A DNA stretch of 60,832 nt from positions 1-60,832 of the forward strand of contig JAMCQB010000142.1 of assembly GCA_023382175.1 (NCBI GenBank), in the 5' to 3' direction. The notes beneath the pieces were generated by a model that was not told where the DNA came from, ran no database searches, and was given only the letters and a program-made list of their open reading frames with translations. This stretch comes from Nitrospirota bacterium (GTDB taxonomy: Bacteria; Nitrospirota; Thermodesulfovibrionia; Thermodesulfovibrionales; UBA9159). The position numbers and the translations under genes are program-made. Positions 1 to 60,832 of the stretch are shown piece after piece; within the stretch, counting starts at the first letter, position 1, and every line of letters starts with the position of its first letter.

Positions 1-552
1 GTGGGAATTTTTGCCGGTCCTTGAGTTGAGGACATTCAGCGAAAAGAGCATCACCGCAGCAACGCATCCCCAGATCAGATAGAAATACCCGCTCGTCGAT
101 GTCAGCGTATGCCCGAAGATGCTGAAATGAGGGATATCGCCGAATCCCGAGGGGCCCCCAAGCCCCCACTCATTAAGGATGACATTAATGATCTCTCCGA
201 AACCGAGGGTCGCCACAGCCAGGTAATGGCCCTTCAGCCTGAGCGCAGGCACCGCCAGTATCACGGCTGCCAGGGAAGCCACCGCCATTGCAAGGATAAG
301 ACTTGCGATGACCGGCACGCCGAATTTCAGACTCAGGATGGCAGAGACATATGCTCCGATGCCGTAAAAACCTGCCTGTCCCAGAGAGACCTGGCCCGCG
401 TACCCCATGAGTATGCACAATCCGATGGCAACCAGCGCATTGATCCCGGCAAAAATTCCCACAGTCAATACATAGGTCCCCCCCGAAAGAACGGGCAGTG
501 CGATGATGAGGAGGATAAGACCTAGGAATGCAAAAGCGTTCCCTCTGGTCAT
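1..552 (-). CDS. livM: Branched-chain amino acid ABC transporter permease (LivM-type), N-terminal part; runs off the left edge
   Basis: Absent from the ORF track because it is open to the window edge. The reverse-strand ATG at 552-550 lies 2 nt after the livH stop. It translates MTRGNAFAFLGLILLIIALPVLSGGTYVLTVGIFAGINALVAIGLCILMGYAGQVSLGQAGFYGIGAYVSA..., a hydrophobic LivM-type permease pattern. Confidence 0.75.
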   Translation of the reverse strand, partial: MTRGNAFAFLGLILLIIALPVLSGGTYVLTVGIFAGINALVAIGLCILMGYAGQVSLGQAGFYGIGAYVSAILSLKFGVPVIASLILAMAVASLAAVILAVPALRLKGHYLAVATLGFGEIINVILNEWGLGGPSGFGDIPHFSIFGHTLTSTSGYFYLIWGCVAAVMLFSLNVLNSRTGKNSH

Positions 553-554
553 AA

Positions 555-1463
555 CTAAAACTTTCTCAGCCGGGCCATGGTAGCGCTTCCAAATATTCCG
601 GCCGGCTTGAAGAAGAGTATGGCTAACATGATCACCAGGGCCACTGCATCCTTCAGCCCCGAATGAATGTATCCCGCGGTCATTGATTCAAGGATGCCAA
701 GGACAAAGCCGCCAATGACAGCGCCCCTGCCCCTGCCCAGCCCCCCCATGATCGCAACACAAAAACCTTTCACTGCAAGCATTGGGCCTTTATCGTATTC
801 CATGAGGGAAATAGGGGTGATGGCGATCCCGCCTATGGCCCCTACCATGGCGCTCAATATAAAGGAGATCATGACGATTTGCGATACATTTATTCCGACC
901 AGTTTTGCCGCCGTGGTATCCACAGCGCAGGCACGCATGGCCTTTCCGATGATCGTTTTGTTAAAGAAAAAAAAGAGGAGCACAATGCAGACCCCGGTAA
1001 TGCCGATGACCCAGAGGGTCTGCTGCTGGATAATCGCTCCCGCGATGGTGATCGGCTCCCCCGCGGTAAACGGCGGATAGCTATAGGAATCCTTGCCGAA
1101 CTTGAACATCAGAATGCCCCTCATCAGGATCGAGACTGCAATGGTGACCATGATCATAAGAAGCAGATCAGTCTTTTTCAGGGGCTTTATGGTAAGCCTT
1201 TCCATCAGCAGCCCAACAAGGCCTGCAGAGAGTACTGTAAGCACAGCGGAAAGGATAAAAGGCAGCTTTGCTGACTCGGTAAAGAACCACATCATAAGAC
1301 CGCCGATAACAACGAACTCTCCCTGAGCAAGATTAATAATGGATGTTGAATTGTAGATGATATTGAAGCCCATGCCCACAAGGGCGTAGACTGCGCCTGT
1401 GGTGAGCCCGGAGAAAAGAAACTGTAAGAAAACCGTGATCAATGTTTTACCTATCTCCTCCAA
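555..1463 (-). CDS. livH: Branched-chain amino acid ABC transporter permease (LivH-type)
   Basis: 302 aa polytopic membrane protein (LFSGLTTGAVYALVGMGFNIIYNSTSIINLAQGEF...), typical of the LivH family. It lies between the LivK-like binding protein and livM. Confidence 0.9.
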   Translation of the reverse strand: MEEIGKTLITVFLQFLFSGLTTGAVYALVGMGFNIIYNSTSIINLAQGEFVVIGGLMMWFFTESAKLPFILSAVLTVLSAGLVGLLMERLTIKPLKKTDLLLMIMVTIAVSILMRGILMFKFGKDSYSYPPFTAGEPITIAGAIIQQQTLWVIGITGVCIVLLFFFFNKTIIGKAMRACAVDTTAAKLVGINVSQIVMISFILSAMVGAIGGIAITPISLMEYDKGPMLAVKGFCVAIMGGLGRGRGAVIGGFVLGILESMTAGYIHSGLKDAVALVIMLAILFFKPAGIFGSATMARLRKF

Positions 1464-1506
1464 GATTCAACACATACTAATAAGTTCGCAAGTAAGAACA
1501 CATACT

Positions 1507-1570
1507 TGTCATTCCCGCGAAAGCGGGAATCCAGAAAAACACTGGATTCCGGGTCAAGCCCGGAATGACA
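1507..1570. repeat. MITE-like palindromic element, family A (GTCATTCC ... GGAATGAC termini)
   Basis: tgtcattcccgcgaaagcgggaatccag...ctggattccgggtcaagcccggaatgaca has terminal inverted repeats and two internal hairpins. A related copy is at 43460..43551. Confidence 0.7.
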
Positions 1571-1696
1571 GACTCGCAATCCCATGTCGCCATACTAATG
1601 ACCTTCTTAGTAAGTCAGCAACAGGATTCAGGAAAAGGGGCTAAAGTTTGCCTTTAGCCCCTCTGCGTGCATATCTTCCGATTTTCCGAACGGCTG

Positions 1697-2857
1697 CTAC
1701 TTCAGAAGTTCCCAGTCGCCGTTCTTTACCACAACCATCTCAAAGGCACTCATATCGAGACCGCAGTGGTCCTTTGACGACATATTAAAAATACCACCTG
1801 TCCCCGGCCAGTTTTTAATTTTCATCTCGATATAATCTCTCACCTTCTTTTTGTCAGGTCCTTCCTTCTTAAGGGCTTCCACCACCATCATAATCGCATC
1901 ATAGGCATGCCCGCCAAAAGTGCCGGGATCGCCCTTGAACCTTGCCTCATAATCCTGTGTGTACTTCTTCAGGAGTGCCTTCTGGAGGTGCTTATCAGGA
2001 AGTTTATCCCATACAACCAATCTTCCGAGAGGTGCGATAACTCCCTCAGCAGCCTTACCTGCTAATTCAATGTTCTTCTTGCTCCCCCACCCATGACTCT
2101 GATATAAGGGGATTCCCATTTTGAGGTCGTGCCAGTTTTTCGTTACCACTACCTGCCCCGGCCCCACCGACCAGTTAATAACCGCTTGAGCGCCTGATGC
2201 CTTAATCTTTGTAAGCTGGGTCGTCATATCAGAATCCTTTGGTCCATACTTTTCATCAGCAACAATGGTTATACCAAATTTAGGAGCCAACTCATGGAGG
2301 GCTTTTTTCCCTGCATCCCCGAAGCCGGTGGATATGGTAATGATCCCAACCTTGGCGATGCCGTGTTTCTTCATATAGGTATAGATCGCTTCGACTGCGC
2401 TGGTGTCATACTGAGGGGTTTTGAAAATCCAGTATCTTTCCTCAACTGGATTGGTTATGCCTGCGCCTGCTGCACATGAGATAAGAGGTGTCTTGGCATT
2501 GTTCATAATTGGTACAAGGGCCATCGATTCACCAGTGGTAGAGGGCCCTAAAATTGCCAGCACATTATCTCTTTCCAGAAGCTTCTTTGCAGAAAGAACA
2601 GCCTGTGTTTCGTCGCTCTTTGTGTCCTCAATAATAATCTCCAGGGGATGTCCGTTTATCCCTCCCGCTTTATTAATCTGATCCTGGAGCATTATCGCGG
2701 TATTTTTTTCAGGTTCTCCCAAGAAGGATGCAGCCCCCGTTACTGCAAAGAGTGCCCCGATCTTGTAAGGTTCTTTTGCGTATGTATTTGCCGATAGGCA
2801 AAAGAAAGACATTAAAACCAGAAATACTGAGAGGATATTTTTTTCCCCTTTCTTCAT
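1697..2857 (-). CDS. ABC transporter substrate-binding protein, branched-chain amino acid (LivK/type I periplasmic binding) family
   Basis: 386 aa with an N-terminal signal peptide (MKKGEKNILSVFLVLMSFFCLSANTYA). It has the KIGALFAVTGAASFLGEPE motif typical of Leu/Ile/Val-binding proteins and sits next to the liv permeases. Confidence 0.9.
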   Translation of the reverse strand: MKKGEKNILSVFLVLMSFFCLSANTYAKEPYKIGALFAVTGAASFLGEPEKNTAIMLQDQINKAGGINGHPLEIIIEDTKSDETQAVLSAKKLLERDNVLAILGPSTTGESMALVPIMNNAKTPLISCAAGAGITNPVEERYWIFKTPQYDTSAVEAIYTYMKKHGIAKVGIITISTGFGDAGKKALHELAPKFGITIVADEKYGPKDSDMTTQLTKIKASGAQAVINWSVGPGQVVVTKNWHDLKMGIPLYQSHGWGSKKNIELAGKAAEGVIAPLGRLVVWDKLPDKHLQKALLKKYTQDYEARFKGDPGTFGGHAYDAIMMVVEALKKEGPDKKKVRDYIEMKIKNWPGTGGIFNMSSKDHCGLDMSAFEMVVVKNGDWELLK

Positions 2858-2908
2858 AGCCTCCTCCTTATTTGTTTATATTTTCCATGGAATACATGGG
2901 TACACAAA

Positions 2909-3340
2909 TCAGAGTGCATGGACCTCTTCCCCTTTCAGCATCCTGACGCCGGCCTTCTGCAGCACAGTGATAGCCCTTTCGATGTCGTCAAACCGGAAAA
3001 TGATTATGGCATTTTCTCCGCTTTTCTGGACAAAGGCATACATGTACTCAACATTGATCCCTTCGCCCTTCAATGCATTCAGCATCCCGGCAAGCCCTCC
3101 CGGCCTGTCAGGCACCGCGATGGCGACCACTTCGGTTTTCCCCACCGTGAATGCGTTCTCTTTCAGAACCGCTTTTGCCTTTTCCGTATCATTCACGATG
3201 AGTCTCAGTATCCCGAAGTCAGCGGTATCGGCCAGAGAAAGAGCCCTTATGTTGATCCCCGCCTTCGCCAGGACCTCCGTCACCTCAGCGAGCCTTCCGG
3301 ACTTGTTCTCAAGAAATATGGATATCTGCTCAACCTTCAT
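2909..3340 (-). CDS. ACT domain-containing protein (tandem ACT)
   Basis: 143 aa. [30 protein letters not shown] and a second ACT-like half. This type of small protein is commonly linked to paaK/iorAB. Confidence 0.8.
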
Positions 3341-3359
3341 GAATACCTCCTTCTAAATT

Positions 3360-3479
3360 TTGCCACAGAGTTCACAGAGAACACAGAGAAATAAAAAAAC
3401 CGGACTTTTTATAATCCAGAACGATACATAAAAATCTTTCTGAAATCTCTCCCGGTGACCTCTGTGTCCTCTGTGGCAA
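3360..3479. repeat. MITE-like palindromic element, family D (GCCACAGAG..CACAGAGAA / inverted copy)
   Basis: ttgccacagagttcacagagaacacagagaaa ... ggtgacctctgtgtcctctgtggcaa forms inverted arms about 60 nt apart. A related copy is at 29797..29878. Confidence 0.7.
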
Positions 3480-3491
3480 GAATGTCTCTCT

Positions 3492-4793
3492 TTATATCTT
3501 TCTCTTGTCGATAACGCGCTTTGCCTTTCCTTCGCTTCTTTCGATGGTCTTGGGCTCCACCAGCTTCACCCTCGCGCCGATGCCGAGGATGGAACTGATC
3601 TCCCTTTTTATCTTATCCTCAAGCATTTGCATCTTCTTGACCTCGTCGGAGAAGATCTTCTCTTCCACCTCCACGAGGATCTCCAGCTCGTCCAGTTCCC
3701 CTGCCTTCCTGTCAACAATGAGCTGATAGTGAGGCTGCGTCCCTTCGATGCTCAGGAGCACATGCTCTATCTGGGAAGGGAAGACATTAATCCCCCTCAC
3801 CACGATCATGTCATCGGTCCTTCCCTTGATCTTGCTGATCCTTGGGGTAGTTCTCCCGCAGCGGCACTTCTCATAGATGATGCTCACATTGTCCCTTGTC
3901 CGGTACCGTATGAGGGGGATCCCCTTCTTGGTGAGGGTAGTGATCACGAGTTCTCCAACCTCCCCTTCACCCAGGGCCCTCCCGGTTTCAGGGTGGATTA
4001 CCTCAGGGTAGAACACGTCCCACCATATATGCAGGCCCGCTTTGTGGCGGCATTCCTGGGCCACACCCGGGCCGATTATTTCGGAAAGCCCGTAGACATC
4101 CGTTGCGAGCATGTTCCATGTCGCCTCGATCTCCTTCCTCATGGACTCGCTCCAGGGCTCGGCGCCGAAGATCCCGATCTCCCAGCTGCTGTCCCGGGGA
4201 TCGAGCCCCATCTCCCTGGCTTCGTCAGCCATATAGAGGGCATAGCTCGGGGTGCAGGCCAGGATCCTCGGTTTAAAATCCGTCATGAGTTTCAGCTGCC
4301 GTTTTGTCTGGCCGGAAGATGCAGGGATGATGGTCAACCCCATCTCCAGGGAACCGTAATGGAACCCCAGACCACCGGTAAAAAGTCCGTAGCCATACCC
4401 GATCTGGATCTTGTCCCCGGGCTCAGCGCCTGCACAGCAGATGGCCCTCGCCATCGCCTCGGACCAGAGTTTTATATCTTCCTTTGTGTAGCCCACCACC
4501 GTAGGATTTCCCGTAGTGCCGCTGGAAACATGGATTTCCTTGATCTTGTGTATGGGCGTGGAGAAGAGGCCAAAGGGATAACTGTCCCTCATATCATCCT
4601 TGATGGTGAACGGCAGTTTCTGGATATCCTCTATGCCCTTGATGTCTCCGGGTCTCACGCCCAGGGTGTCGAACTTGGTTTTGTATGGGGGGCAGTTCTT
4701 ATACACATAGGAAACGATCTTACGCAATCTCTCTGACTGGACTTCCTTCATCTCCCCGGCGTCCATACACTCCATCTTCTCATTCCATATCAT
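3492..4793 (-). CDS. paaK: Phenylacetate-CoA ligase (adenylate-forming enzyme)
   Basis: 433 aa. AMP-binding core SSGTTGNPTVVGYT and overall PaaK-like layout, adjacent to iorAB. Confidence 0.85.
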   Translation of the reverse strand: MIWNEKMECMDAGEMKEVQSERLRKIVSYVYKNCPPYKTKFDTLGVRPGDIKGIEDIQKLPFTIKDDMRDSYPFGLFSTPIHKIKEIHVSSGTTGNPTVVGYTKEDIKLWSEAMARAICCAGAEPGDKIQIGYGYGLFTGGLGFHYGSLEMGLTIIPASSGQTKRQLKLMTDFKPRILACTPSYALYMADEAREMGLDPRDSSWEIGIFGAEPWSESMRKEIEATWNMLATDVYGLSEIIGPGVAQECRHKAGLHIWWDVFYPEVIHPETGRALGEGEVGELVITTLTKKGIPLIRYRTRDNVSIIYEKCRCGRTTPRISKIKGRTDDMIVVRGINVFPSQIEHVLLSIEGTQPHYQLIVDRKAGELDELEILVEVEEKIFSDEVKKMQMLEDKIKREISSILGIGARVKLVEPKTIERSEGKAKRVIDKRKI

Positions 4794-4811
4794 GACTGCA
4801 ACCTTGCCTCC

Positions 4812-5432
4812 TCAATTGGATCGCAACTGTTTTGTTTTCTTTTTCTGAAGTGCACTTACTGTCTCTCTTCCTTTGATAAACGCCTCTGTATTGACCTTGC
4901 GGATTTTTTCAGGGATCCGTCCAGTGATCACCTGCAGGAATACCTTCTCATCCAAAGACAGGAACGCCGAGAGCGCGCCGACAAGTATCATGTTCACTGC
5001 CCTGGTCTCGCCCATAGACTTCGCGGTCTCAAAGGCATCGACAGGAAAGACTGCAAGCCCCCGCTGTCTGAGCCGGTCAAGTATGTCTTGCGGGTATGTG
5101 TCGATGCCCGTTGCAACAGGCGCGGGCAGGATCTTCTGCGTGTTCACAATTACCCTGGTCTTTTTGTTCATATAAGGGAGATACCGCAAAGCTTCGAGCA
5201 TCTCAAAGGATACGACGATGTCCGCACTCCCCGGCTCAATGAGCGGCGAGTATACCTTTTTGCCGAAACGGATGTGAGATATGACAGAACCTCCCCGCTG
5301 TGCCATGCCGTGGACCTCGCTCTGCTTTACGTCATAGCCGGCATTCATGAGCGCGGATGAAATGATCTCGCTGGCAAGGAGTATTCCCTGGCCGCCCACG
5401 CCGCAGAGAAGGATGTTCGCTGTCTTATCCAT
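4812..5432 (-). CDS. iorB: Indolepyruvate:ferredoxin oxidoreductase subunit beta
   Basis: 206 aa. N-terminus ILLCGVGGQGILLASEIIS, characteristic of the 2-oxoacid:ferredoxin oxidoreductase gamma/IorB fold. Overlaps iorA by 8 nt. Confidence 0.85.
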   Translation of the reverse strand: MDKTANILLCGVGGQGILLASEIISSALMNAGYDVKQSEVHGMAQRGGSVISHIRFGKKVYSPLIEPGSADIVVSFEMLEALRYLPYMNKKTRVIVNTQKILPAPVATGIDTYPQDILDRLRQRGLAVFPVDAFETAKSMGETRAVNMILVGALSAFLSLDEKVFLQVITGRIPEKIRKVNTEAFIKGRETVSALQKKKTKQLRSN

Positions 5433-7260
5433 TGTCCTCTCCTGCTACGATAATAGCCTTGAACTTGCAGAGGGGAGCGCATTGGCCACAGCCGTCGCAC
5501 AATGCTGCGTTTATCCTGGAATATCCCTTCTGGGTCTCCTTGTATCCAAGTTTTTTCGCTTCCTCCGGTGTGAGGGGCGCCCATTCTATTGCCGGACACC
5601 CGAGTTTGAGACATGTCCTGCAGCCCGTGCATTTCTCCGGTATAACGATATAGAGTTTCTTGTCCTTTCTCTTTTTCATTTCCGGCAGAAGAACACACGG
5701 CGCCTTCGTGATAATGACAGAAGGCTCGGAACGCTCAATCTCTTGTTTCACGATCTTCTGTGTCGCCTCGATATCATTCGGGTTTACGGTATATACGTGC
5801 CTAATGCCGATCGCCCTGCAGAGTGCCTCGATGTCTATTCCTGTGCCGGTATCACCGGTGATCGTTACGCCTGTTGAAGGGTTCGGCTGGTGTCCGGTCA
5901 TGCCGGTCGTCCTGTTGTCAAGAATGATGACTGTAGAGAAGCCCTTGTTGTATACGATATCGATGAGGCCGGTTATCCCTGAGTGGATAAACGTGGAGTC
6001 GCCTATGACAGCGACGATCTTGCCGAGGCTGTCCTTGCCCAGCGCCTTTTCCATGCCGAAGGCAGTGCCAATGCTCGCGCCCATGCATATGCATGAGTCC
6101 ATCGCAGAGAGCGGCTTGAGCGCTGCAAGGGTGTAACAACCAATATCGCCGGCTATGAAGACACCAAGCTTCGAAAGGCCGTAGAATATCCCCCTGTGGG
6201 GGCAGCCCGGGCAGAGGTTGGGCGGCCTGAGCGGGATCGGTACGAGCTCGAACTGCGGCTTTGTAGCTTCGCCTGTGATCGCCTTTCTGACAATATGGGA
6301 GTTCAGCTCACCCATGGAGGGGATGACATCCTTGCCCTTGCAGCGTATGCCCATCGCCTTTACATGAAGCTCAATAAAGGGATCGAGCTCCTCAACAATG
6401 TATAGTTCTTCAACCTTTGAAGCAAAGTCCCTGATCATCTTTTCAGGGAAGGGATAGACCATACCAAGCTTGAGCAGTGATGCCTCGGGAAAGGCCTCTT
6501 TTACATATAAATAGGAGACGCTGGAAGTAATAAACCCTTTCCCCCTGTCTCCCCATCCCATCCTGTTTTCAGGGAAGGTCTCTGCAAATTCCCTGAGCCT
6601 CGCCATTCTTTTTTCAAGCTCGACCCTGCGTTTCCGCGCATTGGAAGGCAGCATAACGAATTTTTCAGGCATCTTCTCGATGCCGGGCTTTACCGAAGAT
6701 GTCTCCACGGAGCCGGTAGTGACTATGCCTTTTACGTGTGCGACCCTTGTGGTTGTTCTGAGAAGGACCGGGGTATCAAACTCCTCGCTTATTCTGTACG
6801 CGATCTTAAGGAATTCCTTTGCCTCAGCAGCATCAGCTGGCTCGAGCATGGGAACTTTTGCCGCAAAGGCGTAATTTCTGTTGTCCTGCTCGTTCTGGGA
6901 ACTGTGCATCTCAGGGTCATCGGCAGTGACGATGACAAGCCCGCCCCGCACGCCGGTATAGGCTGCGGTGAAAAGTGGGTCAGCGGCAACGTTCAAGCCA
7001 ACATGCTTCATGGCTGCCAGCGACCTGACGCCGGCAAAAGATGCGCCAAGGGCAACCTCCAGGGCGACCTTTTCGTTCGGCGCCCATTCAGTGTATACGC
7101 CCTCATACGTGCAAAGATTCTCGAGGATCTCTGTAGAAGGCGTGCCGGGGTATGCAGAAGCGACCTTCACCCCGGCCTCGTACGCTCCACGGGCAATCGC
7201 CTCGTTACCCGACAGCAGCACTTTTTTTTCTACAGCAGCCCTTGCTTTCATTTTCCCCAT
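5425..7260 (-). CDS. iorA: Indolepyruvate:ferredoxin oxidoreductase subunit alpha
   Basis: 611 aa. TPP-binding GDSTFIHSG segment, plus two ferredoxin-type motifs at the C-terminus (CTGCRTCLKLGCPA and CDGCGQCAPLC). Confidence 0.9.
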   Translation of the reverse strand: MGKMKARAAVEKKVLLSGNEAIARGAYEAGVKVASAYPGTPSTEILENLCTYEGVYTEWAPNEKVALEVALGASFAGVRSLAAMKHVGLNVAADPLFTAAYTGVRGGLVIVTADDPEMHSSQNEQDNRNYAFAAKVPMLEPADAAEAKEFLKIAYRISEEFDTPVLLRTTTRVAHVKGIVTTGSVETSSVKPGIEKMPEKFVMLPSNARKRRVELEKRMARLREFAETFPENRMGWGDRGKGFITSSVSYLYVKEAFPEASLLKLGMVYPFPEKMIRDFASKVEELYIVEELDPFIELHVKAMGIRCKGKDVIPSMGELNSHIVRKAITGEATKPQFELVPIPLRPPNLCPGCPHRGIFYGLSKLGVFIAGDIGCYTLAALKPLSAMDSCICMGASIGTAFGMEKALGKDSLGKIVAVIGDSTFIHSGITGLIDIVYNKGFSTVIILDNRTTGMTGHQPNPSTGVTITGDTGTGIDIEALCRAIGIRHVYTVNPNDIEATQKIVKQEIERSEPSVIITKAPCVLLPEMKKRKDKKLYIVIPEKCTGCRTCLKLGCPAIEWAPLTPEEAKKLGYKETQKGYSRINAALCDGCGQCAPLCKFKAIIVAGEDNG

Positions 7261-7400
7261 AATAAATCAGCTTTTTAGGTTATCATACCATTGTGTTATT
7301 TTCAACACGCGGAAAACCTGTGGCCTTGTTTAAGGCGGTTGACCGGTATCTGTATTTCGGAAGCCTTTCCGTCTGCCTGATCAGGGGCAGTACTTCAGCC

Positions 7401-8198
7401 TCAAACAGAATTCAGAAGTCTGAGGGCATTCTCCCTTAAGATGAGTTTTTCCCTTGCCTGTCCAAGGTCAAGGCCTTTGAGCAGCGCCAGGGTCCTGCCC
7501 TGGTCAGTCCAGGGCGAATCCGTGCCGAAGAGCACATGGTCCTCAGGATGGTTCAGGATGATCTTCTTCGCAACCTCTTTTTCGAGGTATTCGAGGGAAA
7601 AGGATATCTCCATATAGATCCTCTTCCCTGCAATATGTTTCTCCACCTCATCCCAGTCGTCCCAGGCGCCGAGATGCGTTGTCACCAGCTTGATATCAGG
7701 AAACCGATCGAGAACCCTCATGATCCTTGCCGGGTCTGCCTTCCGGATCTTCTCAAAGGCAAAGTCAAAGCCGGTATGCATCACCATGATAAGGTTTTCC
7801 CTGCATATCCTTTCGTATACAGGAAAGAGTCGCTCGTCGTCGACGTTGAAGTCCTGGTAATAGGGGTGGAACTTTATTCCCTTGAACCCTTCTCCCTTGA
7901 TCTGCGACACCCTTTCCTCTGCGTCAGGGTCGTCAGGGTGGAGGGATGGAAGCGGTATGATCCTCTCCGTACCGATCTTCCGGGACCACTTGAGTATGGT
8001 ATCGAACTGGGAAGGTTTTGTGGCTATTGAGCAGACGAGGCTTTTCTCGATGCCGTTTTTGTCCATGGAACGGAGGAGCGAAGAGACTCTCCCATCAAGG
8101 CTTGCCTTGATGCCCCCTTCTTCCTCCAGCATCTTCATCGCCCTTTCTGCCAGCTCGTCAGGAAAAGCATGGGTATGGAAATCAATAATTCCTTGCAT
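7401..8198 (-). CDS. Amidohydrolase-family (TIM-barrel metal-dependent hydrolase) protein
   Basis: 265 aa. N-terminal IDFHTHAFP metal-binding signature, and later HTGF / TTHLG / FGTDSPW motifs typical of amidohydrolase_2 proteins. Confidence 0.7.
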   Translation of the reverse strand: MQGIIDFHTHAFPDELAERAMKMLEEEGGIKASLDGRVSSLLRSMDKNGIEKSLVCSIATKPSQFDTILKWSRKIGTERIIPLPSLHPDDPDAEERVSQIKGEGFKGIKFHPYYQDFNVDDERLFPVYERICRENLIMVMHTGFDFAFEKIRKADPARIMRVLDRFPDIKLVTTHLGAWDDWDEVEKHIAGKRIYMEISFSLEYLEKEVAKKIILNHPEDHVLFGTDSPWTDQGRTLALLKGLDLGQAREKLILRENALRLLNSV

Positions 8199-8357
8199 TT
8201 CAAGATATTATATGCAATTATCCGCTTTAATAGCAAAATCGTCTTTAAGAAGAATTTCGAAACAAAAATCTTGACATTATAGGTGGCATCTGCTTATTAT
8301 TTCACCACATAATGGGTAGGACTTTGCGTAAAATTGCGGAGTTTAATGACGGGTAAC

Positions 8358-8375
8358 CGCAAACTATAGTTTGCG
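8358..8375. promoter_or_regulatory. Perfect 18-bp palindrome CGCAAACTATAGTTTGCG in the leader of the porin gene (candidate operator or RNA hairpin)
   Basis: Read directly from the sequence. Two more TTGCG half-sites occur at about 8325-8340 (tttgcgtaaaattgcgg). A TTGACA box at about 8272 lies upstream. Confidence 0.3.
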
Positions 8376-8475
8376 CAACCTACCGCCTATGAATAGTCCT
8401 CATCGGCGGGCTGATCCCGAAGGCTTTCGGGACTGCGGCTACATAGAAATCATTATAGAAAGGGAGGTAGTAATC

Positions 8476-9819
8476 ATGAGAAAGCATTTAGTCAGGGTTC
8501 TTTTCTTGCTGGCATCAAGCCTTCTCTTTGTATCCTCTGTTTATGCGGAGATGAAACTGGACTATGGCGCCGCCTTCAGGCTGAGGCAGGAGATCTGGGA
8601 CAATCCGGTGACTCTCAATACGCTGAACCGTTCCACAAGCGGCGCTGACAGGAACTTCTTACGCCTCAGGACATCGCTCTGGGGAAAGGCTGACTTCAGC
8701 AACGATTTCGGCGCGTACCTCAAGCTGACCAATGAGGCGAAGTGGTACGGATTTGGTCCTTACAAACCCAATACTCCGCGCAACAACGACAACTTCGATG
8801 AGGACGAACTGGTTATCGACAACATGTATGTTGATGTGAAGAATCTCTTCGGCTCTGTTGATCTCAGGATCGGACGGCAGGACTTCCTCGGCGCCTATGG
8901 TGAAGGCTTCTTGATCATGGACGGCACACCAGGCGACGGTTCGAGAACATTTTACTTTAACGCCGCACGGGCGAACGTCAAGGTGAGCCCGAACTTCAAT
9001 TTCGACCTCACCTATATCGCCGACCCGAAAACCGACATCTATCTGCCGAACCTCCATACCGGCACAAAGAAGCAGCTCACCGGCTCCAACGAGCAGGCCT
9101 TTGTGTTTTACGGAAGGGCCAAGATGGCGAACCTCGCTGTGGAACCTTACTATATCTACAAGACCGAGAAAGCCCTCGGTGCAAACCCGAAGCTCAAGCT
9201 GAACACCATCGGCGCACGGGCGGTATATTCCATTGACGCATGGAAAGTGGGCGCTGAATATGCCCACCAGTTCGGTGAATACGACGGCGGAAGGGACAGG
9301 ACCGCCAACGGCGGCTATATCTTTGTGAGCAGGAAATATGATGCGGTCACATGGAAGCCCGAATTTGACCTGAGATACGTGTATCTCTCCGGCGATAATC
9401 CCGACACCGCCAAGAATGAGACGTGGGATCCCCTCTTCGCCAGGAATCCTTACTGGAATGAGCTCATCATCTACACCCTGATCACCGAGACAGCCAAGGA
9501 CGGAGGGCCGATACCGGGTTACTGGACCAACATGGAGATCCTCAAGGCAAGCGTGAAACTGAACTTCACTCCTGCAACCAACCTTGCACTGGCTTACCAG
9601 TACCTCTGGGCTCCGAAACATACAGCGGGTCTCCCCACCGCCATGTTCACCAACGACGGCAGGAACCGGGGCCATCTGCCCACAGCAATACTGAGCCACA
9701 AGTTCTCAAAGAACGTGGACGGAATGGTGCAGCTCGAGTACTTTATCCCAGGGAATTTCTACGCTGACGGCGCAGACAATGCCATCTTCTTCAGGTGGCA
9801 GCTCCAGGTGAGACTCTAA
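8476..9819 (+). CDS. Putative outer-membrane beta-barrel porin (alginate-export-like family)
   Basis: The ORF track starts at 8371. The ATG at 8476 has a GGGAGG RBS and gives a signal peptide (MRKHLVRVLFLLASSLLFVSSVYA). The rest has an alternating, aromatic-rich beta-strand pattern. The family assignment is from memory and tentative. Confidence 0.55.
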   Translation: MRKHLVRVLFLLASSLLFVSSVYAEMKLDYGAAFRLRQEIWDNPVTLNTLNRSTSGADRNFLRLRTSLWGKADFSNDFGAYLKLTNEAKWYGFGPYKPNTPRNNDNFDEDELVIDNMYVDVKNLFGSVDLRIGRQDFLGAYGEGFLIMDGTPGDGSRTFYFNAARANVKVSPNFNFDLTYIADPKTDIYLPNLHTGTKKQLTGSNEQAFVFYGRAKMANLAVEPYYIYKTEKALGANPKLKLNTIGARAVYSIDAWKVGAEYAHQFGEYDGGRDRTANGGYIFVSRKYDAVTWKPEFDLRYVYLSGDNPDTAKNETWDPLFARNPYWNELIIYTLITETAKDGGPIPGYWTNMEILKASVKLNFTPATNLALAYQYLWAPKHTAGLPTAMFTNDGRNRGHLPTAILSHKFSKNVDGMVQLEYFIPGNFYADGADNAIFFRWQLQVRL

Positions 9820-9858
9820 AATCTCATTCCTGAATTGCAATAAAGGAGTGGAGGGAGC

Positions 9859-10839
9859 CTACCACTTGATCAGCGCGGACGCCCAGGTGAGACCGCCCCC
9901 GAAGGCTTCCAGAAGGATGTAATCATCATTCCTGATCTTCCCGGTCTTCACCGCCTCATCAAGGGCAATGGGGATGGAAGCGGCCGAGGTATTCCCGTAT
10001 CTGTCGAGATTGATCATCACTTTTTCCATGGGGAGTCCGAGCCTCTTGGCCGTGGCCTGTATTATCCTCAGGTTGGCCTGATGGGGTACCAAGAGGGCGA
10101 TGTCCGAGGTCTTCAATCTGTTCTCCTTCAGGGTCTCCACCACAAGGCTCTCCAAAGCCCTCACCGCGACTTTGAAGGTCTCGTTTCCTTTCATCTTGAT
10201 AAAGTGAAGCCTTTTTTTCACTGTTTCCTTGGAAGCAGGATTCCTTGAACCGCCCCCCGGCGTGTGAAGCAGGTCCCACATGCCTCCGTCAGAATGTATT
10301 TTTGTCGAGACGATGCCCCGATCTTCTTCCGTTGCCTCAAGCACTACGGCGCCTGCGCCGTCCCCGAACAGAACACAGGTAGTCCTGTCTTCCCAGTCAG
10401 TGAACTTTGTGAGCACCTCTGTCCCCACCATAAGAATCCTCCGGTATGTCCCGCTCTGTATATAGGCATTGGCAACAGAAAGACCGTAAATAAAACCCGA
10501 GCATGCAGCATTGACGTCAAAAGCAGCTGACTTTTTTGTATCCAGTTTGTCCTGCAGGATGCAGGCAGTTGCAGGCAACGGCATATCCCCCGAGACTGAG
10601 GCAACAATAATGAGCTCTATATCCTTCGCCTTAAGTCCGGCGCTTTTCAGCGCCGCTTTTGATGCTTCATATGCAAGATCAGATGCCGCCTGTTTTTCGC
10701 CGGCAATCCTCCGCTCTTTTATCCCTGTCCTCTCGGTGATCCATTCATCCGATGTGTCCACCATCTTTTCGAGATCATGATTGGTGAGGATATTCTCCGG
10801 CACGTACGCGCCTGTCCCGATGACCCTAGCCCTTAGCAC
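9859..10839 (-). CDS. fabH: 3-oxoacyl-ACP synthase III
   Basis: 326 aa. Active-site NAACSGF, HQANLRI and GNTSAASIP motifs, in the conserved plsX-fabH arrangement. Confidence 0.95.
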   Translation of the reverse strand: MLRARVIGTGAYVPENILTNHDLEKMVDTSDEWITERTGIKERRIAGEKQAASDLAYEASKAALKSAGLKAKDIELIIVASVSGDMPLPATACILQDKLDTKKSAAFDVNAACSGFIYGLSVANAYIQSGTYRRILMVGTEVLTKFTDWEDRTTCVLFGDGAGAVVLEATEEDRGIVSTKIHSDGGMWDLLHTPGGGSRNPASKETVKKRLHFIKMKGNETFKVAVRALESLVVETLKENRLKTSDIALLVPHQANLRIIQATAKRLGLPMEKVMINLDRYGNTSAASIPIALDEAVKTGKIRNDDYILLEAFGGGLTWASALIKW

Positions 10840-11836
10840 TCTTCCCTCCGCTCTTTATCTCCTCGGTGATGATCTCGTACACTTTTTTTCTCGAGAATTC
10901 TGCCGCAACCTTTATGGCATTTCTCATGGCTTTTGCAGAAGACCTCCCGTGACTGATGATGCACGTTCCGTTTATCCCCAGCAGCGGCGCGCCGCCGTAC
11001 TCGGCATAATCTGTCTTCTTCCTGAAATTCCTGAGGGCAGGCTTCATCAGGAGATACCCTATGCGTCCGGTAGTTACATCCGCAATCTCCCGTTTCAGCA
11101 TCTTCAGAATCACCTCAGCAAGACCCTCGCTGGTCTTCAGCACGATATTCCCGATAAAACCGTCGCAGACCACCACATCCGCGTGCCCCATGAAGATGTC
11201 CTTCCCTTCAATGTTCCCTATGAACCGTATCCCGGCCTCTTTGAGCAGTTTGAACGCCTCTTTCGTGAGCAGGTTGCCCTTGGTATCCTCCTCTCCGATA
11301 CTCAGGAGCGCGATCTTCGGTTCAGGATTATCAAACATGGTCTTGCAGTATGCATTCCCCATGAGTGCAAACTGGAGGAGGTTCTCAGGATCACAGTCCA
11401 CATTGGCGCCTGCATCGATCAGCACAAAGGGCCCCCTGATGGTGGGCATTAGCGTAGCGATGGCAGGCCTGTGAACGCCCTCCGAGGCGCCGAGCATGAA
11501 AAGGGCCATGGCCATGGCAACCCCTGAATGGCCTGCGCTCACCACGGCGTCGGCCTCACGGTTTTTTACCAGTTCAATCGCCCTTTTTATGGAAGAATCC
11601 TTCTTCTTCCTTATGGCAGCCATGGCAGGTTCGTCCATCCCCACAACCTGGGATGCATGCCGGATCTGAAGCCTGGTCGGCGGGTATCTCTTACCGGAAA
11701 GCTCCCTCTTTATGGAGGGTTCATCGCCCACAAGGGCGATTTCGATATCTTCACTCTCATTGACCGTCTCAACTGCGCCCTCGACAGTAACTGCGGGGGC
11801 ATAGTCGCCCCCCATTGCATCAAGGGCAATTCTCAT
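10826..11836 (-). CDS. plsX: Phosphate acyltransferase
   Basis: 336 aa. MRIALDAMGGDYAP N-terminus, in rpmF-plsX-fabH synteny. Confidence 0.95.
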   Translation of the reverse strand: MRIALDAMGGDYAPAVTVEGAVETVNESEDIEIALVGDEPSIKRELSGKRYPPTRLQIRHASQVVGMDEPAMAAIRKKKDSSIKRAIELVKNREADAVVSAGHSGVAMAMALFMLGASEGVHRPAIATLMPTIRGPFVLIDAGANVDCDPENLLQFALMGNAYCKTMFDNPEPKIALLSIGEEDTKGNLLTKEAFKLLKEAGIRFIGNIEGKDIFMGHADVVVCDGFIGNIVLKTSEGLAEVILKMLKREIADVTTGRIGYLLMKPALRNFRKKTDYAEYGGAPLLGINGTCIISHGRSSAKAMRNAIKVAAEFSRKKVYEIITEEIKSGGKSAKG

Positions 11837-12018
11837 TCCTTTTCGACTATTTGAAGAACCTTGCGTCCGTCATAAGAGCCGCAGCTCAGGCAGACCCTGT
11901 GGGACTCCCTCTTCTCTTTGCACTCAGGGCACGTACTGAGATTCGGCATCTGTCCTTTCCAGTTTGCCCTCCTCTTGTCTCTTCTTGTCCTCGTATGTCT
12001 GTGCGTCGGATTTGCCAC
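11833..12018 (-). CDS. rpmF: 50S ribosomal protein L32
   Basis: 61 aa, basic N-terminus, zinc-ribbon CPEC...CLSCG. Conserved position between yceD and plsX. Confidence 0.9.
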   Translation of the reverse strand: MANPTHRHTRTRRDKRRANWKGQMPNLSTCPECKEKRESHRVCLSCGSYDGRKVLQIVEKE

Positions 12019-12021
12019 TTC

Positions 12022-12531
12022 TTACTCCTTTCCATCTAAGAGTTTTTTTAACACTTCAAGCCTTGGGTCCACTTCCTTGCGCTCACAGTTGCAAGGCTTC
12101 ACATTCAGATCGGCGCCGCATGTCGGGCATATGCCTTTGCATGCTTCGCTGCAGAGGGGTTTCATCGGCACATTCAGGAGAATCTGCTCCATGACGAGCT
12201 CGTGGACATCCAGCTCATCACCCTGATAAAACCCCATATCAAGTTCGTCATCCTTGATCTCATGCCTTTCCTCACCTTTGAGTTCTTCCACAGAATGATA
12301 GACCACATTGACCGTCACATCCATGTCCCTCTGAAAATTCTTGAGGCATCTGCTGCATTGAAGTTCGACCCGGGTATTCACCTCCCCTTTCACAAGCACC
12401 TCGGCCGCGATTTTTTCAACCCGGAGAGCTACTGAGGCAGGAGAAAGAAGGGATAATACCTCCGACCTGAACGTCTCTTGAAATTCCAGATCAAGTCCCT
12501 CATCAGTGATGTCAGATACCAGTATCTTCAT
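12022..12531 (-). CDS. yceD: DUF177 / YceD-family protein (23S rRNA accumulation protein)
   Basis: The ORF track extends to 12618. The internal ATG at 12531 (MKILVSDITDEGLDLEF...) gives the usual length of about 170 aa. C-terminal CSEACKGICPTCGADLN cysteine cluster. Conserved yceD-rpmF pairing. Confidence 0.8.
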   Translation of the reverse strand: MKILVSDITDEGLDLEFQETFRSEVLSLLSPASVALRVEKIAAEVLVKGEVNTRVELQCSRCLKNFQRDMDVTVNVVYHSVEELKGEERHEIKDDELDMGFYQGDELDVHELVMEQILLNVPMKPLCSEACKGICPTCGADLNVKPCNCERKEVDPRLEVLKKLLDGKE

Positions 12532-12721
12532 TTTAAAAGACCGTATTAAGCTGCATATTATAACAGAATTCGTCAATGGCTTGTCAAACGCTGAAGGAGC
12601 AAAAGCCGCGAAGCGCAAATATTTTTTGGGTGCTTACGCAGGAAACAGCGCAACTCGGAAAAAACATTCGAATATTATAATAATCGCAATAAGTTTTCTT
12701 GATAAATCTATAAATATTTTC

Positions 12722-12762
12722 TTGACATGCCCCATATGTTCTGATACCATTTGCCATATGGG
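12722..12762 (+). promoter_or_regulatory. Candidate sigma70-type promoter of the hydrogenase operon with an overlapping inverted repeat
   Basis: TTGACA (12722-12727), a 17-nt spacer, then TACCAT (12745-12750). The inverted repeat CCCATATG (12731-12738) / CATATGGG (12755-12762) brackets the -10. Confidence 0.3.
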
Positions 12763-12862
12763 AGAAGAGGGGGTTTCTCATTAATAAATTCACGTAGTTC
12801 GGGCATAATCACAGAATCCTCTCTTACCAAAAATGAATCTTATTAACGGAGGTGAGTCACCT

Positions 12863-13954
12863 ATGAGTAAGATCAAGGATGACACAAGCAGCATCTGGAC
12901 CAGTCTGGCAAAGAAGGGAGTATCAAGGAGGGACTTCATCAAGTTCTGCTCAACAATGGCGGCAACATTGGCCCTTCCCTCAAGCTTTGTTCCCCGGATC
13001 GTTGAAGCCCTCGAAAAGAAGCAGAGACCTTATGCAGTCTGGCTTGAGTTCCAGGATTGCGCAGGGGATTCTGAATCCATGCTGAGGGCGACAAAGCCGA
13101 CCATCGCAGAGGTCGTTCTGGATGTCATCTCCCTTGAGTACCACGAGACCATAATGGCAGGCTCAGGAAAGAGCGCAGAGAAAGCCCTCCAGGATGTGGT
13201 GAAAAACCAGAAGGGCAAGTACATCGCCATCGTTGAGGGAGCGATTCCCACAAAGGATGGAGGGATCTACTGCACTATCGGCGGCAAAACCGCCCTGGAT
13301 ATAGCCAAGGAAGTCTGCGGCAATGCGGCCATGAGCCTGGCCGTGGGATCCTGCGCCAGCTGGGGAGGAATTGCCAGCGCAAAGCCAAATCCCACAGGCG
13401 CGGTCGGAGTCGGAGCTGCAGTCCCCGGCATCACCTATGTCAACCTGCCTGGCTGTCCGATGAACGTCGAGAACGTGACAGCCACTGTGGTCCACTACCT
13501 CACCTTCGGCTCACTGCCTGCCCTTGACGGTGAACATCGTCCGCTCTTCGCCCACGGCAAAATTATTCATAATAATTGCGAGAGACGGGCTCACTTCGAT
13601 GCAGGACAGTTTGTGAGAAAATGGGGCGACGAAGGCCACCGGCTCGGCTGGTGCCTCTATGAGATGGGCTGCAAAGGGCCTGAAGCTCACTTCAATTGTC
13701 CCACCATTCGGTGGAACGGGGGAACAAGCTGGCCTGTACAGGCAGGACATCCCTGCTTCGCGTGTGCCAGCACCAATAACTGGGATGCCTTCGGACCAAT
13801 CTACAGCAGGCTTGAGAATGTGCCGGGAGCAGGATATCAGACCACTGCCGACAAGATCGGCGCCACTGTCGCTGCAGTTGCGGCAGCCGGTGTGGCAGCC
13901 CATGCAGTCATTCGGGCGGCAAAAGGCACACCACACAAGGAAGAGAAGGAATAA
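12863..13954 (+). CDS. [NiFe] hydrogenase small subunit (group 1, Tat-exported, C-terminal membrane anchor)
   Basis: GGAGGTG RBS before the ATG at 12863. Twin-arginine signal SRRDFIKFC. Fe-S ligand regions WLEFQDCAGDSES, GSCASWGG, PGCP, and CxxxxxxCxxP...C motifs near the C-terminus. Hydrophobic tail ATVAAVAAAGVAAHAVI. Confidence 0.9.
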   Translation: MSKIKDDTSSIWTSLAKKGVSRRDFIKFCSTMAATLALPSSFVPRIVEALEKKQRPYAVWLEFQDCAGDSESMLRATKPTIAEVVLDVISLEYHETIMAGSGKSAEKALQDVVKNQKGKYIAIVEGAIPTKDGGIYCTIGGKTALDIAKEVCGNAAMSLAVGSCASWGGIASAKPNPTGAVGVGAAVPGITYVNLPGCPMNVENVTATVVHYLTFGSLPALDGEHRPLFAHGKIIHNNCERRAHFDAGQFVRKWGDEGHRLGWCLYEMGCKGPEAHFNCPTIRWNGGTSWPVQAGHPCFACASTNNWDAFGPIYSRLENVPGAGYQTTADKIGATVAAVAAAGVAAHAVIRAAKGTPHKEEKE

Positions 13955-13978
13955 AAATATACTGAAGGAGGAGGATGT

Positions 13979-15688
13979 ATGGCGAAGATAGCGATTGATC
14001 CCATCACGAGGATTGAAGGACACCTGAGGATTGAGGCCCAGGTGGAAGGCGGCAAGGTCACGGATGCCTGGTCATCCGGCACCATGTGGCGAGGCATCGA
14101 AATCATCCTGAAAGGGAGGGATCCGAGGGAGTGCTGGGCGCTCACCTCCCGAATATGAGGGGTCTGAACAACGGTCCACGCACAGTGCTCCGTGAGAGCC
14201 GTGGAAAATGCCTTAGGGATCACCATTACCGATAACGCAAGGATCATCAGAAATATCATCAATGGGATCCAGTATGTTCAGGATCACGTAATACACTTCT
14301 ATCACCTCCATGCCCTGGACTGGGTCGATGTGGTCAGCGCCCTGAAGGCTGACCCTGCGAAAACAGCATCTCTTGCTCAATCCATATCCGACTGGGCCAA
14401 CTCTTCACCGACTTATTTTAAAACAGTACAGGGGAAGGTAAAGACCCTTGTGGAGAGCGGACAGTTGGGCATCTTTGCCAGCGGTTACTGGGGACATCCG
14501 GCCTACAAACTTCCACCTGAAGCAAACCTCATGGCGGTCGCCCATTATCTTGAAGCCCTGGACTGGCAGCGCGACGTCATAAGGATGCAGGCGCTTCTCG
14601 GCGCCAAGAACCCCCATCCCCAGACCTGGCTGGTGGGAGGTATGGCCATTCCCGTTGACCCGAACAGCCAGAACGCCCTGAACGCAGGGAGTATTGCCTT
14701 TTTGAAAGAACTGGCGACCAAGGCTCATGCCTTCGTAGAGAAGGTCTACATACCGGATCTCCTCGCCGTTGCTTCCTTCTATAAGGACTGGGCAGGGATT
14801 GGAGCCGGGGTCGGGAATTATCTCTCCTACGGTGAGTTCCAGAATGACAATGTGAGCAACACGACAAACGTCTGGCTTCCCGCAGGGTTCATCAGGAACA
14901 AGAATTTAGGCAAGGTCGAACCCATTGATCAGAAGCAGGTTACCGAAGACGTTGCCCATGCATGGTATAAATACACCGACGGCGATGACAAGGCAAAACA
15001 TCCGTGGGACGGCGAGACTAATCCGAACTATACCGGTCCGAAACCGCCCTATGAATTCCTCGACACCAACAAGAAGTACAGCTGGGTGAAAGGGATTCGC
15101 TACAATGGCCTTTCCACAGAGGTCGGTCCCCTTTCGAGGATGCTCATCGCGTATGCTTCGGGACACAAGCGCATCAAGGAAGTGGTGAATATGGTGCTTC
15201 AGAAGCTCGGAGTCGGGCCCGCAGCACTGTTCTCTACCCTCGGCCGCACCGCTGCAAGAGGCATCGAAACCCTGGTGACCGCGGAGATGCTCCCGGTCTG
15301 GATCGATGATCTGGCAGCGAAGATCAAGAGCGGAGATCTGCGCATCCATAACAACGAGAAATGGGACCCTTCCACATGGCCGAAGGAGGCAAAGGGGTTC
15401 GGCTTCCACGAGGCGCCCCGGGGCGCCCTGGGCCACTGGGTAGTGATCAAAGACGGCAAGGTCGCGAACTACCAGTGTGTAGTTCCGGGTGGCTGGAATT
15501 CTTCCCCCAGAGATGCGAAGGGTCAGAGGGGACCATACGAAGCAGCCCTCATGGATACGCCCATTAAAGATCCTAATAAACCCCTGGAAGTGCTGAGGAC
15601 CATCCATTCCTTCGACCCCTGCATGGCGTGTGCGATCCATGTGGTTGATTCGAACAGGGATCAGATCATAAAAGTCAGGGTGGTATAG
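13979..15688 (+). CDS. [NiFe] hydrogenase large subunit, interrupted by two in-frame TGA codons at 14156-14158 and 14165-14167 (candidate selenocysteines)
   Basis: AGGAGGAGGA RBS at 13966-13975 and ATG at 13979, in the same frame as ORF 14192..15688. The N-terminus [27 protein letters not shown]...[38 protein letters not shown] matches the large-subunit L1 region. C-terminal DPCMACAIH motif. Followed by cytochrome b, the maturation protease and hypC. Confidence 0.8.
14175..14205 (+). other. Stem-loop directly downstream of the two TGA codons (candidate bacterial SECIS-like element)
   Basis: UCCACG (14175-14180) pairs with CGUGGA (14200-14205). An inner GCUC (14187-14190) / GAGC (14196-14199) stem closes a CGUGA loop. 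The stem base lies 10 and 19 nt from the two UGAs. Folded by eye only. Confidence 0.3.
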
Positions 15689-15696
15689 GAGGAACT

Positions 15697-16341
15697 ATGG
15701 AAAAGAGGGTTTATGTTTGGGAGTTTCCTGTAAGGCTGACCCACTGGGTGAATTTCCTGAGCATACTGGCGCTCTCGATCACCGGCTTTTACATCGGGGC
15801 GCCCTTTCTGCATGCCATCAGGGAAAACCAGTTCATTATGGCGCAGATGCGGTTCATCCACTTCGTTTCCGCCTATGTCTTCACCGTGAGTTTCCTGATA
15901 CGGATTTACTGGCTGTTCATGGGCAATCAATACTCAAGGCTAAACCAGTTCATCTTCGTAAGCGGAGAACGATGGAAAAATCTCATCGACACCGCCCTGT
16001 TCTATGCATTTCTCAAGAAGGACCTCCCCCACTCCCCGGGGCACACCGGCATTGCCGGTCTTACCTACTTCATCATGTTCCTCATATTCCTTCTCGAGAT
16101 TTTCACAGGGTTCGCGCTCTACTCCGAAAGCCACCTGCCCGGGTTCATATGGACGTTCATGGGCGGATGGCTTTTTTCCATAATGGGAACCGGGACCGTG
16201 CGGCTCATTCACCATCTGCTCATGTGGGTGATCGGCGTCTTCACCATTGTCCATGTCTATGTCAGCTGGCATAATGACGTGATCGAAAAAAACGGGCTTA
16301 TGAGCTCTATTTTCAGCGGTTACAAGTCGATAGAGGAATAG
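15697..16341 (+). CDS. Ni/Fe-hydrogenase b-type cytochrome subunit
   Basis: 214 aa with four TM helices. N-terminus YVWEFPVRLTHWVNFLSILALSITGFYIG has the conserved His ligands typical of HyaC/HupC. Confidence 0.9.
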   Translation: MEKRVYVWEFPVRLTHWVNFLSILALSITGFYIGAPFLHAIRENQFIMAQMRFIHFVSAYVFTVSFLIRIYWLFMGNQYSRLNQFIFVSGERWKNLIDTALFYAFLKKDLPHSPGHTGIAGLTYFIMFLIFLLEIFTGFALYSESHLPGFIWTFMGGWLFSIMGTGTVRLIHHLLMWVIGVFTIVHVYVSWHNDVIEKNGLMSSIFSGYKSIEE

Positions 16342-16347
16342 GGGATA

Positions 16348-16845
16348 TTGACTACCACCGTCTTAGGTCTGGGCAATATCCTGTTGAGGGACGAGGGAGT
16401 CGGGGTTCATGCGGTAAACACCATCAAGGGACGGTATGCCTTTCCTCCTGATGTGGAGGTTATTGATGGCGGGACCTTGGGCCTCGACCTCCTTCCCCTT
16501 ATCGAAGACAGGGACAGGATTCTCTTCGTGGATGCCGTGGACTTCGGGAAGGAACCCGGCCACATCGGCATAATTGATGATGATGCCATCCCCTCTACCC
16601 TCCTGGCAAAGATGTCGGTTCACCATATCGGGCTCTCCGACGTGCTCTTTGCCGCAAAACTCCTGGACATAAAGCCGTCAAAAATCCGTCTTATCGGCAT
16701 ACAGCCTCAGTCCCTTGACGTAGGCCTTGATATGACCGAGTGCATCAGTGGTAAAATGGAAGTGATTATCAGCATGATCCTCGAAACATTAAAGGAGTGG
16801 AACATAGAATGTGCCTTGCGGTCCCCTCAGAAATTGTCAGCATAA
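16348..16845 (+). CDS. Hydrogenase maturation endopeptidase (HyaD/HybD family)
   Basis: 165 aa, TTG start. VLGLGNILLRDEGVGVHAV and DAVD motifs. Confidence 0.9.
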   Translation: MTTTVLGLGNILLRDEGVGVHAVNTIKGRYAFPPDVEVIDGGTLGLDLLPLIEDRDRILFVDAVDFGKEPGHIGIIDDDAIPSTLLAKMSVHHIGLSDVLFAAKLLDIKPSKIRLIGIQPQSLDVGLDMTECISGKMEVIISMILETLKEWNIECALRSPQKLSA

Positions 16846-17054
16846 ACGACCTCATGGCCACCATTGATGTGAACGGCGCACGGCGGGATATCAGCCTCAT
16901 GCTCCTCCCCGAAGAAGCTCAGGTGGGGGATTTTGTGATCGTGCATGCGGGCTTTGCCATCCAGAAGATCGACAGGGAGGCCGGCCAGGAGGCCCTCAGA
17001 CTGATAAAAGAGCTGGTGGAATCCGAAGAGTTCAAGGCAGAATACATGGAGTGA
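16809..17054 (+). CDS. hypC: Hydrogenase assembly chaperone HypC/HupF family
   Basis: The start is moved to the ATG at 16809, so the protein begins MCLAVPSEIV; the N-terminal Cys2 is essential in this family. Overlaps the protease gene. Ends with TGA at 17052-17054. Confidence 0.85.
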   Translation: MCLAVPSEIVSINDLMATIDVNGARRDISLMLLPEEAQVGDFVIVHAGFAIQKIDREAGQEALRLIKELVESEEFKAEYME

Positions 17055-17656
17055 AACGGTATATCCTCGCCATATCAGGCGCCAGCGGCTCTGTGTTCGG
17101 CGTCAGGGTCCTGGAAGCCATCCTTAGAAAGTCAGAAGTCCATCTTGTCATCTCTTCGCAGTCATTTTCGATCATCAGGCACGAAACCGGCATAGACTGG
17201 TCAGGAAAGACCGATGCCGAGGTGCAGAAAAAGATAAGGACATACTTCAGATCCCGCAGGATTCACTATTACAATGAAACCGATCTCGCTGCCCCCCTTT
17301 CCAGCGGCTCTTTTATCACAGACGGCATGCTCGTGGTGCCCTGTTCCATGAAGACCCTTTCAGGCATCGCTCATGGCTACGCAAACAACCTCACTGAACG
17401 GGCAGCGGATGTGACGATAAAAGAAGGAAGGCCCCTGCTTCTCGCTCCACGGGAAATGCCTTTCAGCGCAATTCATCTCGAAAACATGCTAAGGCTTGCA
17501 CGGATTGGGGTGAAGATAGCGCCTCCCGTGCCTGCGTTCTACCAGAAACCGAAAGAGCTTAGCGATATCGTTGATTTCGTTGCAGGGAAGATACTGGATT
17601 CCTTCGGCATCCCTCACGATCTCTTCACAAGATGGGGAGGACAAGAGACTACCTGA
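17051..17656 (+). CDS. ubiX: Flavin prenyltransferase UbiX
   Basis: 201 aa, GTG start. ISGASGSVFGVRVLE N-terminus and VVPCSMKTLSGIAHGYANNL motif. Confidence 0.9.
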   Translation: MKRYILAISGASGSVFGVRVLEAILRKSEVHLVISSQSFSIIRHETGIDWSGKTDAEVQKKIRTYFRSRRIHYYNETDLAAPLSSGSFITDGMLVVPCSMKTLSGIAHGYANNLTERAADVTIKEGRPLLLAPREMPFSAIHLENMLRLARIGVKIAPPVPAFYQKPKELSDIVDFVAGKILDSFGIPHDLFTRWGGQETT

Positions 17657-20522
17657 AAAGCCCATTCAGAAGCTTGTCCACAGTTCTGGGGTCTCTACAT
17701 TCTATGAGTTGCCATTTCCCATAGCCACTGTGATAGTTGACAGCCTTAACCCACCGTTCTGTTGCCGTCCTTTTCTGCCTGTCCTGTTCGGATTCATAGC
17801 CTTTTACCTCAAGGATCACCGTGGATTCGCCGCTATCGGTACTGCACCTTATCAGGAAGTCGGGATAGTAATAGTGCCGGACACCGAGGAAGTCATAGGG
17901 TATCGAGAAGTCGAGATGGTCATTCTTCACATAGGAAACGACGTTCGGATTATCCTCAAGGTAAAACGATACCGTGTGCTCCCATGAGCGGTTATCAGTA
18001 ACTACGTGGCTTACGTGGCTCTTCAATGTCGGATGCGCCCTTCTCACCGTACGGAAAAGAACCTCAGAAGTCGATCCTTTGGGCCTGAATCTTTCGATGA
18101 TCGGTAACAACGGGGCTTCACCTTCATCAACAGCGGGTTCAATAGCGGCAAGCAATCTTTCGACAATGAGTTGTATATACTTCTCAAGCGCTATCTCATT
18201 CGGCTTTGCATCAATGAATCTGACCTTCTCCTCAATAAACCTTTTCACAATAGACAAGACCTGCGGGAAAAGAATCTCCCTTGCCTGCCACTGAAATTTC
18301 TCCCTATCCTTCAACGAATTCGTTATTCTCCTGGCAATCTCGAAGATGATTTCTTTCAGCCGCCTTGTCTCATGGAAAGGATTTCGATCCTGATATGCCT
18401 CTTTGCCGGGACCCAACCGTGTGGGGAAGCCGATTTTGTATCCGACCGCACCCTTAACCACAACCTTAGTCGGCTCTTTGCTGGGGTCTACGGTGATTTC
18501 TTTCAGCTTAGACATATCAATCTTTATTCTGCTCTTCACATCAAAGACGAATCCCTCCACACGCGGAAATTCTATCTTCAGATGAACTCGATCCTTCAAT
18601 GCCTGTACAAGCGTTGAAGGCGGCGGAGGCGGTGTCGGCCCCTTACCCTTCTTCTTTACGGGGATGACCTCAAAGGGTATGCCGTACACGTCGACATATT
18701 CCTCCGGCAGCATCCCGGTTTCATCAAGTGTGTAGTTCATCCGTCTAAGACCTCGGCCGACGACCTGTTCGCAAAGAAGCTGGGATGTGAACGCTCTTAA
18801 TCCGAATATCTGTGTCACGTTGTTTGCGTCCCATCCTTCGGTAAGCATACCTACAGACACGACGCATCTCACATCCTTGCCCGGAGGATCGCCTTGGCCT
18901 TGCCATTCGGTCTTGCCGACTGTTGCAACTCTTAATCTCAATCCCTGCGCCACTTCCTGTTTTGTCTGTGTGCCGTCCTCACTTTCGGCTTCTCCCAAAA
19001 GCTTTGTGTCGATCCTCATGCTGGGCTGGAAGGACTCACTATTTCCCAATAAGTCAGGGAATAGCTTACCAGCGGTAAATATCCTCTGTTTTTCGACCTT
19101 CTTCTCCCCACTAATATATTCAAAGATTAGCTCTGCAAGGTCTGTATTATCACAAACACAGATCATCACGGGCGGGACAGGGAAGTCGTCCCTCTCGAAG
19201 TCCTTAAAGGTCTTCTTCCATTCCCCTGCGAGCATGGTAAGAGCGCCTTCTGCTTCTCTGAAAACGGATTCGGGCTTTGGTTTCCTTCTCTGTGTCGCCT
19301 TCTCGGCTCCGGGTAAAGATTCGTTTATAGTTCTCCATAAATGGAAATACTTAGGTATGGGCTGTCCCGAATTATCATCAACCGGAACTCGTGGTATTTT
19401 GACGATACCGCTTTCAATGGCATCCACAAGACCGAAGTCAGATACAAGCCAGGGCAACGGCGACCCTTCGGGATAGCCGCTCCCCTGGATATAGAAAGGC
19501 GTTGCCGACAAGTCAACGCAAAGGTTAATCTTCCGAGCAAAGTTTATCTTGTCCAGTCCGCCGATCCAAATCGTGGCTTCCTCTTTCTCTTCCTTTAGAT
19601 TTTTCCTTTCTTCGCCGCTAAGTTTCTTCAGTTCCTCTTCATTCTCAAATGGCGCGGGTCTGTAAGCATGATGTGCCTCGTCATTGAAGACCAGTATGTT
19701 TTCCTTGCCTGATAACTCCTTGAGTGTCCTGTTACAAAAAGCCCTCTCGCTTTCTTCCCCGCGTTGTATGACGCTTCTCTTCTTGCTGTCATCAACGGGT
19801 AAGAAAGAATGCCAGTTGGTTATGAAAAACTTCCCTTTTGAAAGCATATCGAGCATTGAACGGGGAACGAGATCGAACTTTTCATAGTAGTTCTCCGGAT
19901 TTGACGGATAAAGAACGGACAGGCGTTCTTTTACCGTAAGGTTCGGACATACCACCAGTACCGCATCTGAAAACCTCTTGTCTTGCCTGTACTGTGCTTT
20001 GTTGATCACAGACCATGCTGCAAGCATTGCCATGACAAGAGTCTTTCCACTTCCCGTCGCCATTTTGCAGCCGTACCGCTTTAATGGTTTATATCCTTTT
20101 GCAAGGTCCGACTCTGCGGGAAGGTCTGGCGGGATGGTTATGCCTTTCGGGTTCTTCGGCATTATCTCGGTCAGATAGATGATCGTCTCAACTGCTTCTA
20201 CTTGACAGAAGAACAGCTTTCTTTCTCTATCGGGTAAATTCCAATGTTGAAGCAGTCTTTCGGTAACTCCTGTGCCCCCTTTATATCCACCGTCGCGCCA
20301 TTCCTTGACCCTCTGCCGTATTTTGTTGATCAGCTCAAGCTCTTTGAACTGTTCTTCAACAAATAATGCAACCTGAGTATCAGCCCTCTTCCCCGTTCGG
20401 AAATAATATCCGGCGGGACGTCTGCCTGACATCTTCTTCGGCTGCCCTTCGTCATAAATCCAGTATTCCTTCGGCTCCTCGAAGGGATTGTTCAGGATCG
20501 GATTATCAACGGCAAGTGACAT
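17649..20522 (-). CDS. res: Type III restriction endonuclease, Res subunit (SF2 helicase plus PD-(D/E)xK nuclease)
   Basis: 957 aa. Helicase motif I MATGSGKT and motif II FNDEAHHAY. C-terminal nuclease YYPDFLIRC...VILEVKG. The 3' end overlaps the 3' end of ubiX by 8 nt (convergent). Confidence 0.9.
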   Translation of the reverse strand: MSLAVDNPILNNPFEEPKEYWIYDEGQPKKMSGRRPAGYYFRTGKRADTQVALFVEEQFKELELINKIRQRVKEWRDGGYKGGTGVTERLLQHWNLPDRERKLFFCQVEAVETIIYLTEIMPKNPKGITIPPDLPAESDLAKGYKPLKRYGCKMATGSGKTLVMAMLAAWSVINKAQYRQDKRFSDAVLVVCPNLTVKERLSVLYPSNPENYYEKFDLVPRSMLDMLSKGKFFITNWHSFLPVDDSKKRSVIQRGEESERAFCNRTLKELSGKENILVFNDEAHHAYRPAPFENEEELKKLSGEERKNLKEEKEEATIWIGGLDKINFARKINLCVDLSATPFYIQGSGYPEGSPLPWLVSDFGLVDAIESGIVKIPRVPVDDNSGQPIPKYFHLWRTINESLPGAEKATQRRKPKPESVFREAEGALTMLAGEWKKTFKDFERDDFPVPPVMICVCDNTDLAELIFEYISGEKKVEKQRIFTAGKLFPDLLGNSESFQPSMRIDTKLLGEAESEDGTQTKQEVAQGLRLRVATVGKTEWQGQGDPPGKDVRCVVSVGMLTEGWDANNVTQIFGLRAFTSQLLCEQVVGRGLRRMNYTLDETGMLPEEYVDVYGIPFEVIPVKKKGKGPTPPPPPSTLVQALKDRVHLKIEFPRVEGFVFDVKSRIKIDMSKLKEITVDPSKEPTKVVVKGAVGYKIGFPTRLGPGKEAYQDRNPFHETRRLKEIIFEIARRITNSLKDREKFQWQAREILFPQVLSIVKRFIEEKVRFIDAKPNEIALEKYIQLIVERLLAAIEPAVDEGEAPLLPIIERFRPKGSTSEVLFRTVRRAHPTLKSHVSHVVTDNRSWEHTVSFYLEDNPNVVSYVKNDHLDFSIPYDFLGVRHYYYPDFLIRCSTDSGESTVILEVKGYESEQDRQKRTATERWVKAVNYHSGYGKWQLIECRDPRTVDKLLNGLFR

Positions 20523-20527
20523 GATTG

Positions 20528-20902
20528 TCAGTTCCCATGTCTGTGAATTCTGTATCCCGCTTCTGCAAGAACGATAACGAAAGACTTCTCAACTCTGATA
20601 AATTCTTTCTCATACTCGAATACATCAAGAATGTTTTTGACTATTCGCGCTATATTGATAAGGTGATGCCTCAGCAGGATTACCTTGCCACTTCCCCATA
20701 GTGCCCCAAACTCGATGAGTCCTCCGAAATCCTTGTCACCTGATAGCAGAATCAAATTGTGTTTTATTGCATATGCCAGAATCTTCTCATCGCTGCTGCC
20801 GGCGAGACCTATCTCAGGAACATAAAACACACCATACCCCTCATCTCGCAAACCTTGAACGATATCGCTATGGACATTTTCATCAGCAAGTATTTTGACC
20901 AT
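20528..20902 (-). CDS. DUF5615 family PIN-like (Mut7-C-like) putative toxin
   Basis: 124 aa. MVKILADENVHSDIVQGLRDEGYGV...LILLSGDKDFG matches the DUF5615 signature. Starts 2 nt after the DUF433 gene. Confidence 0.8.
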   Translation of the reverse strand: MVKILADENVHSDIVQGLRDEGYGVFYVPEIGLAGSSDEKILAYAIKHNLILLSGDKDFGGLIEFGALWGSGKVILLRHHLINIARIVKNILDVFEYEKEFIRVEKSFVIVLAEAGYRIHRHGN

Positions 20903-20904
20903 TA

Positions 20905-21147
20905 CTATTTTCTGCCGGAAAATATCCGCACTTCCTCGCCCTGAAACTGTCTTGCGGCAAAATCCAGCGCTGCTTTCAGTCCCTCTTTTGTGAGTGTCGG
21001 ATAGCCGTGCAGGATATCATCTTTAGACATGCCGGATGCGATATTTTGCAGAATCAATGCAACAGATATCCTCGTGCCTTTAACAATAGGCTTTCCATTG
21101 AGAATCTTTGGGTCTGAAACAATCAATGCTTTTTGACGCGTTGCCAT
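20905..21147 (-). CDS. DUF433 family putative antitoxin
   Basis: 80 aa. DPKILNGKPIVKGTRISVALILQNIASGMSKDDILHGYPTLTKEGLKAAL is the classic DUF433 pattern. GGGAGGT RBS. Abuts the upstream gene with a 0-nt gap. Confidence 0.85.
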   Translation of the reverse strand: MATRQKALIVSDPKILNGKPIVKGTRISVALILQNIASGMSKDDILHGYPTLTKEGLKAALDFAARQFQGEEVRIFSGRK

Positions 21148-21990
21148 TTACTTACCTCCCTTTAGAATGTCAGCTAATGACGCTCCGAGAAACCCGGATG
21201 ATATATCTTTAAATCCAATATAATCTAAGAATATTTTTGCACGATGAGATGCAACATAAGTGTTATCGGTTATCGTAATCATATTATTAAGCCGCAATAC
21301 ATCAATTGTTACTGAGATATTGCTTTGAGCTATACCGAAAGCGATTGCCTGCGAATAAATTTCTAAGGCAGTGGCTGTGCCCTTATTAACGAGCCATAAC
21401 AAAAGCCGTTTTGTGTTGTAGACAAGAAAATTGGTCAGATTATTAAATTCCGCAATTTCTTTTTCAATAAAAAGACGGTTTATAGCATCCCTGGCTTCTT
21501 TAAGCTCATCTTGAAGTTGAGCGACGGTTTGATTCTGTCTGGTTGAATATTCCTCCCATTGCTTTAAAAGACTATAATATTCTTTGTTTTCGTTAATTAA
21601 CTGGGCCATTAACTCCTTAGTTGCTGGTTCATCCTTTTTTTCTAAAGAAGTCTCGCTTGCTGGGATGGTCACCTGAACATTTTGACTTTGCTGCGCCTGA
21701 TGGGTAAGAACAATTGTATTTAATGTGGTTGAGAGTTTCTCTTGTTCTTTTGCTACTTTTTCAACCTCTTTTTTAATTGAGAGAAGCGAGCCTACACTGA
21801 TCTCTTTCACGTCATCATAAATTAAAAAAAATAATAGCAATACTAAAGCAGTCAACAGTTCAAAAGACAACTTAAAATTCCAGAACGTTGAATACACTAT
21901 AAAGAAAATAACAATACCGGCAAATATCCATCGCCACCAAGTTTTATTTTTTTCTTTCATCTCATTGTTCTTGTCGTTCACTTCAGCCAT
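21148..21990 (-). CDS. Uncharacterised membrane-anchored coiled-coil protein with a wHTH-like C-terminal domain
   Basis: 280 aa with a GAAGGAG RBS. Two N-terminal TM helices (WWRWIFAGIVIFFIVYSTFW, LTALVLLLFFLIY). A long charged, Gln-rich helical region. C-terminus KRLLLWLVNKGTATALEIYSQAIAFGIAQSNISVTIDVLRLNNMITI resembles a winged helix. AT-rich. Confidence 0.6.
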   Translation of the reverse strand: MAEVNDKNNEMKEKNKTWWRWIFAGIVIFFIVYSTFWNFKLSFELLTALVLLLFFLIYDDVKEISVGSLLSIKKEVEKVAKEQEKLSTTLNTIVLTHQAQQSQNVQVTIPASETSLEKKDEPATKELMAQLINENKEYYSLLKQWEEYSTRQNQTVAQLQDELKEARDAINRLFIEKEIAEFNNLTNFLVYNTKRLLLWLVNKGTATALEIYSQAIAFGIAQSNISVTIDVLRLNNMITITDNTYVASHRAKIFLDYIGFKDISSGFLGASLADILKGGK

Positions 21991-22034
21991 TGCTTATTGA
22001 CTCCTTCTGCGACCATGCTTTATCGATAAATAAT

Positions 22035-22931
22035 TCAACACACGCCCTCAAGTCGAATTTTTAAAAACTTCTGCCGAGAAATATCCCCACCAGTTTTACC
22101 AATATATTCATCTATAATTTGTTTTGCCTCAGCTTTCGATAGTAACTGCCATAGTATTGCCTCGGACATACATAAAAAAGCAAATGTAATTACAGAAAGC
22201 GAAATATTGAAGTTCTTCCCCTCGTTTTCAGTTATGCCTGATAACAAATGATCAATGGAATCATAGTTATGTTTCTTTCTGAGACGATAAAGACAGTCGA
22301 GTAAAGACACATCCTTACAATCAATATTGCATATTCTCTTCCATTTTTTTCTTGGATGTTTGTGGTTTCGCCACTTTTCTGTCTGATGTTCCTCAAAAGT
22401 TGTTCTGCACCATAGAGCAATGTAATCAGAGCTGTTATGATATTTGGAAAGAGGATTTATCTTTTTTACAGGGCCTGCTAAATTGCTGAAACCATTTTTC
22501 CCATAACAAACATTGAAAGGATAAAGAAAGCCAAAAACAGAACTGTCCTGCGCAAATCTGTTCAGCAAGTCATTATGGCTGAACCTTGATGTTCCCAAAT
22601 ATAACTCATAAAGTGCACGCAGAGATAAGAAACATACATAATATGCTTGAACAATTTTCCAACCAAGGAAGTAGATGATATCGACTGCATTAATATCAAA
22701 ATAAAATTCTTGATGAAGATTCATCTCAGTAAGCCAGCAGTTATGTAAAGTTTTTCTGACATTGTCCATATCAACATCTGAACATCTGCTTACAGAAGTT
22801 GATACTTTTTGCGATAGGATTCCTTGACGTAACTTTCTAAAATCAAGCTCTCCATTTGCATAGCTATCTATACTTGCTTTTCTTATGTGATAAAGATAAT
22901 TTGATAGAACAGTAAATTTTATTCCTTCCAT
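22035..22931 (-). CDS. Uncharacterised protein with a candidate HEPN Rx4H motif
   Basis: 298 aa, no TM segment or signal peptide. LYRLRKKHNYDS (R216-x4-H221; nt 22269-22286) fits the HEPN Rx4-6H signature. AT-rich. Starts 9 nt after the mod stop. Confidence 0.55.
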   Translation of the reverse strand: MEGIKFTVLSNYLYHIRKASIDSYANGELDFRKLRQGILSQKVSTSVSRCSDVDMDNVRKTLHNCWLTEMNLHQEFYFDINAVDIIYFLGWKIVQAYYVCFLSLRALYELYLGTSRFSHNDLLNRFAQDSSVFGFLYPFNVCYGKNGFSNLAGPVKKINPLSKYHNSSDYIALWCRTTFEEHQTEKWRNHKHPRKKWKRICNIDCKDVSLLDCLYRLRKKHNYDSIDHLLSGITENEGKNFNISLSVITFAFLCMSEAILWQLLSKAEAKQIIDEYIGKTGGDISRQKFLKIRLEGVC

Positions 22932-22940
22932 TTTGATTAT

Positions 22941-25535
22941 TTATCCTATCTCCCTCACTACCATAACCTCATTCCCTCTGTGGTCGATGACCTTGACGGC
23001 GATACGTTTCTCTTTGCCTAATTTGAAGGGCAGGGAACGGGTGCTGGTGAGGAGTTCAAACTTGTCTTCATCGATAGATGCTTTTAATGCTCTTTTTAGC
23101 CTGTCCCAGGCGCTGGAATCAGGGAAGAATGCCTGTGATATGCAGAAAGTGCGTTTATCGTAGTCGGTATCTATGAACCATGCGGCGATCTTGCTTCCAT
23201 TGTCTGAATAAACTTCTCCTGTCAGTGGGTCATAGATGTCAACCCCTTTTAGGATTACCTGGAATTCGGCCTCTTCCGAAAATCCCCCCTTGCCCCCTCC
23301 GGAATCATAACTCCCCCTTCCCCCTCTTATCTTAAGAGGGAGTGCCGAAGGCGGAGGCGTTATTATCTCAACATCGGGTTCGCCGAAAACGGTAAACAAC
23401 TGACTTGCGGCTGTGGTCTTCAGTAGATCACCCATCAGCACATCGGGGCGGATATGGGAATAAAAGACCTTTATTTTCGGGTGTCTGACATCCTGAGCAG
23501 CGGCGTCGAAGGCAAAGCCGCAAAAGATAATCGCATTATACCCGCTCAAATACGCATCATGAATCCCGTCCTCGACCTGCCTCACGGTAACAGGTCCGTG
23601 TGGCGGCCCGAAGGATACGGCCACTTTCTTGATGCCATTTTTTTCAACGGGTTCTCCTTCAGCGTGGATGAACCCACTGCTTACCGGTATCAGGTTCTCG
23701 AATTTCATCTTCTTGTTGCCAGGGAACGTCACCCCATCTTTACGGAAAAGCTCAATAAGGGTATGGACATGGTTATCGGCGTCTACTCTTATTGTGTCAT
23801 TCCGAGCGGAGCGAGGAATCTCGTCTTTAGATTGCTTCGTCGCTTCACTCCTCGCAATGACAGCCGCTTCGGTCTCATAATTAGCTTCTTCAAAATCCAG
23901 TGTCGAATGTTGAGGTATCCCCTCTACGGTAAAAGGGCCTGCAACCCTTATTTTTTTCTTGTCAATCTCAGGCTTATCGAACAGGATTTCCTTGTCAGGT
24001 TGTCCATTCTGCGCAATAGATTTCAATGTCACGTGGGGAACTTCCTCATAGATAAAACCGCCCTTGACACCCATTTCCTCATCGGCAATCTTGTAATATG
24101 GGTAAGCAGCAGTCATCAGTCTTTGCCTTGCTATTGTAAGGGCTACTCTTGATGTGTCACAAGTTATCCAGCGCCTTCCCCATTGCTCTGCAACGAATGC
24201 AGTTGTGCCACTGCCGCATGTGGGATCGAAAACCAAATCCCCAGCATCTGAGGTCATAAGAATGCATCGCTGTATCGGCAGGTCTGCCGTTTGAACTACA
24301 TAAACCTTCGATGTAAATGTTCCAATTATGGTATCGTTCCATACATTCACAAGTGGCATAACGGGGAAATCGTCTTCGTACCGCTTGTAAGCTAAGATAC
24401 TCCCAAGCGAAATAATGCGGTTAGCTTCACGAAGTCCTTCCATTCCTTCTTTATTAGTAGACCAATGTCTTCCCTTAGATGGAAAGTACCCCTTACCTTC
24501 AAACTTAAATTCAAATGATCCAGCTTTTGTTTCTCCTTGTCCTGAGATGTCAGCTGCTCGAAACCGTCTACCTTCGGGCAGTTCTACATCACCTTTCATT
24601 TCATCTTTGCTTAAGCGTCTGCACGTTCCATCTGGCAATTCAATCCACGAGAATGTTCCTAAGTCTGTTCTTTCAACTTTTGGAACATATAACTGGCGAT
24701 ATTTAACCTGTGATATATCTTTTGCATACCATAAAATATAGTCATAGCTACTTGATAATAGCTTGCCAATTAGAGCAGCTGTTTTTGCAAATGTGATCAT
24801 TCCACAGAAGTTCTCTTTACCAAATACCTCATCCATCAACTCCCTCACATGATGCAGATTCTCATCCGATATCTGAACAAAGATGCTTCCGGAATCTGTC
24901 AATAGATCGCGACTCAATAGTAATCTGTCTCTCAGGTATGAGAGATATGAATGTATCCCCAGCTCCCATGTGTCACGATATGCCTTGATCTGTTCGGGTT
25001 CCCGCACCATGAATTCATCCGAATCCTTCACGTCCCTTTGCTTAACAGAAGGCTGGAAGTTTGAGGAAAACTTGACGCCGTATGGAGGGTCAACGAAGAT
25101 AGTCTGGACCTTTCCGCCCATCATTTCCCGCTCAAGAAGGGAATTCATGACCAACAGGGAATCACCGAGAATAAGTCTATTAGTCCAATCCATCTCATGC
25201 TGATAAAATTCAACAAGAGTTTTTAGGGGCATGTCAGGTTTAGCAAATAAATCAGGTTGAGGGCTTTCTCTTTTAATTGAGCGGATTATCGCTTCGGGTG
25301 CGACATTTTCATGGATATGCAAGGATACTGTGGGAACTTCAAAGGAGGTATGTTCTTTCTTCCCTGACCAAATCAGTTGCGGGTCAAGATGGGGATCGTA
25401 GTCGTATTTTTTTGGTTTCGGCTTCGAGGTATCATACGAGGCAAGACCTACGGGGACAGCATTTTTCCGTGTTTCGGCTTCATGCCGATAGGAATCTATA
25501 TCATCTTCACCTGAATTCCTTTTCTTCTTGGCCAT
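22941..25535 (-). CDS. mod: Type III restriction-modification DNA methyltransferase, Mod subunit (beta-class N6A/N4C methyltransferase)
   Basis: 864 aa. Catalytic motif IV IFVDPPYG precedes the AdoMet motif I VFDPTCGSGTTAFVA (beta-class order), with an AT-rich variable region between them. Carries two repeat-derived in-frame segments. Confidence 0.9.
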   Translation of the reverse strand: MAKKKRNSGEDDIDSYRHEAETRKNAVPVGLASYDTSKPKPKKYDYDPHLDPQLIWSGKKEHTSFEVPTVSLHIHENVAPEAIIRSIKRESPQPDLFAKPDMPLKTLVEFYQHEMDWTNRLILGDSLLVMNSLLEREMMGGKVQTIFVDPPYGVKFSSNFQPSVKQRDVKDSDEFMVREPEQIKAYRDTWELGIHSYLSYLRDRLLLSRDLLTDSGSIFVQISDENLHHVRELMDEVFGKENFCGMITFAKTAALIGKLLSSSYDYILWYAKDISQVKYRQLYVPKVERTDLGTFSWIELPDGTCRRLSKDEMKGDVELPEGRRFRAADISGQGETKAGSFEFKFEGKGYFPSKGRHWSTNKEGMEGLREANRIISLGSILAYKRYEDDFPVMPLVNVWNDTIIGTFTSKVYVVQTADLPIQRCILMTSDAGDLVFDPTCGSGTTAFVAEQWGRRWITCDTSRVALTIARQRLMTAAYPYYKIADEEMGVKGGFIYEEVPHVTLKSIAQNGQPDKEILFDKPEIDKKKIRVAGPFTVEGIPQHSTLDFEEANYETEAAVIARSEATKQSKDEIPRSARNDTIRVDADNHVHTLIELFRKDGVTFPGNKKMKFENLIPVSSGFIHAEGEPVEKNGIKKVAVSFGPPHGPVTVRQVEDGIHDAYLSGYNAIIFCGFAFDAAAQDVRHPKIKVFYSHIRPDVLMGDLLKTTAASQLFTVFGEPDVEIITPPPSALPLKIRGGRGSYDSGGGKGGFSEEAEFQVILKGVDIYDPLTGEVYSDNGSKIAAWFIDTDYDKRTFCISQAFFPDSSAWDRLKRALKASIDEDKFELLTSTRSLPFKLGKEKRIAVKVIDHRGNEVMVVREIG
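23281..23342. repeat. Palindromic G/C-tract element (family E-like) lying in frame inside mod
   Basis: The minus strand reads ctccctcttaagataagagggggaagggggag...ggagggggcaaggggggatt and encodes PLKIRGGRGSYDSGGGKGGF. It has an 8-bp hairpin CCCTCTTA/TAAGAGGG and resembles 44650..44686. Confidence 0.45.
23796..23861. repeat. MITE-like palindromic element, family B, inserted in frame (66 nt = 22 codons) inside mod
   Basis: gtcattccgagcggagcgaggaatctcg...gattgcttcgtcgcttcactcctcgcaatgac. The minus strand encodes VIARSEATKQSKDEIPRSARND. A related intergenic copy is at 55579..55658. Confidence 0.7.
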
Positions 25536-25569
25536 AACCCCTACTCCACCGAAGATACACGATTTCGGA

Positions 25570-25854
25570 TTAAGCTACCGCTTTTTCCGGTTTCATCCAT
25601 GCTGGCAGAGGCTCCCCAGTTGCCTCATGATAAAGCGTCTCAGGCGCAATGTCCAGACCATCGGGCCAGCACAATGCTCCGATTTCCTTGTTCACGTAAA
25701 ACTGTTTAAAATATCCGATATCGGAGAAGCGGCTGAAAACGCCGCCTTTTTGGCTATGGTCCTTCAAATCAACAATCCCCTGTTGGCCATTTTCGAAGAT
25801 AAGTTCAAGTTTATATCCTTCAATATACCTTGCTTCCAAAACATCATAATACAT
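25570..25854 (-). CDS. DUF2442 domain protein
   Basis: The start is placed at the ATG at 25854, with an AGGAGG RBS 5 nt upstream. MYYDVLEARYIEGYKLELIFENGQQGIVDLKD...ALCWPDGLDIAPETLY matches the DUF2442 pattern. The ORF-track extension to 25947 belongs to the shifted DUF4160 tail. Confidence 0.75.
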   Translation of the reverse strand: MYYDVLEARYIEGYKLELIFENGQQGIVDLKDHSQKGGVFSRFSDIGYFKQFYVNKEIGALCWPDGLDIAPETLYHEATGEPLPAWMKPEKAVA

Positions 25855-25925
25855 TATGACCTCCTGGTACTTCAGGGGTTCTATCGGGAACAAAGGCTTT
25901 TGATCTCTTGCCAATTCCCAATCTT

Positions 25926-26117
25926 TCAATAATTCCTCTCCGCCCATTCTATCACAAGCCCTAAAGCTTCCGGCGGCAAATATCCTTCCAGTATTGCAAA
26001 GTCCTCAATTCTTACCGCTATCGAATAACTCCCGTATCTTGCATGAAAATGAGGAGGATTGTGATCATCAAAAAACATTGCTATGACTATGCCAAAGAAT
26101 CTGCTTATCTCAGGCAT
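25926..26117 (-). CDS. DUF4160 family protein, apparently truncated by a frameshift
   Basis: ATG at 26117 with an AGGAG RBS. MPEISRFFGIVIAMFFDDHNPPHFHARYG is the DUF4160 signature. It stops after ...VIEWAERNY, while the expected tail (EELLKDWELARDQKPLFPIEPL) continues in the -1 frame. Confidence 0.6.
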   Translation of the reverse strand: MPEISRFFGIVIAMFFDDHNPPHFHARYGSYSIAVRIEDFAILEGYLPPEALGLVIEWAERNY

Positions 26118-26125
26118 TGTGGCTC

Positions 26126-26228
26126 CTATATGATGCAAGCCCCACAGGAACATCATTCTTCCGCGTTTCGGCTTCGTGACGATAGGAATCTAGATCTTCT
26201 TCTTTCTTCCGGGCCCTCTTTGCCAATT
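26126..26228 (-). pseudogene. Remnant second copy of the mod 5' end (about 35 codons)
   Basis: The minus strand reads TTG-AKRARKKEEDLDSYRHEAETRKNDVPVGLASY, compared with the mod N-terminus MAKKKRNSGEDDIDSYRHEAETRKNAVPVGLASY. By eye the nucleotide identity to 25433..25532 is roughly four-fifths. The remnant ends overlapping the DUF4160 start codon. Confidence 0.6.
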
Positions 26229-26377
26229 TCCCCTCCAAAACCAGACCTGGTAACGTATAGACAAATTATATCTTAGGTGAAAGGCATTTTTAAAGGTAAA
26301 TCAACAACTTTCCGCTGATTTCCATTTATTATGATTTATCTCATACCCCCCTGAAAATAATCTGATATAATAGAAGT

Positions 26378-26620
26378 ATGCTTAAGGAAGGATGTCCGGG
26401 AAGCAAGGAGATTAGAAACCCCTATCCCGAGGAGATACAATGTTTCTGGTGTGAAACCTCTAATGAGATATGGAGTGATGAGGTGGAGATAGCCTGCAAA
26501 CACTGCGGAAAAACGATCTCGAGGGAAATGGGGGTTACCTGCCTTCAATGGTGCCCTGCTGCAAGGGAATGCGTGGGCGCTGAAAAGTATGACAGGCTGA
26601 TGAAGGCAGTAAAAAAATAG
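26378..26620 (+). CDS. Small cysteine-rich (zinc-ribbon-like) protein
   Basis: 80 aa with Cys pairs CFWC...CKHC and C..WC....EC. A TATAAT box at 26363-26368 lies immediately upstream, so the mRNA may be nearly leaderless. Function unknown. Confidence 0.5.
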   Translation: MLKEGCPGSKEIRNPYPEEIQCFWCETSNEIWSDEVEIACKHCGKTISREMGVTCLQWCPAARECVGAEKYDRLMKAVKK

Positions 26621-26774
26621 TATCAGCTTATCAAACACTTTCTAAGCCCTTACCCTTCCCCACTTGCAGCCGTTTCTCCCTGTATTTTCCACGATGGGTC
26701 GATTGCATTCTCTGCATTTACCTGATATTATTTACTAGAGGGAGCCATTCGGCGACCTCTTCTGCGGAGGATAT

Positions 26775-27578
26775 ATGAGGAGAAAGCCGGCAGTTGCAGG
26801 GCAATTTTACCATGGAACATCTGCAAAACTCAGCCATCAAGTCCAGCAGTATATAACGAAGAATCTTCCGAAGGAGCATGCCCTGGGTATCCTTTCCCCC
26901 CATGCAGGGCTTATCTATTCCGGTGCAGTGGCGGGCGAGGTCTACTCGAGAATCGCCTTACCCGAAACCTTCATATTGCTCGGCCCCAATCACACCGGAC
27001 TTGGTGCGCGCATGGCCATAATGTCCGAGGGGGAATGGGAAATACCCACAGGGATATTCCAGATCGATGAAAAACTCGGCCGAAGGATTCTTGCGAATGC
27101 GCCTCTGGTCTCGAGTGATACGCAGGCCCATATGTTTGAGCACTCCCTTGAGGTTCAGCTCCCCTTTATTGCCCACTTCTCGAGAAATTCAAAAATTGTC
27201 CCCTTGACCGTCATGTCAGCAACCCTTGAGGAGTGCAGGAGTGTGGGAGAGGGAATAGCAAAATCCATTAAGGAGACAGACTATCCTGTAGTTATTGTTG
27301 CAAGCTCTGATATGAGCCACTATGTATCCGATGAGGTGGCACACAAAAAGGATAAAATGGCCATTGATAAAATCCTCTCCCTCGACCCGGAAGGTCTCTT
27401 CAGTGTTGTGAGAAAAGAGCAGATCTCCATGTGCGGATATCTGCCTGCAACCATGATGCTCTTTGCGGCAAAATCCCTCGGCGCCAGGGGCGCAAAACTC
27501 ATAAAATACGCCACGTCAGGGGACGTGAGTGGTGATTATGATGCTGTGGTCGGTTACGCGGGTGTTATTGTATCGTAG
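26775..27578 (+). CDS. MEMO1-family protein (AmmeMemoRadiSam system protein B)
   Basis: 267 aa. MRRKPAVAGQFY N-terminus, ILSPHAGLIYSG and SSDMSHY motifs typical of Memo-like proteins. Confidence 0.85.
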   Translation: MRRKPAVAGQFYHGTSAKLSHQVQQYITKNLPKEHALGILSPHAGLIYSGAVAGEVYSRIALPETFILLGPNHTGLGARMAIMSEGEWEIPTGIFQIDEKLGRRILANAPLVSSDTQAHMFEHSLEVQLPFIAHFSRNSKIVPLTVMSATLEECRSVGEGIAKSIKETDYPVVIVASSDMSHYVSDEVAHKKDKMAIDKILSLDPEGLFSVVRKEQISMCGYLPATMMLFAAKSLGARGAKLIKYATSGDVSGDYDAVVGYAGVIVS

Positions 27579-27590
27579 GGCAGAAACATC

Positions 27591-27707
27591 AGGGGTTCAA
27601 GGATTTAAGGGGTCGAGGGGTCAAGTGATTCTTCAATCCTGTTGACACTTTTCCATTCTTTTGTTTTTTCTCTTGAACCCTTGAATCCCTGCCCCTTGAA
27701 CCCTTTT
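27591..27707. repeat. MITE-like palindromic element, family C (GGGTTCAAGG repeats)
   Basis: aggggttcaaggatttaaggggtcgaggggtcaag ... cttgaacccttgaatccctgccccttgaaccc forms imperfect inverted arms around a T-rich core that contains a TTGACA box. Confidence 0.65.
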
Positions 27708-28210
27708 TGTGAGTTGCACTTTCTCCTTGCCCAAATACCATGATTTCTGGTATAAATAAAGTAAGTTCAGCTTGAGGGCAGTTTGCCTGCCCTGTTTGTG
27801 ATGGGTGAAAAAAGTTGATCCGGCAAATTAGATCTTTTGGGAGTCAGAGTAAGGAGTGCGGTGTGCATGCCGGGCATTCATTTGCCCGGAAGCCTGAAGG
27901 CTCCTTCAAGACACCCACCTATATTGTAGGCGGATCTAATTCTTCACTGACACGGCAGGGCGGGTTTATTTTGCGGGTTCTCATGATCGCTTTGCTTTTT
28001 GCGAGGAATTTAAATAAAAAAATAGAGGAGTCTGGTAAAATGCCTACCTTCACCAGGGGTTGCCCCATTTCAGGCAGCCGGAAAGACCGACCTGTTCCGG
28101 AAGATTCCTCTTCATTCCAAAGCGTATTTTCTTTCCTGCTCTCCTCGCAATAGCATAATAGACACAGCAAGCCCGCGCTACCCTCATCGGAAATATACTA
28201 CGAAAGGGGG

Positions 28211-29782
28211 ATGTGTGCGATGATCGACGTGTGGTACCTGCTCATTGCTGTTATAATCGGCATTTCACTTGGCGTACTCCTGAGCCTTATATACAAACGC
28301 TCCATCAAAACCCAGCAGTTGGCCCTGAAACAGGAAAAAGAACATATTATCGCAGAGGCAAAAAAGACGGCGGATGTCATCAAGAAGGAAGCCGCGATGG
28401 AGGCGAAAGACCTTGTATACCAGGCAAAATCAGAGGCCGAAAAGGAGATCAGGGAGAGGCGCAATGAACTGAACCAGCTGGACAGGAGACTCAGGCAGAA
28501 GGAAGAGGCCCTGGAGAGAAGGGTCAGTCAGGCAGAGAAAAGGGAACACGAGCTCAACAAAAGAGAGAAGGAATACAACACAAAGGAACGGGGGCTTCAG
28601 GACAAGGAAAACCAGTATGCGCAGATCATCAAGGATCAGATGGCAGTCCTGGAAAGAGTTTCCGGCTTAGGTGCGGATGAAGCCAGGCAGGAACTCGTCA
28701 GGAGGGTGGAAGAAGAGATGCGCTTTGAATCCTCAAAGCTTGCCAAGAGGATAGAGGATGAGGCACGGGAAGGCGCCGAGAAGAAGGCAAAGGAGATCGT
28801 GAGCCTGGCGATCCAGAGGTATGCCGGCGACTATGTGGCTGACGGCACGGTGACGGCAGTAAGCCTCCCCAACGATGAAATGAAAGGAAGGATCATCGGA
28901 AGGGAGGGGAGGAACATCCGTGCTCTGGAAGCTGCCACGGGGGTGGACCTCATTGTTGACGACACCCCTGAACTTGTAACCCTTTCCGGCTTTGACCCTG
29001 TGAGGAGGGAAATAGCCCGTATGTCCCTGGAAAGACTGATCGCCGACGGAAGGATACATCCGACCCGGATAGAAGAGATCGTTGAGAAGGTCAAGAAAGA
29101 AGTGGATGCCACTATCAAGGAGGAAGGAGAAAAGGCGGTCTTTGACCTCGGCCTCTCCGGCATACACCCCGAGATCATACGGCTCCTTGGGAGGCTCAAG
29201 TACCGGACGTCCTACGGACAGAACATGCTCCAGCACTCAAGGGAAGTAGCCTATCTTGCAGGAATGATGGCCGCGGAACTGGGCGTTGATGTGAAACTGG
29301 CAAAGAGGGGAGGACTCCTCCACGATATCGGAAAGGCCGTGGACCACGAAATTGAGGGCTCCCATCAGGAGATAGGCTCAAACATCGCAAAGAAGCACGG
29401 AGAGAACCAGAAGGTGGTCAATGCAATCCATGTACACCATGGCGATGCAGAACCAACTACGGTGGAAGCTGCCCTTGTTGCAGCGGCAGACGCTCTCTCT
29501 GCTGCAAGGCCGGGAGTGAGAAGGGAGAGCATCGAGAACTATCTGAAACGTCTCGAAAAGCTGGAACAGATGGCGATGTCATACAACGGCGTGGAGAAAT
29601 GTTACGCCATACAGGCAGGGAGAGAAGTAAGGATCATCGTGAAACCGGAAGATGTCACTGACGACATGGCGTCCATGCTTTCCCGGGACCTCTCGAAAAA
29701 GATTGAAGCCGAGCTGACCTATCCGGGCCAGATAAAGGTCACCGTCATCAGAGAATCAAGATATGTGGAGTATGCAAAGTAA
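28211..29782 (+). CDS. rny: Ribonuclease Y
   Basis: 523 aa. N-terminal TM helix, coiled coil, KH domain ([15 protein letters not shown]) and HD domain (LLHDIGKA). The start could instead be the ATG at 28220. Confidence 0.95.
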
Positions 29783-29796
29783 GAGTACAAAGAATA

Positions 29797-29878
29797 TTAC
29801 CGCCGAGGACGCGGAGATCGCAGAAAATTACGAAAGAATCAGATCTCTTCTTCTTAAACTCTGCGCTCTCTGCGGTAA
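29797..29878. repeat. MITE-like palindromic element, family D
   Basis: ttaccgccgaggacgcggagatcgcagaaaa ... aaactctgcgctctctgcggtaa, the same architecture as 3360..3479. It lies between rny and ymdB. Confidence 0.6.
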
Positions 29879-29893
29879 AAAAGGCTTTCTCGG

Positions 29894-30676
29894 GTGAAAA
29901 TTCTTTTCATAGGCGATATCGTCGGCGCGGTGGGGAGAGCGGCTGTCAAGGCCCTTCTCCCCGCGCTCCGTGATCGTTACAAGATCGATTTCGTTGTGGC
30001 CAACGGCGAGAATGCTGCAGGCGGCTTCGGGATAACGGAGAAGGTAGCATCGGAAATCTTCGGCTTCGGCGTCCATATTATGACCAGCGGAAACCATATC
30101 TGGGATAAAAAAGAATCCATCCCCTATATCGCAAAGGAGAACCGCATCATCAGGCCCGTGAACTATCCCCCGGGTGTTCCCGGCTATGGCAGTGTTGTCA
30201 TCACCCTTCCCTCCGGGACAAAGATCGGCGTCGTCAACCTATCGGGAAGGGTTTTCATGTCAAGCATCGATTGTCCCTTCAGAGTGGGGAAGGACGAGAT
30301 CGAGCGGGTGCAGAAAGAGACAAAATGCATCATCGTGGATTTCCATGCCGAGGCTACGTCGGAGAAGATCGCCTTTGGCTATTTCATAGACGGAAAGGTC
30401 AGCGCTGTCATCGGCACGCATACCCATGTTCAGACTGCTGATGAAAAGATCTTGCCCGGCGGCACTGCGTATATCACTGACGTAGGCATGACCGGCCCGG
30501 AAGTCTCGGTCATAGGGATAGAGAAGGAACAGATCATCGAACGTTTTCTTCTCCAGATGCCGAGGAAGTTCGAGACAGCCAGGGGGGGCGGAATACTCTC
30601 GGCAGCGGTGATAGAGATCGATGACAGGTCAGGGAAGTCAACAGCTATTCAGAGACTGCAGTTGACGTATCCATAA
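29894..30676 (+). CDS. ymdB: YmdB-family metallophosphoesterase (TIGR00282)
   Basis: 260 aa, GTG start. MKILFIGDIVG, ANGENAAGG and DFHAEATSEK motifs. Conserved rny-ymdB pairing. Confidence 0.9.
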   Translation: MKILFIGDIVGAVGRAAVKALLPALRDRYKIDFVVANGENAAGGFGITEKVASEIFGFGVHIMTSGNHIWDKKESIPYIAKENRIIRPVNYPPGVPGYGSVVITLPSGTKIGVVNLSGRVFMSSIDCPFRVGKDEIERVQKETKCIIVDFHAEATSEKIAFGYFIDGKVSAVIGTHTHVQTADEKILPGGTAYITDVGMTGPEVSVIGIEKEQIIERFLLQMPRKFETARGGGILSAAVIEIDDRSGKSTAIQRLQLTYP

Positions 30677-30680
30677 AAAT

Positions 30681-30761
30681 GAGAAACGGGGACTCGGAGA
30701 AACGAAGAAAGGTGAAAAGGAATTGAGGAAATCCCCCCGTCACCGTTTCTCCCATTCCCCG
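30681..30761. repeat. Palindromic element, family F (GAGAAACGG / CCGTTTCTC arms)
   Basis: gagaaacggggactcggagaaacg ... ccccccgtcaccgtttctcccattccccg. The 9-bp arms are exact inverted copies. Confidence 0.4.
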
Positions 30762-30791
30762 GCTCGTTTGTAAAGCAAAAGGAGGGACTGA

Positions 30792-31208
30792 ATGGAAGCG
30801 AAGGTTAAATATGTTGATGGACTTCAATTTGTCGGGGAGGCCTCATCAGGCCATGCCATTGTCATGGACGGTGATACAAAGTTCGGGGGCGCGAATACGG
30901 CGGTCAGACCGACGGAGCTTCTCCTCATTGGCCTTGGCGGCTGTTCCGGCATGGATGTTATCTCTATCCTCAAGAAGAAAAAGCAGGATGTAAAGGGACT
31001 GGAAATCAATGTAAAAGGCCAAAAGGCTGAGAGTTACCCTCAGAAGTTTACCGACATCACCATCGAATTCGTTGTGAAAGGCCGCAACCTGTCGGAAGAA
31101 GCAGTGAAACGGGCTGTTGACCTTTCCATGGGAAAATACTGCTCGGTGAAGGCAACCCTGGAAGGGTGCGCACAGATAACCTTCAGCTACAGGATTGTGG
31201 AAGAATAA
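30792..31208 (+). CDS. OsmC/Ohr family protein
   Basis: 138 aa. RPTELLLIGLGGCSGMDV and GKYCSV, the two conserved Cys regions of OsmC-like proteins. Confidence 0.85.
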   Translation: MEAKVKYVDGLQFVGEASSGHAIVMDGDTKFGGANTAVRPTELLLIGLGGCSGMDVISILKKKKQDVKGLEINVKGQKAESYPQKFTDITIEFVVKGRNLSEEAVKRAVDLSMGKYCSVKATLEGCAQITFSYRIVEE

Positions 31209-31342
31209 TCCACCCACCCTCCCCGTTTCCTTTTCCGGGCTTCCCTACCCCTCCGCTGCCGCCGGAAGACTAGCAGATCAGCTAGCCGCGAGTGCGGAGA
31301 AAGTAAGGGACAAGAGCACTTTTTTTGTGATAATCTACTCTC

Positions 31343-31795
31343 ATGCTGCTCTCAATGATCCTGAAGAACCTTGCCACCCTCGGCTTCATAGGCTATCTCC
31401 CCTTTGCACCAGGCACCTTCGGCACAATAGCCGCCGTGATTTTTTTTGCCCTCCTGAAACCGCCTTTCGCAGTCCATTTTTTTCTCTTAATCTCTATTGC
31501 TCTTTTCGGCGCTTTCGCTTCGCACAGGACAGAAAAGATGCTGAACGAAAAGGACAGCAGCCATATCGTAATTGATGAGTTTGCGGGTTATTCCCTCACC
31601 ATTCTCTCCTTCCCCTTCACCCTGCCTTATTTAATTTCGGCTTTTCTTTTATTCCGCTTTTTCGATATACTAAAGCCGCCGCCCATACGATGGGTTGAGA
31701 AGATCCTTCCCGGAGGAGCAGGCATTATGGCGGATGACTTGATGGCGGGGATTTACGCTAACGCTTTGTTACAGGTATGGAAAGTTCTTGCATAG
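31343..31795 (+). CDS. pgpA: Phosphatidylglycerophosphatase A
   Basis: 150 aa. LGFIGYLPFAPGTFGT, IVIDEFAG and FRFFDILKPPPI motifs. Confidence 0.85.
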   Translation: MLLSMILKNLATLGFIGYLPFAPGTFGTIAAVIFFALLKPPFAVHFFLLISIALFGAFASHRTEKMLNEKDSSHIVIDEFAGYSLTILSFPFTLPYLISAFLLFRFFDILKPPPIRWVEKILPGGAGIMADDLMAGIYANALLQVWKVLA

Positions 31796-32265
31796 ATACG
31801 GTCGAGAGAATTCATAAGCGCTTCAAGGCCTCATGGATAAGGCTCTGCGTTGCCGAGTCCTGCACGGGGGGCCTCATCAGTCATCTCATTACCAATCTTC
31901 CCGGCGCATCCCTTTTCTTCGATTCCTCTGTTGTGTCCTACTCCAATGAATCCAAGATAAAATTCTTGGGGCTCAAGAGGTCGTTGATCAGGAAGCACGG
32001 AGCAGTGAGCGAGGAAGTGGCAAGGGCAATGGCAGTCGCTATGAGAGAGAAGAGGGGTACGGACTTCTCCCTGGCAATTACGGGCAATCTCGGTCCTGAT
32101 CCCATGGAAGACAAGAAAGTCGGCCTTGTGTATATGGCGGTGGACTTTGAAAAGGAAACCGTTTCCAGGGGTATGATCTTCGAGGGGGAAAGGGAAGAGA
32201 TAAAACTTCAGGCCGCTGTTGCGTCTCTCCGGTTTCTTGCCGAGGTAGTCGAGACCTGGACATGA
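31777..32265 (+). CDS. CinA-family nicotinamide-nucleotide amidohydrolase domain protein (PncC-like)
   Basis: 162 aa. VAESCTGGLIS motif. In the usual cinA position upstream of recA. Confidence 0.85.
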   Translation: MESSCIDTVERIHKRFKASWIRLCVAESCTGGLISHLITNLPGASLFFDSSVVSYSNESKIKFLGLKRSLIRKHGAVSEEVARAMAVAMREKRGTDFSLAITGNLGPDPMEDKKVGLVYMAVDFEKETVSRGMIFEGEREEIKLQAAVASLRFLAEVVETWT

Positions 32266-32828
32266 GATGCTTCGTTGCCATAAACCTCGAGGATTCCCTG
32301 AAAAAAGAGATCGGTTGCGTAATAAGGGGCCTGACTGAAGGCAGAGGGGATGTGAAGTGGGTCCCTGCTGAGAACCTTCATATCACCCTTAAATTCCTGG
32401 GGGATGCTTCCGATGATTCTGTGCAAAGGGTAAAAGAACATTTGGCAGGGATTTCGAAACGTCACGGTCCCTTTGAGGTCAAACTCTATGGTGTCGGCGT
32501 ATTTCCTGACAAGAGAAGGCCCAGGGTGGTCTGGATAGATCTCCTGGATTCAAAGGAGCTGATAAAACTTCAAGAAGCAGTTGAAACTTCTCTTATAACT
32601 GTAGGTTTTACAAAGGAAGATAGGCCTTTCTCCCCTCACCTCACCATTGGAAGGATACGGTCACTGAAAGCCAGGGATCTTTTCATCGGGGCTATAGAAA
32701 CACTTAAAGACAAGGATTTTGGTAATATAGGAATCAACAAAATCTCTTTAATGAAAAGTGACTTAAAACCCACAGGGGCTCAGTATTCCATTGTGGCTGA
32801 GTTTCCCCTAATAAAGGAGGCACAATGA
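32262..32828 (+). CDS. thpR: RNA 2',3'-cyclic phosphodiesterase (2H phosphoesterase, ThpR/LigT)
   Basis: 188 aa. Two HxT/S motifs, HITLKF and HLTIGR. Confidence 0.85.
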
Positions 32829-33820
32829 CCAATAAAGACAAGATAAAGGCCCTGGATATGGCCATCTCCCAGATCGAACGGAGCTTCGGCAAGGGGGCCA
32901 TAATGAAGCTCGGGGCTGCTGAGGTGGCGGAAGGGGTGCAGGCAATACCCACAGGCTCCATCACCCTGGATATTGCCACAGGAATCGGCGGCTATCCCCG
33001 GGGGAGGGTCATAGAGATATTCGGACCCGAGTCTTCGGGAAAGACGACCCTTGCCCTTAATGCCATTGCCGAGGCCCAGAAGGCCGGAGGAGTAGCGGCA
33101 TTCATTGATGCAGAGCACGCCCTGGATATAAATTATGCAAAGAGGATCGGGGTGAAGGTAGAGGACCTGCTGGTATCGCAGCCTGACACCGGCGAACAGG
33201 CCCTGGAGGTGGCCGAGGCCCTTGTGAGAAGCGGCGCTGTTGACATCGTCGTGATCGATTCTGTTGCAGCCCTTGTGCCGAAGGCCGAGATAGAAGGGGA
33301 AATGGGCGATTCTCTTCCCGGGCTCCAGGCCAGGCTCATGAGCCAGGCATTAAGGAAGCTTACCGCCGCCATATCAAAATCCCTCACCACGGTGGTCTTC
33401 ATCAACCAGATACGGATGAAGATAGGGGTGATGTTCGGCAACCCTGAGACCACCACCGGGGGCAATGCCTTGAAGTTCTATTCATCCATGAGGCTCGATA
33501 TACGGAGGATAGACAATCTCAAGGAAAATCAGGAGACCGTGGGAGGAAGGGTAAGGGTAAAAGTGGTGAAGAACAAGGTCGCTCCTCCTTTCAAACAGGC
33601 TGAGTTTGATATATACTTTAATGAAGGAATATCAAGGGTCGGAGAGCTTGTGGACCTGGGAGTCGATGGTGGAATCATCGAGAAATCCGGGGCATGGTAC
33701 AGTTACAGCGGCTCCAGGATCGGCCAGGGAAGGGAGAATGCCAAGGAGTTCCTGAAGAACAATCCCGAAGTCTGCGAGGCGATCCAGCAAAAAATCATGG
33801 AACTTAAGATGAGGAGATGA
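32825..33820 (+). CDS. recA: Recombinase RecA
   Basis: 331 aa. Walker [10 protein letters not shown], plus FIDAEHALD and the rest of the canonical RecA sequence. Ends with TGA at 33818-33820. Confidence 0.98.
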
Positions 33821-33823
33821 TCC

Positions 33824-34981
33824 ATGGAAATCAACGAGCTTCTCAAAAAAGCCATTACGGAAAATGCATCTGATCTCCATATCAAGGTCGGCTCGCCCCC
33901 CATTGTTCGGGTGACCGGAGAGCTGATACCCATGGCCTCAGAGGAGAGGGTTTCGCAACAAGAGGCCATGAAGATCGCCTTTGCCGTAATGAGCCCCGGC
34001 CAGAGGGAAGTCTTCAAACAGAAGAATGAGATCGACCTTGCCTACAGCGTCCCGGGTCTCGGCAGGTTCCGGTGCAACGTCTTCATCCAGAGGGGCACCA
34101 TCGGCCTGGTCTTCAGGGTCATCCCCATGAGGATCCCGTCTATCGAAGAGCTCAACCTCCCCGAGGTTCTGCAGAAAATCGCCATGGAAGAGAGGGGTCT
34201 CGTCCTTGTTACAGGGACAACAGGAAGCGGCAAGTCCACGACCCTCGCGACCATGGTCGATTACATCAACATGAACAGGACGTGCAACATCGTCACTATC
34301 GAAGACCCCATTGAGTATCTCCACAGAGATAAAAAGAGCATCGTGAACCAGCGCGAGGTGGGAAGCGACACCGAGTCCTTCGGAAGGGCATTGCGGTCAG
34401 CCCTCAGGCAGGACCCGGATGTGATCCTCGTGGGCGAGATGCGTGACTTTGAGACGATCCAGACTGCCCTCACCGCTGCGGAGACCGGTCACCTCGTCTT
34501 CAGCACGCTCCATACCATCGATGCCACAGAGACCGTGAACAGAATCATCGCGGTATTTCCCCCCTATCAGCACAAACAGGTGAGGATCCAGTTGTCCTCG
34601 GTGATCAAGGGCATCATCTCCATGAGACTCATGCCGAGGGCTGATGGGAAAGGCAGGGTGCCGGCAGTGGAAGTCCTCGTCGCCACGGCCATGATAAAAG
34701 ACTGCATCCTCGATCCGGACAAGACAAAGCTCATCCCCGACACCATCGCCCAGGGCAAGATCCATTACGGAATGCAGACCTTTGACCAGTCCCTCTTCGA
34801 TCACTTCAAGTCCGGGCTGATCACTTACGAAGAAGCCCTGAGGAGGGCGTCAAACCCTGACGACTTCGTCCTGAGGGTGAAGGGCGTCCGTTCCACCAGT
34901 GATCTCACTTACGACGAACGACCTGCACCGGAAGAACAACCGACGAAGCCCGGGGTGGAGATTCAACGATTTGCGAAATGA
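33824..34981 (+). CDS. pilT: Type IV pilus twitching-motility ATPase PilT family
   Basis: 385 aa. Walker A GTTGSGKSTT, Asp box, ALRQDPDVILVGEMRD, and His box TGHLVFSTLHT. Confidence 0.9.
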   Translation: MEINELLKKAITENASDLHIKVGSPPIVRVTGELIPMASEERVSQQEAMKIAFAVMSPGQREVFKQKNEIDLAYSVPGLGRFRCNVFIQRGTIGLVFRVIPMRIPSIEELNLPEVLQKIAMEERGLVLVTGTTGSGKSTTLATMVDYINMNRTCNIVTIEDPIEYLHRDKKSIVNQREVGSDTESFGRALRSALRQDPDVILVGEMRDFETIQTALTAAETGHLVFSTLHTIDATETVNRIIAVFPPYQHKQVRIQLSSVIKGIISMRLMPRADGKGRVPAVEVLVATAMIKDCILDPDKTKLIPDTIAQGKIHYGMQTFDQSLFDHFKSGLITYEEALRRASNPDDFVLRVKGVRSTSDLTYDERPAPEEQPTKPGVEIQRFAK

Positions 34982-35475
34982 GAATTCACGATCCTCGCCG
35001 CTCTGTGTTACACTATGCATACAAGCTCCTGAGCTACAGAAGCAGAAGCGAAGCGGAGATGGTCAGAAGACTCAGGATGAAGGGCTTTGATGAACCCTCT
35101 GTCAGCAAGGCCATAATCCAGCTCAAGGAGAGCGGCTTTGTCGACGACAGGAAACTCGCGGCCTCCCTCAGACGATACGCAGAGGAATCGAAGCAACTGA
35201 GCATCACCGGCACACGGAGATTTCTCCTCCAGCGCGGCGTTCCTGCAGAGATGATCAACGAGGTGGTAGGAGATATCGACGAGCTCGAGACGGCAAAAAA
35301 GCTCGTGGAGAAAAAAGTCGCTGCGTGGAGAAAACAGAGCCTTTCCCGAAAAGGCTCACAACTTGACGACACACTGATCAGAAAACTTTACGGCATTCTC
35401 TATCGGAAGGGATACCCTCCGGAAGCAATAAAAAAAGTTCTGCGCCGCTATACAGGTAAGGAGGATATAGTATGA
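34978..35475 (+). CDS. recX: Recombination regulator RecX
   Basis: 165 aa. ALKLLSYRSRSEAEM-type N-terminus (YAYKLLSYRSRSEAEMVRRL) and three-repeat helical organisation. Confidence 0.85.
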   Translation: MRIHDPRRSVLHYAYKLLSYRSRSEAEMVRRLRMKGFDEPSVSKAIIQLKESGFVDDRKLAASLRRYAEESKQLSITGTRRFLLQRGVPAEMINEVVGDIDELETAKKLVEKKVAAWRKQSLSRKGSQLDDTLIRKLYGILYRKGYPPEAIKKVLRRYTGKEDIV

Positions 35476-35879
35476 AGAAGGCTTTCTTTTTTGTCTTGCT
35501 TTTACCCCTCGTGTTCGCTTCATTTTTGGGATGTTCAAAGACAGTGAGATACTCTCCGGAGGAAATCAAGGATTATCCCCCTGCGATCCAGGAACAGATC
35601 AGACAGGGCAATGTAGTGATAGGCATGACCACCCAACAGGTTCGGTATGCCTGGGGACCGCCCGCAACAGTGAATGTGATTGCCCCCACGGCAGAAGGGA
35701 GGCCGAGGGAGGAATGGCTCTATGCAATGGGAATGGGAGTATTCATGGAGAGAAGACTTCTCTTTGTGGACGGCAAGCTGGTGGATATCTTCCCGGAACC
35801 AAAACCTGCGGCTGCGCCCGCGCCCGCACCGGCGCCGGAGGCCCAGCCGAAACCGGAAGAGCCAGAGGGAAAGAAATGA
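35472..35879 (+). CDS. Putative lipoprotein with an Ala/Pro-rich C-terminus
   Basis: 135 aa. Signal peptide with lipobox (LVFASFLGCS), a small beta-rich domain (GMTTQQVRYAWGPP), and an AAAPAPAPAPEAQPKPEEPEG tail. Confidence 0.6.
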   Translation: MKKAFFFVLLLPLVFASFLGCSKTVRYSPEEIKDYPPAIQEQIRQGNVVIGMTTQQVRYAWGPPATVNVIAPTAEGRPREEWLYAMGMGVFMERRLLFVDGKLVDIFPEPKPAAAPAPAPAPEAQPKPEEPEGKK

Positions 35880-35904
35880 AGCATGCAGAGACGGGGATCT
35901 TCCC

Positions 35905-38577
35905 ATGAAAAGCGCTGAGATTAGAGCTTCATTCCTTGATTATTTCCGGAGTAAGGGACACGAGATCGTAAAGAGTTCTCCCCTCATCCCGAAAGGGGAT
36001 CCTACCCTGCTCTTTACCAATGCCGGCATGGTCCAGTTCAAATCCGTTTTCCTCGGAGAAGAGAAAAGACCATACACCAGGGCCACATCATGCCAGAAGT
36101 GCCTGAGGGCCGGCGGCAAGCATAGCGATATAGAAAATGTGGGTCATACGGCGCGCCATCATACGTTCTTTGAGATGCTGGGGAACTTCTCCTTCGGCGA
36201 CTACTTCAAAAGGGACGCCATATCCTATGGATGGGAGCTCCTCACAGAGCGGTTCAAACTCCCGAAGGATACCTTATGGGTGTCCGTATTCGAGAACGAT
36301 GATGAGGCGGCAAAGCTCTGGCTGGACCTCACCGGCATACCCGAGTGCAGAATCGTGAGGCTGGGAGCAAAGGACAACTTCTGGCAGATGGGTGACACCG
36401 GACCATGCGGTCCTTGCTCAGAGATCATCATCGACCAGGGGCTGGAAGTGGGCTGCGGCAGGGAAGACTGCACTGTGGGCTGCGACTGTGACCGGTACCT
36501 CGAGATATGGAACCTCGTCTTCATGCAGTTCAACAGGGACGAACAGGGGAACCTGACCCCGCTGCCGAGGCCGAGCATCGATACAGGAATGGGCCTTGAG
36601 AGGATCTCGGCAGTCCTGCAGGGCAAGCTCAACAATTTTGACACTGACATCTTCTCCACTATCATATCGGCAGTGAGCCATTACACCGGCGTCGGCTACG
36701 GCAAAAGCCCGCAGAGCGATGCCTCTATACGGGTGGTTTCGGATCATATCCGGTCCATCTCGTTCCTCCTTGCAGAGGGCCTCATGCCCTCCAATGAAGG
36801 GCGTGGATACGTGCTCAGGAGGATCATCAGAAGGGCATCCCGTCATGCCCGGATGCTCGGCATCCATAAGCCGGTGCTTCACCACCTGGTTGACTCCGTT
36901 GCAGAGTGCATGGAGGATATCTACCCTGAACTCCATGAAGAAAGGGAAAGGGCAGCCAGGATCCTGATGATCGAAGAAGAGCGCTTTGCCAGGACCCTGG
37001 AACAGGGCATGCGGGTAATGGATGATATCATTGCGACCCTGAATAAATCCGGCCGGAAGGTGATCCCCGGCAGCGAGCTCTTCAAGCTCTATGACACCTT
37101 CGGCTTTCCCCTGGACCTGGCCCGGGATATTGCCGTTGACAGCAACCTGCTCATCGATGAAGACGGATTTCAGAGGGAGATGGAGATACAGAGAGAACGG
37201 GCAAGGGCCTCGTGGGTAGGAGAAGAAGAGGCTGTGGCATCCATTTACCGCGAGCTCATCTCCGAGATCGGCAAGACTGAATTCGTGGGCTATGAAACCC
37301 TGGAGTCCGAATCGGTAACAAAGGCTATCGTCAGGGACGGAAAAGTGATAAAGGAAGCAAGGGAAGGCGCAGAGGTCGAGGTCTTCCTCGACAGGACGCC
37401 CTTCTATGGAGAATCCGGCGGACAGATGGGAGATACCGGTGAAATCACAGGCGAGAACTTCCGGGCATCGGTGAGCGATACCCGGAAACCCCTGGAAGGA
37501 CTCCATGCCCATGCGGTGAAGATCAAAAAGGGCACCCTCCGCGTATGGGACAGAGTGCGGTGCAGGGTGGATGCTGAAGAGAGAAAAGCGGCAATGAGAA
37601 ACCATACCGCCACCCATCTGCTCCAGGCTGCTCTGAAACTCGTGGTGGGTGACCACGTGAAGCAGGCAGGTTCCCTCGTTTCCCCTTCGCGGCTCCGCTT
37701 TGACTTTACGAATTTTTCGGGTCTCGGGGACTCGGAGATCTCTGCCATCGAGGCTATGGTGAACGAAAGGATATTGGAGAACCTTCCGGTAAACACTACA
37801 GTGATGAATATAAAAACCGCTATTGAGTCAGGGGCTACCGCCCTTTTTGGAGAGAAGTACGGGGAGTCAGTGCGGGTTGTTTCGGTGCCGGGATACAGTT
37901 CGGAACTCTGCGGGGGAACCCACTGCAAGGCCACGGGGGATATTGGTCTCTTTGTCATCGTCTCGGAAGGAAGCGTTGCCTCAGGTATCAGGAGAATTGA
38001 GGCCTTCACCGGCAAGGCGGCATTTCAGTTCCTTAGGGAGAAAGGGGACGAGTTGAAGAAGATCAGCGAACTCCTGAAGACCGACCATGTTTATCCCAGG
38101 ATAGAAAAACTCATTTCAGAATTGAAAACCCTGGAAAGGGAACGGGATGCCATGAAACTGAAGGCGGCCACAAAAGACTCTTCAGCCATCCTTGAGCGGG
38201 CGCGCACCATAAACGGGATAACCGTGCTTTCCCGCAGGGTGGACGGCCTTGAACAGAAGGACCTGAGGATGCTTGCCGACACCCTGAGGGACAAAATAGG
38301 CTCGGGGATCATATTCGTTGCATCAGTAAAAAACGGCCAGGCAGCCATGCTCGCCATGGTCACGAAGGACCTGACCGGCAGGTTCAATGCAGGAGAGATA
38401 CTGAAGGAAGTGGCAGCCATGACAGGAGGAAGAGGCGGCGGCAAAGCTGAAATGGCACAGGGAGGCACGAGTAATCTGGACGGACTGGACAAGGCCCTGG
38501 AATCAGTATACGATATGATAAAACAGCAGGTTAAGGTAAAGGCTGAGGTTAAGGAAAATCGAGATTTTCGATCTTAA
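35905..38577 (+). CDS. alaS: Alanine-tRNA ligase
   Basis: The ORF track begins at 35680. The ATG at 35905 gives the canonical MKSAEIRASFLDYFRSKGHEIV N-terminus. The upstream 75 Arg-rich codons overlap the lipoprotein gene in another frame. Editing-domain HxxxH (HTATHLL) and C-terminal DHHA1 region are present. Confidence 0.95.
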   Translation: MKSAEIRASFLDYFRSKGHEIVKSSPLIPKGDPTLLFTNAGMVQFKSVFLGEEKRPYTRATSCQKCLRAGGKHSDIENVGHTARHHTFFEMLGNFSFGDYFKRDAISYGWELLTERFKLPKDTLWVSVFENDDEAAKLWLDLTGIPECRIVRLGAKDNFWQMGDTGPCGPCSEIIIDQGLEVGCGREDCTVGCDCDRYLEIWNLVFMQFNRDEQGNLTPLPRPSIDTGMGLERISAVLQGKLNNFDTDIFSTIISAVSHYTGVGYGKSPQSDASIRVVSDHIRSISFLLAEGLMPSNEGRGYVLRRIIRRASRHARMLGIHKPVLHHLVDSVAECMEDIYPELHEERERAARILMIEEERFARTLEQGMRVMDDIIATLNKSGRKVIPGSELFKLYDTFGFPLDLARDIAVDSNLLIDEDGFQREMEIQRERARASWVGEEEAVASIYRELISEIGKTEFVGYETLESESVTKAIVRDGKVIKEAREGAEVEVFLDRTPFYGESGGQMGDTGEITGENFRASVSDTRKPLEGLHAHAVKIKKGTLRVWDRVRCRVDAEERKAAMRNHTATHLLQAALKLVVGDHVKQAGSLVSPSRLRFDFTNFSGLGDSEISAIEAMVNERILENLPVNTTVMNIKTAIESGATALFGEKYGESVRVVSVPGYSSELCGGTHCKATGDIGLFVIVSEGSVASGIRRIEAFTGKAAFQFLREKGDELKKISELLKTDHVYPRIEKLISELKTLERERDAMKLKAATKDSSAILERARTINGITVLSRRVDGLEQKDLRMLADTLRDKIGSGIIFVASVKNGQAAMLAMVTKDLTGRFNAGEILKEVAAMTGGRGGGKAEMAQGGTSNLDGLDKALESVYDMIKQQVKVKAEVKENRDFRS

Positions 38578-38597
38578 CCTCAACCTTAGCCTCAATC
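38529..38597. repeat. Palindromic element, family G (GGTTAAGG repeats), overlapping the last 16 codons and stop of alaS
   Basis: ggttaaggtaaaggctgaggttaagg-aaaatcgagattttcgat-cttaacctcaaccttagcctcaatc, with inverted arms. It may double as a terminator hairpin. Confidence 0.55.
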
Positions 38598-38619
38598 TGT
38601 ATTTATATGGAGGTGCCTT

Positions 38620-38967
38620 ATGACATTTTTTGATGCGGTAAGAACCGCTCTCCTGGCGGGGTTTGGGGTCCAGGAAAAGGTTGCCGAGTTCATCAACGAC
38701 CTGGTCAAAAAGGGGGAGTTGAGCGAATCCCAGGGCGCAAAGCTTGTGAAGGAATGGACAGAGAAGGCTGACAAGAGCACCGAACAAATCAGCAGGAGTC
38801 TTTCGGACATCATCTCCAAAACCATGGAAAAGATGGCGATCCCCACGAAGGACGACATCGAAAAACTGAACAAGAAAATTCAGACACTCTCTGCACGGGT
38901 TAAGAAGCTGGAGGGGATCAAGGCGGAATCGACTCGCAGCGAGGAGGAAGGTCCGGAAGAGGAATAG
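38620..38967 (+). CDS. Phasin-superfamily protein (COG3937-like)
   Basis: 115 aa, helical. FFDAVRTALLAGFGVQEKVAEFINDLVKKGELS and IPTKDDIEKLNKKIQTLSARVKKLEG. This type commonly sits upstream of ubiB. Confidence 0.7.
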   Translation: MTFFDAVRTALLAGFGVQEKVAEFINDLVKKGELSESQGAKLVKEWTEKADKSTEQISRSLSDIISKTMEKMAIPTKDDIEKLNKKIQTLSARVKKLEGIKAESTRSEEEGPEEE

Positions 38968-38972
38968 CTCCG

Positions 38973-40670
38973 GTGGATCTCTTCAGAGTCACCCGCACCT
39001 ACCGGTCTGCACGAAGGCTTCAGCAGATCATCAATGTCTTTCTCAAACACGGCTTCGGCCGTATCATAGACCAGATACACCTCGGCAGATACGTCCCTTT
39101 CAGAAAGCGTCTCAAGGCCTTCGGTCAGTGGCCCGCACTCAAGGGACCTTCGGTGCCGGAACGGCTCCGCATCGCCTTTGAAGAACTGGGGCCAAGCTTC
39201 ATCAAGCTGGCACAGCTCCTTTCTTCCCGGCCTGACCTTATCACGGCACAGTTTGCAAACGAGTTCAAGAAGCTCCAGGACGAAGTGCCGCCCTTCCCTG
39301 TGACAGAGGCAAAAAGGATCATCGAGGAGGAGCTGAAGAAGCCCGTAGGCGGAATATTCCTCGAGTTCAAGGATGAGCCCGTTGCAGCGGCATCCATCGC
39401 ACAGGTCCACTATGCAAAGCTTGTAGACGGCAGCGAGGTGATCGTGAAGGTCCAGCGTCCCGGCATACGGGAACAACTGGAGACCGATATCAATATCCTT
39501 ACCACCGTCGCACGCCTTCTGGAACGGCATGTTCCGGAAAGCAGGTTCTTTAATCCGGTGGGAATCGTTGATGAATTCTCAAGGACGCTCTACAAGGAGT
39601 TGGACTTTGTGGGAGAGGCCAAGAACTGCTCCCGGTTCAAGAGGAGCTTCGAAAACAACCCTGAAATCTATATCCCGCGGATCTATGGAGATTATGTTAC
39701 AGAGAAAATCCTCGTCATGGAAAGGATCGATGGTGTGAGGATCGACGATATATCCGGAATCGTGGCCATGGGCCTTGACCGCAAGAGGCTCGTAAAGATC
39801 AGTGTGGACGCTTACTTCAAGATGATCCTGGAAGACGGGTTTTTCCACGCAGACCCTCACCCCGGCAATATCCTCGTAACCCCTGAAGGAATGCTTGCCT
39901 TCGTGGATTTCGGTATCGTGGGGAGCGTGACCCCCGAGATGATGGAGACCATGGCAAATACGTTCCTTGCCCTCATCCATAGAGACTTCGACGGCCTCAT
40001 TGATCAGTACGTTGAACTGGGGTACGTGCCTGAGGATGTGGACCTTGACAAGTTCAGGCGGGAGTTTAAGACAGACCTCCTCTATTTCCTCGAGCCACTC
40101 TATGGAATGACGCTCCAGGAGATCAATTTTGCCCAGTACCTCGACATCATCACCCACATCGCGCTGAAACACAGGATGCAGATACCGTCGGACCTGCTAC
40201 TCATCAACAAGGCGATGCTGATCCTCGAAAATATCGGCAGGGAACTGGACCCGGGCTTCGACTTCGTTGCAGCAGCAGAACCCTATGCCGAAAAGATCGT
40301 GAAGAGCAGGTACAGCCCTTCGAAGATCGTGGAGAAGGCAAGCAAGAATGTCATGGAACTGGCGGATTTCGTCTTCCTCTTTCCAAAGCAGATAAAGATG
40401 ATCATCCGGAAGTTTCTCCGGGACGACATCCATTTGAAGATGACCCATATAGGACTGGACCGGTTCATCACCGATATGGACCGTTCGAGCAACCGCATCA
40501 CCTTCGGCCTGATCATCGCAGCAATGCTCGTCAGTTCCGCCATAATGCAGTCATCCGGGGTAGGCTCAAGGATCTTCGGAATGTCAGTCCTCGGTATCAT
40601 AAGCTTCGGGTTCGCCTTTCTCCTGGGCATATGGCTCATCATATCCATCATACGTTCGGGAAGGCTGTAG
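38973..40670 (+). CDS. ubiB: ABC1/UbiB-family atypical kinase
   Basis: 565 aa, GTG start. KLAQLLSSRPDL, AAASIAQVHYA and HADPHPGNI motifs. Two C-terminal TM helices. Confidence 0.9.
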   Translation: MDLFRVTRTYRSARRLQQIINVFLKHGFGRIIDQIHLGRYVPFRKRLKAFGQWPALKGPSVPERLRIAFEELGPSFIKLAQLLSSRPDLITAQFANEFKKLQDEVPPFPVTEAKRIIEEELKKPVGGIFLEFKDEPVAAASIAQVHYAKLVDGSEVIVKVQRPGIREQLETDINILTTVARLLERHVPESRFFNPVGIVDEFSRTLYKELDFVGEAKNCSRFKRSFENNPEIYIPRIYGDYVTEKILVMERIDGVRIDDISGIVAMGLDRKRLVKISVDAYFKMILEDGFFHADPHPGNILVTPEGMLAFVDFGIVGSVTPEMMETMANTFLALIHRDFDGLIDQYVELGYVPEDVDLDKFRREFKTDLLYFLEPLYGMTLQEINFAQYLDIITHIALKHRMQIPSDLLLINKAMLILENIGRELDPGFDFVAAAEPYAEKIVKSRYSPSKIVEKASKNVMELADFVFLFPKQIKMIIRKFLRDDIHLKMTHIGLDRFITDMDRSSNRITFGLIIAAMLVSSAIMQSSGVGSRIFGMSVLGIISFGFAFLLGIWLIISIIRSGRL

Positions 40671-40791
40671 GGAGGTTTCTATGATATGCCAGGGGAGAAA
40701 TAAACAGGGAGGAGTTCGAAGAGAAGAAGAGAGACATTCAAATATAAACGTTCCCACTTTTTATCAGAGCTTTAAAAAGAACTGAGTGAGG

Positions 40792-41619
40792 TCACGACCG
40801 TACTTTCTGATAAATACAGGGCATTTTCTTATAAGGGACAAAATCTTGCGCAATGCGCGGGAGCGCTTCATGTATTCCGATAACGAGAAATCCGCCGGGG
40901 ACAAGCTTTTCAGATATTTTTTCGAAGATTCCCTGCTGCAGCTCAGCATCAAAGTAGGTGAAGACCAGGTTGCGGCAGAGTATGAGGTGAAAGCGTTCCT
41001 CGGGTAAGTGTTCACGAATGTCCTGTCTCATGAATACTATGTTCTCCATGAAAGGTCTCCTGATCATGTAACATTTTCCAGAACGTTCGAAAGCCTGTTG
41101 CGCCAATTCTTCTGGGAGGTCTCTGAGGCTGCTTTTCAGATACCGACCTTTTTGCGCGCGCTCCAACAAGTTCTGGTTCGTATCCGTGGCAATGATACGG
41201 AGCGGCAGATCACAATGTATTGCTGGTATGACTGCTGCTTTCCAGATTATCTGCATGGTATACGGTTCCTCGCCCGAACAACATCCCGCACTCCAGCAGA
41301 GAAGCTCTTTTTCCCCCCATGCTCTCACATTCTCTGCAAGTGCGGGCAGTATCTGAGAGCGCACTGTATCGAATACTCCCCGGTCGCGATAGAAGCGGGA
41401 AATGGTAATCTGGCAGAACGAATCCAGTGTCTGCCATTCATCGGGATGATCTCCGAGGTAGTCTTGGTAAGCAGAAAGGCCAGGAAGGCCCCGCTCCCTC
41501 AGGCGGGTGCTCAGCCGCTTGCATACCTGTTTGTGAACCTTGCGGAAGCCGGGCCATCGAAGCCGCAGCCTCGGCAAACACCACTGCAGGAATTCGATGC
41601 ATTCAACATCCTTCATCAA
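40792..41619 (-). CDS. CheR-type SAM-dependent protein-glutamate methyltransferase family protein
   Basis: 275 aa. ITISRFYRDRGVFD and WSAGCCSGEEPY motifs characteristic of CheR-like methyltransferases. No other che genes are in the window. Confidence 0.75.
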   Translation of the reverse strand: MMKDVECIEFLQWCLPRLRLRWPGFRKVHKQVCKRLSTRLRERGLPGLSAYQDYLGDHPDEWQTLDSFCQITISRFYRDRGVFDTVRSQILPALAENVRAWGEKELLCWSAGCCSGEEPYTMQIIWKAAVIPAIHCDLPLRIIATDTNQNLLERAQKGRYLKSSLRDLPEELAQQAFERSGKCYMIRRPFMENIVFMRQDIREHLPEERFHLILCRNLVFTYFDAELQQGIFEKISEKLVPGGFLVIGIHEALPRIAQDFVPYKKMPCIYQKVRS

Positions 41620-41647
41620 TCGTCTTTCCGTTCAGTTCAGCGGCTCC

Positions 41648-42418
41648 TTACTTCTTTCGCTCAAACATGGTCCCTGCAATGAGCACAAACACAATGGACG
41701 TGACAAGGAGGACGCCGATGTCTGTGACTATCGAAAAATCAAAGACCCCGCCGTCCCTGAATATAGCGTGTTTCAGGGCATCTATACCGTAAGTAAAGGG
41801 ATTCAGCCGGGTCAGGACTTTCAGGATATCCGGCAGCATCTTCACAGGGTACATGGCGCCGGAGAGGAAGAACATGGGCATTACGATGAAATTCATGATG
41901 ACACTGAAGCTCTCGAAACTCTCATAGAATGTTGCGATGACGATGCCCAGGGACGCGATGCAGAATGAAAGGAGTGTGCATATTATGATGGTCTCTATTA
42001 TCGCAAGGACACCGAGCTTGAGGCCGAGGAGCGGGAAGAGACAAAGGATTATCACGGCCTGTATCACAGAGACGATGGTGCCGCTCAGCGCCTTGCCCAG
42101 CACGATGGAAAACCGCGACACCGGCGCAACAAGGATCTCCTTCATGAGACCGAACTCCTTATCCCAGATGATGGAGATGGAAGAGAAGATGGCGCTGAAG
42201 AGGATGGTCATGCCGAGGATGCCGGGAAATATGAACTGGATGTAAGTTACGCCTCCCATAAGACCCATTCCTGGAGAAACGAGCCTGGACATTCCGCCGC
42301 CCACAAGGAAGAGCCAGATGAGGGGGCGCGCGATGGTGGAGATGAGCCTGGACTTCTCCCTTATGAATTTCTTGAATTCCCTGGCAACCAGGACATATAT
42401 GGCATTAACCTCTATCAA
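41648..42418 (-). CDS. ABC-2 type transporter permease
   Basis: 256 aa with six predicted TM helices. Overlaps the upstream ATPase gene by 14 nt. Confidence 0.85.
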   Translation of the reverse strand: MIEVNAIYVLVAREFKKFIREKSRLISTIARPLIWLFLVGGGMSRLVSPGMGLMGGVTYIQFIFPGILGMTILFSAIFSSISIIWDKEFGLMKEILVAPVSRFSIVLGKALSGTIVSVIQAVIILCLFPLLGLKLGVLAIIETIIICTLLSFCIASLGIVIATFYESFESFSVIMNFIVMPMFFLSGAMYPVKMLPDILKVLTRLNPFTYGIDALKHAIFRDGGVFDFSIVTDIGVLLVTSIVFVLIAGTMFERKK

Positions 42419-43391
42419 ATTTCCTCCTGTAGGATCGGACTTCCTCTTTTATTGTGTCCCCTGAGGAAACTTCCTCAACCCTGATCTCCTTCCCTGTCAT
42501 CTTCAAAAAGACATCATTAAGCGTAGGCCTCTGGAGCCTTACGGAAAGCACACTATCGCCCAGCGCTCTGATGATCTCAGGGATGCAGGCATCCCCCTTC
42601 AAAGAGGTCAGGAACAGTTCACTGTCCTGTTCAAAGACATTCACCTGGAACAGTTTCTCTATTTCAAGCTTCGCCCTTTTATTGTCCGATGTCTTGATAT
42701 AGATGACATCTCCGCCTATGGTCTTTTTGAGTTCGTCAGGGGTTCCCACGATGATGATCTTCCCGTTATCAATGATGGCGATTTTGCTGCAGACCTCTGC
42801 CTCTTCCATATAATGGGTCGTCATAAAGATCGTTACCTTGTGTTTCCTGGGAAGGTCCACAATAAAGTCCCAGAGATTTGCCCTGGTCTGGGGGTCCAGC
42901 CCCAGTGTGGGCTCATCAAGAAAGAGCACCTTCGGCCTGTGGATGAGGCCGCGAGCCACTTCAAGCCTCCGCTTCATGCCGCCGGAGAATTTCTTCACGA
43001 GGTCATTCCTCCTGTCGTAGAGGTCCACAAAATTCAGGGCGTCCTTTATCCGCGGCTCCCTCTCTGATTTTTTTACGTCATAGAGATATGCGTGGAAGAC
43101 CAAATTTTCATAAGCGGTGAGGTCCTTGTCCAGGGTCATGTCCTGGAAGACGATGCCTATGGCCTTTCTCACCTCGGATGATTGCTTTGTGCAATCAAAG
43201 CCGAAGATCGAAGCACGTCCGGATGTAGGCGCAAGAAGGGTGCAGAGGATATTTATGGTCGTGGTCTTCCCTGCGCCGTTCGGTCCGAGAAAACCGAATA
43301 TAGTCCCCTCCTCCACTTCAAAAGAAATATCATTCACCGCAGTGAGATTGCCGAATTTCTTGACGAGGTTTTCGACCTTAATTATGGACAT
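42405..43391 (-). CDS. ABC transporter ATP-binding protein (DrrA/ABC-2 type)
   Basis: The start is moved to the ATG at 43391 (MSIIKVENLVKKFG). Walker A GPNGAGKTT, signature FSGGMKRRLE, Walker B LFLDEPT. Confidence 0.9.
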   Translation of the reverse strand: MSIIKVENLVKKFGNLTAVNDISFEVEEGTIFGFLGPNGAGKTTTINILCTLLAPTSGRASIFGFDCTKQSSEVRKAIGIVFQDMTLDKDLTAYENLVFHAYLYDVKKSEREPRIKDALNFVDLYDRRNDLVKKFSGGMKRRLEVARGLIHRPKVLFLDEPTLGLDPQTRANLWDFIVDLPRKHKVTIFMTTHYMEEAEVCSKIAIIDNGKIIIVGTPDELKKTIGGDVIYIKTSDNKRAKLEIEKLFQVNVFEQDSELFLTSLKGDACIPEIIRALGDSVLSVRLQRPTLNDVFLKMTGKEIRVEEVSSGDTIKEEVRSYRRKFDRG

Positions 43392-43459
43392 ATAAGAGTT
43401 TAACAGAAAAGGGGGAAGATAGGAATATTTGGCTCCCAATGACTTTCGCCTCCTTCGCC

Positions 43460-43551
43460 GTCATTCCTGTCCCTGCTTCCGCAGGAATAAACTCCAGCAG
43501 GAATCCAAGTCCTTCTTAACCACTCTGGATTACCATTCTCATGGGAATGAC
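43460..43551. repeat. MITE-like palindromic element, family A
   Basis: gtcattcctgtccctgcttccgcaggaat...ccagcaggaatcc...ctggattaccattctcatgggaatgac has the same termini and architecture as 1507..1570. Confidence 0.7.
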
Positions 43552-43671
43552 ATCATAAAAAACTCCGGAACTCCAATCAGGAAAATTCATTGACATGATA
43601 AAAGGTGATTGATAGAATACCTTCGATTGGAGGGGATTAAGTATGGGGCAACTTTCTGAGAAGGGACCTTA

Positions 43672-44646
43672 ATGGATTTTCTTCAATGTACTTTCCCTGT
43701 CTCAGGGGTCAAAACGAATATCCTCATCCCGCCCCTGGTCGCCATGGTGATCTCCTTCTTCACTTCCATGGGTGGGGTCTCCGGGGCGTTCCTCCTCCTC
43801 CCCTTCCAGGTGAGCGTGCTTAACTACACAGGCCCTTCAGTGAGCGGGACGAACTTCATCTTCAATATCGTTGCCATACCGGGCGGCGTCTATCGCTACA
43901 TCAAAGAAGGACGGATGGCGTGGCCTTTGACCTGGGTGGTGATCATCGGCACCCTCCCCGGCGTCTTCATCGGCTATATAATCCGGGTGCTCTATCTTCC
44001 CGACCCCAGGGCATTCAAGCTTTTCGTTGGGTGCGTGCTCCTCTATGTCGGGTCGAGACTTCTCTATGAATTCACCGGCAGGGCCACTATAAAGAATGCG
44101 TCGACAAAGGCCCTTGAAAACAAGTTCAGAGAAAGAACAGAGGAGATCAGGAAACAGCAGAACTCCAGAATAGCGTCGGGACTTCCTGCAGAGGCCGTGG
44201 TGAAAACCATCTCGGTGTCACTTAAGAAGATCGAGTATGAATTCTGGGGGGAGAGGTTCTCTTACAGCACCGTGGGCATGTTTGTCCTGTCGTTCTTCGT
44301 CGGCATCATCGGCGGCACGTATGGCATCGGCGGCGCGGCCATTATCGTTCCCTTCTGTGTGGCGGTATTCCATCTCCCGGTATATACCATCGCAGGGGCA
44401 GCGCTCATGGGCACCTTTATCACCTCAATTGCGGGCGTGATATTCTACAGCATTATCCCGGTGAGCGGCGGGACCGAAACATCCCCTGACTGGCTTTTAG
44501 GATTTCTCTTCGGCATCGGCGGGACCATCGGCATTTACCTCGGGGCGCGTTTTCAGAAATTTGTTCCCCAGAAGTTCATAAAGCTGATCATCAGCGGCCT
44601 CATCATCTTCGTGGCCTTGAAGTATATCGTTCAGTATTTCGTGTGA
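43672..44646 (+). CDS. TauE/SafE family sulfite/anion exporter
   Basis: 324 aa polytopic membrane protein with two TSUP-type halves (GMGGVSGAFLLLP / GIIGGTYGIGGAAIIVP) around a charged loop. Confidence 0.8.
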   Translation: MDFLQCTFPVSGVKTNILIPPLVAMVISFFTSMGGVSGAFLLLPFQVSVLNYTGPSVSGTNFIFNIVAIPGGVYRYIKEGRMAWPLTWVVIIGTLPGVFIGYIIRVLYLPDPRAFKLFVGCVLLYVGSRLLYEFTGRATIKNASTKALENKFRERTEEIRKQQNSRIASGLPAEAVVKTISVSLKKIEYEFWGERFSYSTVGMFVLSFFVGIIGGTYGIGGAAIIVPFCVAVFHLPVYTIAGAALMGTFITSIAGVIFYSIIPVSGGTETSPDWLLGFLFGIGGTIGIYLGARFQKFVPQKFIKLIISGLIIFVALKYIVQYFV

Positions 44647-44649
44647 ATT

Positions 44650-44686
44650 CTCTCGCCCCCTTTAGCAAAGGGAGAAGGGGGGATTT
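44650..44686. terminator. Hairpin / family E-like element between convergent genes (possible bidirectional terminator)
   Basis: ctctcgCCCCCTTTagcAAAGGGaGaaggggggattt lies between the tauE-like stop (44646) and the histidine kinase stop (44697). Confidence 0.35.
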
Positions 44687-44696
44687 GTCATCACTT

Positions 44697-46712
44697 CTAC
44701 ACTTCCTCTCCGTCAATGGCCTTCCGTACCATCTTCGCCAGCTCCGCCACCCTGTATGGCTTGTCCAGGAATCCAAGAACGCCTGATTCCCTTAACCCCT
44801 GGGCCTCGTCTGCAGCATAACCGCTGGAGATGATCACCTTGACGCCGGGGTTTATCCTCTTTAACCGGCGATAGGCTTCGATGCCGTCAACCTTCGGCAT
44901 GACCCTGTCCATGAGGATCAGGGAGACGTCCGTGCCGCGTTCCCCGTAAACCTTTATCGCATCTTCACCGTCCACTGCGGTGACCACGTTATACCCCAGC
45001 CCTTCGAGGATGGAGGACCCGAGCGTCCGGATCAACTCTTCGTCATCGGCCAGAAGAATGGTTTCGGTTCCCCGGGGGAGTTCCTGCTTCCCCGGCAGTG
45101 CTTCCGCGGGCTCACTCTCCGCGGTAACTGTGGGGAGATACACCCTGAACTCCGAGCCCCTTCCCACCTCGCTGTAGAGGTTAATCCAGCCCCCGTGGGC
45201 CTTCACTATGGAATAGGTAACGGCAAGACCAAGGCCCGTGCCCTTGCCCTTGGTCTTTGTGGAGAAAAAGGGCTCAAATATCCTGTTCCTTATCTCCTCG
45301 GGGATACCCTCCCCCGTGTCCGTAACCGAGATGGTCACATAACGCCCGGGCTTTGCATAGGCATAATGCCTGCAGTATTCCTCATCCACCAAGGTCTCCC
45401 CTGTCCGTATCTCGATGGTCCCACCCTTGGTGACGGCATCCCTTGCATTCACCACAAGGTTCATCAGTATCTGCGTTATCTGCGATGGATCGCCATCCAC
45501 CGGCCGGATGTCCGGATTCAGTGACACGCGCATCTCTATGGTCTCTTCCACCATGCGCCTGAGCATTTTTATGGAATCCTCAATGAGATGATTTATATTC
45601 ACGGGCTGCCGCATCGCCGGCAGTTTCCTTCCGATGAGGAGTATCTGGCGGGTAAAATCAGCCGCTTTTTCTGTCAGCTCCAGCACCCTGCCCAGGTATT
45701 CCTTTTCCCTGGGTCCCTGAGACTCCTCAAGGGCCAGTTCAGAGTATCCGATGATCCCCGTGAGGAGGTTGTTGAAGTCATGGGCGATCCCTGCCGACAG
45801 GGTGCCGATGGCCTCCATCTTCTGCGCCTGCAGGAGGGATGCCCTGTACTCGTCCATCTCCTTTGTGATGGCATCGTTCCTCTCCTGTAATTGCCTGGTC
45901 ATGGCGTTAAAATTGGTGGCAAGGACTCCGAATTCGTCCTTCGAGTCTATAGCAATGGAATGGGAGAGGTCGCCGGCAGCGACCTTCTGAATCCCCTCAG
46001 TCAAAAGGGTCACCGGACTGAGAACGAAACGGTGAACAACGAGGTAGAGGGAAATGGAGAGCACTGCGATAAAGACAGAACCAAAGGCGGCTATGGTAAC
46101 CCCCTGCTTCCGGATATAGGTGTCCGCGGACTGGAGGGAGAATGCCGATTCAATCCTACCCAGCATCTTTCCCTCTTTTGCATGGACATGGCACGCCGCG
46201 TTATAGCAGGAGGGCATATTGAGAATCGGTTCGGTCATCACAAGGGCCCTCTGCCCCTTCACCTCTTTCATCACACGGGACCGTGCATCGCCGCGGAGGG
46301 ATTCTGTGGCCTGCATATCAACACCACTCTTCAGGGAGGAAAAGCGGACAACCCCATTGGCGTCCGTGAGCTTGATCCACATGATGTTCTCCGTGGTGGC
46401 CAGAGAATCTATAGTCTGTCTGATAAAGTCCCTGTGATTGGTGAGCATCCCGTAGTATAAGGCCCTCTTCATTACATCCATCTGGGATTCAGCAAAGTTG
46501 ATGTTCTTGTTCAGCTCTTCCTTCTGTATGTGAATAATTGAGGGACACCAGAACAGGACGCTTACCCCGAGGATGATAAGGACACTCATGATAATGAGCT
46601 TCCCCGCGAGGGAAAGGAATGGTTGCCTTGTCGTTGAGTTATCTTCTGTCAATTTGAGGCGCCGCCGTCTCTTTCTTATAATTTCATTGTCTTCATATTT
46701 GGCTGAAAACAA
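44697..46712 (-). CDS. Hybrid sensor histidine kinase / response regulator (periplasmic sensor-HAMP-HisKA-HATPase-REC)
   Basis: 671 aa. Two TM helices flank a loop of about 150 aa. HAMP domain, H-box [12 protein letters not shown] boxes ([18 protein letters not shown]), and C-terminal REC (ILLADDE...[13 protein letters not shown]). Confidence 0.9.
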
Positions 46713-46831
46713 TGAAGTTCTTATATTGTACTATTCTTGCAATTCTCATGCCATCTCAGCCTCTACCCCCATCCCAGATTATGTATGATATAATTTTTTT
46801 ATGTGGTTTGGAAAGAAATGATAGGCCTGAA

Positions 46832-47707
46832 ATGAAATTAACCTCTGAGAAACGCCTCAGCTTAAGCCTGGGCGTGACTGCCCTGATACTGGTTGCCGAG
46901 GTGGTGGGCGGAATCCTGAGCAACAGCCTTGCGCTCTTGAGCGATGCCGGACATAACCTGACGGATGTCTTTGCACTTGGGTTGAGTCTGATTGCAGCAC
47001 GAATAAGCAGAAGACCAGCTGACCAAAGGGCAACATATGGCTATCAAAGGTTTGGACTCCTGGCAGCAGTGATTAATGGATTAGGTCTTTTAATAATCGC
47101 TGTATTTGTATTCTTTGAGTCTTACAAAAGGTTTATATCTCCACCTCAAATAAATACTCCATTGATGTTGACTATCGCAACTATAGGACTTATAGGGAAT
47201 GTTGTCGCAGCACTGATTATAGGCAGAGAGCACGAAGACCTGAACATCAAGAGTGCATGGCTTCATTTGTTGGGAGATACCCTGTCCTCTATTGGAGTAA
47301 TCGTATCAGGCATAATTATATATTTCACAGGCTGGCTATATGCAGACCCTATAGCTGGTGTCATTATTGGGATTGGCATTGTTGTGGGCGGCACAGGGGT
47401 GGTAAAAGAAGCAACCTTTATATTCCTCGAGATGACACCCAAAGGTTTTATTGTGGAAGATATCGCCAAAAGACTCTGCGAAATGCCGGAAGTAATGGGC
47501 GTTCACGACGTCCATCTCTGGTCACTGGCACATAAGCACATCGCCTTTTCAGCGCATATATGGGTGCATGACCAGAAATTAAGCGAGGTGGAAGGCATAA
47601 GACAGAAGATCGAGGGCGTGCTCACAGACCTTGGGATCAGCCATATCATGCTCCAGTTTGAGTGCGCTGAGTGCGAAAATGGCGGCCTTTACTGCCAGAT
47701 CCATTAG
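46832..47707 (+). CDS. Cation diffusion facilitator family transporter (CzcD/ZitB-like)
   Basis: The start is moved to the ATG at 46832 (MKLTSEKRLSLSLGV...). SLALLSDAGHNLTD and HLLGDTLSS metal-site motifs. Cytoplasmic C-terminal domain. Confidence 0.88.
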   Translation: MKLTSEKRLSLSLGVTALILVAEVVGGILSNSLALLSDAGHNLTDVFALGLSLIAARISRRPADQRATYGYQRFGLLAAVINGLGLLIIAVFVFFESYKRFISPPQINTPLMLTIATIGLIGNVVAALIIGREHEDLNIKSAWLHLLGDTLSSIGVIVSGIIIYFTGWLYADPIAGVIIGIGIVVGGTGVVKEATFIFLEMTPKGFIVEDIAKRLCEMPEVMGVHDVHLWSLAHKHIAFSAHIWVHDQKLSEVEGIRQKIEGVLTDLGISHIMLQFECAECENGGLYCQIH

Positions 47708-47762
47708 AAACCCCGCCCTCTTTTCCTTGCAATTACCAATAATTTTTATTTATCATTAGGTT

Positions 47763-50384
47763 ATGGTACAAGGAATGCTAAAAAAGATTTTCGGCACAAA
47801 GAACGAGAGGGAGATGAAGCGTCTCTGGCCCATGGTGGACAGGATTAACGCCCTGGAGCCCCGGATATCCTCCCTCAGCGACGAACAGCTCAAGGCAAAG
47901 ACCCCGGAGTTCAGAAGCAGGCTCGAAGGGGGAGAGACTCTGGACGACCTTCTCCCTGAGGCCTTTGCGGTGGTGAGAGAGGTCTCGAAGAGGACCATGG
48001 GGATGAGGCATTTCGACGTCCAGCTCATCGGCGGCGTTGTCCTGCACGAAGGCAAGATCGCAGAAATGAAGACGGGTGAAGGAAAGACCCTGGTAGCCAC
48101 CCTCCCCGTTTATCTCAATGCCCTTTCAGGACAGGGCGTCCACGTGGTCACGGTGAACGATTACCTCGCCAGAAGGGATGCCCGGTGGATGGAGCCCATA
48201 TACCGTTTTCTCGGCATGACCGTCGGCATCATTGTCCACGGCCTCACGGACGAAGAGAGACAGGCAGCGTATAATTCAGATATCACTTACGGGACGAACA
48301 ATGAGTTCGGCTTCGATTACCTCAGGGACAACATGAAATACGACATCTCCCAGTATGTCCAGCGGGAGATGAACTTCGCCATCGTGGACGAGGTGGACAG
48401 CATCCTCATAGACGAGGCAAGAACTCCCCTCATCATCTCCGGGCCTTCCGAGGATTCCACCGATAAATATTACACCATCGACAAGATCATTCCGAGGCTC
48501 GGGAAGGATGCGGATTACACCATCGACGAAAAAGCGAAGACCGCCATCCTCACGGAAGAGGGAAGCCTCAAGGTCGAGCGCTTGCTCGGCACAACAAACC
48601 TCTATGACCCCTCAAATATCGAACTGGTGCATCACGTCCTCCAGGCCCTGAAGGCCCATACCCTCTTTAAGAGGGATGTGGATTATGTGGTAAAGGACGG
48701 CGAGGTCATCATCGTGGATGAGTTCACCGGCAGGCTCATGCCGGGGAGGAGATGGAGCGACGGGCTCCATCAGGCAGTGGAGGCCAAGGAAGGGGTCAAG
48801 ATAGAGAGCGAAAACCAGACCCTTGCCACCATCACCTTCCAGAACTACTTCAGGATGTACAACAAACTGGCCGGCATGACCGGAACTGCAGACACAGAGG
48901 CAGAGGAGTTCGGAAAGATATACAATCTCGATGTGCTTGTGATTCCCACGAACAAGCCCATGGTCAGGGCGGATCATCCCGACAGTATCTACAAGACCGA
49001 AAGGGCGAAATTCAGTGCGGCTGTACGGGAGATCGAGGAACTGCACCAGAAAGGGCAGCCCGTGCTGGTGGGCACCATATCCATAGAAAAGTCGGAAACC
49101 TTGAGTCATATACTGAAGAAAAAGGGCATCCCCCATTCAGTGCTGAATGCCAAGTACCACGAGAGGGAAGCTGAGATCATTGCCCAGGCAGGGAGAAGCG
49201 GCGCGGTGACCATCGCAACGAACATGGCCGGTCGCGGTACGGATATCGTGCTGGGAGGCAACCCCGAGGGCCTTGCCCGTGATCTCCTGAAGGAAAAGAA
49301 GGAGTTCACCGAAGAAGAGTGGCAACAGGCCCTGGGGAAGGCAAGGGATATCTGCAAAAAGGACAGGGAAAAGGTGGTGGCCTGCGGGGGCCTTCATATC
49401 CTCGGCACTGAACGGCATGAGGCGAGGAGAATCGACAACCAGTTAAGGGGCCGTTCCGGCAGACAGGGTGACCCCGGGTCTTCCCGGTTCTATCTCTCCC
49501 TTGAGGATGACCTCATGAGGATCTTCGGTTCAGACAGGATATCAGGGCTGATGTCGAAACTGGGCATGGAGGAGGATGTGCCCATTGAGAACAGGATGGT
49601 CTCAAAGGCAATAGAAAATGCCCAGAAGAAGGTGGAGGCCCACAACTTCGATATAAGGAAACACCTCCTGGAATATGACGATATCATGAACAAGCAGCGG
49701 ACAGAGATCTACTCCTTCAGGAAAGAGCTCCTCCAGGGAGAGGGGCTGAAGGAGAAGATCTTCCAGATGATAGACGATATCGTTGATGAGGTCACGCAGA
49801 TCTACTGCCCCGAAGAAAAGCACCCGGAAGAGTGGGACATGAAAGGCCTGAAGGATGCTGTCTACGGAATATTCTCCCTTACGCTGAACGAGACCCCCAC
49901 GGGTATTGACAGCCTGAGGGAATCTCTTTCCTCGGTCATCAAGGCTGCCTACGACAAGAGGGAATCTGATATAGGGAACGAGACCATGCGCTACCTCGAG
50001 AAAGTGGTCTTTCTCCAGGTGCTGGATGCCCAGTGGAAGGATCATCTCCTTGCCATGGATCACCTGAAAGAGGGCATCGGTCTCAGGGGATACGGTCAGA
50101 GAGACCCCCTCACGGAATACAAAAAAGAGGCCTTCGATATATTTGCCGAACTCACCGGCAGGATATCCATGGACACCGTGAGCCGTCTCTTCAAGATCCA
50201 GATACGGGAAGAGGAAGGGGTCAAGAAGAAGCAGGTGCAACCGAAGCAGCCAATGCGATATAATCGGGGTGAGGGGTCTGAAACGAACCAGCCCGTTACA
50301 AAAGGCAAGAAGATTGGAAGAAACGATCCATGTCCGTGCGGAAGCGGCAAGAAATACAAGAAGTGCTGTGGTGTAAATGCCTAA
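47763..50384 (+). CDS. secA: Preprotein translocase ATPase SecA
   Basis: 873 aa. [18 protein letters not shown]-terminus (alternative start at 47775), Walker [28 protein letters not shown], and C-terminal zinc motif [14 protein letters not shown]. Confidence 0.97.
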
Positions 50385-51762
50385 GATACTGGCCATAGGG
50401 GAAAGCCTTCTTGACAGGAACTTTGACACTCTGGCCAGACACGGAGAAACGTCCAAATTCAAATCCCTCAGCAGTGTGCACGTCAGGGCAGATGACCAGG
50501 TCGTTCTTCTCATAGTCGATAAGGACCAGCACAGGGAGTCAGCCTTCAGGGATTTCGTAAAGATATTCGCGGAAGTTCCGAAGATCATCATATCCCGTGA
50601 TGAGTCCTTCAGGGGCTTCGCTCCCTGGCTCAGGCTTCCCCTCACCTACCCCGCGCATAATCCAGGCGAAAAGGAATTGCTTTTTTTCGCTGACCGTCTC
50701 ATGGCTGAACGGGACGTACAGGCGGAAAACAGGAAACTGAGAAATGAGCTTTTCATCTCCCACAGGGAACTGGAATTCTTTGATGAGGTCGGAAGGGTTC
50801 TTACCTCGGATATGGAGCTTGATAACATGCTGGTCGTCATTATGAAAAAGACCAAGGATATGATCAAGGCGTCTTCATGGTCCATTTACCTTCTGGATGA
50901 GGAGACAGGAGAATTCGTGCTCGAAAAGACGAACGGCAGGAAGAAAAAAGACAAGTCCCTCAAAGTGAGGCTGAAGCCCGGGGATGGAATCACCGGCTGG
51001 GTGATCCAGGAAGGAATTCCCCTCATCGTTCCGGACGTCTCCCGTGATGAACGGTTTTCTGGCTCCGCTCACAGCCCGCGAAAGGCGAGATCCCTCATCT
51101 GTGTCCCCATTAAGAGCAAGGGGCGTGTTATCGGTGTCATGGAATTTGCGGACAAGACCACCGGCAGCCCCTTCACCAGGGATGATCTTAGCCTCCTTCT
51201 CAAGATCGTGGATTATGCGGCCATTTCCATAGAAAGGGTATCCCTTTACCATAAAATGGCTGAACTGGCCATCACCGATGACCTCACCAAGCTCTTTAAT
51301 TCCCGGTATCTGAACAGGACCATCGAGGTCGAGATCCACCGCTGTGAGCGTTCCCACACATCGGTCTCCCTTATCTTCATGGACATCGATTATTTCAAGA
51401 ATGTCAATGACCATTATGGTCACCTGGTGGGGAGCAAGGTTCTCGTGGAAGTGGGACAGATCCTCATAAAGAGCCTCCGCTCCATTGATATCGTGGCACG
51501 CTACGGGGGAGACGAATTCGTAGTAGTCCTGCCCCAAACCCCGCCTGATGTCGCCGCAAAGGTTGCCGAAAGGATACGAAAATCCATCGAACAGAATGCC
51601 TTTCTGAAGAAGGAGGGCTACGTCATCAGGATAACCGCAAGCTTCGGCGTCGCGTCTTATCCCGAGAGCGCAAAGTCAAAGGAGGAGCTCCTCAAACTGG
51701 CCGACGAGGCCATGTACCGGGTGAAGAACTATACCAAAAACGGCGTTTATGCTATAATTTAA
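50377..51762 (+). CDS. GAF domain-containing diguanylate cyclase (GGDEF)
   Basis: 461 aa. N-terminal receiver-like region, GAF ([14 protein letters not shown]...[15 protein letters not shown]), and GGDEF domain with active-site RYGGDEF. Overlaps secA by 8 nt. Confidence 0.85.
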
Positions 51763-51763
51763 A

Positions 51764-52861
51764 GTGGCTTTTTTCAATTATGTTACGAAAGAGATTACGC
51801 TGAAGGTCGTTTATTACGGTCCCGGACTGAGCGGTAAGACCACCAACCTGCAACACCTCTATTCCGTCCTGGATGCCTCATCAAGGGGAAAATTCATCTC
51901 CCTTGCCACAGAGTCCGACAGAACCCTCTTTTTCGACTTTCTCCCTGTGGAACTCGGCAAGATAAAGGACTTTTCCGTGCGGTTCCAGCTCTACACGGTC
52001 CCCGGACAGATACGGTACAACGCCACAAGAAAGCTCGTGCTGAAGGGTGCGGATGCTGTAGTGTTTGTGGCAGATTCCCAGAGGGACATGAGGGAACAGA
52101 ATCTTGAGAGCTTCGCGAATATGAGAGAGAACCTCGTGGCCAATAATCTGAATCCGGACGAGATCCCTGTTGTTCTGCAGTTTAACAAGCGTGATCTTCC
52201 GAACATCCTTTCCATCCAGGAGCTCAACAGCGACCTGAACAGGAATAATTACCAGACCCTCGATGCGGTAGCCGCTCAGGGCAAGGGGGTCCAGGAGACC
52301 TTCCGTCTGATCACATCAATGCTCCTCAAGGATATTGCGAAGAAACATAAGGTGGACATATCTCCGGCGAAAGAAGAGGCGATTACGGTGAAGGTCCCGG
52401 AAAAAGAGAAGTTTGATCTTGCTGAAGAAGTGGCGCCGTTGGAGGCCGCACCGGTGGAGAGAGAAGCCCCTCAGGTGACGGTAGCGCCTCAGGAGGAAGT
52501 ATCCTCGTTTGCTGCGGCAGCACGTCAGGCAGTCACAACTCCAGGGGCGACGCTCACTCCTCGGTCAGTGGAGCCGCCTCCTGCAGCGCTCAGGGAAGCG
52601 GAAGAGGCGCCTCCCCGTGCCCGTCCGGTTCCTTCGCGAACTGTCCCGTATGCTGATGAAAGGATGATTTCTGTCCTGTCCATGCTTCGTGAGATGAACC
52701 AGTCCCTTGCAGGGCTGCAGGATACTTTATCCGCACTCTCCAAAGCGGTCAGGGAAACCGGAAAACAGCAGGCGGACATAATGAAGATGCTCAGGGAATT
52801 GAGCGCCACAATGGCCGAGAAAAAGAAAAAAAGCTGGTGGTCCCGTCTCTTTTCCCGCTGA
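51764..52861 (+). CDS. MglA-like small Ras-family GTPase with a long C-terminal extension
   Basis: 365 aa, GTG start. MAFFNYVTKEITLKVVYYGPGLSGKTTNLQHLY closely mirrors the MglA N-terminus and P-loop. FNKRD (NKxD) motif. An Ala/Pro-rich, coiled-coil tail of about 170 aa. Confidence 0.75.
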   Translation: MAFFNYVTKEITLKVVYYGPGLSGKTTNLQHLYSVLDASSRGKFISLATESDRTLFFDFLPVELGKIKDFSVRFQLYTVPGQIRYNATRKLVLKGADAVVFVADSQRDMREQNLESFANMRENLVANNLNPDEIPVVLQFNKRDLPNILSIQELNSDLNRNNYQTLDAVAAQGKGVQETFRLITSMLLKDIAKKHKVDISPAKEEAITVKVPEKEKFDLAEEVAPLEAAPVEREAPQVTVAPQEEVSSFAAAARQAVTTPGATLTPRSVEPPPAALREAEEAPPRARPVPSRTVPYADERMISVLSMLREMNQSLAGLQDTLSALSKAVRETGKQQADIMKMLRELSATMAEKKKKSWWSRLFSR

Positions 52862-52932
52862 TCGCTGCGCATGCTTGAAAATTCCTGTCCACACCTGTCA
52901 AAATAATCATCTCATTTTCGGAGAATGAAACA

Positions 52933-53697
52933 ATGAACGTTAAAGCGCTGGTGAGTGAACTTCAGAACTTCTATCTCCTCTCCTTTCACGGCCTACTGGG
53001 GTTGCTGAGGAGACCCTTCTATCTGCGTGACGCTATTGAACAGATGGACTATGCAGGCGCAGGTTCATTTTTTATCATAATCCTCGTATCCCTCTTTGTG
53101 GGGATGGCCCTTTCCCTCCAGCTGGCAGCCGAACTTTCGGTCCTCGGCCTGAAGATGTATACCGGAAAGGTGGTGGGCATTTCGATCATCCGTGAGATAG
53201 GCCCTGTAGCCGCGGCCCTCGTCTTTACCGGACGGGTCGGTTCCGGAATGGCATCCGAGCTGGGATCCATGGTACTGGGACATCAGGTGGATACTCTCAG
53301 GGTCTTCGGCGTTGACCCCGTGAAAAAACTCGTCACCCCGAGAATAGTGAGCGCCCTTGTCATGCTGCCCGCCCTCACCCTCATCGGTGACGCAGCTTCC
53401 CTTCTCGGCGGTTATTACATCGCGGTTTTCGTCAGCCACCAAAGCGGTAATGTCTACTGGAGTTCCATCAGGGATGTCCTGGATTTTGAGAATGTCTTTT
53501 CGGGCTCTGTGAAGCCCTTTATCTTCGGGTATCTCATTGCATCCATCAGCTGCTACATGGGGCTTTCCGCAAAGGGCGGCGCCATCGGTCTCAGGGGGGC
53601 GACTACAAGGGCAGTGGTGCTCTCCATCATCATGATCATTGTGGCTGATTTCATTCTGACGCGGATACTCCTCTATGCCCTGGGGTTTTCGGTATGA
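52933..53697 (+). CDS. mlaE: MlaE-family ABC transporter permease
   Basis: 254 aa. IREIGPVAAALVFTGRVGSGMASELGSM signature. Confidence 0.85.
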   Translation: MNVKALVSELQNFYLLSFHGLLGLLRRPFYLRDAIEQMDYAGAGSFFIIILVSLFVGMALSLQLAAELSVLGLKMYTGKVVGISIIREIGPVAAALVFTGRVGSGMASELGSMVLGHQVDTLRVFGVDPVKKLVTPRIVSALVMLPALTLIGDAASLLGGYYIAVFVSHQSGNVYWSSIRDVLDFENVFSGSVKPFIFGYLIASISCYMGLSAKGGAIGLRGATTRAVVLSIIMIIVADFILTRILLYALGFSV

Positions 53698-54443
53698 TCG
53701 TATTTGACGGTGTCTCATTCTCTTACGGAGATCGGGCCATCCTGACTGACCTTCATTTCTCCATCAGGGCCGATGAAAGGGTGGCAGTGCTGGGAGGGAG
53801 CGGGGAAGGCAAGACCACCATCCTGAAGCTCATCATGGGCCTCATGCGGCCAGACTCCGGGATGATATTCATAGAGGGCGAAGATATCACCGGAAAGACA
53901 GAAGAAGCGCTGAGGGACGTGAGGATGAAGTTCAGCATCGTCTTCCAGGAAGGCGCCCTGTTTGACTCTCTGAACGTCAAGGAGAATGTTGCATTCTGCC
54001 TCAGGGAATATACCGCACTGTCGGAGGAAGAGATCGACGTGAAGGTGCGGGATCTTCTCCGGCGCGTGGGAGTCGAACAGGCCCTTGAGTTCATGCCTGA
54101 GGAACTGAGCGGGGGGATGCACCGGAGGGTTGCCATCGCACGGTCCCTGGCTGCCTTCGAACCGAAGATGTTCCTTTACGATGAGCCCACAAGCGGCCTT
54201 GACCCGGTGAATGCCGACAATATATGCAAACTCATCCTCGACCTCTCCCGAAACGGAAAGGGCTTCATCATCGTCACCCACAAAGTCTTTGACGCGTTGA
54301 AGGTGGCGAACAGGTTCATATTCCTGCAGGACGGAAAGATACTCTTTGACGGGGACAGGGAACAGCTTCTCCATTCTCCCATCCCCGATATCCAGATATT
54401 CATAAGCGAGCTGCAGTATAAAGAGGAGGCAAAAAATGTTTGA
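53694..54443 (+). CDS. mlaF: MlaF-family ABC transporter ATP-binding protein
   Basis: 249 aa. Walker A GGSGEGKTT, signature LSGGMHRRVA, Walker B FLYDEPTSGLD. Confidence 0.9.
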   Translation: MIVFDGVSFSYGDRAILTDLHFSIRADERVAVLGGSGEGKTTILKLIMGLMRPDSGMIFIEGEDITGKTEEALRDVRMKFSIVFQEGALFDSLNVKENVAFCLREYTALSEEEIDVKVRDLLRRVGVEQALEFMPEELSGGMHRRVAIARSLAAFEPKMFLYDEPTSGLDPVNADNICKLILDLSRNGKGFIIVTHKVFDALKVANRFIFLQDGKILFDGDREQLLHSPIPDIQIFISELQYKEEAKNV

Positions 54444-55416
54444 CATGAAAAAACAGCTCATGTGGTCAAAACTCAAAGTCGGCGTGGTGATCACCCTCGC
54501 TCTCATTACCCTGTTTTTTACCGTGTTCTTTGCAGGGGGCATCGAAAATATCCTTTCCCCGAAGGTGGAAGTGCAGGCCCAGATACACGATGTGAAAGGA
54601 TTACGGAAAGGAGCGCCCGTATGGCTCTCGGGGATCGAGATCGGTTCGGTGAAGGAGATACACCTCCACCCCCAATACGGAGCGGTCATCACCCTTTCGG
54701 TGAAAAAGAGCGCCATGCAATACGTGAAGAAGGACTCCCGCGCCAGCGTCTTGACCATGGGCCTCCTCGGGGACAAGTACGTTGAATTGAGCGCAGGGAC
54801 CTCTGAGGCAGGCGCCATTCAGCGCGGGGACATGATCACAGGGGCAGCCCAGCTCGAGTTGAAGGACGTCATGGAAGTCGGCACAGTCTCGATACAGAAG
54901 ATGTCCGATTTCATCAAGAAACTGGACAACCTCCTCACAAAGATAGAAAAGGGCGAAGGCACGGTCACCAAATTCCTCACCGATCCGGCCCTTTATGATA
55001 ATCTCAGGGATGCCACGAAGTCATTATCCCTGACACTGAAGGACATAAGGGATGCAAGGGGCACCGTAAAACTCCTCGTGGAAGATCCCTCTCTCTACAA
55101 CAACCTCCTGGCCGCATCGGCATCCTTTGAGGAACTGAGCAGGACAATGAACAACAGCTCCGGAACATTGAAGAAACTTGCTGAGGACCCTGCCCTTTAC
55201 AACAAACTCGTAAGTGCCACTGCCGCCATCGATACGTTCAGTGTAAAGTTGAACTCTATCATCGAGACCGTCGACAAGGGCGAGGGCGTGGCCGGGAGCC
55301 TTGTAAGGGATAAGGAACTGGCCAGCGACCTGAAGGCAACGGTAGCAGAACTCAAAGAGCTGATAAAGAATATCAAGGAAGACCCGAAGAAGTACTTCAA
55401 GTTCAGCGTTTTCTGA
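54436..55416 (+). CDS. mlaD: MlaD/MCE-family protein
   Basis: 326 aa. N-terminal TM anchor, MCE domain (GLRKGAPVWLSGIEIGSVKEI), and a helical C-terminal repeat region. Confidence 0.8.
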   Translation: MFDMKKQLMWSKLKVGVVITLALITLFFTVFFAGGIENILSPKVEVQAQIHDVKGLRKGAPVWLSGIEIGSVKEIHLHPQYGAVITLSVKKSAMQYVKKDSRASVLTMGLLGDKYVELSAGTSEAGAIQRGDMITGAAQLELKDVMEVGTVSIQKMSDFIKKLDNLLTKIEKGEGTVTKFLTDPALYDNLRDATKSLSLTLKDIRDARGTVKLLVEDPSLYNNLLAASASFEELSRTMNNSSGTLKKLAEDPALYNKLVSATAAIDTFSVKLNSIIETVDKGEGVAGSLVRDKELASDLKATVAELKELIKNIKEDPKKYFKFSVF

Positions 55417-55578
55417 GCCGCTCCTTTCTTTTCACATATTGGGTGCGGGAGTGCTGGTTTCAAGGGGAATCGTTCACTGCATGTATCTTCCTTGTAGTTC
55501 GCAAGAGTGATATCCTCATAAACGGTAAGGAGTAGAAGTGGCAATCACGACGATAAGGCATTGTATGCCCCTTCTCCC

Positions 55579-55658
55579 GTCATTGCGAACGAAGTGAAGC
55601 AATCTCATTGTTCAAACCTGGAGATTGCCGCGCCCCATAAGGCCGGGCTCGCAATGAC
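55579..55658. repeat. MITE-like palindromic element, family B
   Basis: gtcattgcgaacgaagtgaagcaatctc...gagattgccgcg...ctcgcaatgac has the same termini (GTCATTGCGA / TCGCAATGAC) as the copy inside mod. It lies between convergent mlaD and the DtxR-like gene. Confidence 0.7.
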
Positions 55659-55771
55659 CACTCCACCAGCCCTCAAGACCACCGCTGAGCGGTGGATACG
55701 GTAATTCTCCCTCTTTTTGGCGTGCTCATTTTGCGGAATAGTCGGTGCTATCAGCACTAAATCTGCGCGTA

Positions 55772-56422
55772 TCAGACGATCTTCTTTACGAGTATCTCTT
55801 TTGCAATGTCAGGGTCGACGGCGATGGTGGTTTCGTCGATCTGGATCACACAGGACGGCATCTTCTGGAGAAGTTTGATGGTGCTGCCCGGGGCTATTCC
55901 CACGGAACCGAGCCTTGCGAGCCTTGCGGCCTCGGACGGGATAATGAAAACGATCCTCCCCTTTGAACCCACCTCAAAATCCGACAGCCGCGTGACCACC
56001 GGGGCCACCTCGAGCTTATACCTCTTGCAGCACTCGCCCTTGGGAATGGGCTTTCCGTGAGGACAGGTGGGGGGATGGCCCAGGAACGTGCAGACGCTAT
56101 CGGTCAACTCCTCGCTCAGGATATGCTCCATCCTGCACGCATCTGCCTCCACGAGTTCATCCTTCATTTCGAACACATCCATGAAGAGCCTCTCGGCCAG
56201 ACGGTGGCGGCGTATCAGTCCCCGTGCCAGAAGACGTCCCTTTTCCGTGAAACGGACCATCTTCTCTTCAGTTTTCACAAAGTCCCCTTCAAGTAGTGCT
56301 TTCAGGAGTTCGTCAACATCAGGGTCATCCGAACTTAGTCTGAAGCGTTCCAGTTCGTAATGTCCATCTTCATCAAGAAGCCAGAGGACTTCCAGCGCCT
56401 CGTCGAGCCGTTCCCTGTCCAC
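55772..56422 (-). CDS. DtxR/MntR-family metal-dependent transcriptional regulator with a C-terminal FeoA domain
   Basis: 216 aa. wHTH N-terminus, RRHRLAERLFMDV dimerisation/metal-site region, and C-terminal FeoA-like SH3 domain (GSKGRIVFI...GIAPGSTIKLL). Confidence 0.85.
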   Translation of the reverse strand: MDRERLDEALEVLWLLDEDGHYELERFRLSSDDPDVDELLKALLEGDFVKTEEKMVRFTEKGRLLARGLIRRHRLAERLFMDVFEMKDELVEADACRMEHILSEELTDSVCTFLGHPPTCPHGKPIPKGECCKRYKLEVAPVVTRLSDFEVGSKGRIVFIIPSEAARLARLGSVGIAPGSTIKLLQKMPSCVIQIDETTIAVDPDIAKEILVKKIV

Positions 56423-57045
56423 TATTTCTCCTCTCCAAAGGGAAGCTCGAGGGAAAGAACCTTTTCGAAACTCTTCCGGTGGATCGGACAGGGGCCATGG
56501 AGAATGATCTTCTCCATATGCTCCCGGGTGGAATATCCCTTGTGTTTCCCAAACCCGTATTCGGGATACACCCCGTCATACTGCCGCATAATTCCGTCCC
56601 TTACGACCTTTGCGATGATGGATGCTGCTGCGATGGAAGCGCTTTTTGACTCTCCCTTGATAAGGGAGACCTGTTTGTTATCCATGGAAGGTAACTGAAG
56701 TGCGTCTATGAGCAGGAGGTCCGCTTCCCCGGAAAGGTCCTCCACCGCCCTCTGCATGGCGAGTTTTGTTGCATTCAATATATTGATCCTGTCTATTGTC
56801 CCTGCGTCCACAATCCCTACCCCCACATCGATACAGCAGCAGAGAACGTCCATGAAGAGGGATTCCCTTTCTTTTTCGGGAACCTTCTTCGAATCCCTTA
56901 GCCCCTTAATCCTTTTTCCCGACGGGAGAACCACCGCTGAAGCCACAACAGGACCTGCCAGGGGGCCCCTTCCCGCTTCATCCAGCCCTGCGATACGGTG
57001 ATACCCCCCTTTTCTGAAGGACTCATCGTAACGGTAAATGTCCAT
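56422..57045 (-). CDS. rnhB: Ribonuclease HII
   Basis: 207 aa. IAGLDEAGRGPLAGPVV catalytic motif, DSKK and AASIIAK motifs. Confidence 0.93.
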   Translation of the reverse strand: MDIYRYDESFRKGGYHRIAGLDEAGRGPLAGPVVASAVVLPSGKRIKGLRDSKKVPEKERESLFMDVLCCCIDVGVGIVDAGTIDRINILNATKLAMQRAVEDLSGEADLLLIDALQLPSMDNKQVSLIKGESKSASIAAASIIAKVVRDGIMRQYDGVYPEYGFGKHKGYSTREHMEKIILHGPCPIHRKSFEKVLSLELPFGEEK

Positions 57046-57414
57046 CTACTCATCTTTTGTCTGTTCTGCGGTGGTTCTTTCCTTCTCCTTTATCTTGGCC
57101 GCCTTGCCTTTTTTCTCCCTCAGATAGTAAAGCTTCGCCCTCCTCACTGAACCCTTCCTCATCACATCGATCCGCTCTATGGAGGGGGAATGGAGGGGGA
57201 ATATCCTCTCGACGCCGATGCCGAAGGAGACCTTTCTCACCATAAATGTTTCCCTGATGCTGTTGCCCCGCCTTGCGATCACCACACCTTCAAAGGGCTG
57301 AATCCTTTCCTTGTCCCCTTCCACAACCTTCACGAACACCTTCACCGTATCTCCCACATTGAAGGAAGGGACCTTCTTCTTGTATCCCTCTTCCACTGCA
57401 TTAATCAGATTCAT
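57046..57414 (-). CDS. rplS: 50S ribosomal protein L19
   Basis: The start is moved to the ATG at 57414 ([26 protein letters not shown]...), the canonical L19 N-terminus. In trmD-rplS synteny. Confidence 0.95.
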
Positions 57415-58150
57415 TTCTTTGCTCCTCCTTAATCTCAAAAAGTAATGTATGGTCTTCGTCAGTGAGAGAAACCTTCTCCAGTAAATCCGGCCTTCTCTTC
57501 AGCGTTCTCCTCAGCGCTTCCTTCCTCCTCCATCGCGCCACGTCACCGTGGTTCCCGGAAAGCAGCACCTCGGGCACTTCATACCCTTCGTACTCAGGCG
57601 GCCTGGTGTAATGAGGATAATCCAGGATCCCCCACGAAAATGACTCTTCCACTACGGAATGCTCATCCCCCAGCGCCTCGGGGATGAGCCGCACAATGGA
57701 GTCTATTATAACCAAAGCGGGCAATTCTCCGCCAGTCAAAACGTAATCGCCGATGGATATCTCCCTGTCCACAAGGGCATCCCTCACGCGCTCATCAACA
57801 GCCTCGTACCTCCCGCAGATGAACAGGAGCCTTCTTTTTTCCCTGGACAGGGCAAGGGCCATTTCCTGGTCGAACCGTTCCCCCTGGGGGCTCATCATAA
57901 TAGTGCAGGTCTCGAGACCGTCTGCCTTTACGGACTTCACCGCCTTGAAAAAAGGCTCAGGCTTCAGCACCATGCCGGGTCCCCCGCCATAGGGATAATC
58001 ATCAACCGTCCTGTGCCGGTCCGTTGTGTAGTCCCTGAGATTGTGAATCTTTATGTCGACGATGCCCTTCTGAATGGCCCGTTTGAATATCTTCACCGAA
58101 AAATATGATTCGAAGATCCCGGGGAATATGGTTATGATCTCACAGCGCAT
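57401..58150 (-). CDS. trmD: tRNA (guanine37-N1)-methyltransferase
   Basis: The start is moved to the ATG at 58150 ([17 protein letters not shown]...), the canonical TrmD N-terminus. The 42 upstream codons in the ORF track have no TrmD counterpart. Confidence 0.93.
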
Positions 58151-58355
58151 CCCTCTCCTCGCCTTCTGAGGTTGTTTATTATACACCACTTTTATACACC
58201 ACGCTTTTGGCCCCCGGAAACGCTTCGCCATAAGAGAAAATCTGCGGTTGGATAATGAGACCGGGGAGGCCTGCAAGGGATTTCCGCTCGAAAGCAGAAC
58301 AGAGAGAATTATGGTGAACTATATGAAAGGGGTTGGGAGAAGGTCGTCAGCTCAG

Positions 58356-58391
58356 TATTGGAGTTCAGGACCGAAGTCCTGAACTCCAATA
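58356..58391 (-). other. Perfect 16-bp stem-loop with a UUCG tetraloop directly downstream of the KH-protein gene
   Basis: TATTGGAGTTCAGGAC-cgaa-GTCCTGAACTCCAATA; on the transcribed minus strand the loop reads UUCG. There is no U-tract on the minus strand and a T-tract on the plus strand. Confidence 0.6.
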
Positions 58392-58397
58392 TACTTT

Positions 58398-58643
58398 TTA
58401 TTCAAGGATTTCAAGAACGCAACGTTTGCCGATCTTTGTGCCTGCGGCGCCAAGTATGGTCCTCATGGCACGGGCAGTCTTTCCCTGCTTTCCTATCACT
58501 TTCCCGAGGTCGCTGGTTGCTACCCTCAACTCAAACACCGTGGTCCTCTCGCCGTCCACCTCTTTCACGATCACCTCTTCAGGACTGTCAACCAGAGCTC
58601 TCGCCATCGATTCCACTAACTCTTTCATCTTATCCACCTCCAT
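58398..58643 (-). CDS. KH domain RNA-binding protein (UPF0109/YlqC family)
   Basis: 81 aa. [20 protein letters not shown] is a GxxG KH motif. Conserved position after rpsP. Confidence 0.85.
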
Positions 58644-58659
58644 AGGAATTAAGGACCGC

Positions 58660-58896
58660 CTACAGGCCGGCCTTCTGCAAAAGCTTCTTCGCGATTACGG
58701 TAGGTTGTGCTCCCTGCTCCAGCCAGTGCCTCGCCCTCTCCACATCGATCTTTGTCTCAGCCGGACCCTTCTGTGGATCGTACGTCCCGAGAATCTCTAT
58801 AAAAGGCCCGTCCCTTCTCGCCCTGGAGTCAGTGACCACCATGCGATAGAAAGGCCTCTTGTGGGCTCCTAACCTTGTCAGTCTGATCTTAACCAA
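58660..58896 (-). CDS. rpsP: 30S ribosomal protein S16
   Basis: 78 aa. [30 protein letters not shown] is the canonical S16 N-terminus. Confidence 0.95.
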
Positions 58897-58960
58897 AAAC
58901 TCACCTCCTCAACTGTTTTCTGCTCTAGAATTTTAATATATTTCCGCAGTAAAGTAAAGC

Positions 58961-60280
58961 CTAAAATGGCAGTATCTTCGGCATGCGCATGCCCTTTTTC
59001 CCTTTGAACATCTTCAGCATCTTCTTCATCTCCACATACTGCTTGATCACCCGGTTCACATCGGTGACGGTGGTGCCGCTCCCGGCAGCGATCCTCCTCC
59101 GCCTGCTGCCGTTCAGGAGATTGTGGTTCCGCCGTTCTTCCGCGGTCATGGAATTGATAATTGCCTCCACCTTCACAAACTCCCTCTCGTCCACCGATAC
59201 GTTCTTGACCTTGCTGAAGCCCGGGATCATGCCCAGAAGGTTTTCGACGGGCCCCATGCTCCGTATCTTCTTGAGCTGCTCCTTCAGGTCTTCAAAGGTA
59301 AAGGACTCCCCGAGGATCTTCTCCTGGAGTTTTTCTGCTTCCTTCCTGTCAAAGGCCTGCTCTGCCTGTTCGATAAGACTCAGCATATCCCCCATCCCCA
59401 GGATCCTTGACGCGATGCGATCAGGATGGAAGGCCTCGAGCATTTCGATCTTTTCCCCTGTGCCGATGAACTTTATCGGTTTTCCGGTAATGGCCCGTAT
59501 GGAAAGGGCCGCGCCTCCCCGGGCATCGCCGTCCATCTTGGTGAGGATGATGCCGTCGATGCCGATCTGTTCATTGAAGTTCTTTGCGATATTCACCGCA
59601 TCCTGTCCGGTCATGGCATCGGCCACAAAAAGGGTTTCCTTAGGCTTCACCTTCGCCTTTATCTCCGAGAGCTCCTTCATCAGGCCCTCATCGATATGGA
59701 GCCTTCCCGCGGTATCCATGATCAACACATCATGGGCGTCCAGTTTCGCCTTTCTCACCGCCTCATCGCAGAGCGCCACGGGGTCTTTCATCTCCTTGGA
59801 ATGGAAGACCGGCACTTCAAGCTGCTTTCCCAGGGTGATCAACTGATCGATGGCTGCAGGGCGCTGAAGGTCAGCAGCCACCAGCAAGGGGCGTCTGCCC
59901 TCCTTCTTGAAAAGGCGGGCAAGCTTTGCAGAGGTCGTAGTCTTTCCTGAACCGTGAAGGCCGACCATCATGATGACAGTGGGGGGATTGGGCGAAAGAT
60001 GTATCTTCGCTCCGGCGCCCCCGAGAAGCCCGCAGAGTTCATTATTGACGATCTTGATCACCTGCTGCCCGGGGGTGAGGCTCTCAAGGACTTCCTTGCC
60101 CACCGCCTTCGTCTTCACATTCTGGATAAAGTCCTTTACGACCTTGAAATTAACATCAGCTTCCAGAAGAGCGATACGCACCTCTTTCAGCGCCGCGTCA
60201 ATATCCTCTTCCTTGAGAATGCCCCTGCTTCTCAGTTTCTTGAATATGGATTCGAGTTTCTCACTTAAGGCTTCGAGCAT
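58961..60280 (-). CDS. ffh: Signal recognition particle protein Ffh
   Basis: 439 aa. NG domain with GLHGSGKTTT and DTAGR, and a Met-rich M domain. In ffh-rpsP synteny. Confidence 0.97.
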   Translation of the reverse strand: MLEALSEKLESIFKKLRSRGILKEEDIDAALKEVRIALLEADVNFKVVKDFIQNVKTKAVGKEVLESLTPGQQVIKIVNNELCGLLGGAGAKIHLSPNPPTVIMMVGLHGSGKTTTSAKLARLFKKEGRRPLLVAADLQRPAAIDQLITLGKQLEVPVFHSKEMKDPVALCDEAVRKAKLDAHDVLIMDTAGRLHIDEGLMKELSEIKAKVKPKETLFVADAMTGQDAVNIAKNFNEQIGIDGIILTKMDGDARGGAALSIRAITGKPIKFIGTGEKIEMLEAFHPDRIASRILGMGDMLSLIEQAEQAFDRKEAEKLQEKILGESFTFEDLKEQLKKIRSMGPVENLLGMIPGFSKVKNVSVDEREFVKVEAIINSMTAEERRNHNLLNGSRRRRIAAGSGTTVTDVNRVIKQYVEMKKMLKMFKGKKGMRMPKILPF

Positions 60281-60798
60281 TACAGGAGTTCCTCAACCTC
60301 TTTCGAAAGGGTTTCGGCAAGGCCCGGGAAGAAGCCCATGTGGCGCTTCACCACCTTGCCTTCTTTATCAATGATGAACATCACCGGGATACCGCTTACT
60401 CCATAGGCAACATTCACGCTCCCGTTGTCCACCATCACCGGGTAGACAACGGCATACTCCTTCACAAAGTCGCGTACCTTGGAAAGGGCATCCCCACCCT
60501 TGTCAACGGAAATGCCGAGAAGCTGGAAGTTCTTATCCCGGAACTTCTCGGACACCTTGTTCAGTTCGGGGATCGATTCTCTGCATGGCGGGCACCAGGT
60601 GGCCCAGAACTCAATGATTACTACCTTGCCTCTGAGCTCGGAAAGCCGTATAGCGCTTCCCTGGAGGCTGGTGAAGGTAAATTCAGGAGCCTTGCCGCTT
60701 TCACTGACAATCTTTTCCTCTGCCTTCTTGCAGGACGCGGCAAAAAGGCCGAGAGCAACGAGGGACACGAGCACGCAGATTTTTTTCAGATGATCCAC
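60280..60798 (-). CDS. TlpA/ResA-like thioredoxin-fold thiol:disulfide oxidoreductase lipoprotein
   Basis: 172 aa. Lipobox LFAASC, WATWCPPCRESIPEL active site. Confidence 0.85.
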   Translation of the reverse strand: MDHLKKICVLVSLVALGLFAASCKKAEEKIVSESGKAPEFTFTSLQGSAIRLSELRGKVVIIEFWATWCPPCRESIPELNKVSEKFRDKNFQLLGISVDKGGDALSKVRDFVKEYAVVYPVMVDNGSVNVAYGVSGIPVMFIIDKEGKVVKRHMGFFPGLAETLSKEVEELL

Positions 60799-60832
60799 TA
60801 TCGCGATTTCCTCTCCCAGACCTGGAACAGAT

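Follow-up and report, generated by a model that had tools for sequence, protein, structure and literature searches.

In the 60.8-kb stretch of DNA analysed here (the window), the gene for the large subunit of a [NiFe]-hydrogenase carries in-frame UGA codons in place of both cysteine codons of its amino-terminal nickel-binding motif (L1). Comparison with related sequences gives strong support to a gene that is functional and recoded, with selenocysteine (Sec) as the candidate residue at the two L1 positions and probably a single downstream element for both: the arrangement is conserved, purifying selection is evident on both sides of it, and a co-varying hairpin is present almost only in the TGA-bearing sequences. 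We consider it likely that a full-length Group 1 large subunit is made, in which UGA 60 and UGA 63 are read as Sec by way of a single SECIS hairpin. The relatives, the dN/dS ratios and the class-specific, co-varying hairpin bear out the central proposal of an earlier note on this DNA, namely a candidate double-Sec site and not a decaying gene.

The gene (13979..15688, plus strand, 569 codons) runs from ATG 13979 to TAG 15686–15688, and its translation confirms that the only internal stops are two TGA codons. It is preceded by the Shine-Dalgarno-like AGGAGGAGGA (13966..13975, plus strand, from direct reading of the sequence), the ribosome-binding site that had been noticed ahead of this ATG. 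UGA1 (codon 60, 14156..14158, plus strand) occupies the first cysteine column of RxCGxC, that of a terminal nickel ligand, and UGA2 (codon 63, 14165..14167, plus strand) the second, that of a Ni–Fe bridging ligand. Both are thus on the cysteine columns of R-I-C-G-V-C-T-T-V-H, as the earlier note had stated, and with Sec at both codons the amino-terminal site would read R-I-U-G-V-U-T-T-V-H. The two stops align with the RICGVC cysteines of the A. vinosum hydrogenase, the structure of which has been solved (PDB entry 3MYR), and the same columns are affected in the relatives described below. The carboxy-terminal nickel-binding motif DPCMACAIH (15614..15640, plus strand) aligns with DPCIACAVH of 3MYR and does consist of cysteines only, encoded by TGC and TGT; it is followed by a 15-residue extension, which begins after His554.

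The operon around the large subunit is intact, in agreement with what had been noted for the accessory genes. Upstream lies the small subunit with its twin-arginine signal (12833..13954; NCBIfam TIGR00391 hydA, 1.3e-127; TAT signal TIGR01409). Downstream follow a b-type cytochrome subunit (15697..16341; TIGR02125, 1.8e-49, above cut-off), a HyaD/HybD-type maturation endopeptidase (16348..16845; TIGR00140, 1.6e-45, above cut-off) and a HypC/HupF chaperone (16797..17054; TIGR00074, 4.2e-21), which ends in a genuine TGA stop; all are on the plus strand. These operon features, namely the TAT small subunit, the carboxy-terminal extension with its endopeptidase, the b-type cytochrome and HypC, are those of Group 1, as are the L1 motif R-x-C-G-x-C-x3-H, here with UGA at both cysteine columns, and the L2 motif D-P-C-x-x-C-x2-H. 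By motifs and operon, the enzyme is a cytochrome-b-linked, membrane-bound Group 1 uptake hydrogenase. The large subunit matches the NCBIfam hydrogenase-2/-1 large-subunit models at 1e-190, and its best PDB match is 3MYR, with 720 bits, while the NiFeSe chains in the PDB reach about 300 bits over residues 177–564 only. The scores against the E. coli Hyd-1/Hyd-2 equivalog models are below their cut-offs (NF007778, 634 bits with a cut-off of 969; NF007550, 627.5 bits with a cut-off of 1101), which points to a different Group 1 subgroup. The classical NiFeSe models are likewise below cut-off (NF045518, HysA, 396 versus 780; NF033181, NiFeSe_hydrog, 547 versus 600), and the Sec that HysA has at the first cysteine of DPCxxC is absent. 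Among families and structures alike, the best matches belong to Group 1 and not to the energy-converting, multisubunit Group 4, which lacks a TAT-exported small subunit; NuoD/FpoD-type models match at 1e-9 only, over residues 13–107. Relatives at 63–70% identity are found in Geobacter/Geomonas, Acidobacteriota, Deferribacter and Roseiflexus; as the Deferribacter cluster of small subunit, large subunit, cytochrome b and protease is assigned to Group 1f in PMC6896113, the subgroup is probably HydDB Group 1f.

The arrangement was compared in 154 distinct relatives, taken from independent genome and metagenome assemblies. Forty have TGA/TGA (UxxU), 14 have TGY/TGA (CxxU) and 100 have CxxC, while UxxC does not occur among the 154. 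The TGA-bearing (Sec-type) sequences were recovered in MAGs of Nitrospirota, Thermodesulfobacteriota, Methylomirabilia and Chloroflexota as well as in numerous metagenomes, and represent at least four phyla. UxxU carriers include GCA_023485285.1, the 535-kb contig ERZ25039602 contig_30513, JAJYIF01 (DBS2-1.bin112), BDTR01 (BMS3Bbin08) and Thermoflexus and Thermodesulfovibrio MAGs. With TGA at the same columns in 40 plus 14 relatives from independent assemblies, the arrangement is far beyond chance. All Sec-type frames that can be read to their end are otherwise intact, the sole exception being one relative (L031) in which the frame is broken at a masked run of N; the scattered stops or frameshifts by which decay would show itself are absent. 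DPCxxC is all-Cys in every relative with a readable carboxy-terminus, and no TGA is present in this motif at any of the 162 loci. In the UxxU sequences, dN/dS is 0.09 before UGA1 (57 codons) and 0.07 after UGA2 (45 codons). The glycine and valine codons between the two UGAs vary synonymously only (GGG/GGC/GGT and GTC/GTT/GTG). From UGA1 to GTG 14192 (G-V, then T-T-V-H-A-Q-C-S), the codons are conserved at the protein level with synonymous variation, which indicates that they are translated. Conserved TGA at both columns, with covariation in a downstream hairpin, is what the earlier note had proposed to look for among orthologues, and its view that decay is unlikely is borne out.

Two synonymous choices close to the UGA codons are specific to the UxxU class; these and the other codon statistics, like the covariation below, carry no phylogenetic correction. 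The isoleucine codon directly 5' of UGA1 (14153..14155, plus strand) is ATA, as it is in 35 of the 40 UxxU sequences, compared with three of the 14 CxxU sequences and four of the 53 isoleucine codons of CxxC sequences. The second threonine codon is ACG in 38 of 40 UxxU sequences versus seven of 14 CxxU sequences. A simple rare-codon pause at ATA is not supported here, as 27% of the isoleucine codons in this genome are ATA.

A SECIS-like hairpin is located downstream of the two UGA codons on the plus strand (core 14187–14199, extended 14181–14203). The core stem GCUC/GAGC pairs 14187–14190 with 14196–14199 and carries the apical loop CGUGA (14191–14195); in the clade of the window, it is extended by the pair G14185–C14200 and by CAC (14181–14183) pairing with GUG (14201–14203). 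In alignment columns, the apical loop starts 23 nt past UGA2 and 32 nt past UGA1. A hairpin at this fixed site, with a loop that has G among its first two positions, is present in 52 of 54 Sec-type sequences, versus two of 100 Cys-type sequences, and the loop G40–U41 is invariant in all 54 Sec-type sequences. Folded one by one, 28 of 28 Sec-type sequences form it at the same place; their mean folding energy is −9.0 kcal/mol, compared with −6.4 kcal/mol for the Cys-type (p = 3e-5). RNAalifold also recovers the hairpin. Covariation was counted on two sets, of 28 and 54 sequences, and compensatory changes are seen in three pairs (alignment columns 34–48, AU/UA/GC; 35–47, GC/CG; 36–46, CG/UA). The covariation score is 0.235 versus 0.097 in shuffles, none of 500 of which reaches 0.235; when the partners are slid, it is at most 0.089. 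Synonymous sites are frozen as well: over the five codons that make up the 5' arm and the loop, the third-position entropies of the Sec-type sequences are 0.58, 0.38, 0.73, 0.13 and 0.23 bits, against 1.6–1.8 bits for the same codons in the Cys-types and 1.5–2.0 bits for neighbouring codons within these Sec-type sequences. Between CxxU and UxxU sequences, the hairpin does not differ.

The bacterial SECIS consensus of bSECISearch has a loop of 3–9 nt, an upper stem of 4–16 bp, a G at loop position 1 or 2 with, as a rule, G or U after it, a distance of 16–37 nt from the UGA and a minimum free energy (MFE) of −7.5 kcal/mol or lower (PMC13188914). In the window, a 5-nt CGUGA loop sits on a 4-bp GCUC/GAGC stem, G is in the second loop position and is followed by U, and the distances to both UGAs, 23 and 32 nt, lie within this range. 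The window hairpin, with 4 bp and a bulged extension, is among the weakest: taken alone, it has −6.9 to −7.0 kcal/mol, slightly short of the −7.5 kcal/mol threshold, and the value varies with the length folded, while most of its relatives have −8 to −11 kcal/mol, with stems of 6–8 bp or a GGU/GUC triloop variant.

In the window sequence, a competing local fold is more stable, at −11.8 kcal/mol. This is the stem-loop at 14175–14205 that the earlier note had put forward as one element for both UGAs. One conserved hairpin downstream, probably serving both codons, has stood up to the comparison, and covariation was found for it in the Sec-type sequences; the pairing of 14175–14205 itself (ACGG..CACG with CGUG..CCGU) has not. 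It is the MFE of this one sequence, and although 87.5% of it is paired across the alignment, nearly all the columns are invariant coding columns and the covariation is no better than in shuffles; the supported hairpin is shorter and nested inside it. Folding of 14150–14230, which had been suggested, gives an MFE z-score of 0.47, a value that is uninformative for a short coding hairpin. Other candidate structures were rejected. The MFE fold also contains a long-range UGAGG/CCUUA helix, which is not conserved, since its leucine codon varies, and an ACGG/CCGU hairpin that might have been a second SECIS for UGA1 is confined to a Chloroflexota subgroup. RNAalifold on UxxU columns 1–34 detects no second conserved structure upstream for UGA1. 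Rfam reports 6S RNA alone above the gathering thresholds in the window, and a permissive scan of 14100–14300 gave chance matches only.

From this arrangement we infer decoding by SelB and tRNA-Sec, with Sec at both codons and one hairpin for both. UGA would encode both amino-terminal nickel ligands, codon 60 the terminal and codon 63 the Ni–Fe bridging ligand; a single SECIS hairpin of the bacterial type, which lies within the coding sequence and has G–U in its apical loop, would direct the decoding. Bound to this hairpin, SelB with Sec-tRNA(Sec) would act first on UGA1 and then, three codons on, on UGA2, before the ribosome unwinds the hairpin. The predicted product has an R-I-U-G-V-U-T-T-V-H site, forming a nickel centre with two selenium and two sulphur ligands. 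In E. coli, little change in the spacing between UGA and SECIS is tolerated, which counts against one hairpin serving UGAs that are 9 nt apart. A recoding efficiency of 30–40% was measured in E. coli (PMC4513850), at which two UGAs would be costly. With modest confidence, we lean towards a broader picture, in which a widespread Group 1 clade (Nitrospirota, Chloroflexota, Thermodesulfobacteriota and Methylomirabilota) would have a Ni(Se)2(S)2 site, one SECIS for both UGAs, elastic SelB–SECIS spacing and an ATA/ACG recoding context, having evolved stepwise from CxxC through CxxU to UxxU with repeated reversions.

Genes for the Sec machinery were searched for around the hydrogenase. ARAGORN, run on the window and on 27 Sec-type loci, detects no tRNA-Sec, and NCBIfam scans of about 45 ORFs of the window contain no selA, selB or selD. 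A tblastn search of all loci with E. coli SelA, SelB and SelD returned only two weak SelD-family matches, both in Cys-type loci and probably HypE-like. Past the right edge of the window, to which a further contig (L164) could be joined via an identical Ffh gene, 10 kb of sequence contain AddAB, HEAT, a thioredoxin and similar genes, and neither sel genes nor other selenoprotein genes; for the protein at the left edge, no database record was found. A scan of the window and all loci for in-frame TGA codons that align with Cys in homologues brought up the hydrogenase and antisense shadow ORFs alone; the ResA-like gene at 60280–60798 has WCPPC and is of the Cys-type. RecA of the window is 90–92% identical to proteins of Thermodesulfovibrionales/Nitrospirota, which places the source among uncultured Thermodesulfovibrionales, and Mukai et al. 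reported complete selA/B/C/D in Thermodesulfovibrio genomes carrying selC* (PMC5389517).

The same SECIS/SelB route could also lead to cysteine, inserted at one or both UGAs by a selC*-type tRNA-Cys (UCA), or tRNA-ReC, either constitutively or only under selenium scarcity; the enzyme would then be all-Cys or contain a single selenium. DNA alone cannot tell Sec from Cys insertion, selC* tRNA-Cys genes are present in Thermodesulfovibrio genomes and in metagenomic contigs of Nitrospirae-like origin, and in E. coli a selC* tRNA-Cys that reads opal inserted Cys at a Sec UGA (PMC5389517). Takano et al., who flag the same caveat, find tRNA-ReC significantly more commonly in genomes with UXXU Group 4 hydrogenases (PMC13582414). 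However, a TGY codon, one base change away, would be a cheaper way to obtain cysteine, yet TGA is held at both columns over 65–96% protein identity, together with a constrained SECIS, and all selC*-containing genomes have the full Sec apparatus (PMC5389517); we regard cysteine insertion as rather unlikely. Still less probable, in our view, is that UGA2 is the only true Sec codon, with UGA1 passed by near-cognate read-through or by context-dependent suppression helped by ATA and ACG. UGA2 lies nearer to the SECIS, all Sec-type sequences have TGA there, CxxU exists while UxxC never does, the hairpin is unaltered between CxxU and UxxU, the ATA and ACG choices are UxxU-specific, and the 32 nt between UGA1 and the loop are near the upper end of the consensus range (PMC13188914). 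That distance is nevertheless within the range, near-cognate read-through, at low efficiency, would put Trp, Arg or Cys where the nickel ligand is strictly conserved, and UxxU motifs with a single SECIS are predicted both for Group 4 hydrogenases and for further families of bacterial selenoproteins.

Readings in which no recoding takes place fit the data poorly. Gene callers break the window gene into products of 59 and 498 amino acids, as expected of a pseudogene, or of TGAs that are assembly or sequencing errors, with no full-length protein. This is effectively refuted by the identical TGA/TGA in 40 distinct sequences from independent assemblies, by frames with no further stops or frameshifts (save at the one masked N run), by dN/dS ratios under 0.1 on either side and purely synonymous change between the two stops, and by the intact accessory genes and the class-specific, co-varying hairpin. 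Nor is the gene at all likely to be genuinely split into a 59-residue peptide and a 498-residue protein that starts at GTG 14192 and lacks the amino-terminal ligands. ORF 14192–15688 does begin with GTG, and databases hold the separate protein, but the codons between UGA1 and this GTG are evidently translated, two of the four nickel ligands and the conserved histidine would be lost, and GTG 14192 is a conserved valine codon in the SECIS loop. Genome-wide reassignment of UGA (of the code 4 or code 25 type), for which nothing speaks beyond the two codons, is refuted: TGA is the ordinary stop, at the expected carboxy-terminus, of nine of 35 family-supported genes in the window (recA, hypC, ubiX, pilT and mlaE/F among them), which extends an argument previously made from recA and hypC, and pilT begins 4 nt after the TGA of recA.

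The recoded gene, as preferred here, has its closest published counterpart in Group 4. Takano et al. (Front Microbiol, Sept 2026) described, in silico, Group 4 [NiFeSe] variants with amino-terminal UXXU (16), CXXU (27) and UXXC (4) motifs, which overtakes the statement in the earlier note that no described enzyme is known to have Sec in the two L1 positions. They left out Groups 1–3 by HydDB classification, and place the Sec of Groups 1 and 3 in the carboxy-terminal motif, with three CXXU exceptions (PMC13582414). The Group 4 variants share with the family of the window the Sec codons in the amino-terminal CXXC motif, UXXU included, the single downstream SECIS-like hairpin with a conserved G at loop position 1 or 2, the mosaic of Sec and Cys across phyla, the all-Cys carboxy-terminal motif and the tRNA-ReC caveat. 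They differ in that the window enzyme is an uptake hydrogenase of Group 1 that is periplasmic, exported by the TAT route and linked to a cytochrome b, and that UxxU is the commonest Sec form in its family (40 versus 14 CxxU), with UxxC absent. The three CXXU sequences of Groups 1 and 3 go back to Baltazar et al. (2011) and, as cited in PMC13582414, none has Sec at both positions; by that account, they share Sec at the second, bridging cysteine with our 14 CxxU relatives. In the literature searched, no earlier report of a Group 1 UxxU was found, and as far as this search shows, UxxU is a variant previously undescribed for Group 1. A review of May 2026 has [NiFeSe] hydrogenases as exclusive to sulfate reducers and methanogens. 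UxxU is also known from bacterial selenoproteins, namely a Prx-like thiol:disulfide oxidoreductase, an FmdB-family protein and a metal-binding protein (PMC9312934, PMC13188914). These likewise have two UGAs with two sense codons between them and presumably one SECIS, but they are redox or metal-binding CxxC proteins with no hydrogenase active site, and all are computational predictions.

The classical Group 1a [NiFeSe] enzymes (Desulfomicrobium baculatum; Desulfovibrio vulgaris Hildenborough HysAB; PDB entries 1CC1, 2WPN and 5JSH) have in common with the window enzyme the Group 1 fold, the periplasmic heterodimer and, as predicted here, selenium as a nickel ligand encoded by UGA via a SECIS. 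They contain a single Sec, at the first (terminal) cysteine of the carboxy-terminal DPCxxC, whereas in the window this motif is all-Cys and the two candidate Sec codons are amino-terminal, one of them for a bridging ligand. The same two ligand positions have been engineered in another Group 1 enzyme, E. coli Hyd-1, in which all four single Cys-to-Sec variants keep activity (Evans et al. 2021, PMC8020662). C76U and C79U assembled and oxidised H2, with 3% and 13% of native activity, respectively, and both were O2-sensitive (PMC8020662), which was counted against the double-Sec reading. These are single substitutions made by UAG suppression, while the natural enzymes are predicted to carry both, to which they are presumably co-adapted.

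Selenium in hydrogenases is understood through one position, the terminal carboxy-terminal ligand, where it gives high H2-production activity and O2 resistance. If the reading is true, an abundant natural family with selenium at the other terminal and the bridging ligand would be a new Ni–Fe–Se natural experiment, in Group 1, the class best studied and most tractable for crystallography and electrochemistry, and directly comparable with the engineered Hyd-1 C76U and C79U. SelB–SECIS spacing would, likewise, be far more elastic in UxxU carriers than in E. coli. A pair of UGAs at a spacing of three codons, followed by a single conserved SECIS, would make a clean system for the reach of SelB, in which the class-specific context codons can be tested as well. 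Public databases list such genes as truncated proteins of 495–506 residues plus a 59-residue fragment, and since they are annotated in this way, surveys would mis-score the hydrogenase content and the selenoproteomes of these lineages; among the best 120 protein clusters, about 72 are 491–506 amino acids long and cut at the same place.

The large-subunit gene (13979–15688, forward strand) starts at an ATG at 13979, preceded by a Shine-Dalgarno-like AGGAGGAGGA (13966–13975, forward strand) read from the sequence, and runs for 569 codons to a TAG at 15686–15688. On translation, this frame contains two internal stops and no others, TGA at 14156–14158 (codon 60, UGA1) and TGA at 14165–14167 (codon 63, UGA2). 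Alignment to the membrane-bound hydrogenase of Allochromatium vinosum (3MYR) places them on the two cysteines of the RICGVC motif, confirming the earlier note, which had located the only two stops of the frame on both cysteine columns of this N-terminal (L1) motif. In Group 1 structures, nickel is bound terminally by the first of the two cysteines, and the second bridges nickel and iron. The C-terminal motif DPCMACAIH (15614–15640), correctly described before as all-cysteine, has ordinary TGC and TGT codons and is followed by a 15-residue extension. ORF calling splits the gene into products of 59 and 498 residues, the longer of which begins at GTG 14192.

The gene is part of a forward-strand operon, the members of which are recognised by NCBIfam models. 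It contains a hydrogenase small subunit with a TAT signal (12833–13954), the large subunit (hydrogenase-2 and hydrogenase-1 large-subunit models, around 1e-190, under the equivalog cut-offs), a b-type cytochrome (15697–16341), a HyaD/HybD endopeptidase (16348–16845) and HypC (16797–17054), so that the accessory genes reported earlier are all present. The best solved relative of the large subunit is 3MYR (720 bits), followed by Salmonella Hyd-5, E. coli Hyd-1 and Desulfovibrio enzymes. Judged from the operon families and these structure matches, the large subunit can be assigned to a Group 1 cytochrome-b-linked uptake hydrogenase. Relatives with 63–70% identity occur in Geobacter/Geomonas, Acidobacteriota, Deferribacter and Roseiflexus, and a Deferribacter cluster with identical architecture has been classed as Group 1f (PMC6896113), which makes Group 1f the likely subgroup.

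Genome-wide reassignment of UGA is ruled out. TGA terminates nine of the 35 family-supported genes in the window (TAG and TAA 13 each), including recA (32825–33820), where the pilT start lies four bases downstream; UGA is therefore a genuine stop in neighbouring genes, as had been claimed. RecA is 90–92% identical to proteins named Thermodesulfovibrionales or Nitrospirota, and an identical Ffh is encoded on contig JAMCZW010000096.1 of GCA_023485285.1. A 6S/SsrS RNA is present at 27781–27970 (forward strand; Rfam RF00013, 87.9 bits).

About 72 of the best 120 protein clusters (90%-identity clusters, 78–96% identical to the large subunit) are 491–506 residues long, cut at a common N-terminal point, and full-length relatives (564–572 residues, with RICGVC) appear in the protein search only at 77% identity or below. 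Codons were read directly from DNA of one syntenic contig, 80 loci from species-representative genomes and 80 metagenome loci. Among 154 distinct sequences, 40 have TGA/TGA at the two cysteine columns (UxxU), 14 have TGY/TGA (CxxU; both together, Sec-type) and 100 have TGY/TGY (CxxC, Cys-type). TGA/TGY (UxxC) occurs in none of the 154, and no TGA is found in the C-terminal motif of the sampled relatives. By annotation, the TGA/TGA carriers belong to Nitrospirota/Thermodesulfovibrio, Thermodesulfobacteriota, Methylomirabilia and Chloroflexota (Anaerolineae, Thermoflexus). Apart from the TGAs, all Sec-type frames stay open over 57 codons or more upstream and, where the contig is long enough, over 505–524 codons downstream, except at two loci. 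A masked stretch of N breaks the frame of L031, and the frame of the CxxU locus L118 (Ga0307378_10082094) is open for just 492 codons past UGA2. L118, which also has a C-C mismatch at pair 35–47 of the hairpin described below and is one of two Sec-types failing the hairpin test, may be decaying or may contain a sequence error.

Across the 40 UxxU sequences, the 57 codons ahead of UGA1 have a dN/dS of 0.09 and the 45 that follow UGA2 one of 0.07, and the codons between the stops show synonymous change only (Gly GGG/GGC/GGT, Val GTC/GTT/GTG). From these two patterns it follows that ribosomes must read through both stops in frame. Together with the number of TGA/TGA relatives, they uphold the earlier view that the gene is not decaying, and we take the TGA/TGA observation to be real and the gene to be functional. 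In a neighbour-joining tree without support values, Sec-types intermingle with Cys-types in several subclades. Two Cys-type loci, L016 (L016:6166) and L073 (L073:958), retain ATA before the first cysteine and, from a hairpin whose stem is broken, the remnant TCC-GTG-CGN, which suggests that they are reversions from Sec-type ancestors. The metagenome-assembled genome DATHDF01 (Dissulfurispiraceae SMAG_U12386) carries both a CxxU copy (L013) and a CxxC copy (L015), sisters in the same tree. The two may have duplicated recently, or they may be a selenium-dependent pair of isoenzymes.

Sec-type sequences were aligned as sets A1 (n = 28) and A2 (n = 54), with column 1 at window position 14153, UGA1 in columns 4–6 and UGA2 in columns 13–15. 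RNAalifold gives a single hairpin, pairing columns 34–38 with 44–48. Folded individually, all sequences form a hairpin at this common site, in most cases a pentaloop (CGUGA or CGUGC) on a stem of 6–7 bp; in the TCG-Ser subgroup the register is moved by one, giving a GGU triloop, a bulged A and an 8-bp stem, and locus L090 has a GUC triloop. In A2, 89.8% of cells pair, with pair 34–48 being AU in 18, UA in 13 and GC in 8 sequences, pair 35–47 GC in 35 and CG in 8, and pair 36–46 CG in 49 and UA in 4. A2 has a covariation score, a statistic that ignores kinship, of 0.235; shuffled alignments give 0.097 ± 0.017 (0 of 500 as high), and sliding the partners by 1–3 columns gives no more than 0.089. 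Values in A1 are similar. Both TGA at the two columns and downstream covariation, which the earlier note had proposed to look for in orthologues, are thus found. At the fixed site, 52 of 54 Sec-types, as against 2 of 100 Cys-types, have a stem of 4 bp or more closing a loop whose first two positions include G. Third-position entropies of the five codons of the 5' arm and loop are 0.58, 0.38, 0.73, 0.13 and 0.23 bits in Sec-types, compared to 1.6–1.8 bits in Cys-types, while the codons flanking the hairpin in Sec-types, an internal control for relatedness, have 1.5–2.0 bits. The choices are Ser TCC/TCG, Val GTG (53/54) and Arg AGA/CGA (52/54).

In the window, folding gives the hairpin core GCUC[CGUGA]GAGC (14187–14199, forward strand), extended by G14185–C14200 and by CAC 14181–14183 pairing with GUG 14201–14203. 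This lower CAC/GUG stem is confined to the window clade (the window, L001, L014, L084 and L085), whose Val codon GTG in it is rare among other Sec-types. The loop starts 23 nt past UGA2 and 32 nt past UGA1. The consensus for a bacterial SECIS, the hairpin directing selenocysteine insertion, is a loop of 3–9 nt carrying G at loop position 1 or 2, a stem of 4 bp or longer, a spacing of 16–37 nt and a minimum free energy of -7.5 kcal/mol or lower (PMC13188914). Loop, stem, loop G and spacing agree with it for both UGAs; the window's hairpin folded alone has -6.9 to -7.0 kcal/mol versus the consensus -7.5. A single downstream element within reach of both UGAs had been proposed before, and this part stands, but not with the pairing then suggested: the 14175–14205 structure is the wider-region minimum (-11.8 kcal/mol) in the window's own sequence, and family-wide its columns are invariant coding positions, with covariation no better than shuffles. 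No second conserved structure was found between UGA1 and the hairpin in the family alignment, and no Rfam family matches the hairpin.

Outside the hairpin, ATA directly precedes UGA1 (14153–14155; A2 columns 1–3) in 35 of 40 UxxU, 3 of 14 CxxU and 4 of 53 CxxC Ile codons, and ACG is the second Thr codon past UGA2 (14171–14173; A2 columns 19–21) in 38 of 40 UxxU, 7 of 14 CxxU and 50 of 100 CxxC sequences, both counts ignoring kinship. No conserved structure accounting for these choices was found, and simple rare-codon pausing is not supported as the reason for ATA in this genome, where it makes up 27% of Ile codons.

Comparative sequence evidence establishes that both in-frame UGAs are conserved and translated through, and that a single class-specific, SECIS-like hairpin with co-varying pairs lies at a consensus distance from each of them. 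We regard it as nearly certain that both UGAs are recoded, not terminating, and as probable that both receive selenocysteine, at least under selenium-replete conditions; double selenocysteine is the best-supported explanation of the two codons. Genes for selA, selB, selD, tRNA-Sec or other selenoproteins were found neither in the window, nor in the flanks of the Sec-type loci, nor in 10 kb past the right edge; a complete selA/B/C/D set is reported for the Thermodesulfovibrio genomes examined in PMC5389517. The main rival is that a selC* tRNA-Cys inserts cysteine at one or both UGAs, since such genes, with a Sec-tRNA-like structure, occur in Thermodesulfovibrio and Nitrospirae-like contigs, an opal-reading one was shown to be able to read a Sec UGA as cysteine (PMC5389517), and Takano et al. 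(PMC13582414) voice the same caveat for UXXU genes. A TGY codon would be a cheaper route to cysteine, yet TGA and the SECIS have been kept over deep divergence. The cost of recoding also counts against double selenocysteine (an efficiency of 30–40% per UGA in E. coli; PMC4513850), as do engineered Hyd-1 C76U and C79U, O2-sensitive variants with low activities of 3% and 13% (PMC8020662).

For double selenocysteine insertion, SelB and Sec-tRNA(Sec) would bind the hairpin and decode UGA1, and two ordinary elongation steps later UGA2 would be decoded by a further ternary complex bound to this hairpin. The stem starts 17–20 nt after UGA2 (13 nt when the lower stem of the window clade is included), and given the dimensions of the ribosomal mRNA channel a hairpin at such spacing should therefore stay folded with either UGA in the A site. 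The SECIS may have been established first for the bridging position (UGA2), with UGA1 gained later, an order that fits the presence of CxxU and the absence of UxxC.

Classical [NiFeSe] hydrogenases (Groups 1a, 3a and 3c) have a single selenocysteine at the first cysteine of the C-terminal motif, in contrast to the cysteine-coded DPCMAC of this gene. The HysA model NF045518 scores 396 (cut-off 780), and classical [NiFeSe] structures match weakly, at about 300 bits. The hydrogenase would work in the manner of the Group 4 UXXU enzymes predicted recently, although it is placed outside that group as well as outside the classical family. Takano et al. (September 2026), with Groups 1–3 excluded from their dataset, describe N-terminal CXXU, UXXC or UXXU motifs in 47 Group 4 sequences and give UXXC and UXXU as previously unrecognised; they state Groups 1 and 3 to be C-terminal, save two Group 1 and one Group 3 CXXU sequences credited to Baltazar 2011 (PMC13582414). 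Reviews of 2022 and May 2026 give hydrogenase selenoproteins as UxxC only and UxxU only in Prx-like, FmdB-family and metal-binding proteins (PMC9312934, PMC13188914), the latter confining [NiFeSe] hydrogenases to sulfate reducers and methanogens. The earlier statement that selenocysteine at both L1 positions was undescribed thus no longer holds for Group 4; for Group 1, no report of UxxU was found in the literature searched. UxxU hydrogenase genes are abundant in public data, where they are annotated as truncated proteins.

In the small subunit, the motif WLEFQDCAGDSE (near residue 70) has Asp in place of the second cysteine of the proximal Fe-S cluster C-x-G-C. Across the relative loci (L001–L163) this position is mostly Asn or Asp (N 50, D 36 and C 4 in CxxC-type loci; D 16, N 8 and C 12 in UxxU loci), which suggests a non-canonical proximal-cluster ligand family-wide. 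Downstream, the hydrogenase-UbiX block is adjoined by a BPTD_3080-family restriction endonuclease (17649–20522, reverse strand, 957 amino acids, 1026 bits), in place of which the syntenic relative L001 has MazE/PIN genes, making this a variable spot.

What the first reader, a model, noticed from the sequence alone, without database searches (positions are those of the whole stretch)
17649..25535. Type III R-M system whose mod and res genes are split by a four-gene insert: a candidate composite defence operon
- Type III systems are normally a contiguous mod-res pair.
- Here six genes are co-oriented on the minus strand: mod (25535-22941), a 298-aa unknown, a 280-aa unknown, DUF433, DUF5615, and res (20522-17649).
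- The intergenic gaps are only 9, 44, 0, 2 and 5 nt, so res is most likely transcribed through the insert.
- The insert holds a recognisable toxin-antitoxin pair (DUF433 / PIN-like DUF5615) and two proteins I cannot assign to any named defence system.
- The 20528-22931 stretch is visibly AT-rich. Sampled 60-nt lines are about 33-40% G+C, against about 53-62% in res and the flanking chromosome. This points to a separately acquired module.
- The island is bounded on the left by the 8-nt convergent overlap with ubiX, and on the right by a mod 5' remnant at about 26228. No integrase or transposase is present.
- Embedding extra effectors between the methylase and the nuclease would tie their expression to the R-M system. 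That could mean a backup abortive-infection layer or an addiction module. This is inference.
Basis: partly seen in the sequence, partly recalled or inferred. Interest (0 to 1): 0.85.

Follow-up and report, generated by a model that had tools for sequence, protein, structure and literature searches.

The report
Defence-gene cassette slot inside restriction operon
An intact restriction-modification operon of a Nitrospirota bacterium carries several unrelated small gene cassettes between and ahead of its two genes, and in relatives the same slot holds known anti-phage systems, so the two unknown proteins here are new anti-phage candidates, although embedding of this kind is already known in other defence systems.

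Summary
All six genes lie at the stated coordinates, co-oriented, with gaps of 9, 44, 0, 2 and 5 nt. Mod is a type III methyltransferase and Res is a full-length BPTD_3080-family endonuclease; both have intact motifs.

Two corrections:
- Only the two unknowns are AT-rich (35-36% G+C, against 46-48% for mod/res).

The insert is not one four-gene module. P298, P280 and the DUF433/PIN-like pair each occur elsewhere without the others.

In 11 of 11 close relatives with both genes on one contig, mod and res are split by 1.0-4.1 kb. Each locus carries a different array in that gap. Contents include SIR2-APAZ/short pAgo, HEC-01, PDC-S02, SIR2, Fic and several TA pairs; Zorya and HerA modules lie just upstream of res in partial loci. 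Three more distant relatives have mod and res contiguous.

Short copies of the res or mod 5' ends separate cassettes in several arrays. This suggests exchange by homologous recombination, without an integrase.

P298 belongs to an unannotated superfamily of at least 219 representatives. P280 is a membrane-anchored coiled-coil protein with a winged-helix domain. Both are under purifying selection and neither is in PADLOC. Embedding itself is already described for Hma, BREX, DISARM and type I R-M.

The parts
26265..26294 (-). Best sigma-70-like promoter match (TTTAAA-18-TATAAT), upstream of the whole cluster; the candidate operon promoter.
   Evidence: 10 of 12 matches; position read. A consensus match only, not evidence of function.
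26110..26226 (-). Mod 5' stub. A 38-codon ORF (TTG start behind a GGAGGGG RBS) copies mod codons 1-34. Its TGA stop overlaps the probable DhiT start.
   Evidence: tblastn 73.5% identity to mod residues 1-34; sequence and translation.
26128..26202 (.). Copy 2 of a 75-nt direct repeat, 83% identical to 25434-25508 inside the mod 5' end. Together the two copies bracket the DhiT/DhiA cassette, 694 nt apart.
   Evidence: the repeat finder family D1.
25926..26117 (-). DUF4160 / DhiT-like toxin gene. The probable start is the ATG at 26117 with AGGAG 8 nt upstream; the ORF finder's start at 26156 is probably too long.
   Evidence: Pfam DUF4160 7.8e-17. NCBIfam toxin_DhiT 70.7 bits, below the 100-bit cut-off, with the match starting at residue 14 of the long ORF. 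Sequence.
25570..25947 (-). DUF2442 / DhiA-like antitoxin gene. The probable true start is the ATG at 25854, after an AGGAGG.
   Evidence: Pfam DUF2442 7.5e-17. NCBIfam antitoxin DhiA 36 bits, far below its cut-off. Sequence.
22941..25535 (-). mod: type III beta-class N6-adenine DNA methyltransferase, 864 aa, intact.
   Evidence: PADLOC MTase_III 8.5e-188; Pfam N6_N4_Mtase. DPPY at residue 149 comes before FDPTCGSG at 436.
22035..22931 (-). P298: cassette 1, an all-helical protein of an unannotated superfamily; a candidate defence gene.
   Evidence: 12 close clusters; 219 superfamily representatives; no named family; dN/dS 0.07. Contexts.
21148..21990 (-). P280: cassette 2, with two N-terminal hydrophobic helices, a long coiled coil and a C-terminal winged-helix domain; a candidate defence gene.
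   Evidence: 23 clusters. The AF2 C-terminal domain has pLDDT about 90. Foldseek top hits are MarR-type winged helices, best E 2e-3. Hydropathy and dN/dS 0.12. Contexts.
20905..21147 (-). DUF433 protein, the predicted antitoxin of cassette 3.
   Evidence: Pfam 4.9e-22. The same pair lies directly before res in L028 and L047.
20528..20902 (-). DUF5615 / PIN_10 PIN-like protein, the predicted toxin of cassette 3.
   Evidence: Pfam 1.3e-19 and 4e-6.
17649..20522 (-). res: BPTD_3080-family restriction endonuclease, 957 aa, intact. It combines an SF2 helicase with a C-terminal PD-(D/E)xK nuclease.
   Evidence: NCBIfam NF046055 1026 bits against a cut-off of 800. Pfam ResIII and a weak TnsA-like N-terminal match. 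GSGKT at 157, DEAH at 281, SAT at 339, QVVGR at 586, PD...EVK at 887-907.

Best explanation
The locus is an intact type III-like restriction-modification operon (Mod plus a BPTD_3080-family Res). In this Nitrospirota/anammox lineage the operon acts as a standing insertion slot for independent defence and toxin-antitoxin cassettes.

In the window, three unrelated cassettes sit between mod and res: P298, P280 and the DUF433/PIN-like pair. A fourth, DhiT/DhiA-like, sits between a duplicated mod start and mod.

Shown:
- Gene identities, order, co-orientation and spacing.
- The split is universal in close relatives, with different content in each.
- Many occupants of the slot are recognised anti-phage systems.
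- Each window cassette occurs elsewhere without the others.
- Short copies of the res or mod 5' ends lie between cassettes in several arrays.
- P298 and P280 are under purifying selection.

Inferred:
- The whole cluster is transcribed from the promoter-like site upstream of the mod stub.
- Cassette genes are translationally coupled to the retained ends of the R-M genes.
- Cassettes are exchanged by homologous recombination through the conserved gene termini (mod 5', mod 3', res 5'), without a dedicated recombinase.
- The TA pairs help stabilise the array.
- P298 and P280 are stand-alone anti-phage genes that add a second layer behind restriction, rather than subunits of the R-M enzyme.

My mechanistic guesses for the two unknowns carry low confidence. 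P298 may be a HEPN-like helical RNase effector acting by abortive infection. P280 may be a membrane-anchored, oligomerising DNA-binding sensor or effector.
For: **Identity and integrity of mod and res:**

**Split is the rule.** The window plus L014, L020, L022, L025, L026, L036, L037, L038, L042 (L041 is near-identical) and L051 make 11 of 11 loci with res at least 80% identical and both genes present. Their inserts are 1.0-4.1 kb and co-oriented. No partial locus shows mod next to res. The more distant relatives L027, L043 and L046 (res 43-57% identical) are contiguous.

**Slot contents:**
- SIR2-APAZ plus short pAgo, 1e-129 and 1e-136 (L022).
- HEC-01A/B plus DUF3800 (L025).
- PD-T7-5-like plus PDC-S02/YhcG, 1e-143 (L020).
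- NsnA-like DUF262 plus a HEPN-like protein plus MNT/HEPN (L026).
- ZorC/ZorD, 1.9e-224 (L039; partial locus, no mod on the contig).
- HerA module (L044; partial locus, no mod on the contig).
- SIR2 and SLFN-AlbA_2 (L037).
- Fic (L038).
- 23S_rRNA_IVP, MazF-like and VapBC-like genes.
Sources.

**Cassette independence:**
- P298 without P280: L001-L010.
- P280 without P298: L011-L018 and L071-L073.
- DUF433/PIN before res without the others: L028 and L047.

**Defence contexts of relatives:**
- P298: after a distantly related contiguous mod-res pair in L007; superfamily members next to type IIG R-M plus Abi_C (L033) and next to Shedu SduA_C plus HNH (L035).
- P280: after ZorABCD (L071), after a DUF4011 helicase-nuclease (L073), and before Fic, PIN and MNT-HEPN (L072).

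**Stubs:**

**Other:** purifying selection; no phage, plasmid or viral relatives; promoter and terminator scan; published precedent for embedding.
Against: - No expression or phenotype data exist; co-transcription rests on spacing and consensus scans.
- Promoter-like matches also occur inside the AT-rich genes, so internal promoters are not excluded.
- Some P298 homologues stand alone among housekeeping genes, with host-like G+C and no nearby defence gene (L001-L006).
- P280 in L072 follows a TPR protein, not mod.
- The AlphaFold model of P298 is poor (pLDDT 44).
- The HEPN link is weak: E 1.4e-3 against PDB sequences, hhalign probabilities of 13.7% and 0.1%, and the candidate R-x4-H histidine is not conserved across the superfamily.
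- The window's own mod-res array has no internal res stubs. The recombination model therefore rests on other loci and on the mod 5' duplication.
- Stub discovery is biased, because the scan patterns lie near the ends of res.
- All comparison loci are metagenomic contigs and are phylogenetically related, so the counts are not independent events.
Confidence: 0.7

Rival explanations
1. A functionally integrated composite system. The inserted proteins work with or guard this R-M enzyme, as PrrC does in EcoprrI. They would be held inactive by Mod/Res and released when a phage inhibits restriction.
For: The genes sit inside the operon with tiny gaps and no intergenic terminator-like sites. P298 lies directly after mod in the window and in L008-L010, and after res in L007. 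P280 directly follows the mod 3' end in L014, L015-type loci, L071 and L073. PrrC is an accepted precedent.
Against: Slot content differs in every locus. P298 and P280 each persist where no intact mod or res exists: L001-L006, L011-L018 and L072. P298 also sits beside unrelated systems. There is no sign of co-variation with Mod/Res.
Confidence: 0.13
2. A neutral 'genomic sink' with addiction. The gap tolerates insertions and the TA pairs make them hard to lose. P298 and P280 would be hitch-hikers with non-defence roles, for example a membrane-tethered winged-helix regulator and a housekeeping helical protein.
For: TA pairs are the most frequent occupants. Decayed loci keep the TA cassettes while mod and res are reduced to stubs. 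Solo P298 copies sit in housekeeping neighbourhoods with host-like G+C. P280 has a DNA-binding fold typical of regulators.
Against: The slot also holds multi-gene systems with demonstrated or predicted anti-phage function, which a neutral sink would not enrich. [quoted passage not shown] P298 and P280 show strong purifying selection. Their distant relatives also sit beside defence genes.
Confidence: 0.15
3. An assembly artefact or a dead locus. The split would reflect a chimeric metagenomic contig, or an R-M system already inactivated by the insertion.
For: The window and its relatives appear to be metagenome-derived. Many related loci are clearly decayed.
Against: The same architecture recurs in independent assemblies from different studies. 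In the window, mod and res are full length with all catalytic motifs. The junctions are clean, with start and stop codons a few bases apart.
Confidence: 0.02

Closest known systems
[quoted passage not shown] 2024, bioRxiv 10.1101/2024.01.29.577857)
   Same: Extra, co-oriented genes are nested between the genes of a multi-gene defence system. The occupants are a mix of known systems (HEC-01 and PDC-S02 occur in this very slot), TA-like genes and unknowns. The paper proposes that a single embedded instance is enough to flag a candidate.
   Different: The host here is a type III-like Mod plus BPTD_3080-family Res pair, which is not among the four hosts analysed there. Embedding is universal in the close lineage (11 of 11), against 62.7% for Hma. 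P298 and P280 are not in PADLOC v2. Cassettes here are often bounded by short copies of the host genes' own 5' ends; I did not see that feature mentioned in the sections of the paper I read.
PrrC anticodon nuclease embedded in the EcoprrI type Ic R-M locus
   Same: An effector gene sits inside an R-M operon, which supports the idea of a second-line defence.
   Different: According, PrrC is found almost exclusively embedded in type I R-M, and it is functionally latent in complex with the enzyme. P298 and P280 occur without R-M and show no similarity to PrrC (an ABC ATPase plus a HEPN-type nuclease).
Canonical type III R-M (EcoP1I / EcoP15I type)
   Same: A beta-class N6-adenine Mod lies upstream of a Res that combines an SF2 helicase with a C-terminal PD-(D/E)xK nuclease.
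   Different: Res matches canonical type III Res models only weakly (PADLOC REase_III 1e-7; NCBIfam PRK15483 1.4e-4) and belongs to the separate BPTD_3080 family. In this lineage mod and res are not adjacent.
Integron cassette arrays
   Same: A promoter-proximal platform carries a variable, co-oriented array of promoterless cassettes separated by a recurring boundary sequence.
   Different: There is no integron integrase and no attI/attC. The recurring boundary is a 40-130-nt copy of the start of res (or of mod). Exchange is presumed to be by general homologous recombination, which is an inference.
DhiT/DhiA type II toxin-antitoxin system of Dickeya dadantii (PMC8198452)
   Same: A DUF4160 gene is followed by a DUF2442 gene, toxin first.
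   Different: Both score below the NCBIfam equivalog cut-offs (70.7 against 100 bits; 36 against 200 bits). Here the pair is driven from a retained mod leader inside an R-M operon.

Membership tests
Type III restriction-modification system | Mod is a beta-class N6-adenine methyltransferase, with motif IV (DPPY) before motif I (FxGxG-like). | tested here: met
   DPPY at residue 149 and FDPTCGSG at 436; PADLOC MTase_III 8.5e-188.
Type III restriction-modification system | Res has SF2 helicase motifs plus a PD-(D/E)xK endonuclease domain. | tested here: met
   GSGKT, DEAH, SAT and QVVGR are present, with PD...EVK at 887-907; Pfam ResIII 3.2e-10. Similarity to canonical type III Res models is only weak.
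Type III restriction-modification system | mod and res are adjacent in one operon. | tested here: not met
   2.4 kb and four genes separate them in the window. They are also split in all 11 close relatives, but contiguous in L027, L043 and L046.
Type III restriction-modification system | ATP-dependent cleavage that needs two inversely oriented unmethylated sites, with hemimethylation by Mod. | not testable with these tools
   This is a biochemical property.
NCBIfam NF046055, BPTD_3080 family restriction endonuclease | A full-length match above the curated cut-off. | tested here: met
   1026 bits against a cut-off of 800; residues 5-953 align to profile positions 1-967 of 970.
Embedded defence cassettes (in the sense of Payne et al. 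2024) | Genes are nested between the components of a known multi-gene defence system, in the same orientation. | tested here: met
Embedded defence cassettes (in the sense of Payne et al. 2024) | The same slot holds recognised defence systems in other genomes. | tested here: met
   Short pAgo/SIR2-APAZ, HEC-01, PDC-S02, a PD-T7-5-like gene, an NsnA-like gene and SIR2 lie between mod and res. ZorCD and HerA lie directly upstream of res in partial loci.
Embedded defence cassettes (in the sense of Payne et al. 2024) | Anti-phage activity of the embedded genes (P298, P280). | not testable with these tools
   This needs phage-challenge assays.
PrrC-like guard of an R-M enzyme | The effector occurs (almost) only embedded in its partner R-M system. 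| tested here: not met
   P298 is solo in L001-L006 and sits beside other systems in L033 and L035. P280 occurs in loci without intact mod or res: L011-L018 and L072.
HEPN superfamily (for P298) | A conserved R-x4-6-H catalytic motif. | tested here: not met
   R216-x4-H221 exists in the close family, but H221 is not conserved in the 45-member superfamily alignment. The invariant residues are R216, R218, N222 and Y223.
HEPN superfamily (for P298) | Significant profile or structural similarity to HEPN domains. | tested here: inconclusive
   The profile hits PDB 9xbd/9xbc 'HEPN domain-containing protein' at E 1.4e-3 over the YY...H region. hhalign against a PF05168 HEPN gives 13.7% probability; against another it gives 0.1%. 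The AF2 model is too poor for a fold search.
Type II toxin-antitoxin pair (DUF433 / DUF5615 PIN-like) | Two small adjacent genes of families that recur as a pair, with a PIN-like toxin. | tested here: met
   Pfam hits, a 2-nt gap, and the same pair in L028 and L047. That these two families form TA pairs rests on general knowledge, not on a test here. Toxicity and neutralisation were not tested.
DhiT/DhiA toxin-antitoxin system | A match above the NCBIfam equivalog cut-offs. | tested here: not met
   70.7 against 100 bits and 36.1 against 200 bits. Membership at the Pfam family level (DUF4160/DUF2442) is met.
Integron | An IntI tyrosine recombinase with attI and attC sites. | tested here: not met
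   No recombinase was found in the operon or among the flanking genes tested. No conserved repeats lie at cassette borders in the window. No Rfam family, attC included, matched 16500-27500.

The most novel reading that the evidence does not exclude
The conserved termini of this R-M operon (mod 5', mod 3', res 5') act as built-in homology arms and expression signals. That would make the operon an integrase-free, integron-like platform. Defence cassettes would enter by recombination within about 40-130 nt of the start of res or mod, leaving a short gene-start stub as a boundary. They would then be expressed from the mod promoter by translational coupling, and would keep turning over even after the R-M genes themselves decay to stubs. 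P298 and P280 would be two new anti-phage families carried by this platform.
Probability: 0.35. Interest if true: 0.85.

Novelty: new variant of a known kind. Interest (0 to 1): 0.65.

Why it matters
Embedding of defence genes inside defence operons is a recent and productive discovery principle, so far shown for Hma, BREX, DISARM and type I R-M. This locus contributes four things:

1. **A new host class.** A type III-like R-M family in which the slot is occupied in every close relative examined.
2. **A catalogue of occupants from poorly sampled phyla** (Nitrospirota and anammox bacteria).
3. **Two candidate families absent from current defence databases.** One of them, P298, is the tip of a superfamily with at least 219 representatives.
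4. **A visible footprint of how cassettes may be exchanged.** Gene-start stubs between cassettes speak to the open question of why and how defence genes nest inside one another.

Tried and rejected
- **P298 as a classical HEPN RNase.** The R216-x4-H221 motif seen in the close family is not conserved in the superfamily. Profile comparisons are borderline. I kept this only as a weak lead.
- **Structure route for P298.** The AlphaFold2 model from 13 sequences has pLDDT 44, so no fold search was run on it. The prediction cap stopped a re-run with the deeper superfamily alignment.
- **Named-family searches.** Pfam, NCBIfam, PHROGs and PADLOC give nothing credible for either unknown, and nothing for ten remote P298 relatives.
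- **Phage or plasmid cargo.** There is no tblastn match for P298 or P280 in 50,697 phage records or 72,556 plasmid records, and none in IMG/VR.
- **P298 and P280 as a two-gene system.** Rejected, because they co-occur only in the window.
- **Repeats or att-like sites at cassette borders in the window.** Only the mod 5' duplication was found; the other repeats are short and chance-like.
- **A structured RNA in the region.** No Rfam match at E up to 0.1.
- **The TTTGAAATTTCAAA palindrome as a general boundary element.** It belongs to the 23S_rRNA_IVP cassette and is absent from the window.
- **'P280 always follows the mod 3' end'.** This holds for L014, the L015-type loci, L071 and L073. It fails in L072, where a TPR gene precedes P280, and in the window.
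- **Literature on BPTD_3080.** No paper in the library mentions it.

Full report
**1. The observation**

The gaps of 9, 44, 0, 2 and 5 nt follow from these coordinates.

- Mod matches PADLOC MTase_III at 8.5e-188. It has DPPY at residue 149 before FDPTCGSG at 436, which is the beta-class motif order.
- Res is a full-length member of NCBIfam NF046055, 'BPTD_3080 family restriction endonuclease' (1026 bits against a cut-off of 800). It carries GSGKT, DEAH, SAT and QVVGR helicase motifs and a C-terminal PD...EVK nuclease motif.
- Res matches canonical type III Res models only weakly.
- The 8-nt convergent overlap with ubiX and the mod 5' remnant (26226-26128, mod residues 1-34, 73.5% identity) are both real.

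Two corrections are needed. First, only the two unknowns are strongly AT-rich:

| Gene | G+C |
|---|---|
| P298 | 34.6% |
| P280 | 35.6% |
| DUF433 | 45.3% |
| PIN-like | 42.7% |
| mod | 45.7% |
| res | 48.3% |
| flanks | 50-52% |

It is co-oriented and lies between the remnant and mod.

**2. The 5' end of the cluster**

Reading the minus strand gives this order:

1. The best promoter-like site of the region, TTTAAA-18-TATAAT at 26294-26265.
2. A GGAGGGG ribosome-binding site and a TTG at 26226.
3. A 38-codon ORF that copies mod codons 1-34.
4. A TGA stop that overlaps the probable true DhiT start (ATG at 26117, with AGGAG 8 nt upstream).

The NCBIfam DhiT match begins at residue 14 of the longer ORF called by the ORF finder.

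A 75-nt direct repeat, 83% identical, brackets the DhiT/DhiA cassette: 25434-25508 against 26128-26202. So a cassette sits behind a retained copy of the mod translation start, and an intact mod follows.

Terminator-like sites are no more frequent than chance, and none lies in an intergenic gap on the coding strand. No Rfam family matches the region. Co-transcription of the eight genes is therefore plausible, but it remains an inference.

**3. The two unknowns are real genes of small families**

P298 has 12 close clusters and P280 has 23, out of 5.8 billion sequences. The named sources are Nitrospiraceae. Both alignments show many invariant residues. dN/dS is 0.07 for P298 (window against L008) and 0.12 for P280 (window against L014).

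*P280*
- Two hydrophobic segments, at about residues 21-40 and 45-66.
- A long predicted coiled coil.
- A confidently modelled C-terminal domain (pLDDT about 90, residues 185-260).
- The best structural matches for that domain are MarR-type winged helices, although Foldseek E-values are only about 2e-3.

*P298*
- All-helical, but poorly modelled (pLDDT 44).
- A profile search of 1.84 billion representatives finds 219 proteins at E up to 1e-3. Most are 310-335 aa and aligned nearly end to end, so P298 is the tip of a wider superfamily.
- The superfamily has no Pfam or PADLOC family.
- Its invariant residues are W66, W91, Y97, Y98, H119, R216, R218, N222, Y223 and E257.
- The only hint of a known fold is a borderline profile hit to solved 'HEPN domain-containing protein' chains, E 1.4e-3.
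- A low-probability hhalign match covers the same YY...H stretch, and a second comparison was negative.
- The R-x4-H seen in the close family is not conserved in the superfamily.

**4. The insert is three independent cassettes**

- *P298 without P280:* alone among housekeeping genes (L001-L006), directly after a distantly related contiguous mod-res pair (L007), and between mod and a Schlafen-AlbA_2/HATPase_c_4 gene in the closest relative (L008-L010).
- *P280 without P298:* L014 reads mod-P280-46 aa-MNT-HEPN-DUF2283-res. It also occurs without P298 in L011-L018 and L071-L073.
- *DUF433/PIN-like pair:* directly before res in L028 and L047, without either unknown.

**5. The split is the rule in this lineage, and the slot is hypervariable**

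I mapped mod and res on 14 genome loci and 35 metagenome loci retrieved with Res. Every locus with res at least 80% identical and both genes on the contig is split by a co-oriented insert. That is 11 of 11, each with a different array.

| Locus | Insert | Content |
|---|---|---|
| window | 2.4 kb | P298, P280, DUF433/PIN-like |
| L014 | 2.0 kb | P280, 46 aa, MNT/HEPN, DUF2283 |
| L020 | 2.1 kb | PD-T7-5/PD-T7-1-like, YhcG/PDC-S02 (1e-143) |
| L022 (Ca. Scalindua rubra) | 4.1 kb | SIR2-APAZ (1.5e-129), short pAgo (1.2e-136), MNT fragments |
| L025 | 3.0 kb | HEC-01A (2.4e-56), DUF4276/HEC-01B, DUF3800 |
| L026 | 3.1 kb | GmrSD_N/NsnA-like DUF262, HEPN-like 210 aa, DUF2283, MNT, HEPN |
| L036 | 1.0 kb | 129-aa unknown, 23S_rRNA_IVP |
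| L037 | 3.8 kb | SIR2, 218-aa unknown, SLFN_AlbA_2/HATPase_c_4 |
| L038 | 3.0 kb | PD-T7-5-like, 23S_rRNA_IVP, Fic |
| L042 (L041 is near-identical) | 3.1 kb | 462-aa unknown, 23S_rRNA_IVP, VapBC-like |
| L051 | 1.0 kb | MNT, HEPN, 61 aa |

Partial loci agree:
- ZorC and ZorD (1.9e-224) then YhcG precede res in L039.
- A HerA module, then 23S_rRNA_IVP, then HEPN precede res in L044.
- A MazF-like pair precedes res in L019.

No partial locus shows mod next to res.

The contiguous arrangement appears only in more distant relatives: L043 (57% identical), L027 (44%) and L046 (43%). L030 (37%) has the order res...mod, with other genes between. The ancestral state was therefore probably contiguous. 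The lineage represented here acquired a slot whose content turns over faster than Res diverges.

These loci are related, so the counts are not independent events.

**6. Footprints of how cassettes move**

Across loci, nucleotide homology begins at the res ATG, within a few bases. Everything upstream is cassette-specific.

*Res 5' stubs between cassettes.* Short copies of the res start (about 40-130 nt) lie between cassettes in five independent arrays:
- L038: PD-T7-5-like | stub | IVP | stub | Fic | res.
- L037: SIR2 and 218 aa | stub, stub | AlbA_2 | res.
- L069: SIR2 | stub | IVP | stub.
- L024: stub | IVP | res.
- L031 (the same contig as L064): three stubs, after an AAA ATPase, after MNT-HEPN and after a truncated YhcG.

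*Other footprints:*
- The window's mod 5' stub, DhiT/DhiA, then mod is the same design at the other gene's start.
- Whole systems replace the interior of mod while its ends remain. In L071, ZorABCD lies between mod residues 59-90 and a remnant of the last 13 or so codons. In L073, a DUF4011/AAA_11/AAA_12 helicase-nuclease lies between mod residues 98-116 and a 41-codon 3' stub that is 97.6% identical. In both, P280 follows immediately.
- In L015-L018 an 85-codon 'mini-mod' fuses mod residues 1-48 in frame to the last 37 or so. It is followed by P280, a 67-aa gene, MNT-HepT and a res stub.
- L032 shares the same res breakpoint and the same downstream chromosomal flank (ADH, DeoC) as L015, yet carries different cassettes between the stubs.

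*Model.* The simplest reading is that the conserved gene termini serve as homology arms for recombination. For example, Campbell-type insertion of a circular cassette carrying one copy of the res or mod start would produce 'stub-cassette-gene'.

*Caveats:*
- The model is inferred, not shown.
- The window's own mod-res array contains no res stubs.
- Stub discovery is biased, because two of the scan patterns lie at res residues 18-25 and near the C-terminus.

**7.

They are not phage or plasmid cargo. There is no match in 50,697 phage records, 72,556 plasmid records or IMG/VR.

*P280.* Every context examined is a mod/res-derived array or a defence neighbourhood. In L072 it follows a TPR gene but precedes Fic, PIN_3 and MNT-HEPN.

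*P298.* Contexts are mixed.
- Embedded in or next to R-M: the window, L007 and L008-L010.
- Superfamily members next to a type IIG R-M enzyme and an Abi_C protein (L033), and next to a Shedu SduA_C nuclease and an HNH protein (L035).
- Also solo among housekeeping genes with host-like G+C (L001-L006).

The criterion 'mostly non-defence contexts' is therefore not met for P280, and not clearly met for P298.

**8. Comparison with what is known**

Payne et al. [quoted passage not shown] They report 62.7% of Hma systems occupied and 96.7% of embedded genes co-oriented. They validated several embedded candidates and argue that even one embedded instance flags a candidate. HEC-01 and PDC-S02 from that work occur in the slot described here.

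PrrC in EcoprrI and BrxU in BREX are the classic functional examples. The phenomenon is therefore known.

What I did not find described:
- A type III-like host. A search for BPTD_3080 returns no paper. The later papers citing guilt-by-embedding that I checked do not mention one in the passages retrieved.
- Universal occupancy of the slot within a lineage.
- Gene-start stubs as cassette boundaries.
- The P298 and P280 families themselves, which are absent from PADLOC v2.

This review covers only the held library and the sections I read.

**9. Verdict**

It is one instance of a lineage-wide cassette slot, not a bespoke four-gene module, and a dedicated functional tie to this R-M enzyme is not favoured.

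I file it as a new variant of a known kind. Interest is 0.65.

The most novel reading still open is an integrase-free, integron-like defence platform built from the R-M genes' own termini. I give that about 0.35 probability.

Noticed in passing
L071:1-8549 and L073:1-6615: Whole defence systems sit inside mod. In L071, ZorA-ZorB-ZorC-ZorD lies between mod residues 59-90 and a remnant of the last 13 or so mod codons. In L073, a DUF4011/AAA_11/AAA_12/MTES_1575 helicase-nuclease lies between mod residues 98-116 and a 41-codon mod 3' stub that is 97.6% identical. A P280 homologue follows immediately in both.
   Followed up: partly
L015:2060-4400 (also L011-L018) and L032:689-2219: These are decayed loci at one chromosomal site (ADH/DeoC flank) that share the same res breakpoint at about nt 105. 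L015 has an 85-codon in-frame 'mini-mod' (mod residues 1-48 fused to the last 37 or so), then P280, a 67-aa gene, MNT-HepT and a res stub. L032 has mod residues 1-76, then the 67-aa gene, a 74-aa gene, a PIN gene and a res stub. Cassette content therefore changed after res was truncated.
   Followed up: partly
L055:1835-2172, L056:404-741, L059:9245-9551: Deletion scars. In L055 and L056, mod residues 4-54 are joined directly to res residues 899-957. In L059, res residues 1-50 are joined to 907-956. R-M decay in this family tends to keep the gene ends.
   Followed up: no
L024:978-991, L036:3765-3778, L038:6327-6340, L069:3866-3879, L037:4201-4214, L042:4415-4428, L041:2089-2102: A perfect 14-nt palindrome, TTTGAAATTTCAAA. 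In most of these loci it lies about 15 nt after the stop of the 23S_rRNA_IVP four-helix-bundle cassette and about 11 nt before a res ATG or res stub. It is absent from the window. It could be a terminator, an operator or a recombination site of that cassette.
   Followed up: partly
L037:4226-4355, L069:3891-4042, L031:6399-6540: A res 5' stub variant carries a 28-nt insertion that can form a short GC hairpin (CCCCG...CGGGG). In L037 and L069 it is followed by the start of an AlbA_2-type gene (in L069 at the contig end); in L031 a truncated YhcG follows. An AlbA_2 start remnant also follows plain stubs in L031 (5418) and L038 (6352).
   Followed up: no
window:22933-23163 (+): A 76-aa ORF lies antisense to the conserved mod C-terminus. 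It recurs in relatives, for example L020:7669-7902 (-). This is probably a by-product of conservation on the coding strand rather than a gene.
   Followed up: no
window:24310-24810 (about mod residues 243-410): The central part of mod shows no nucleotide similarity to any related locus, while both flanking parts are 70-82% identical. This fits a swapped or fast-evolving target-recognition domain, so these systems probably differ in specificity.
   Followed up: no
L065:286-3156: A 590-aa transposase-like ORF on the opposite strand lies next to a P280 homologue that is broken into fragments of 194 and 75 aa. It is the only mobility-type gene I saw inside one of these arrays, and it was not checked against a family library.
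   Followed up: no
L019:446-965, L066:569-1085, L031:7771-8287; orphan copies at L015:3322-3525, L028:116-319, L032:1143-1346: A conserved 67-aa gene (MKAYEYYA...) is paired with a PemK/MazF-like toxin in three loci, so it is a likely antitoxin. In several other arrays it occurs without the toxin.
   Followed up: partly
L001:10001-10894 and L005:10001-10894: Solo P298 homologues (62-65% identical) sit among housekeeping genes with host-like G+C (52-53%). Embedded copies have 34-36%. This suggests either long residence in the chromosome or a non-defence role in those genomes.
   Followed up: partly
window:14192-17656 and 26775-29782: The cluster lies between a NiFe hydrogenase large subunit, cytochrome b and UbiX on one side, and a Memo-like protein and RNase Y on the other. 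This is an ordinary chromosomal setting with no mobility genes among those tested.
   Followed up: yes
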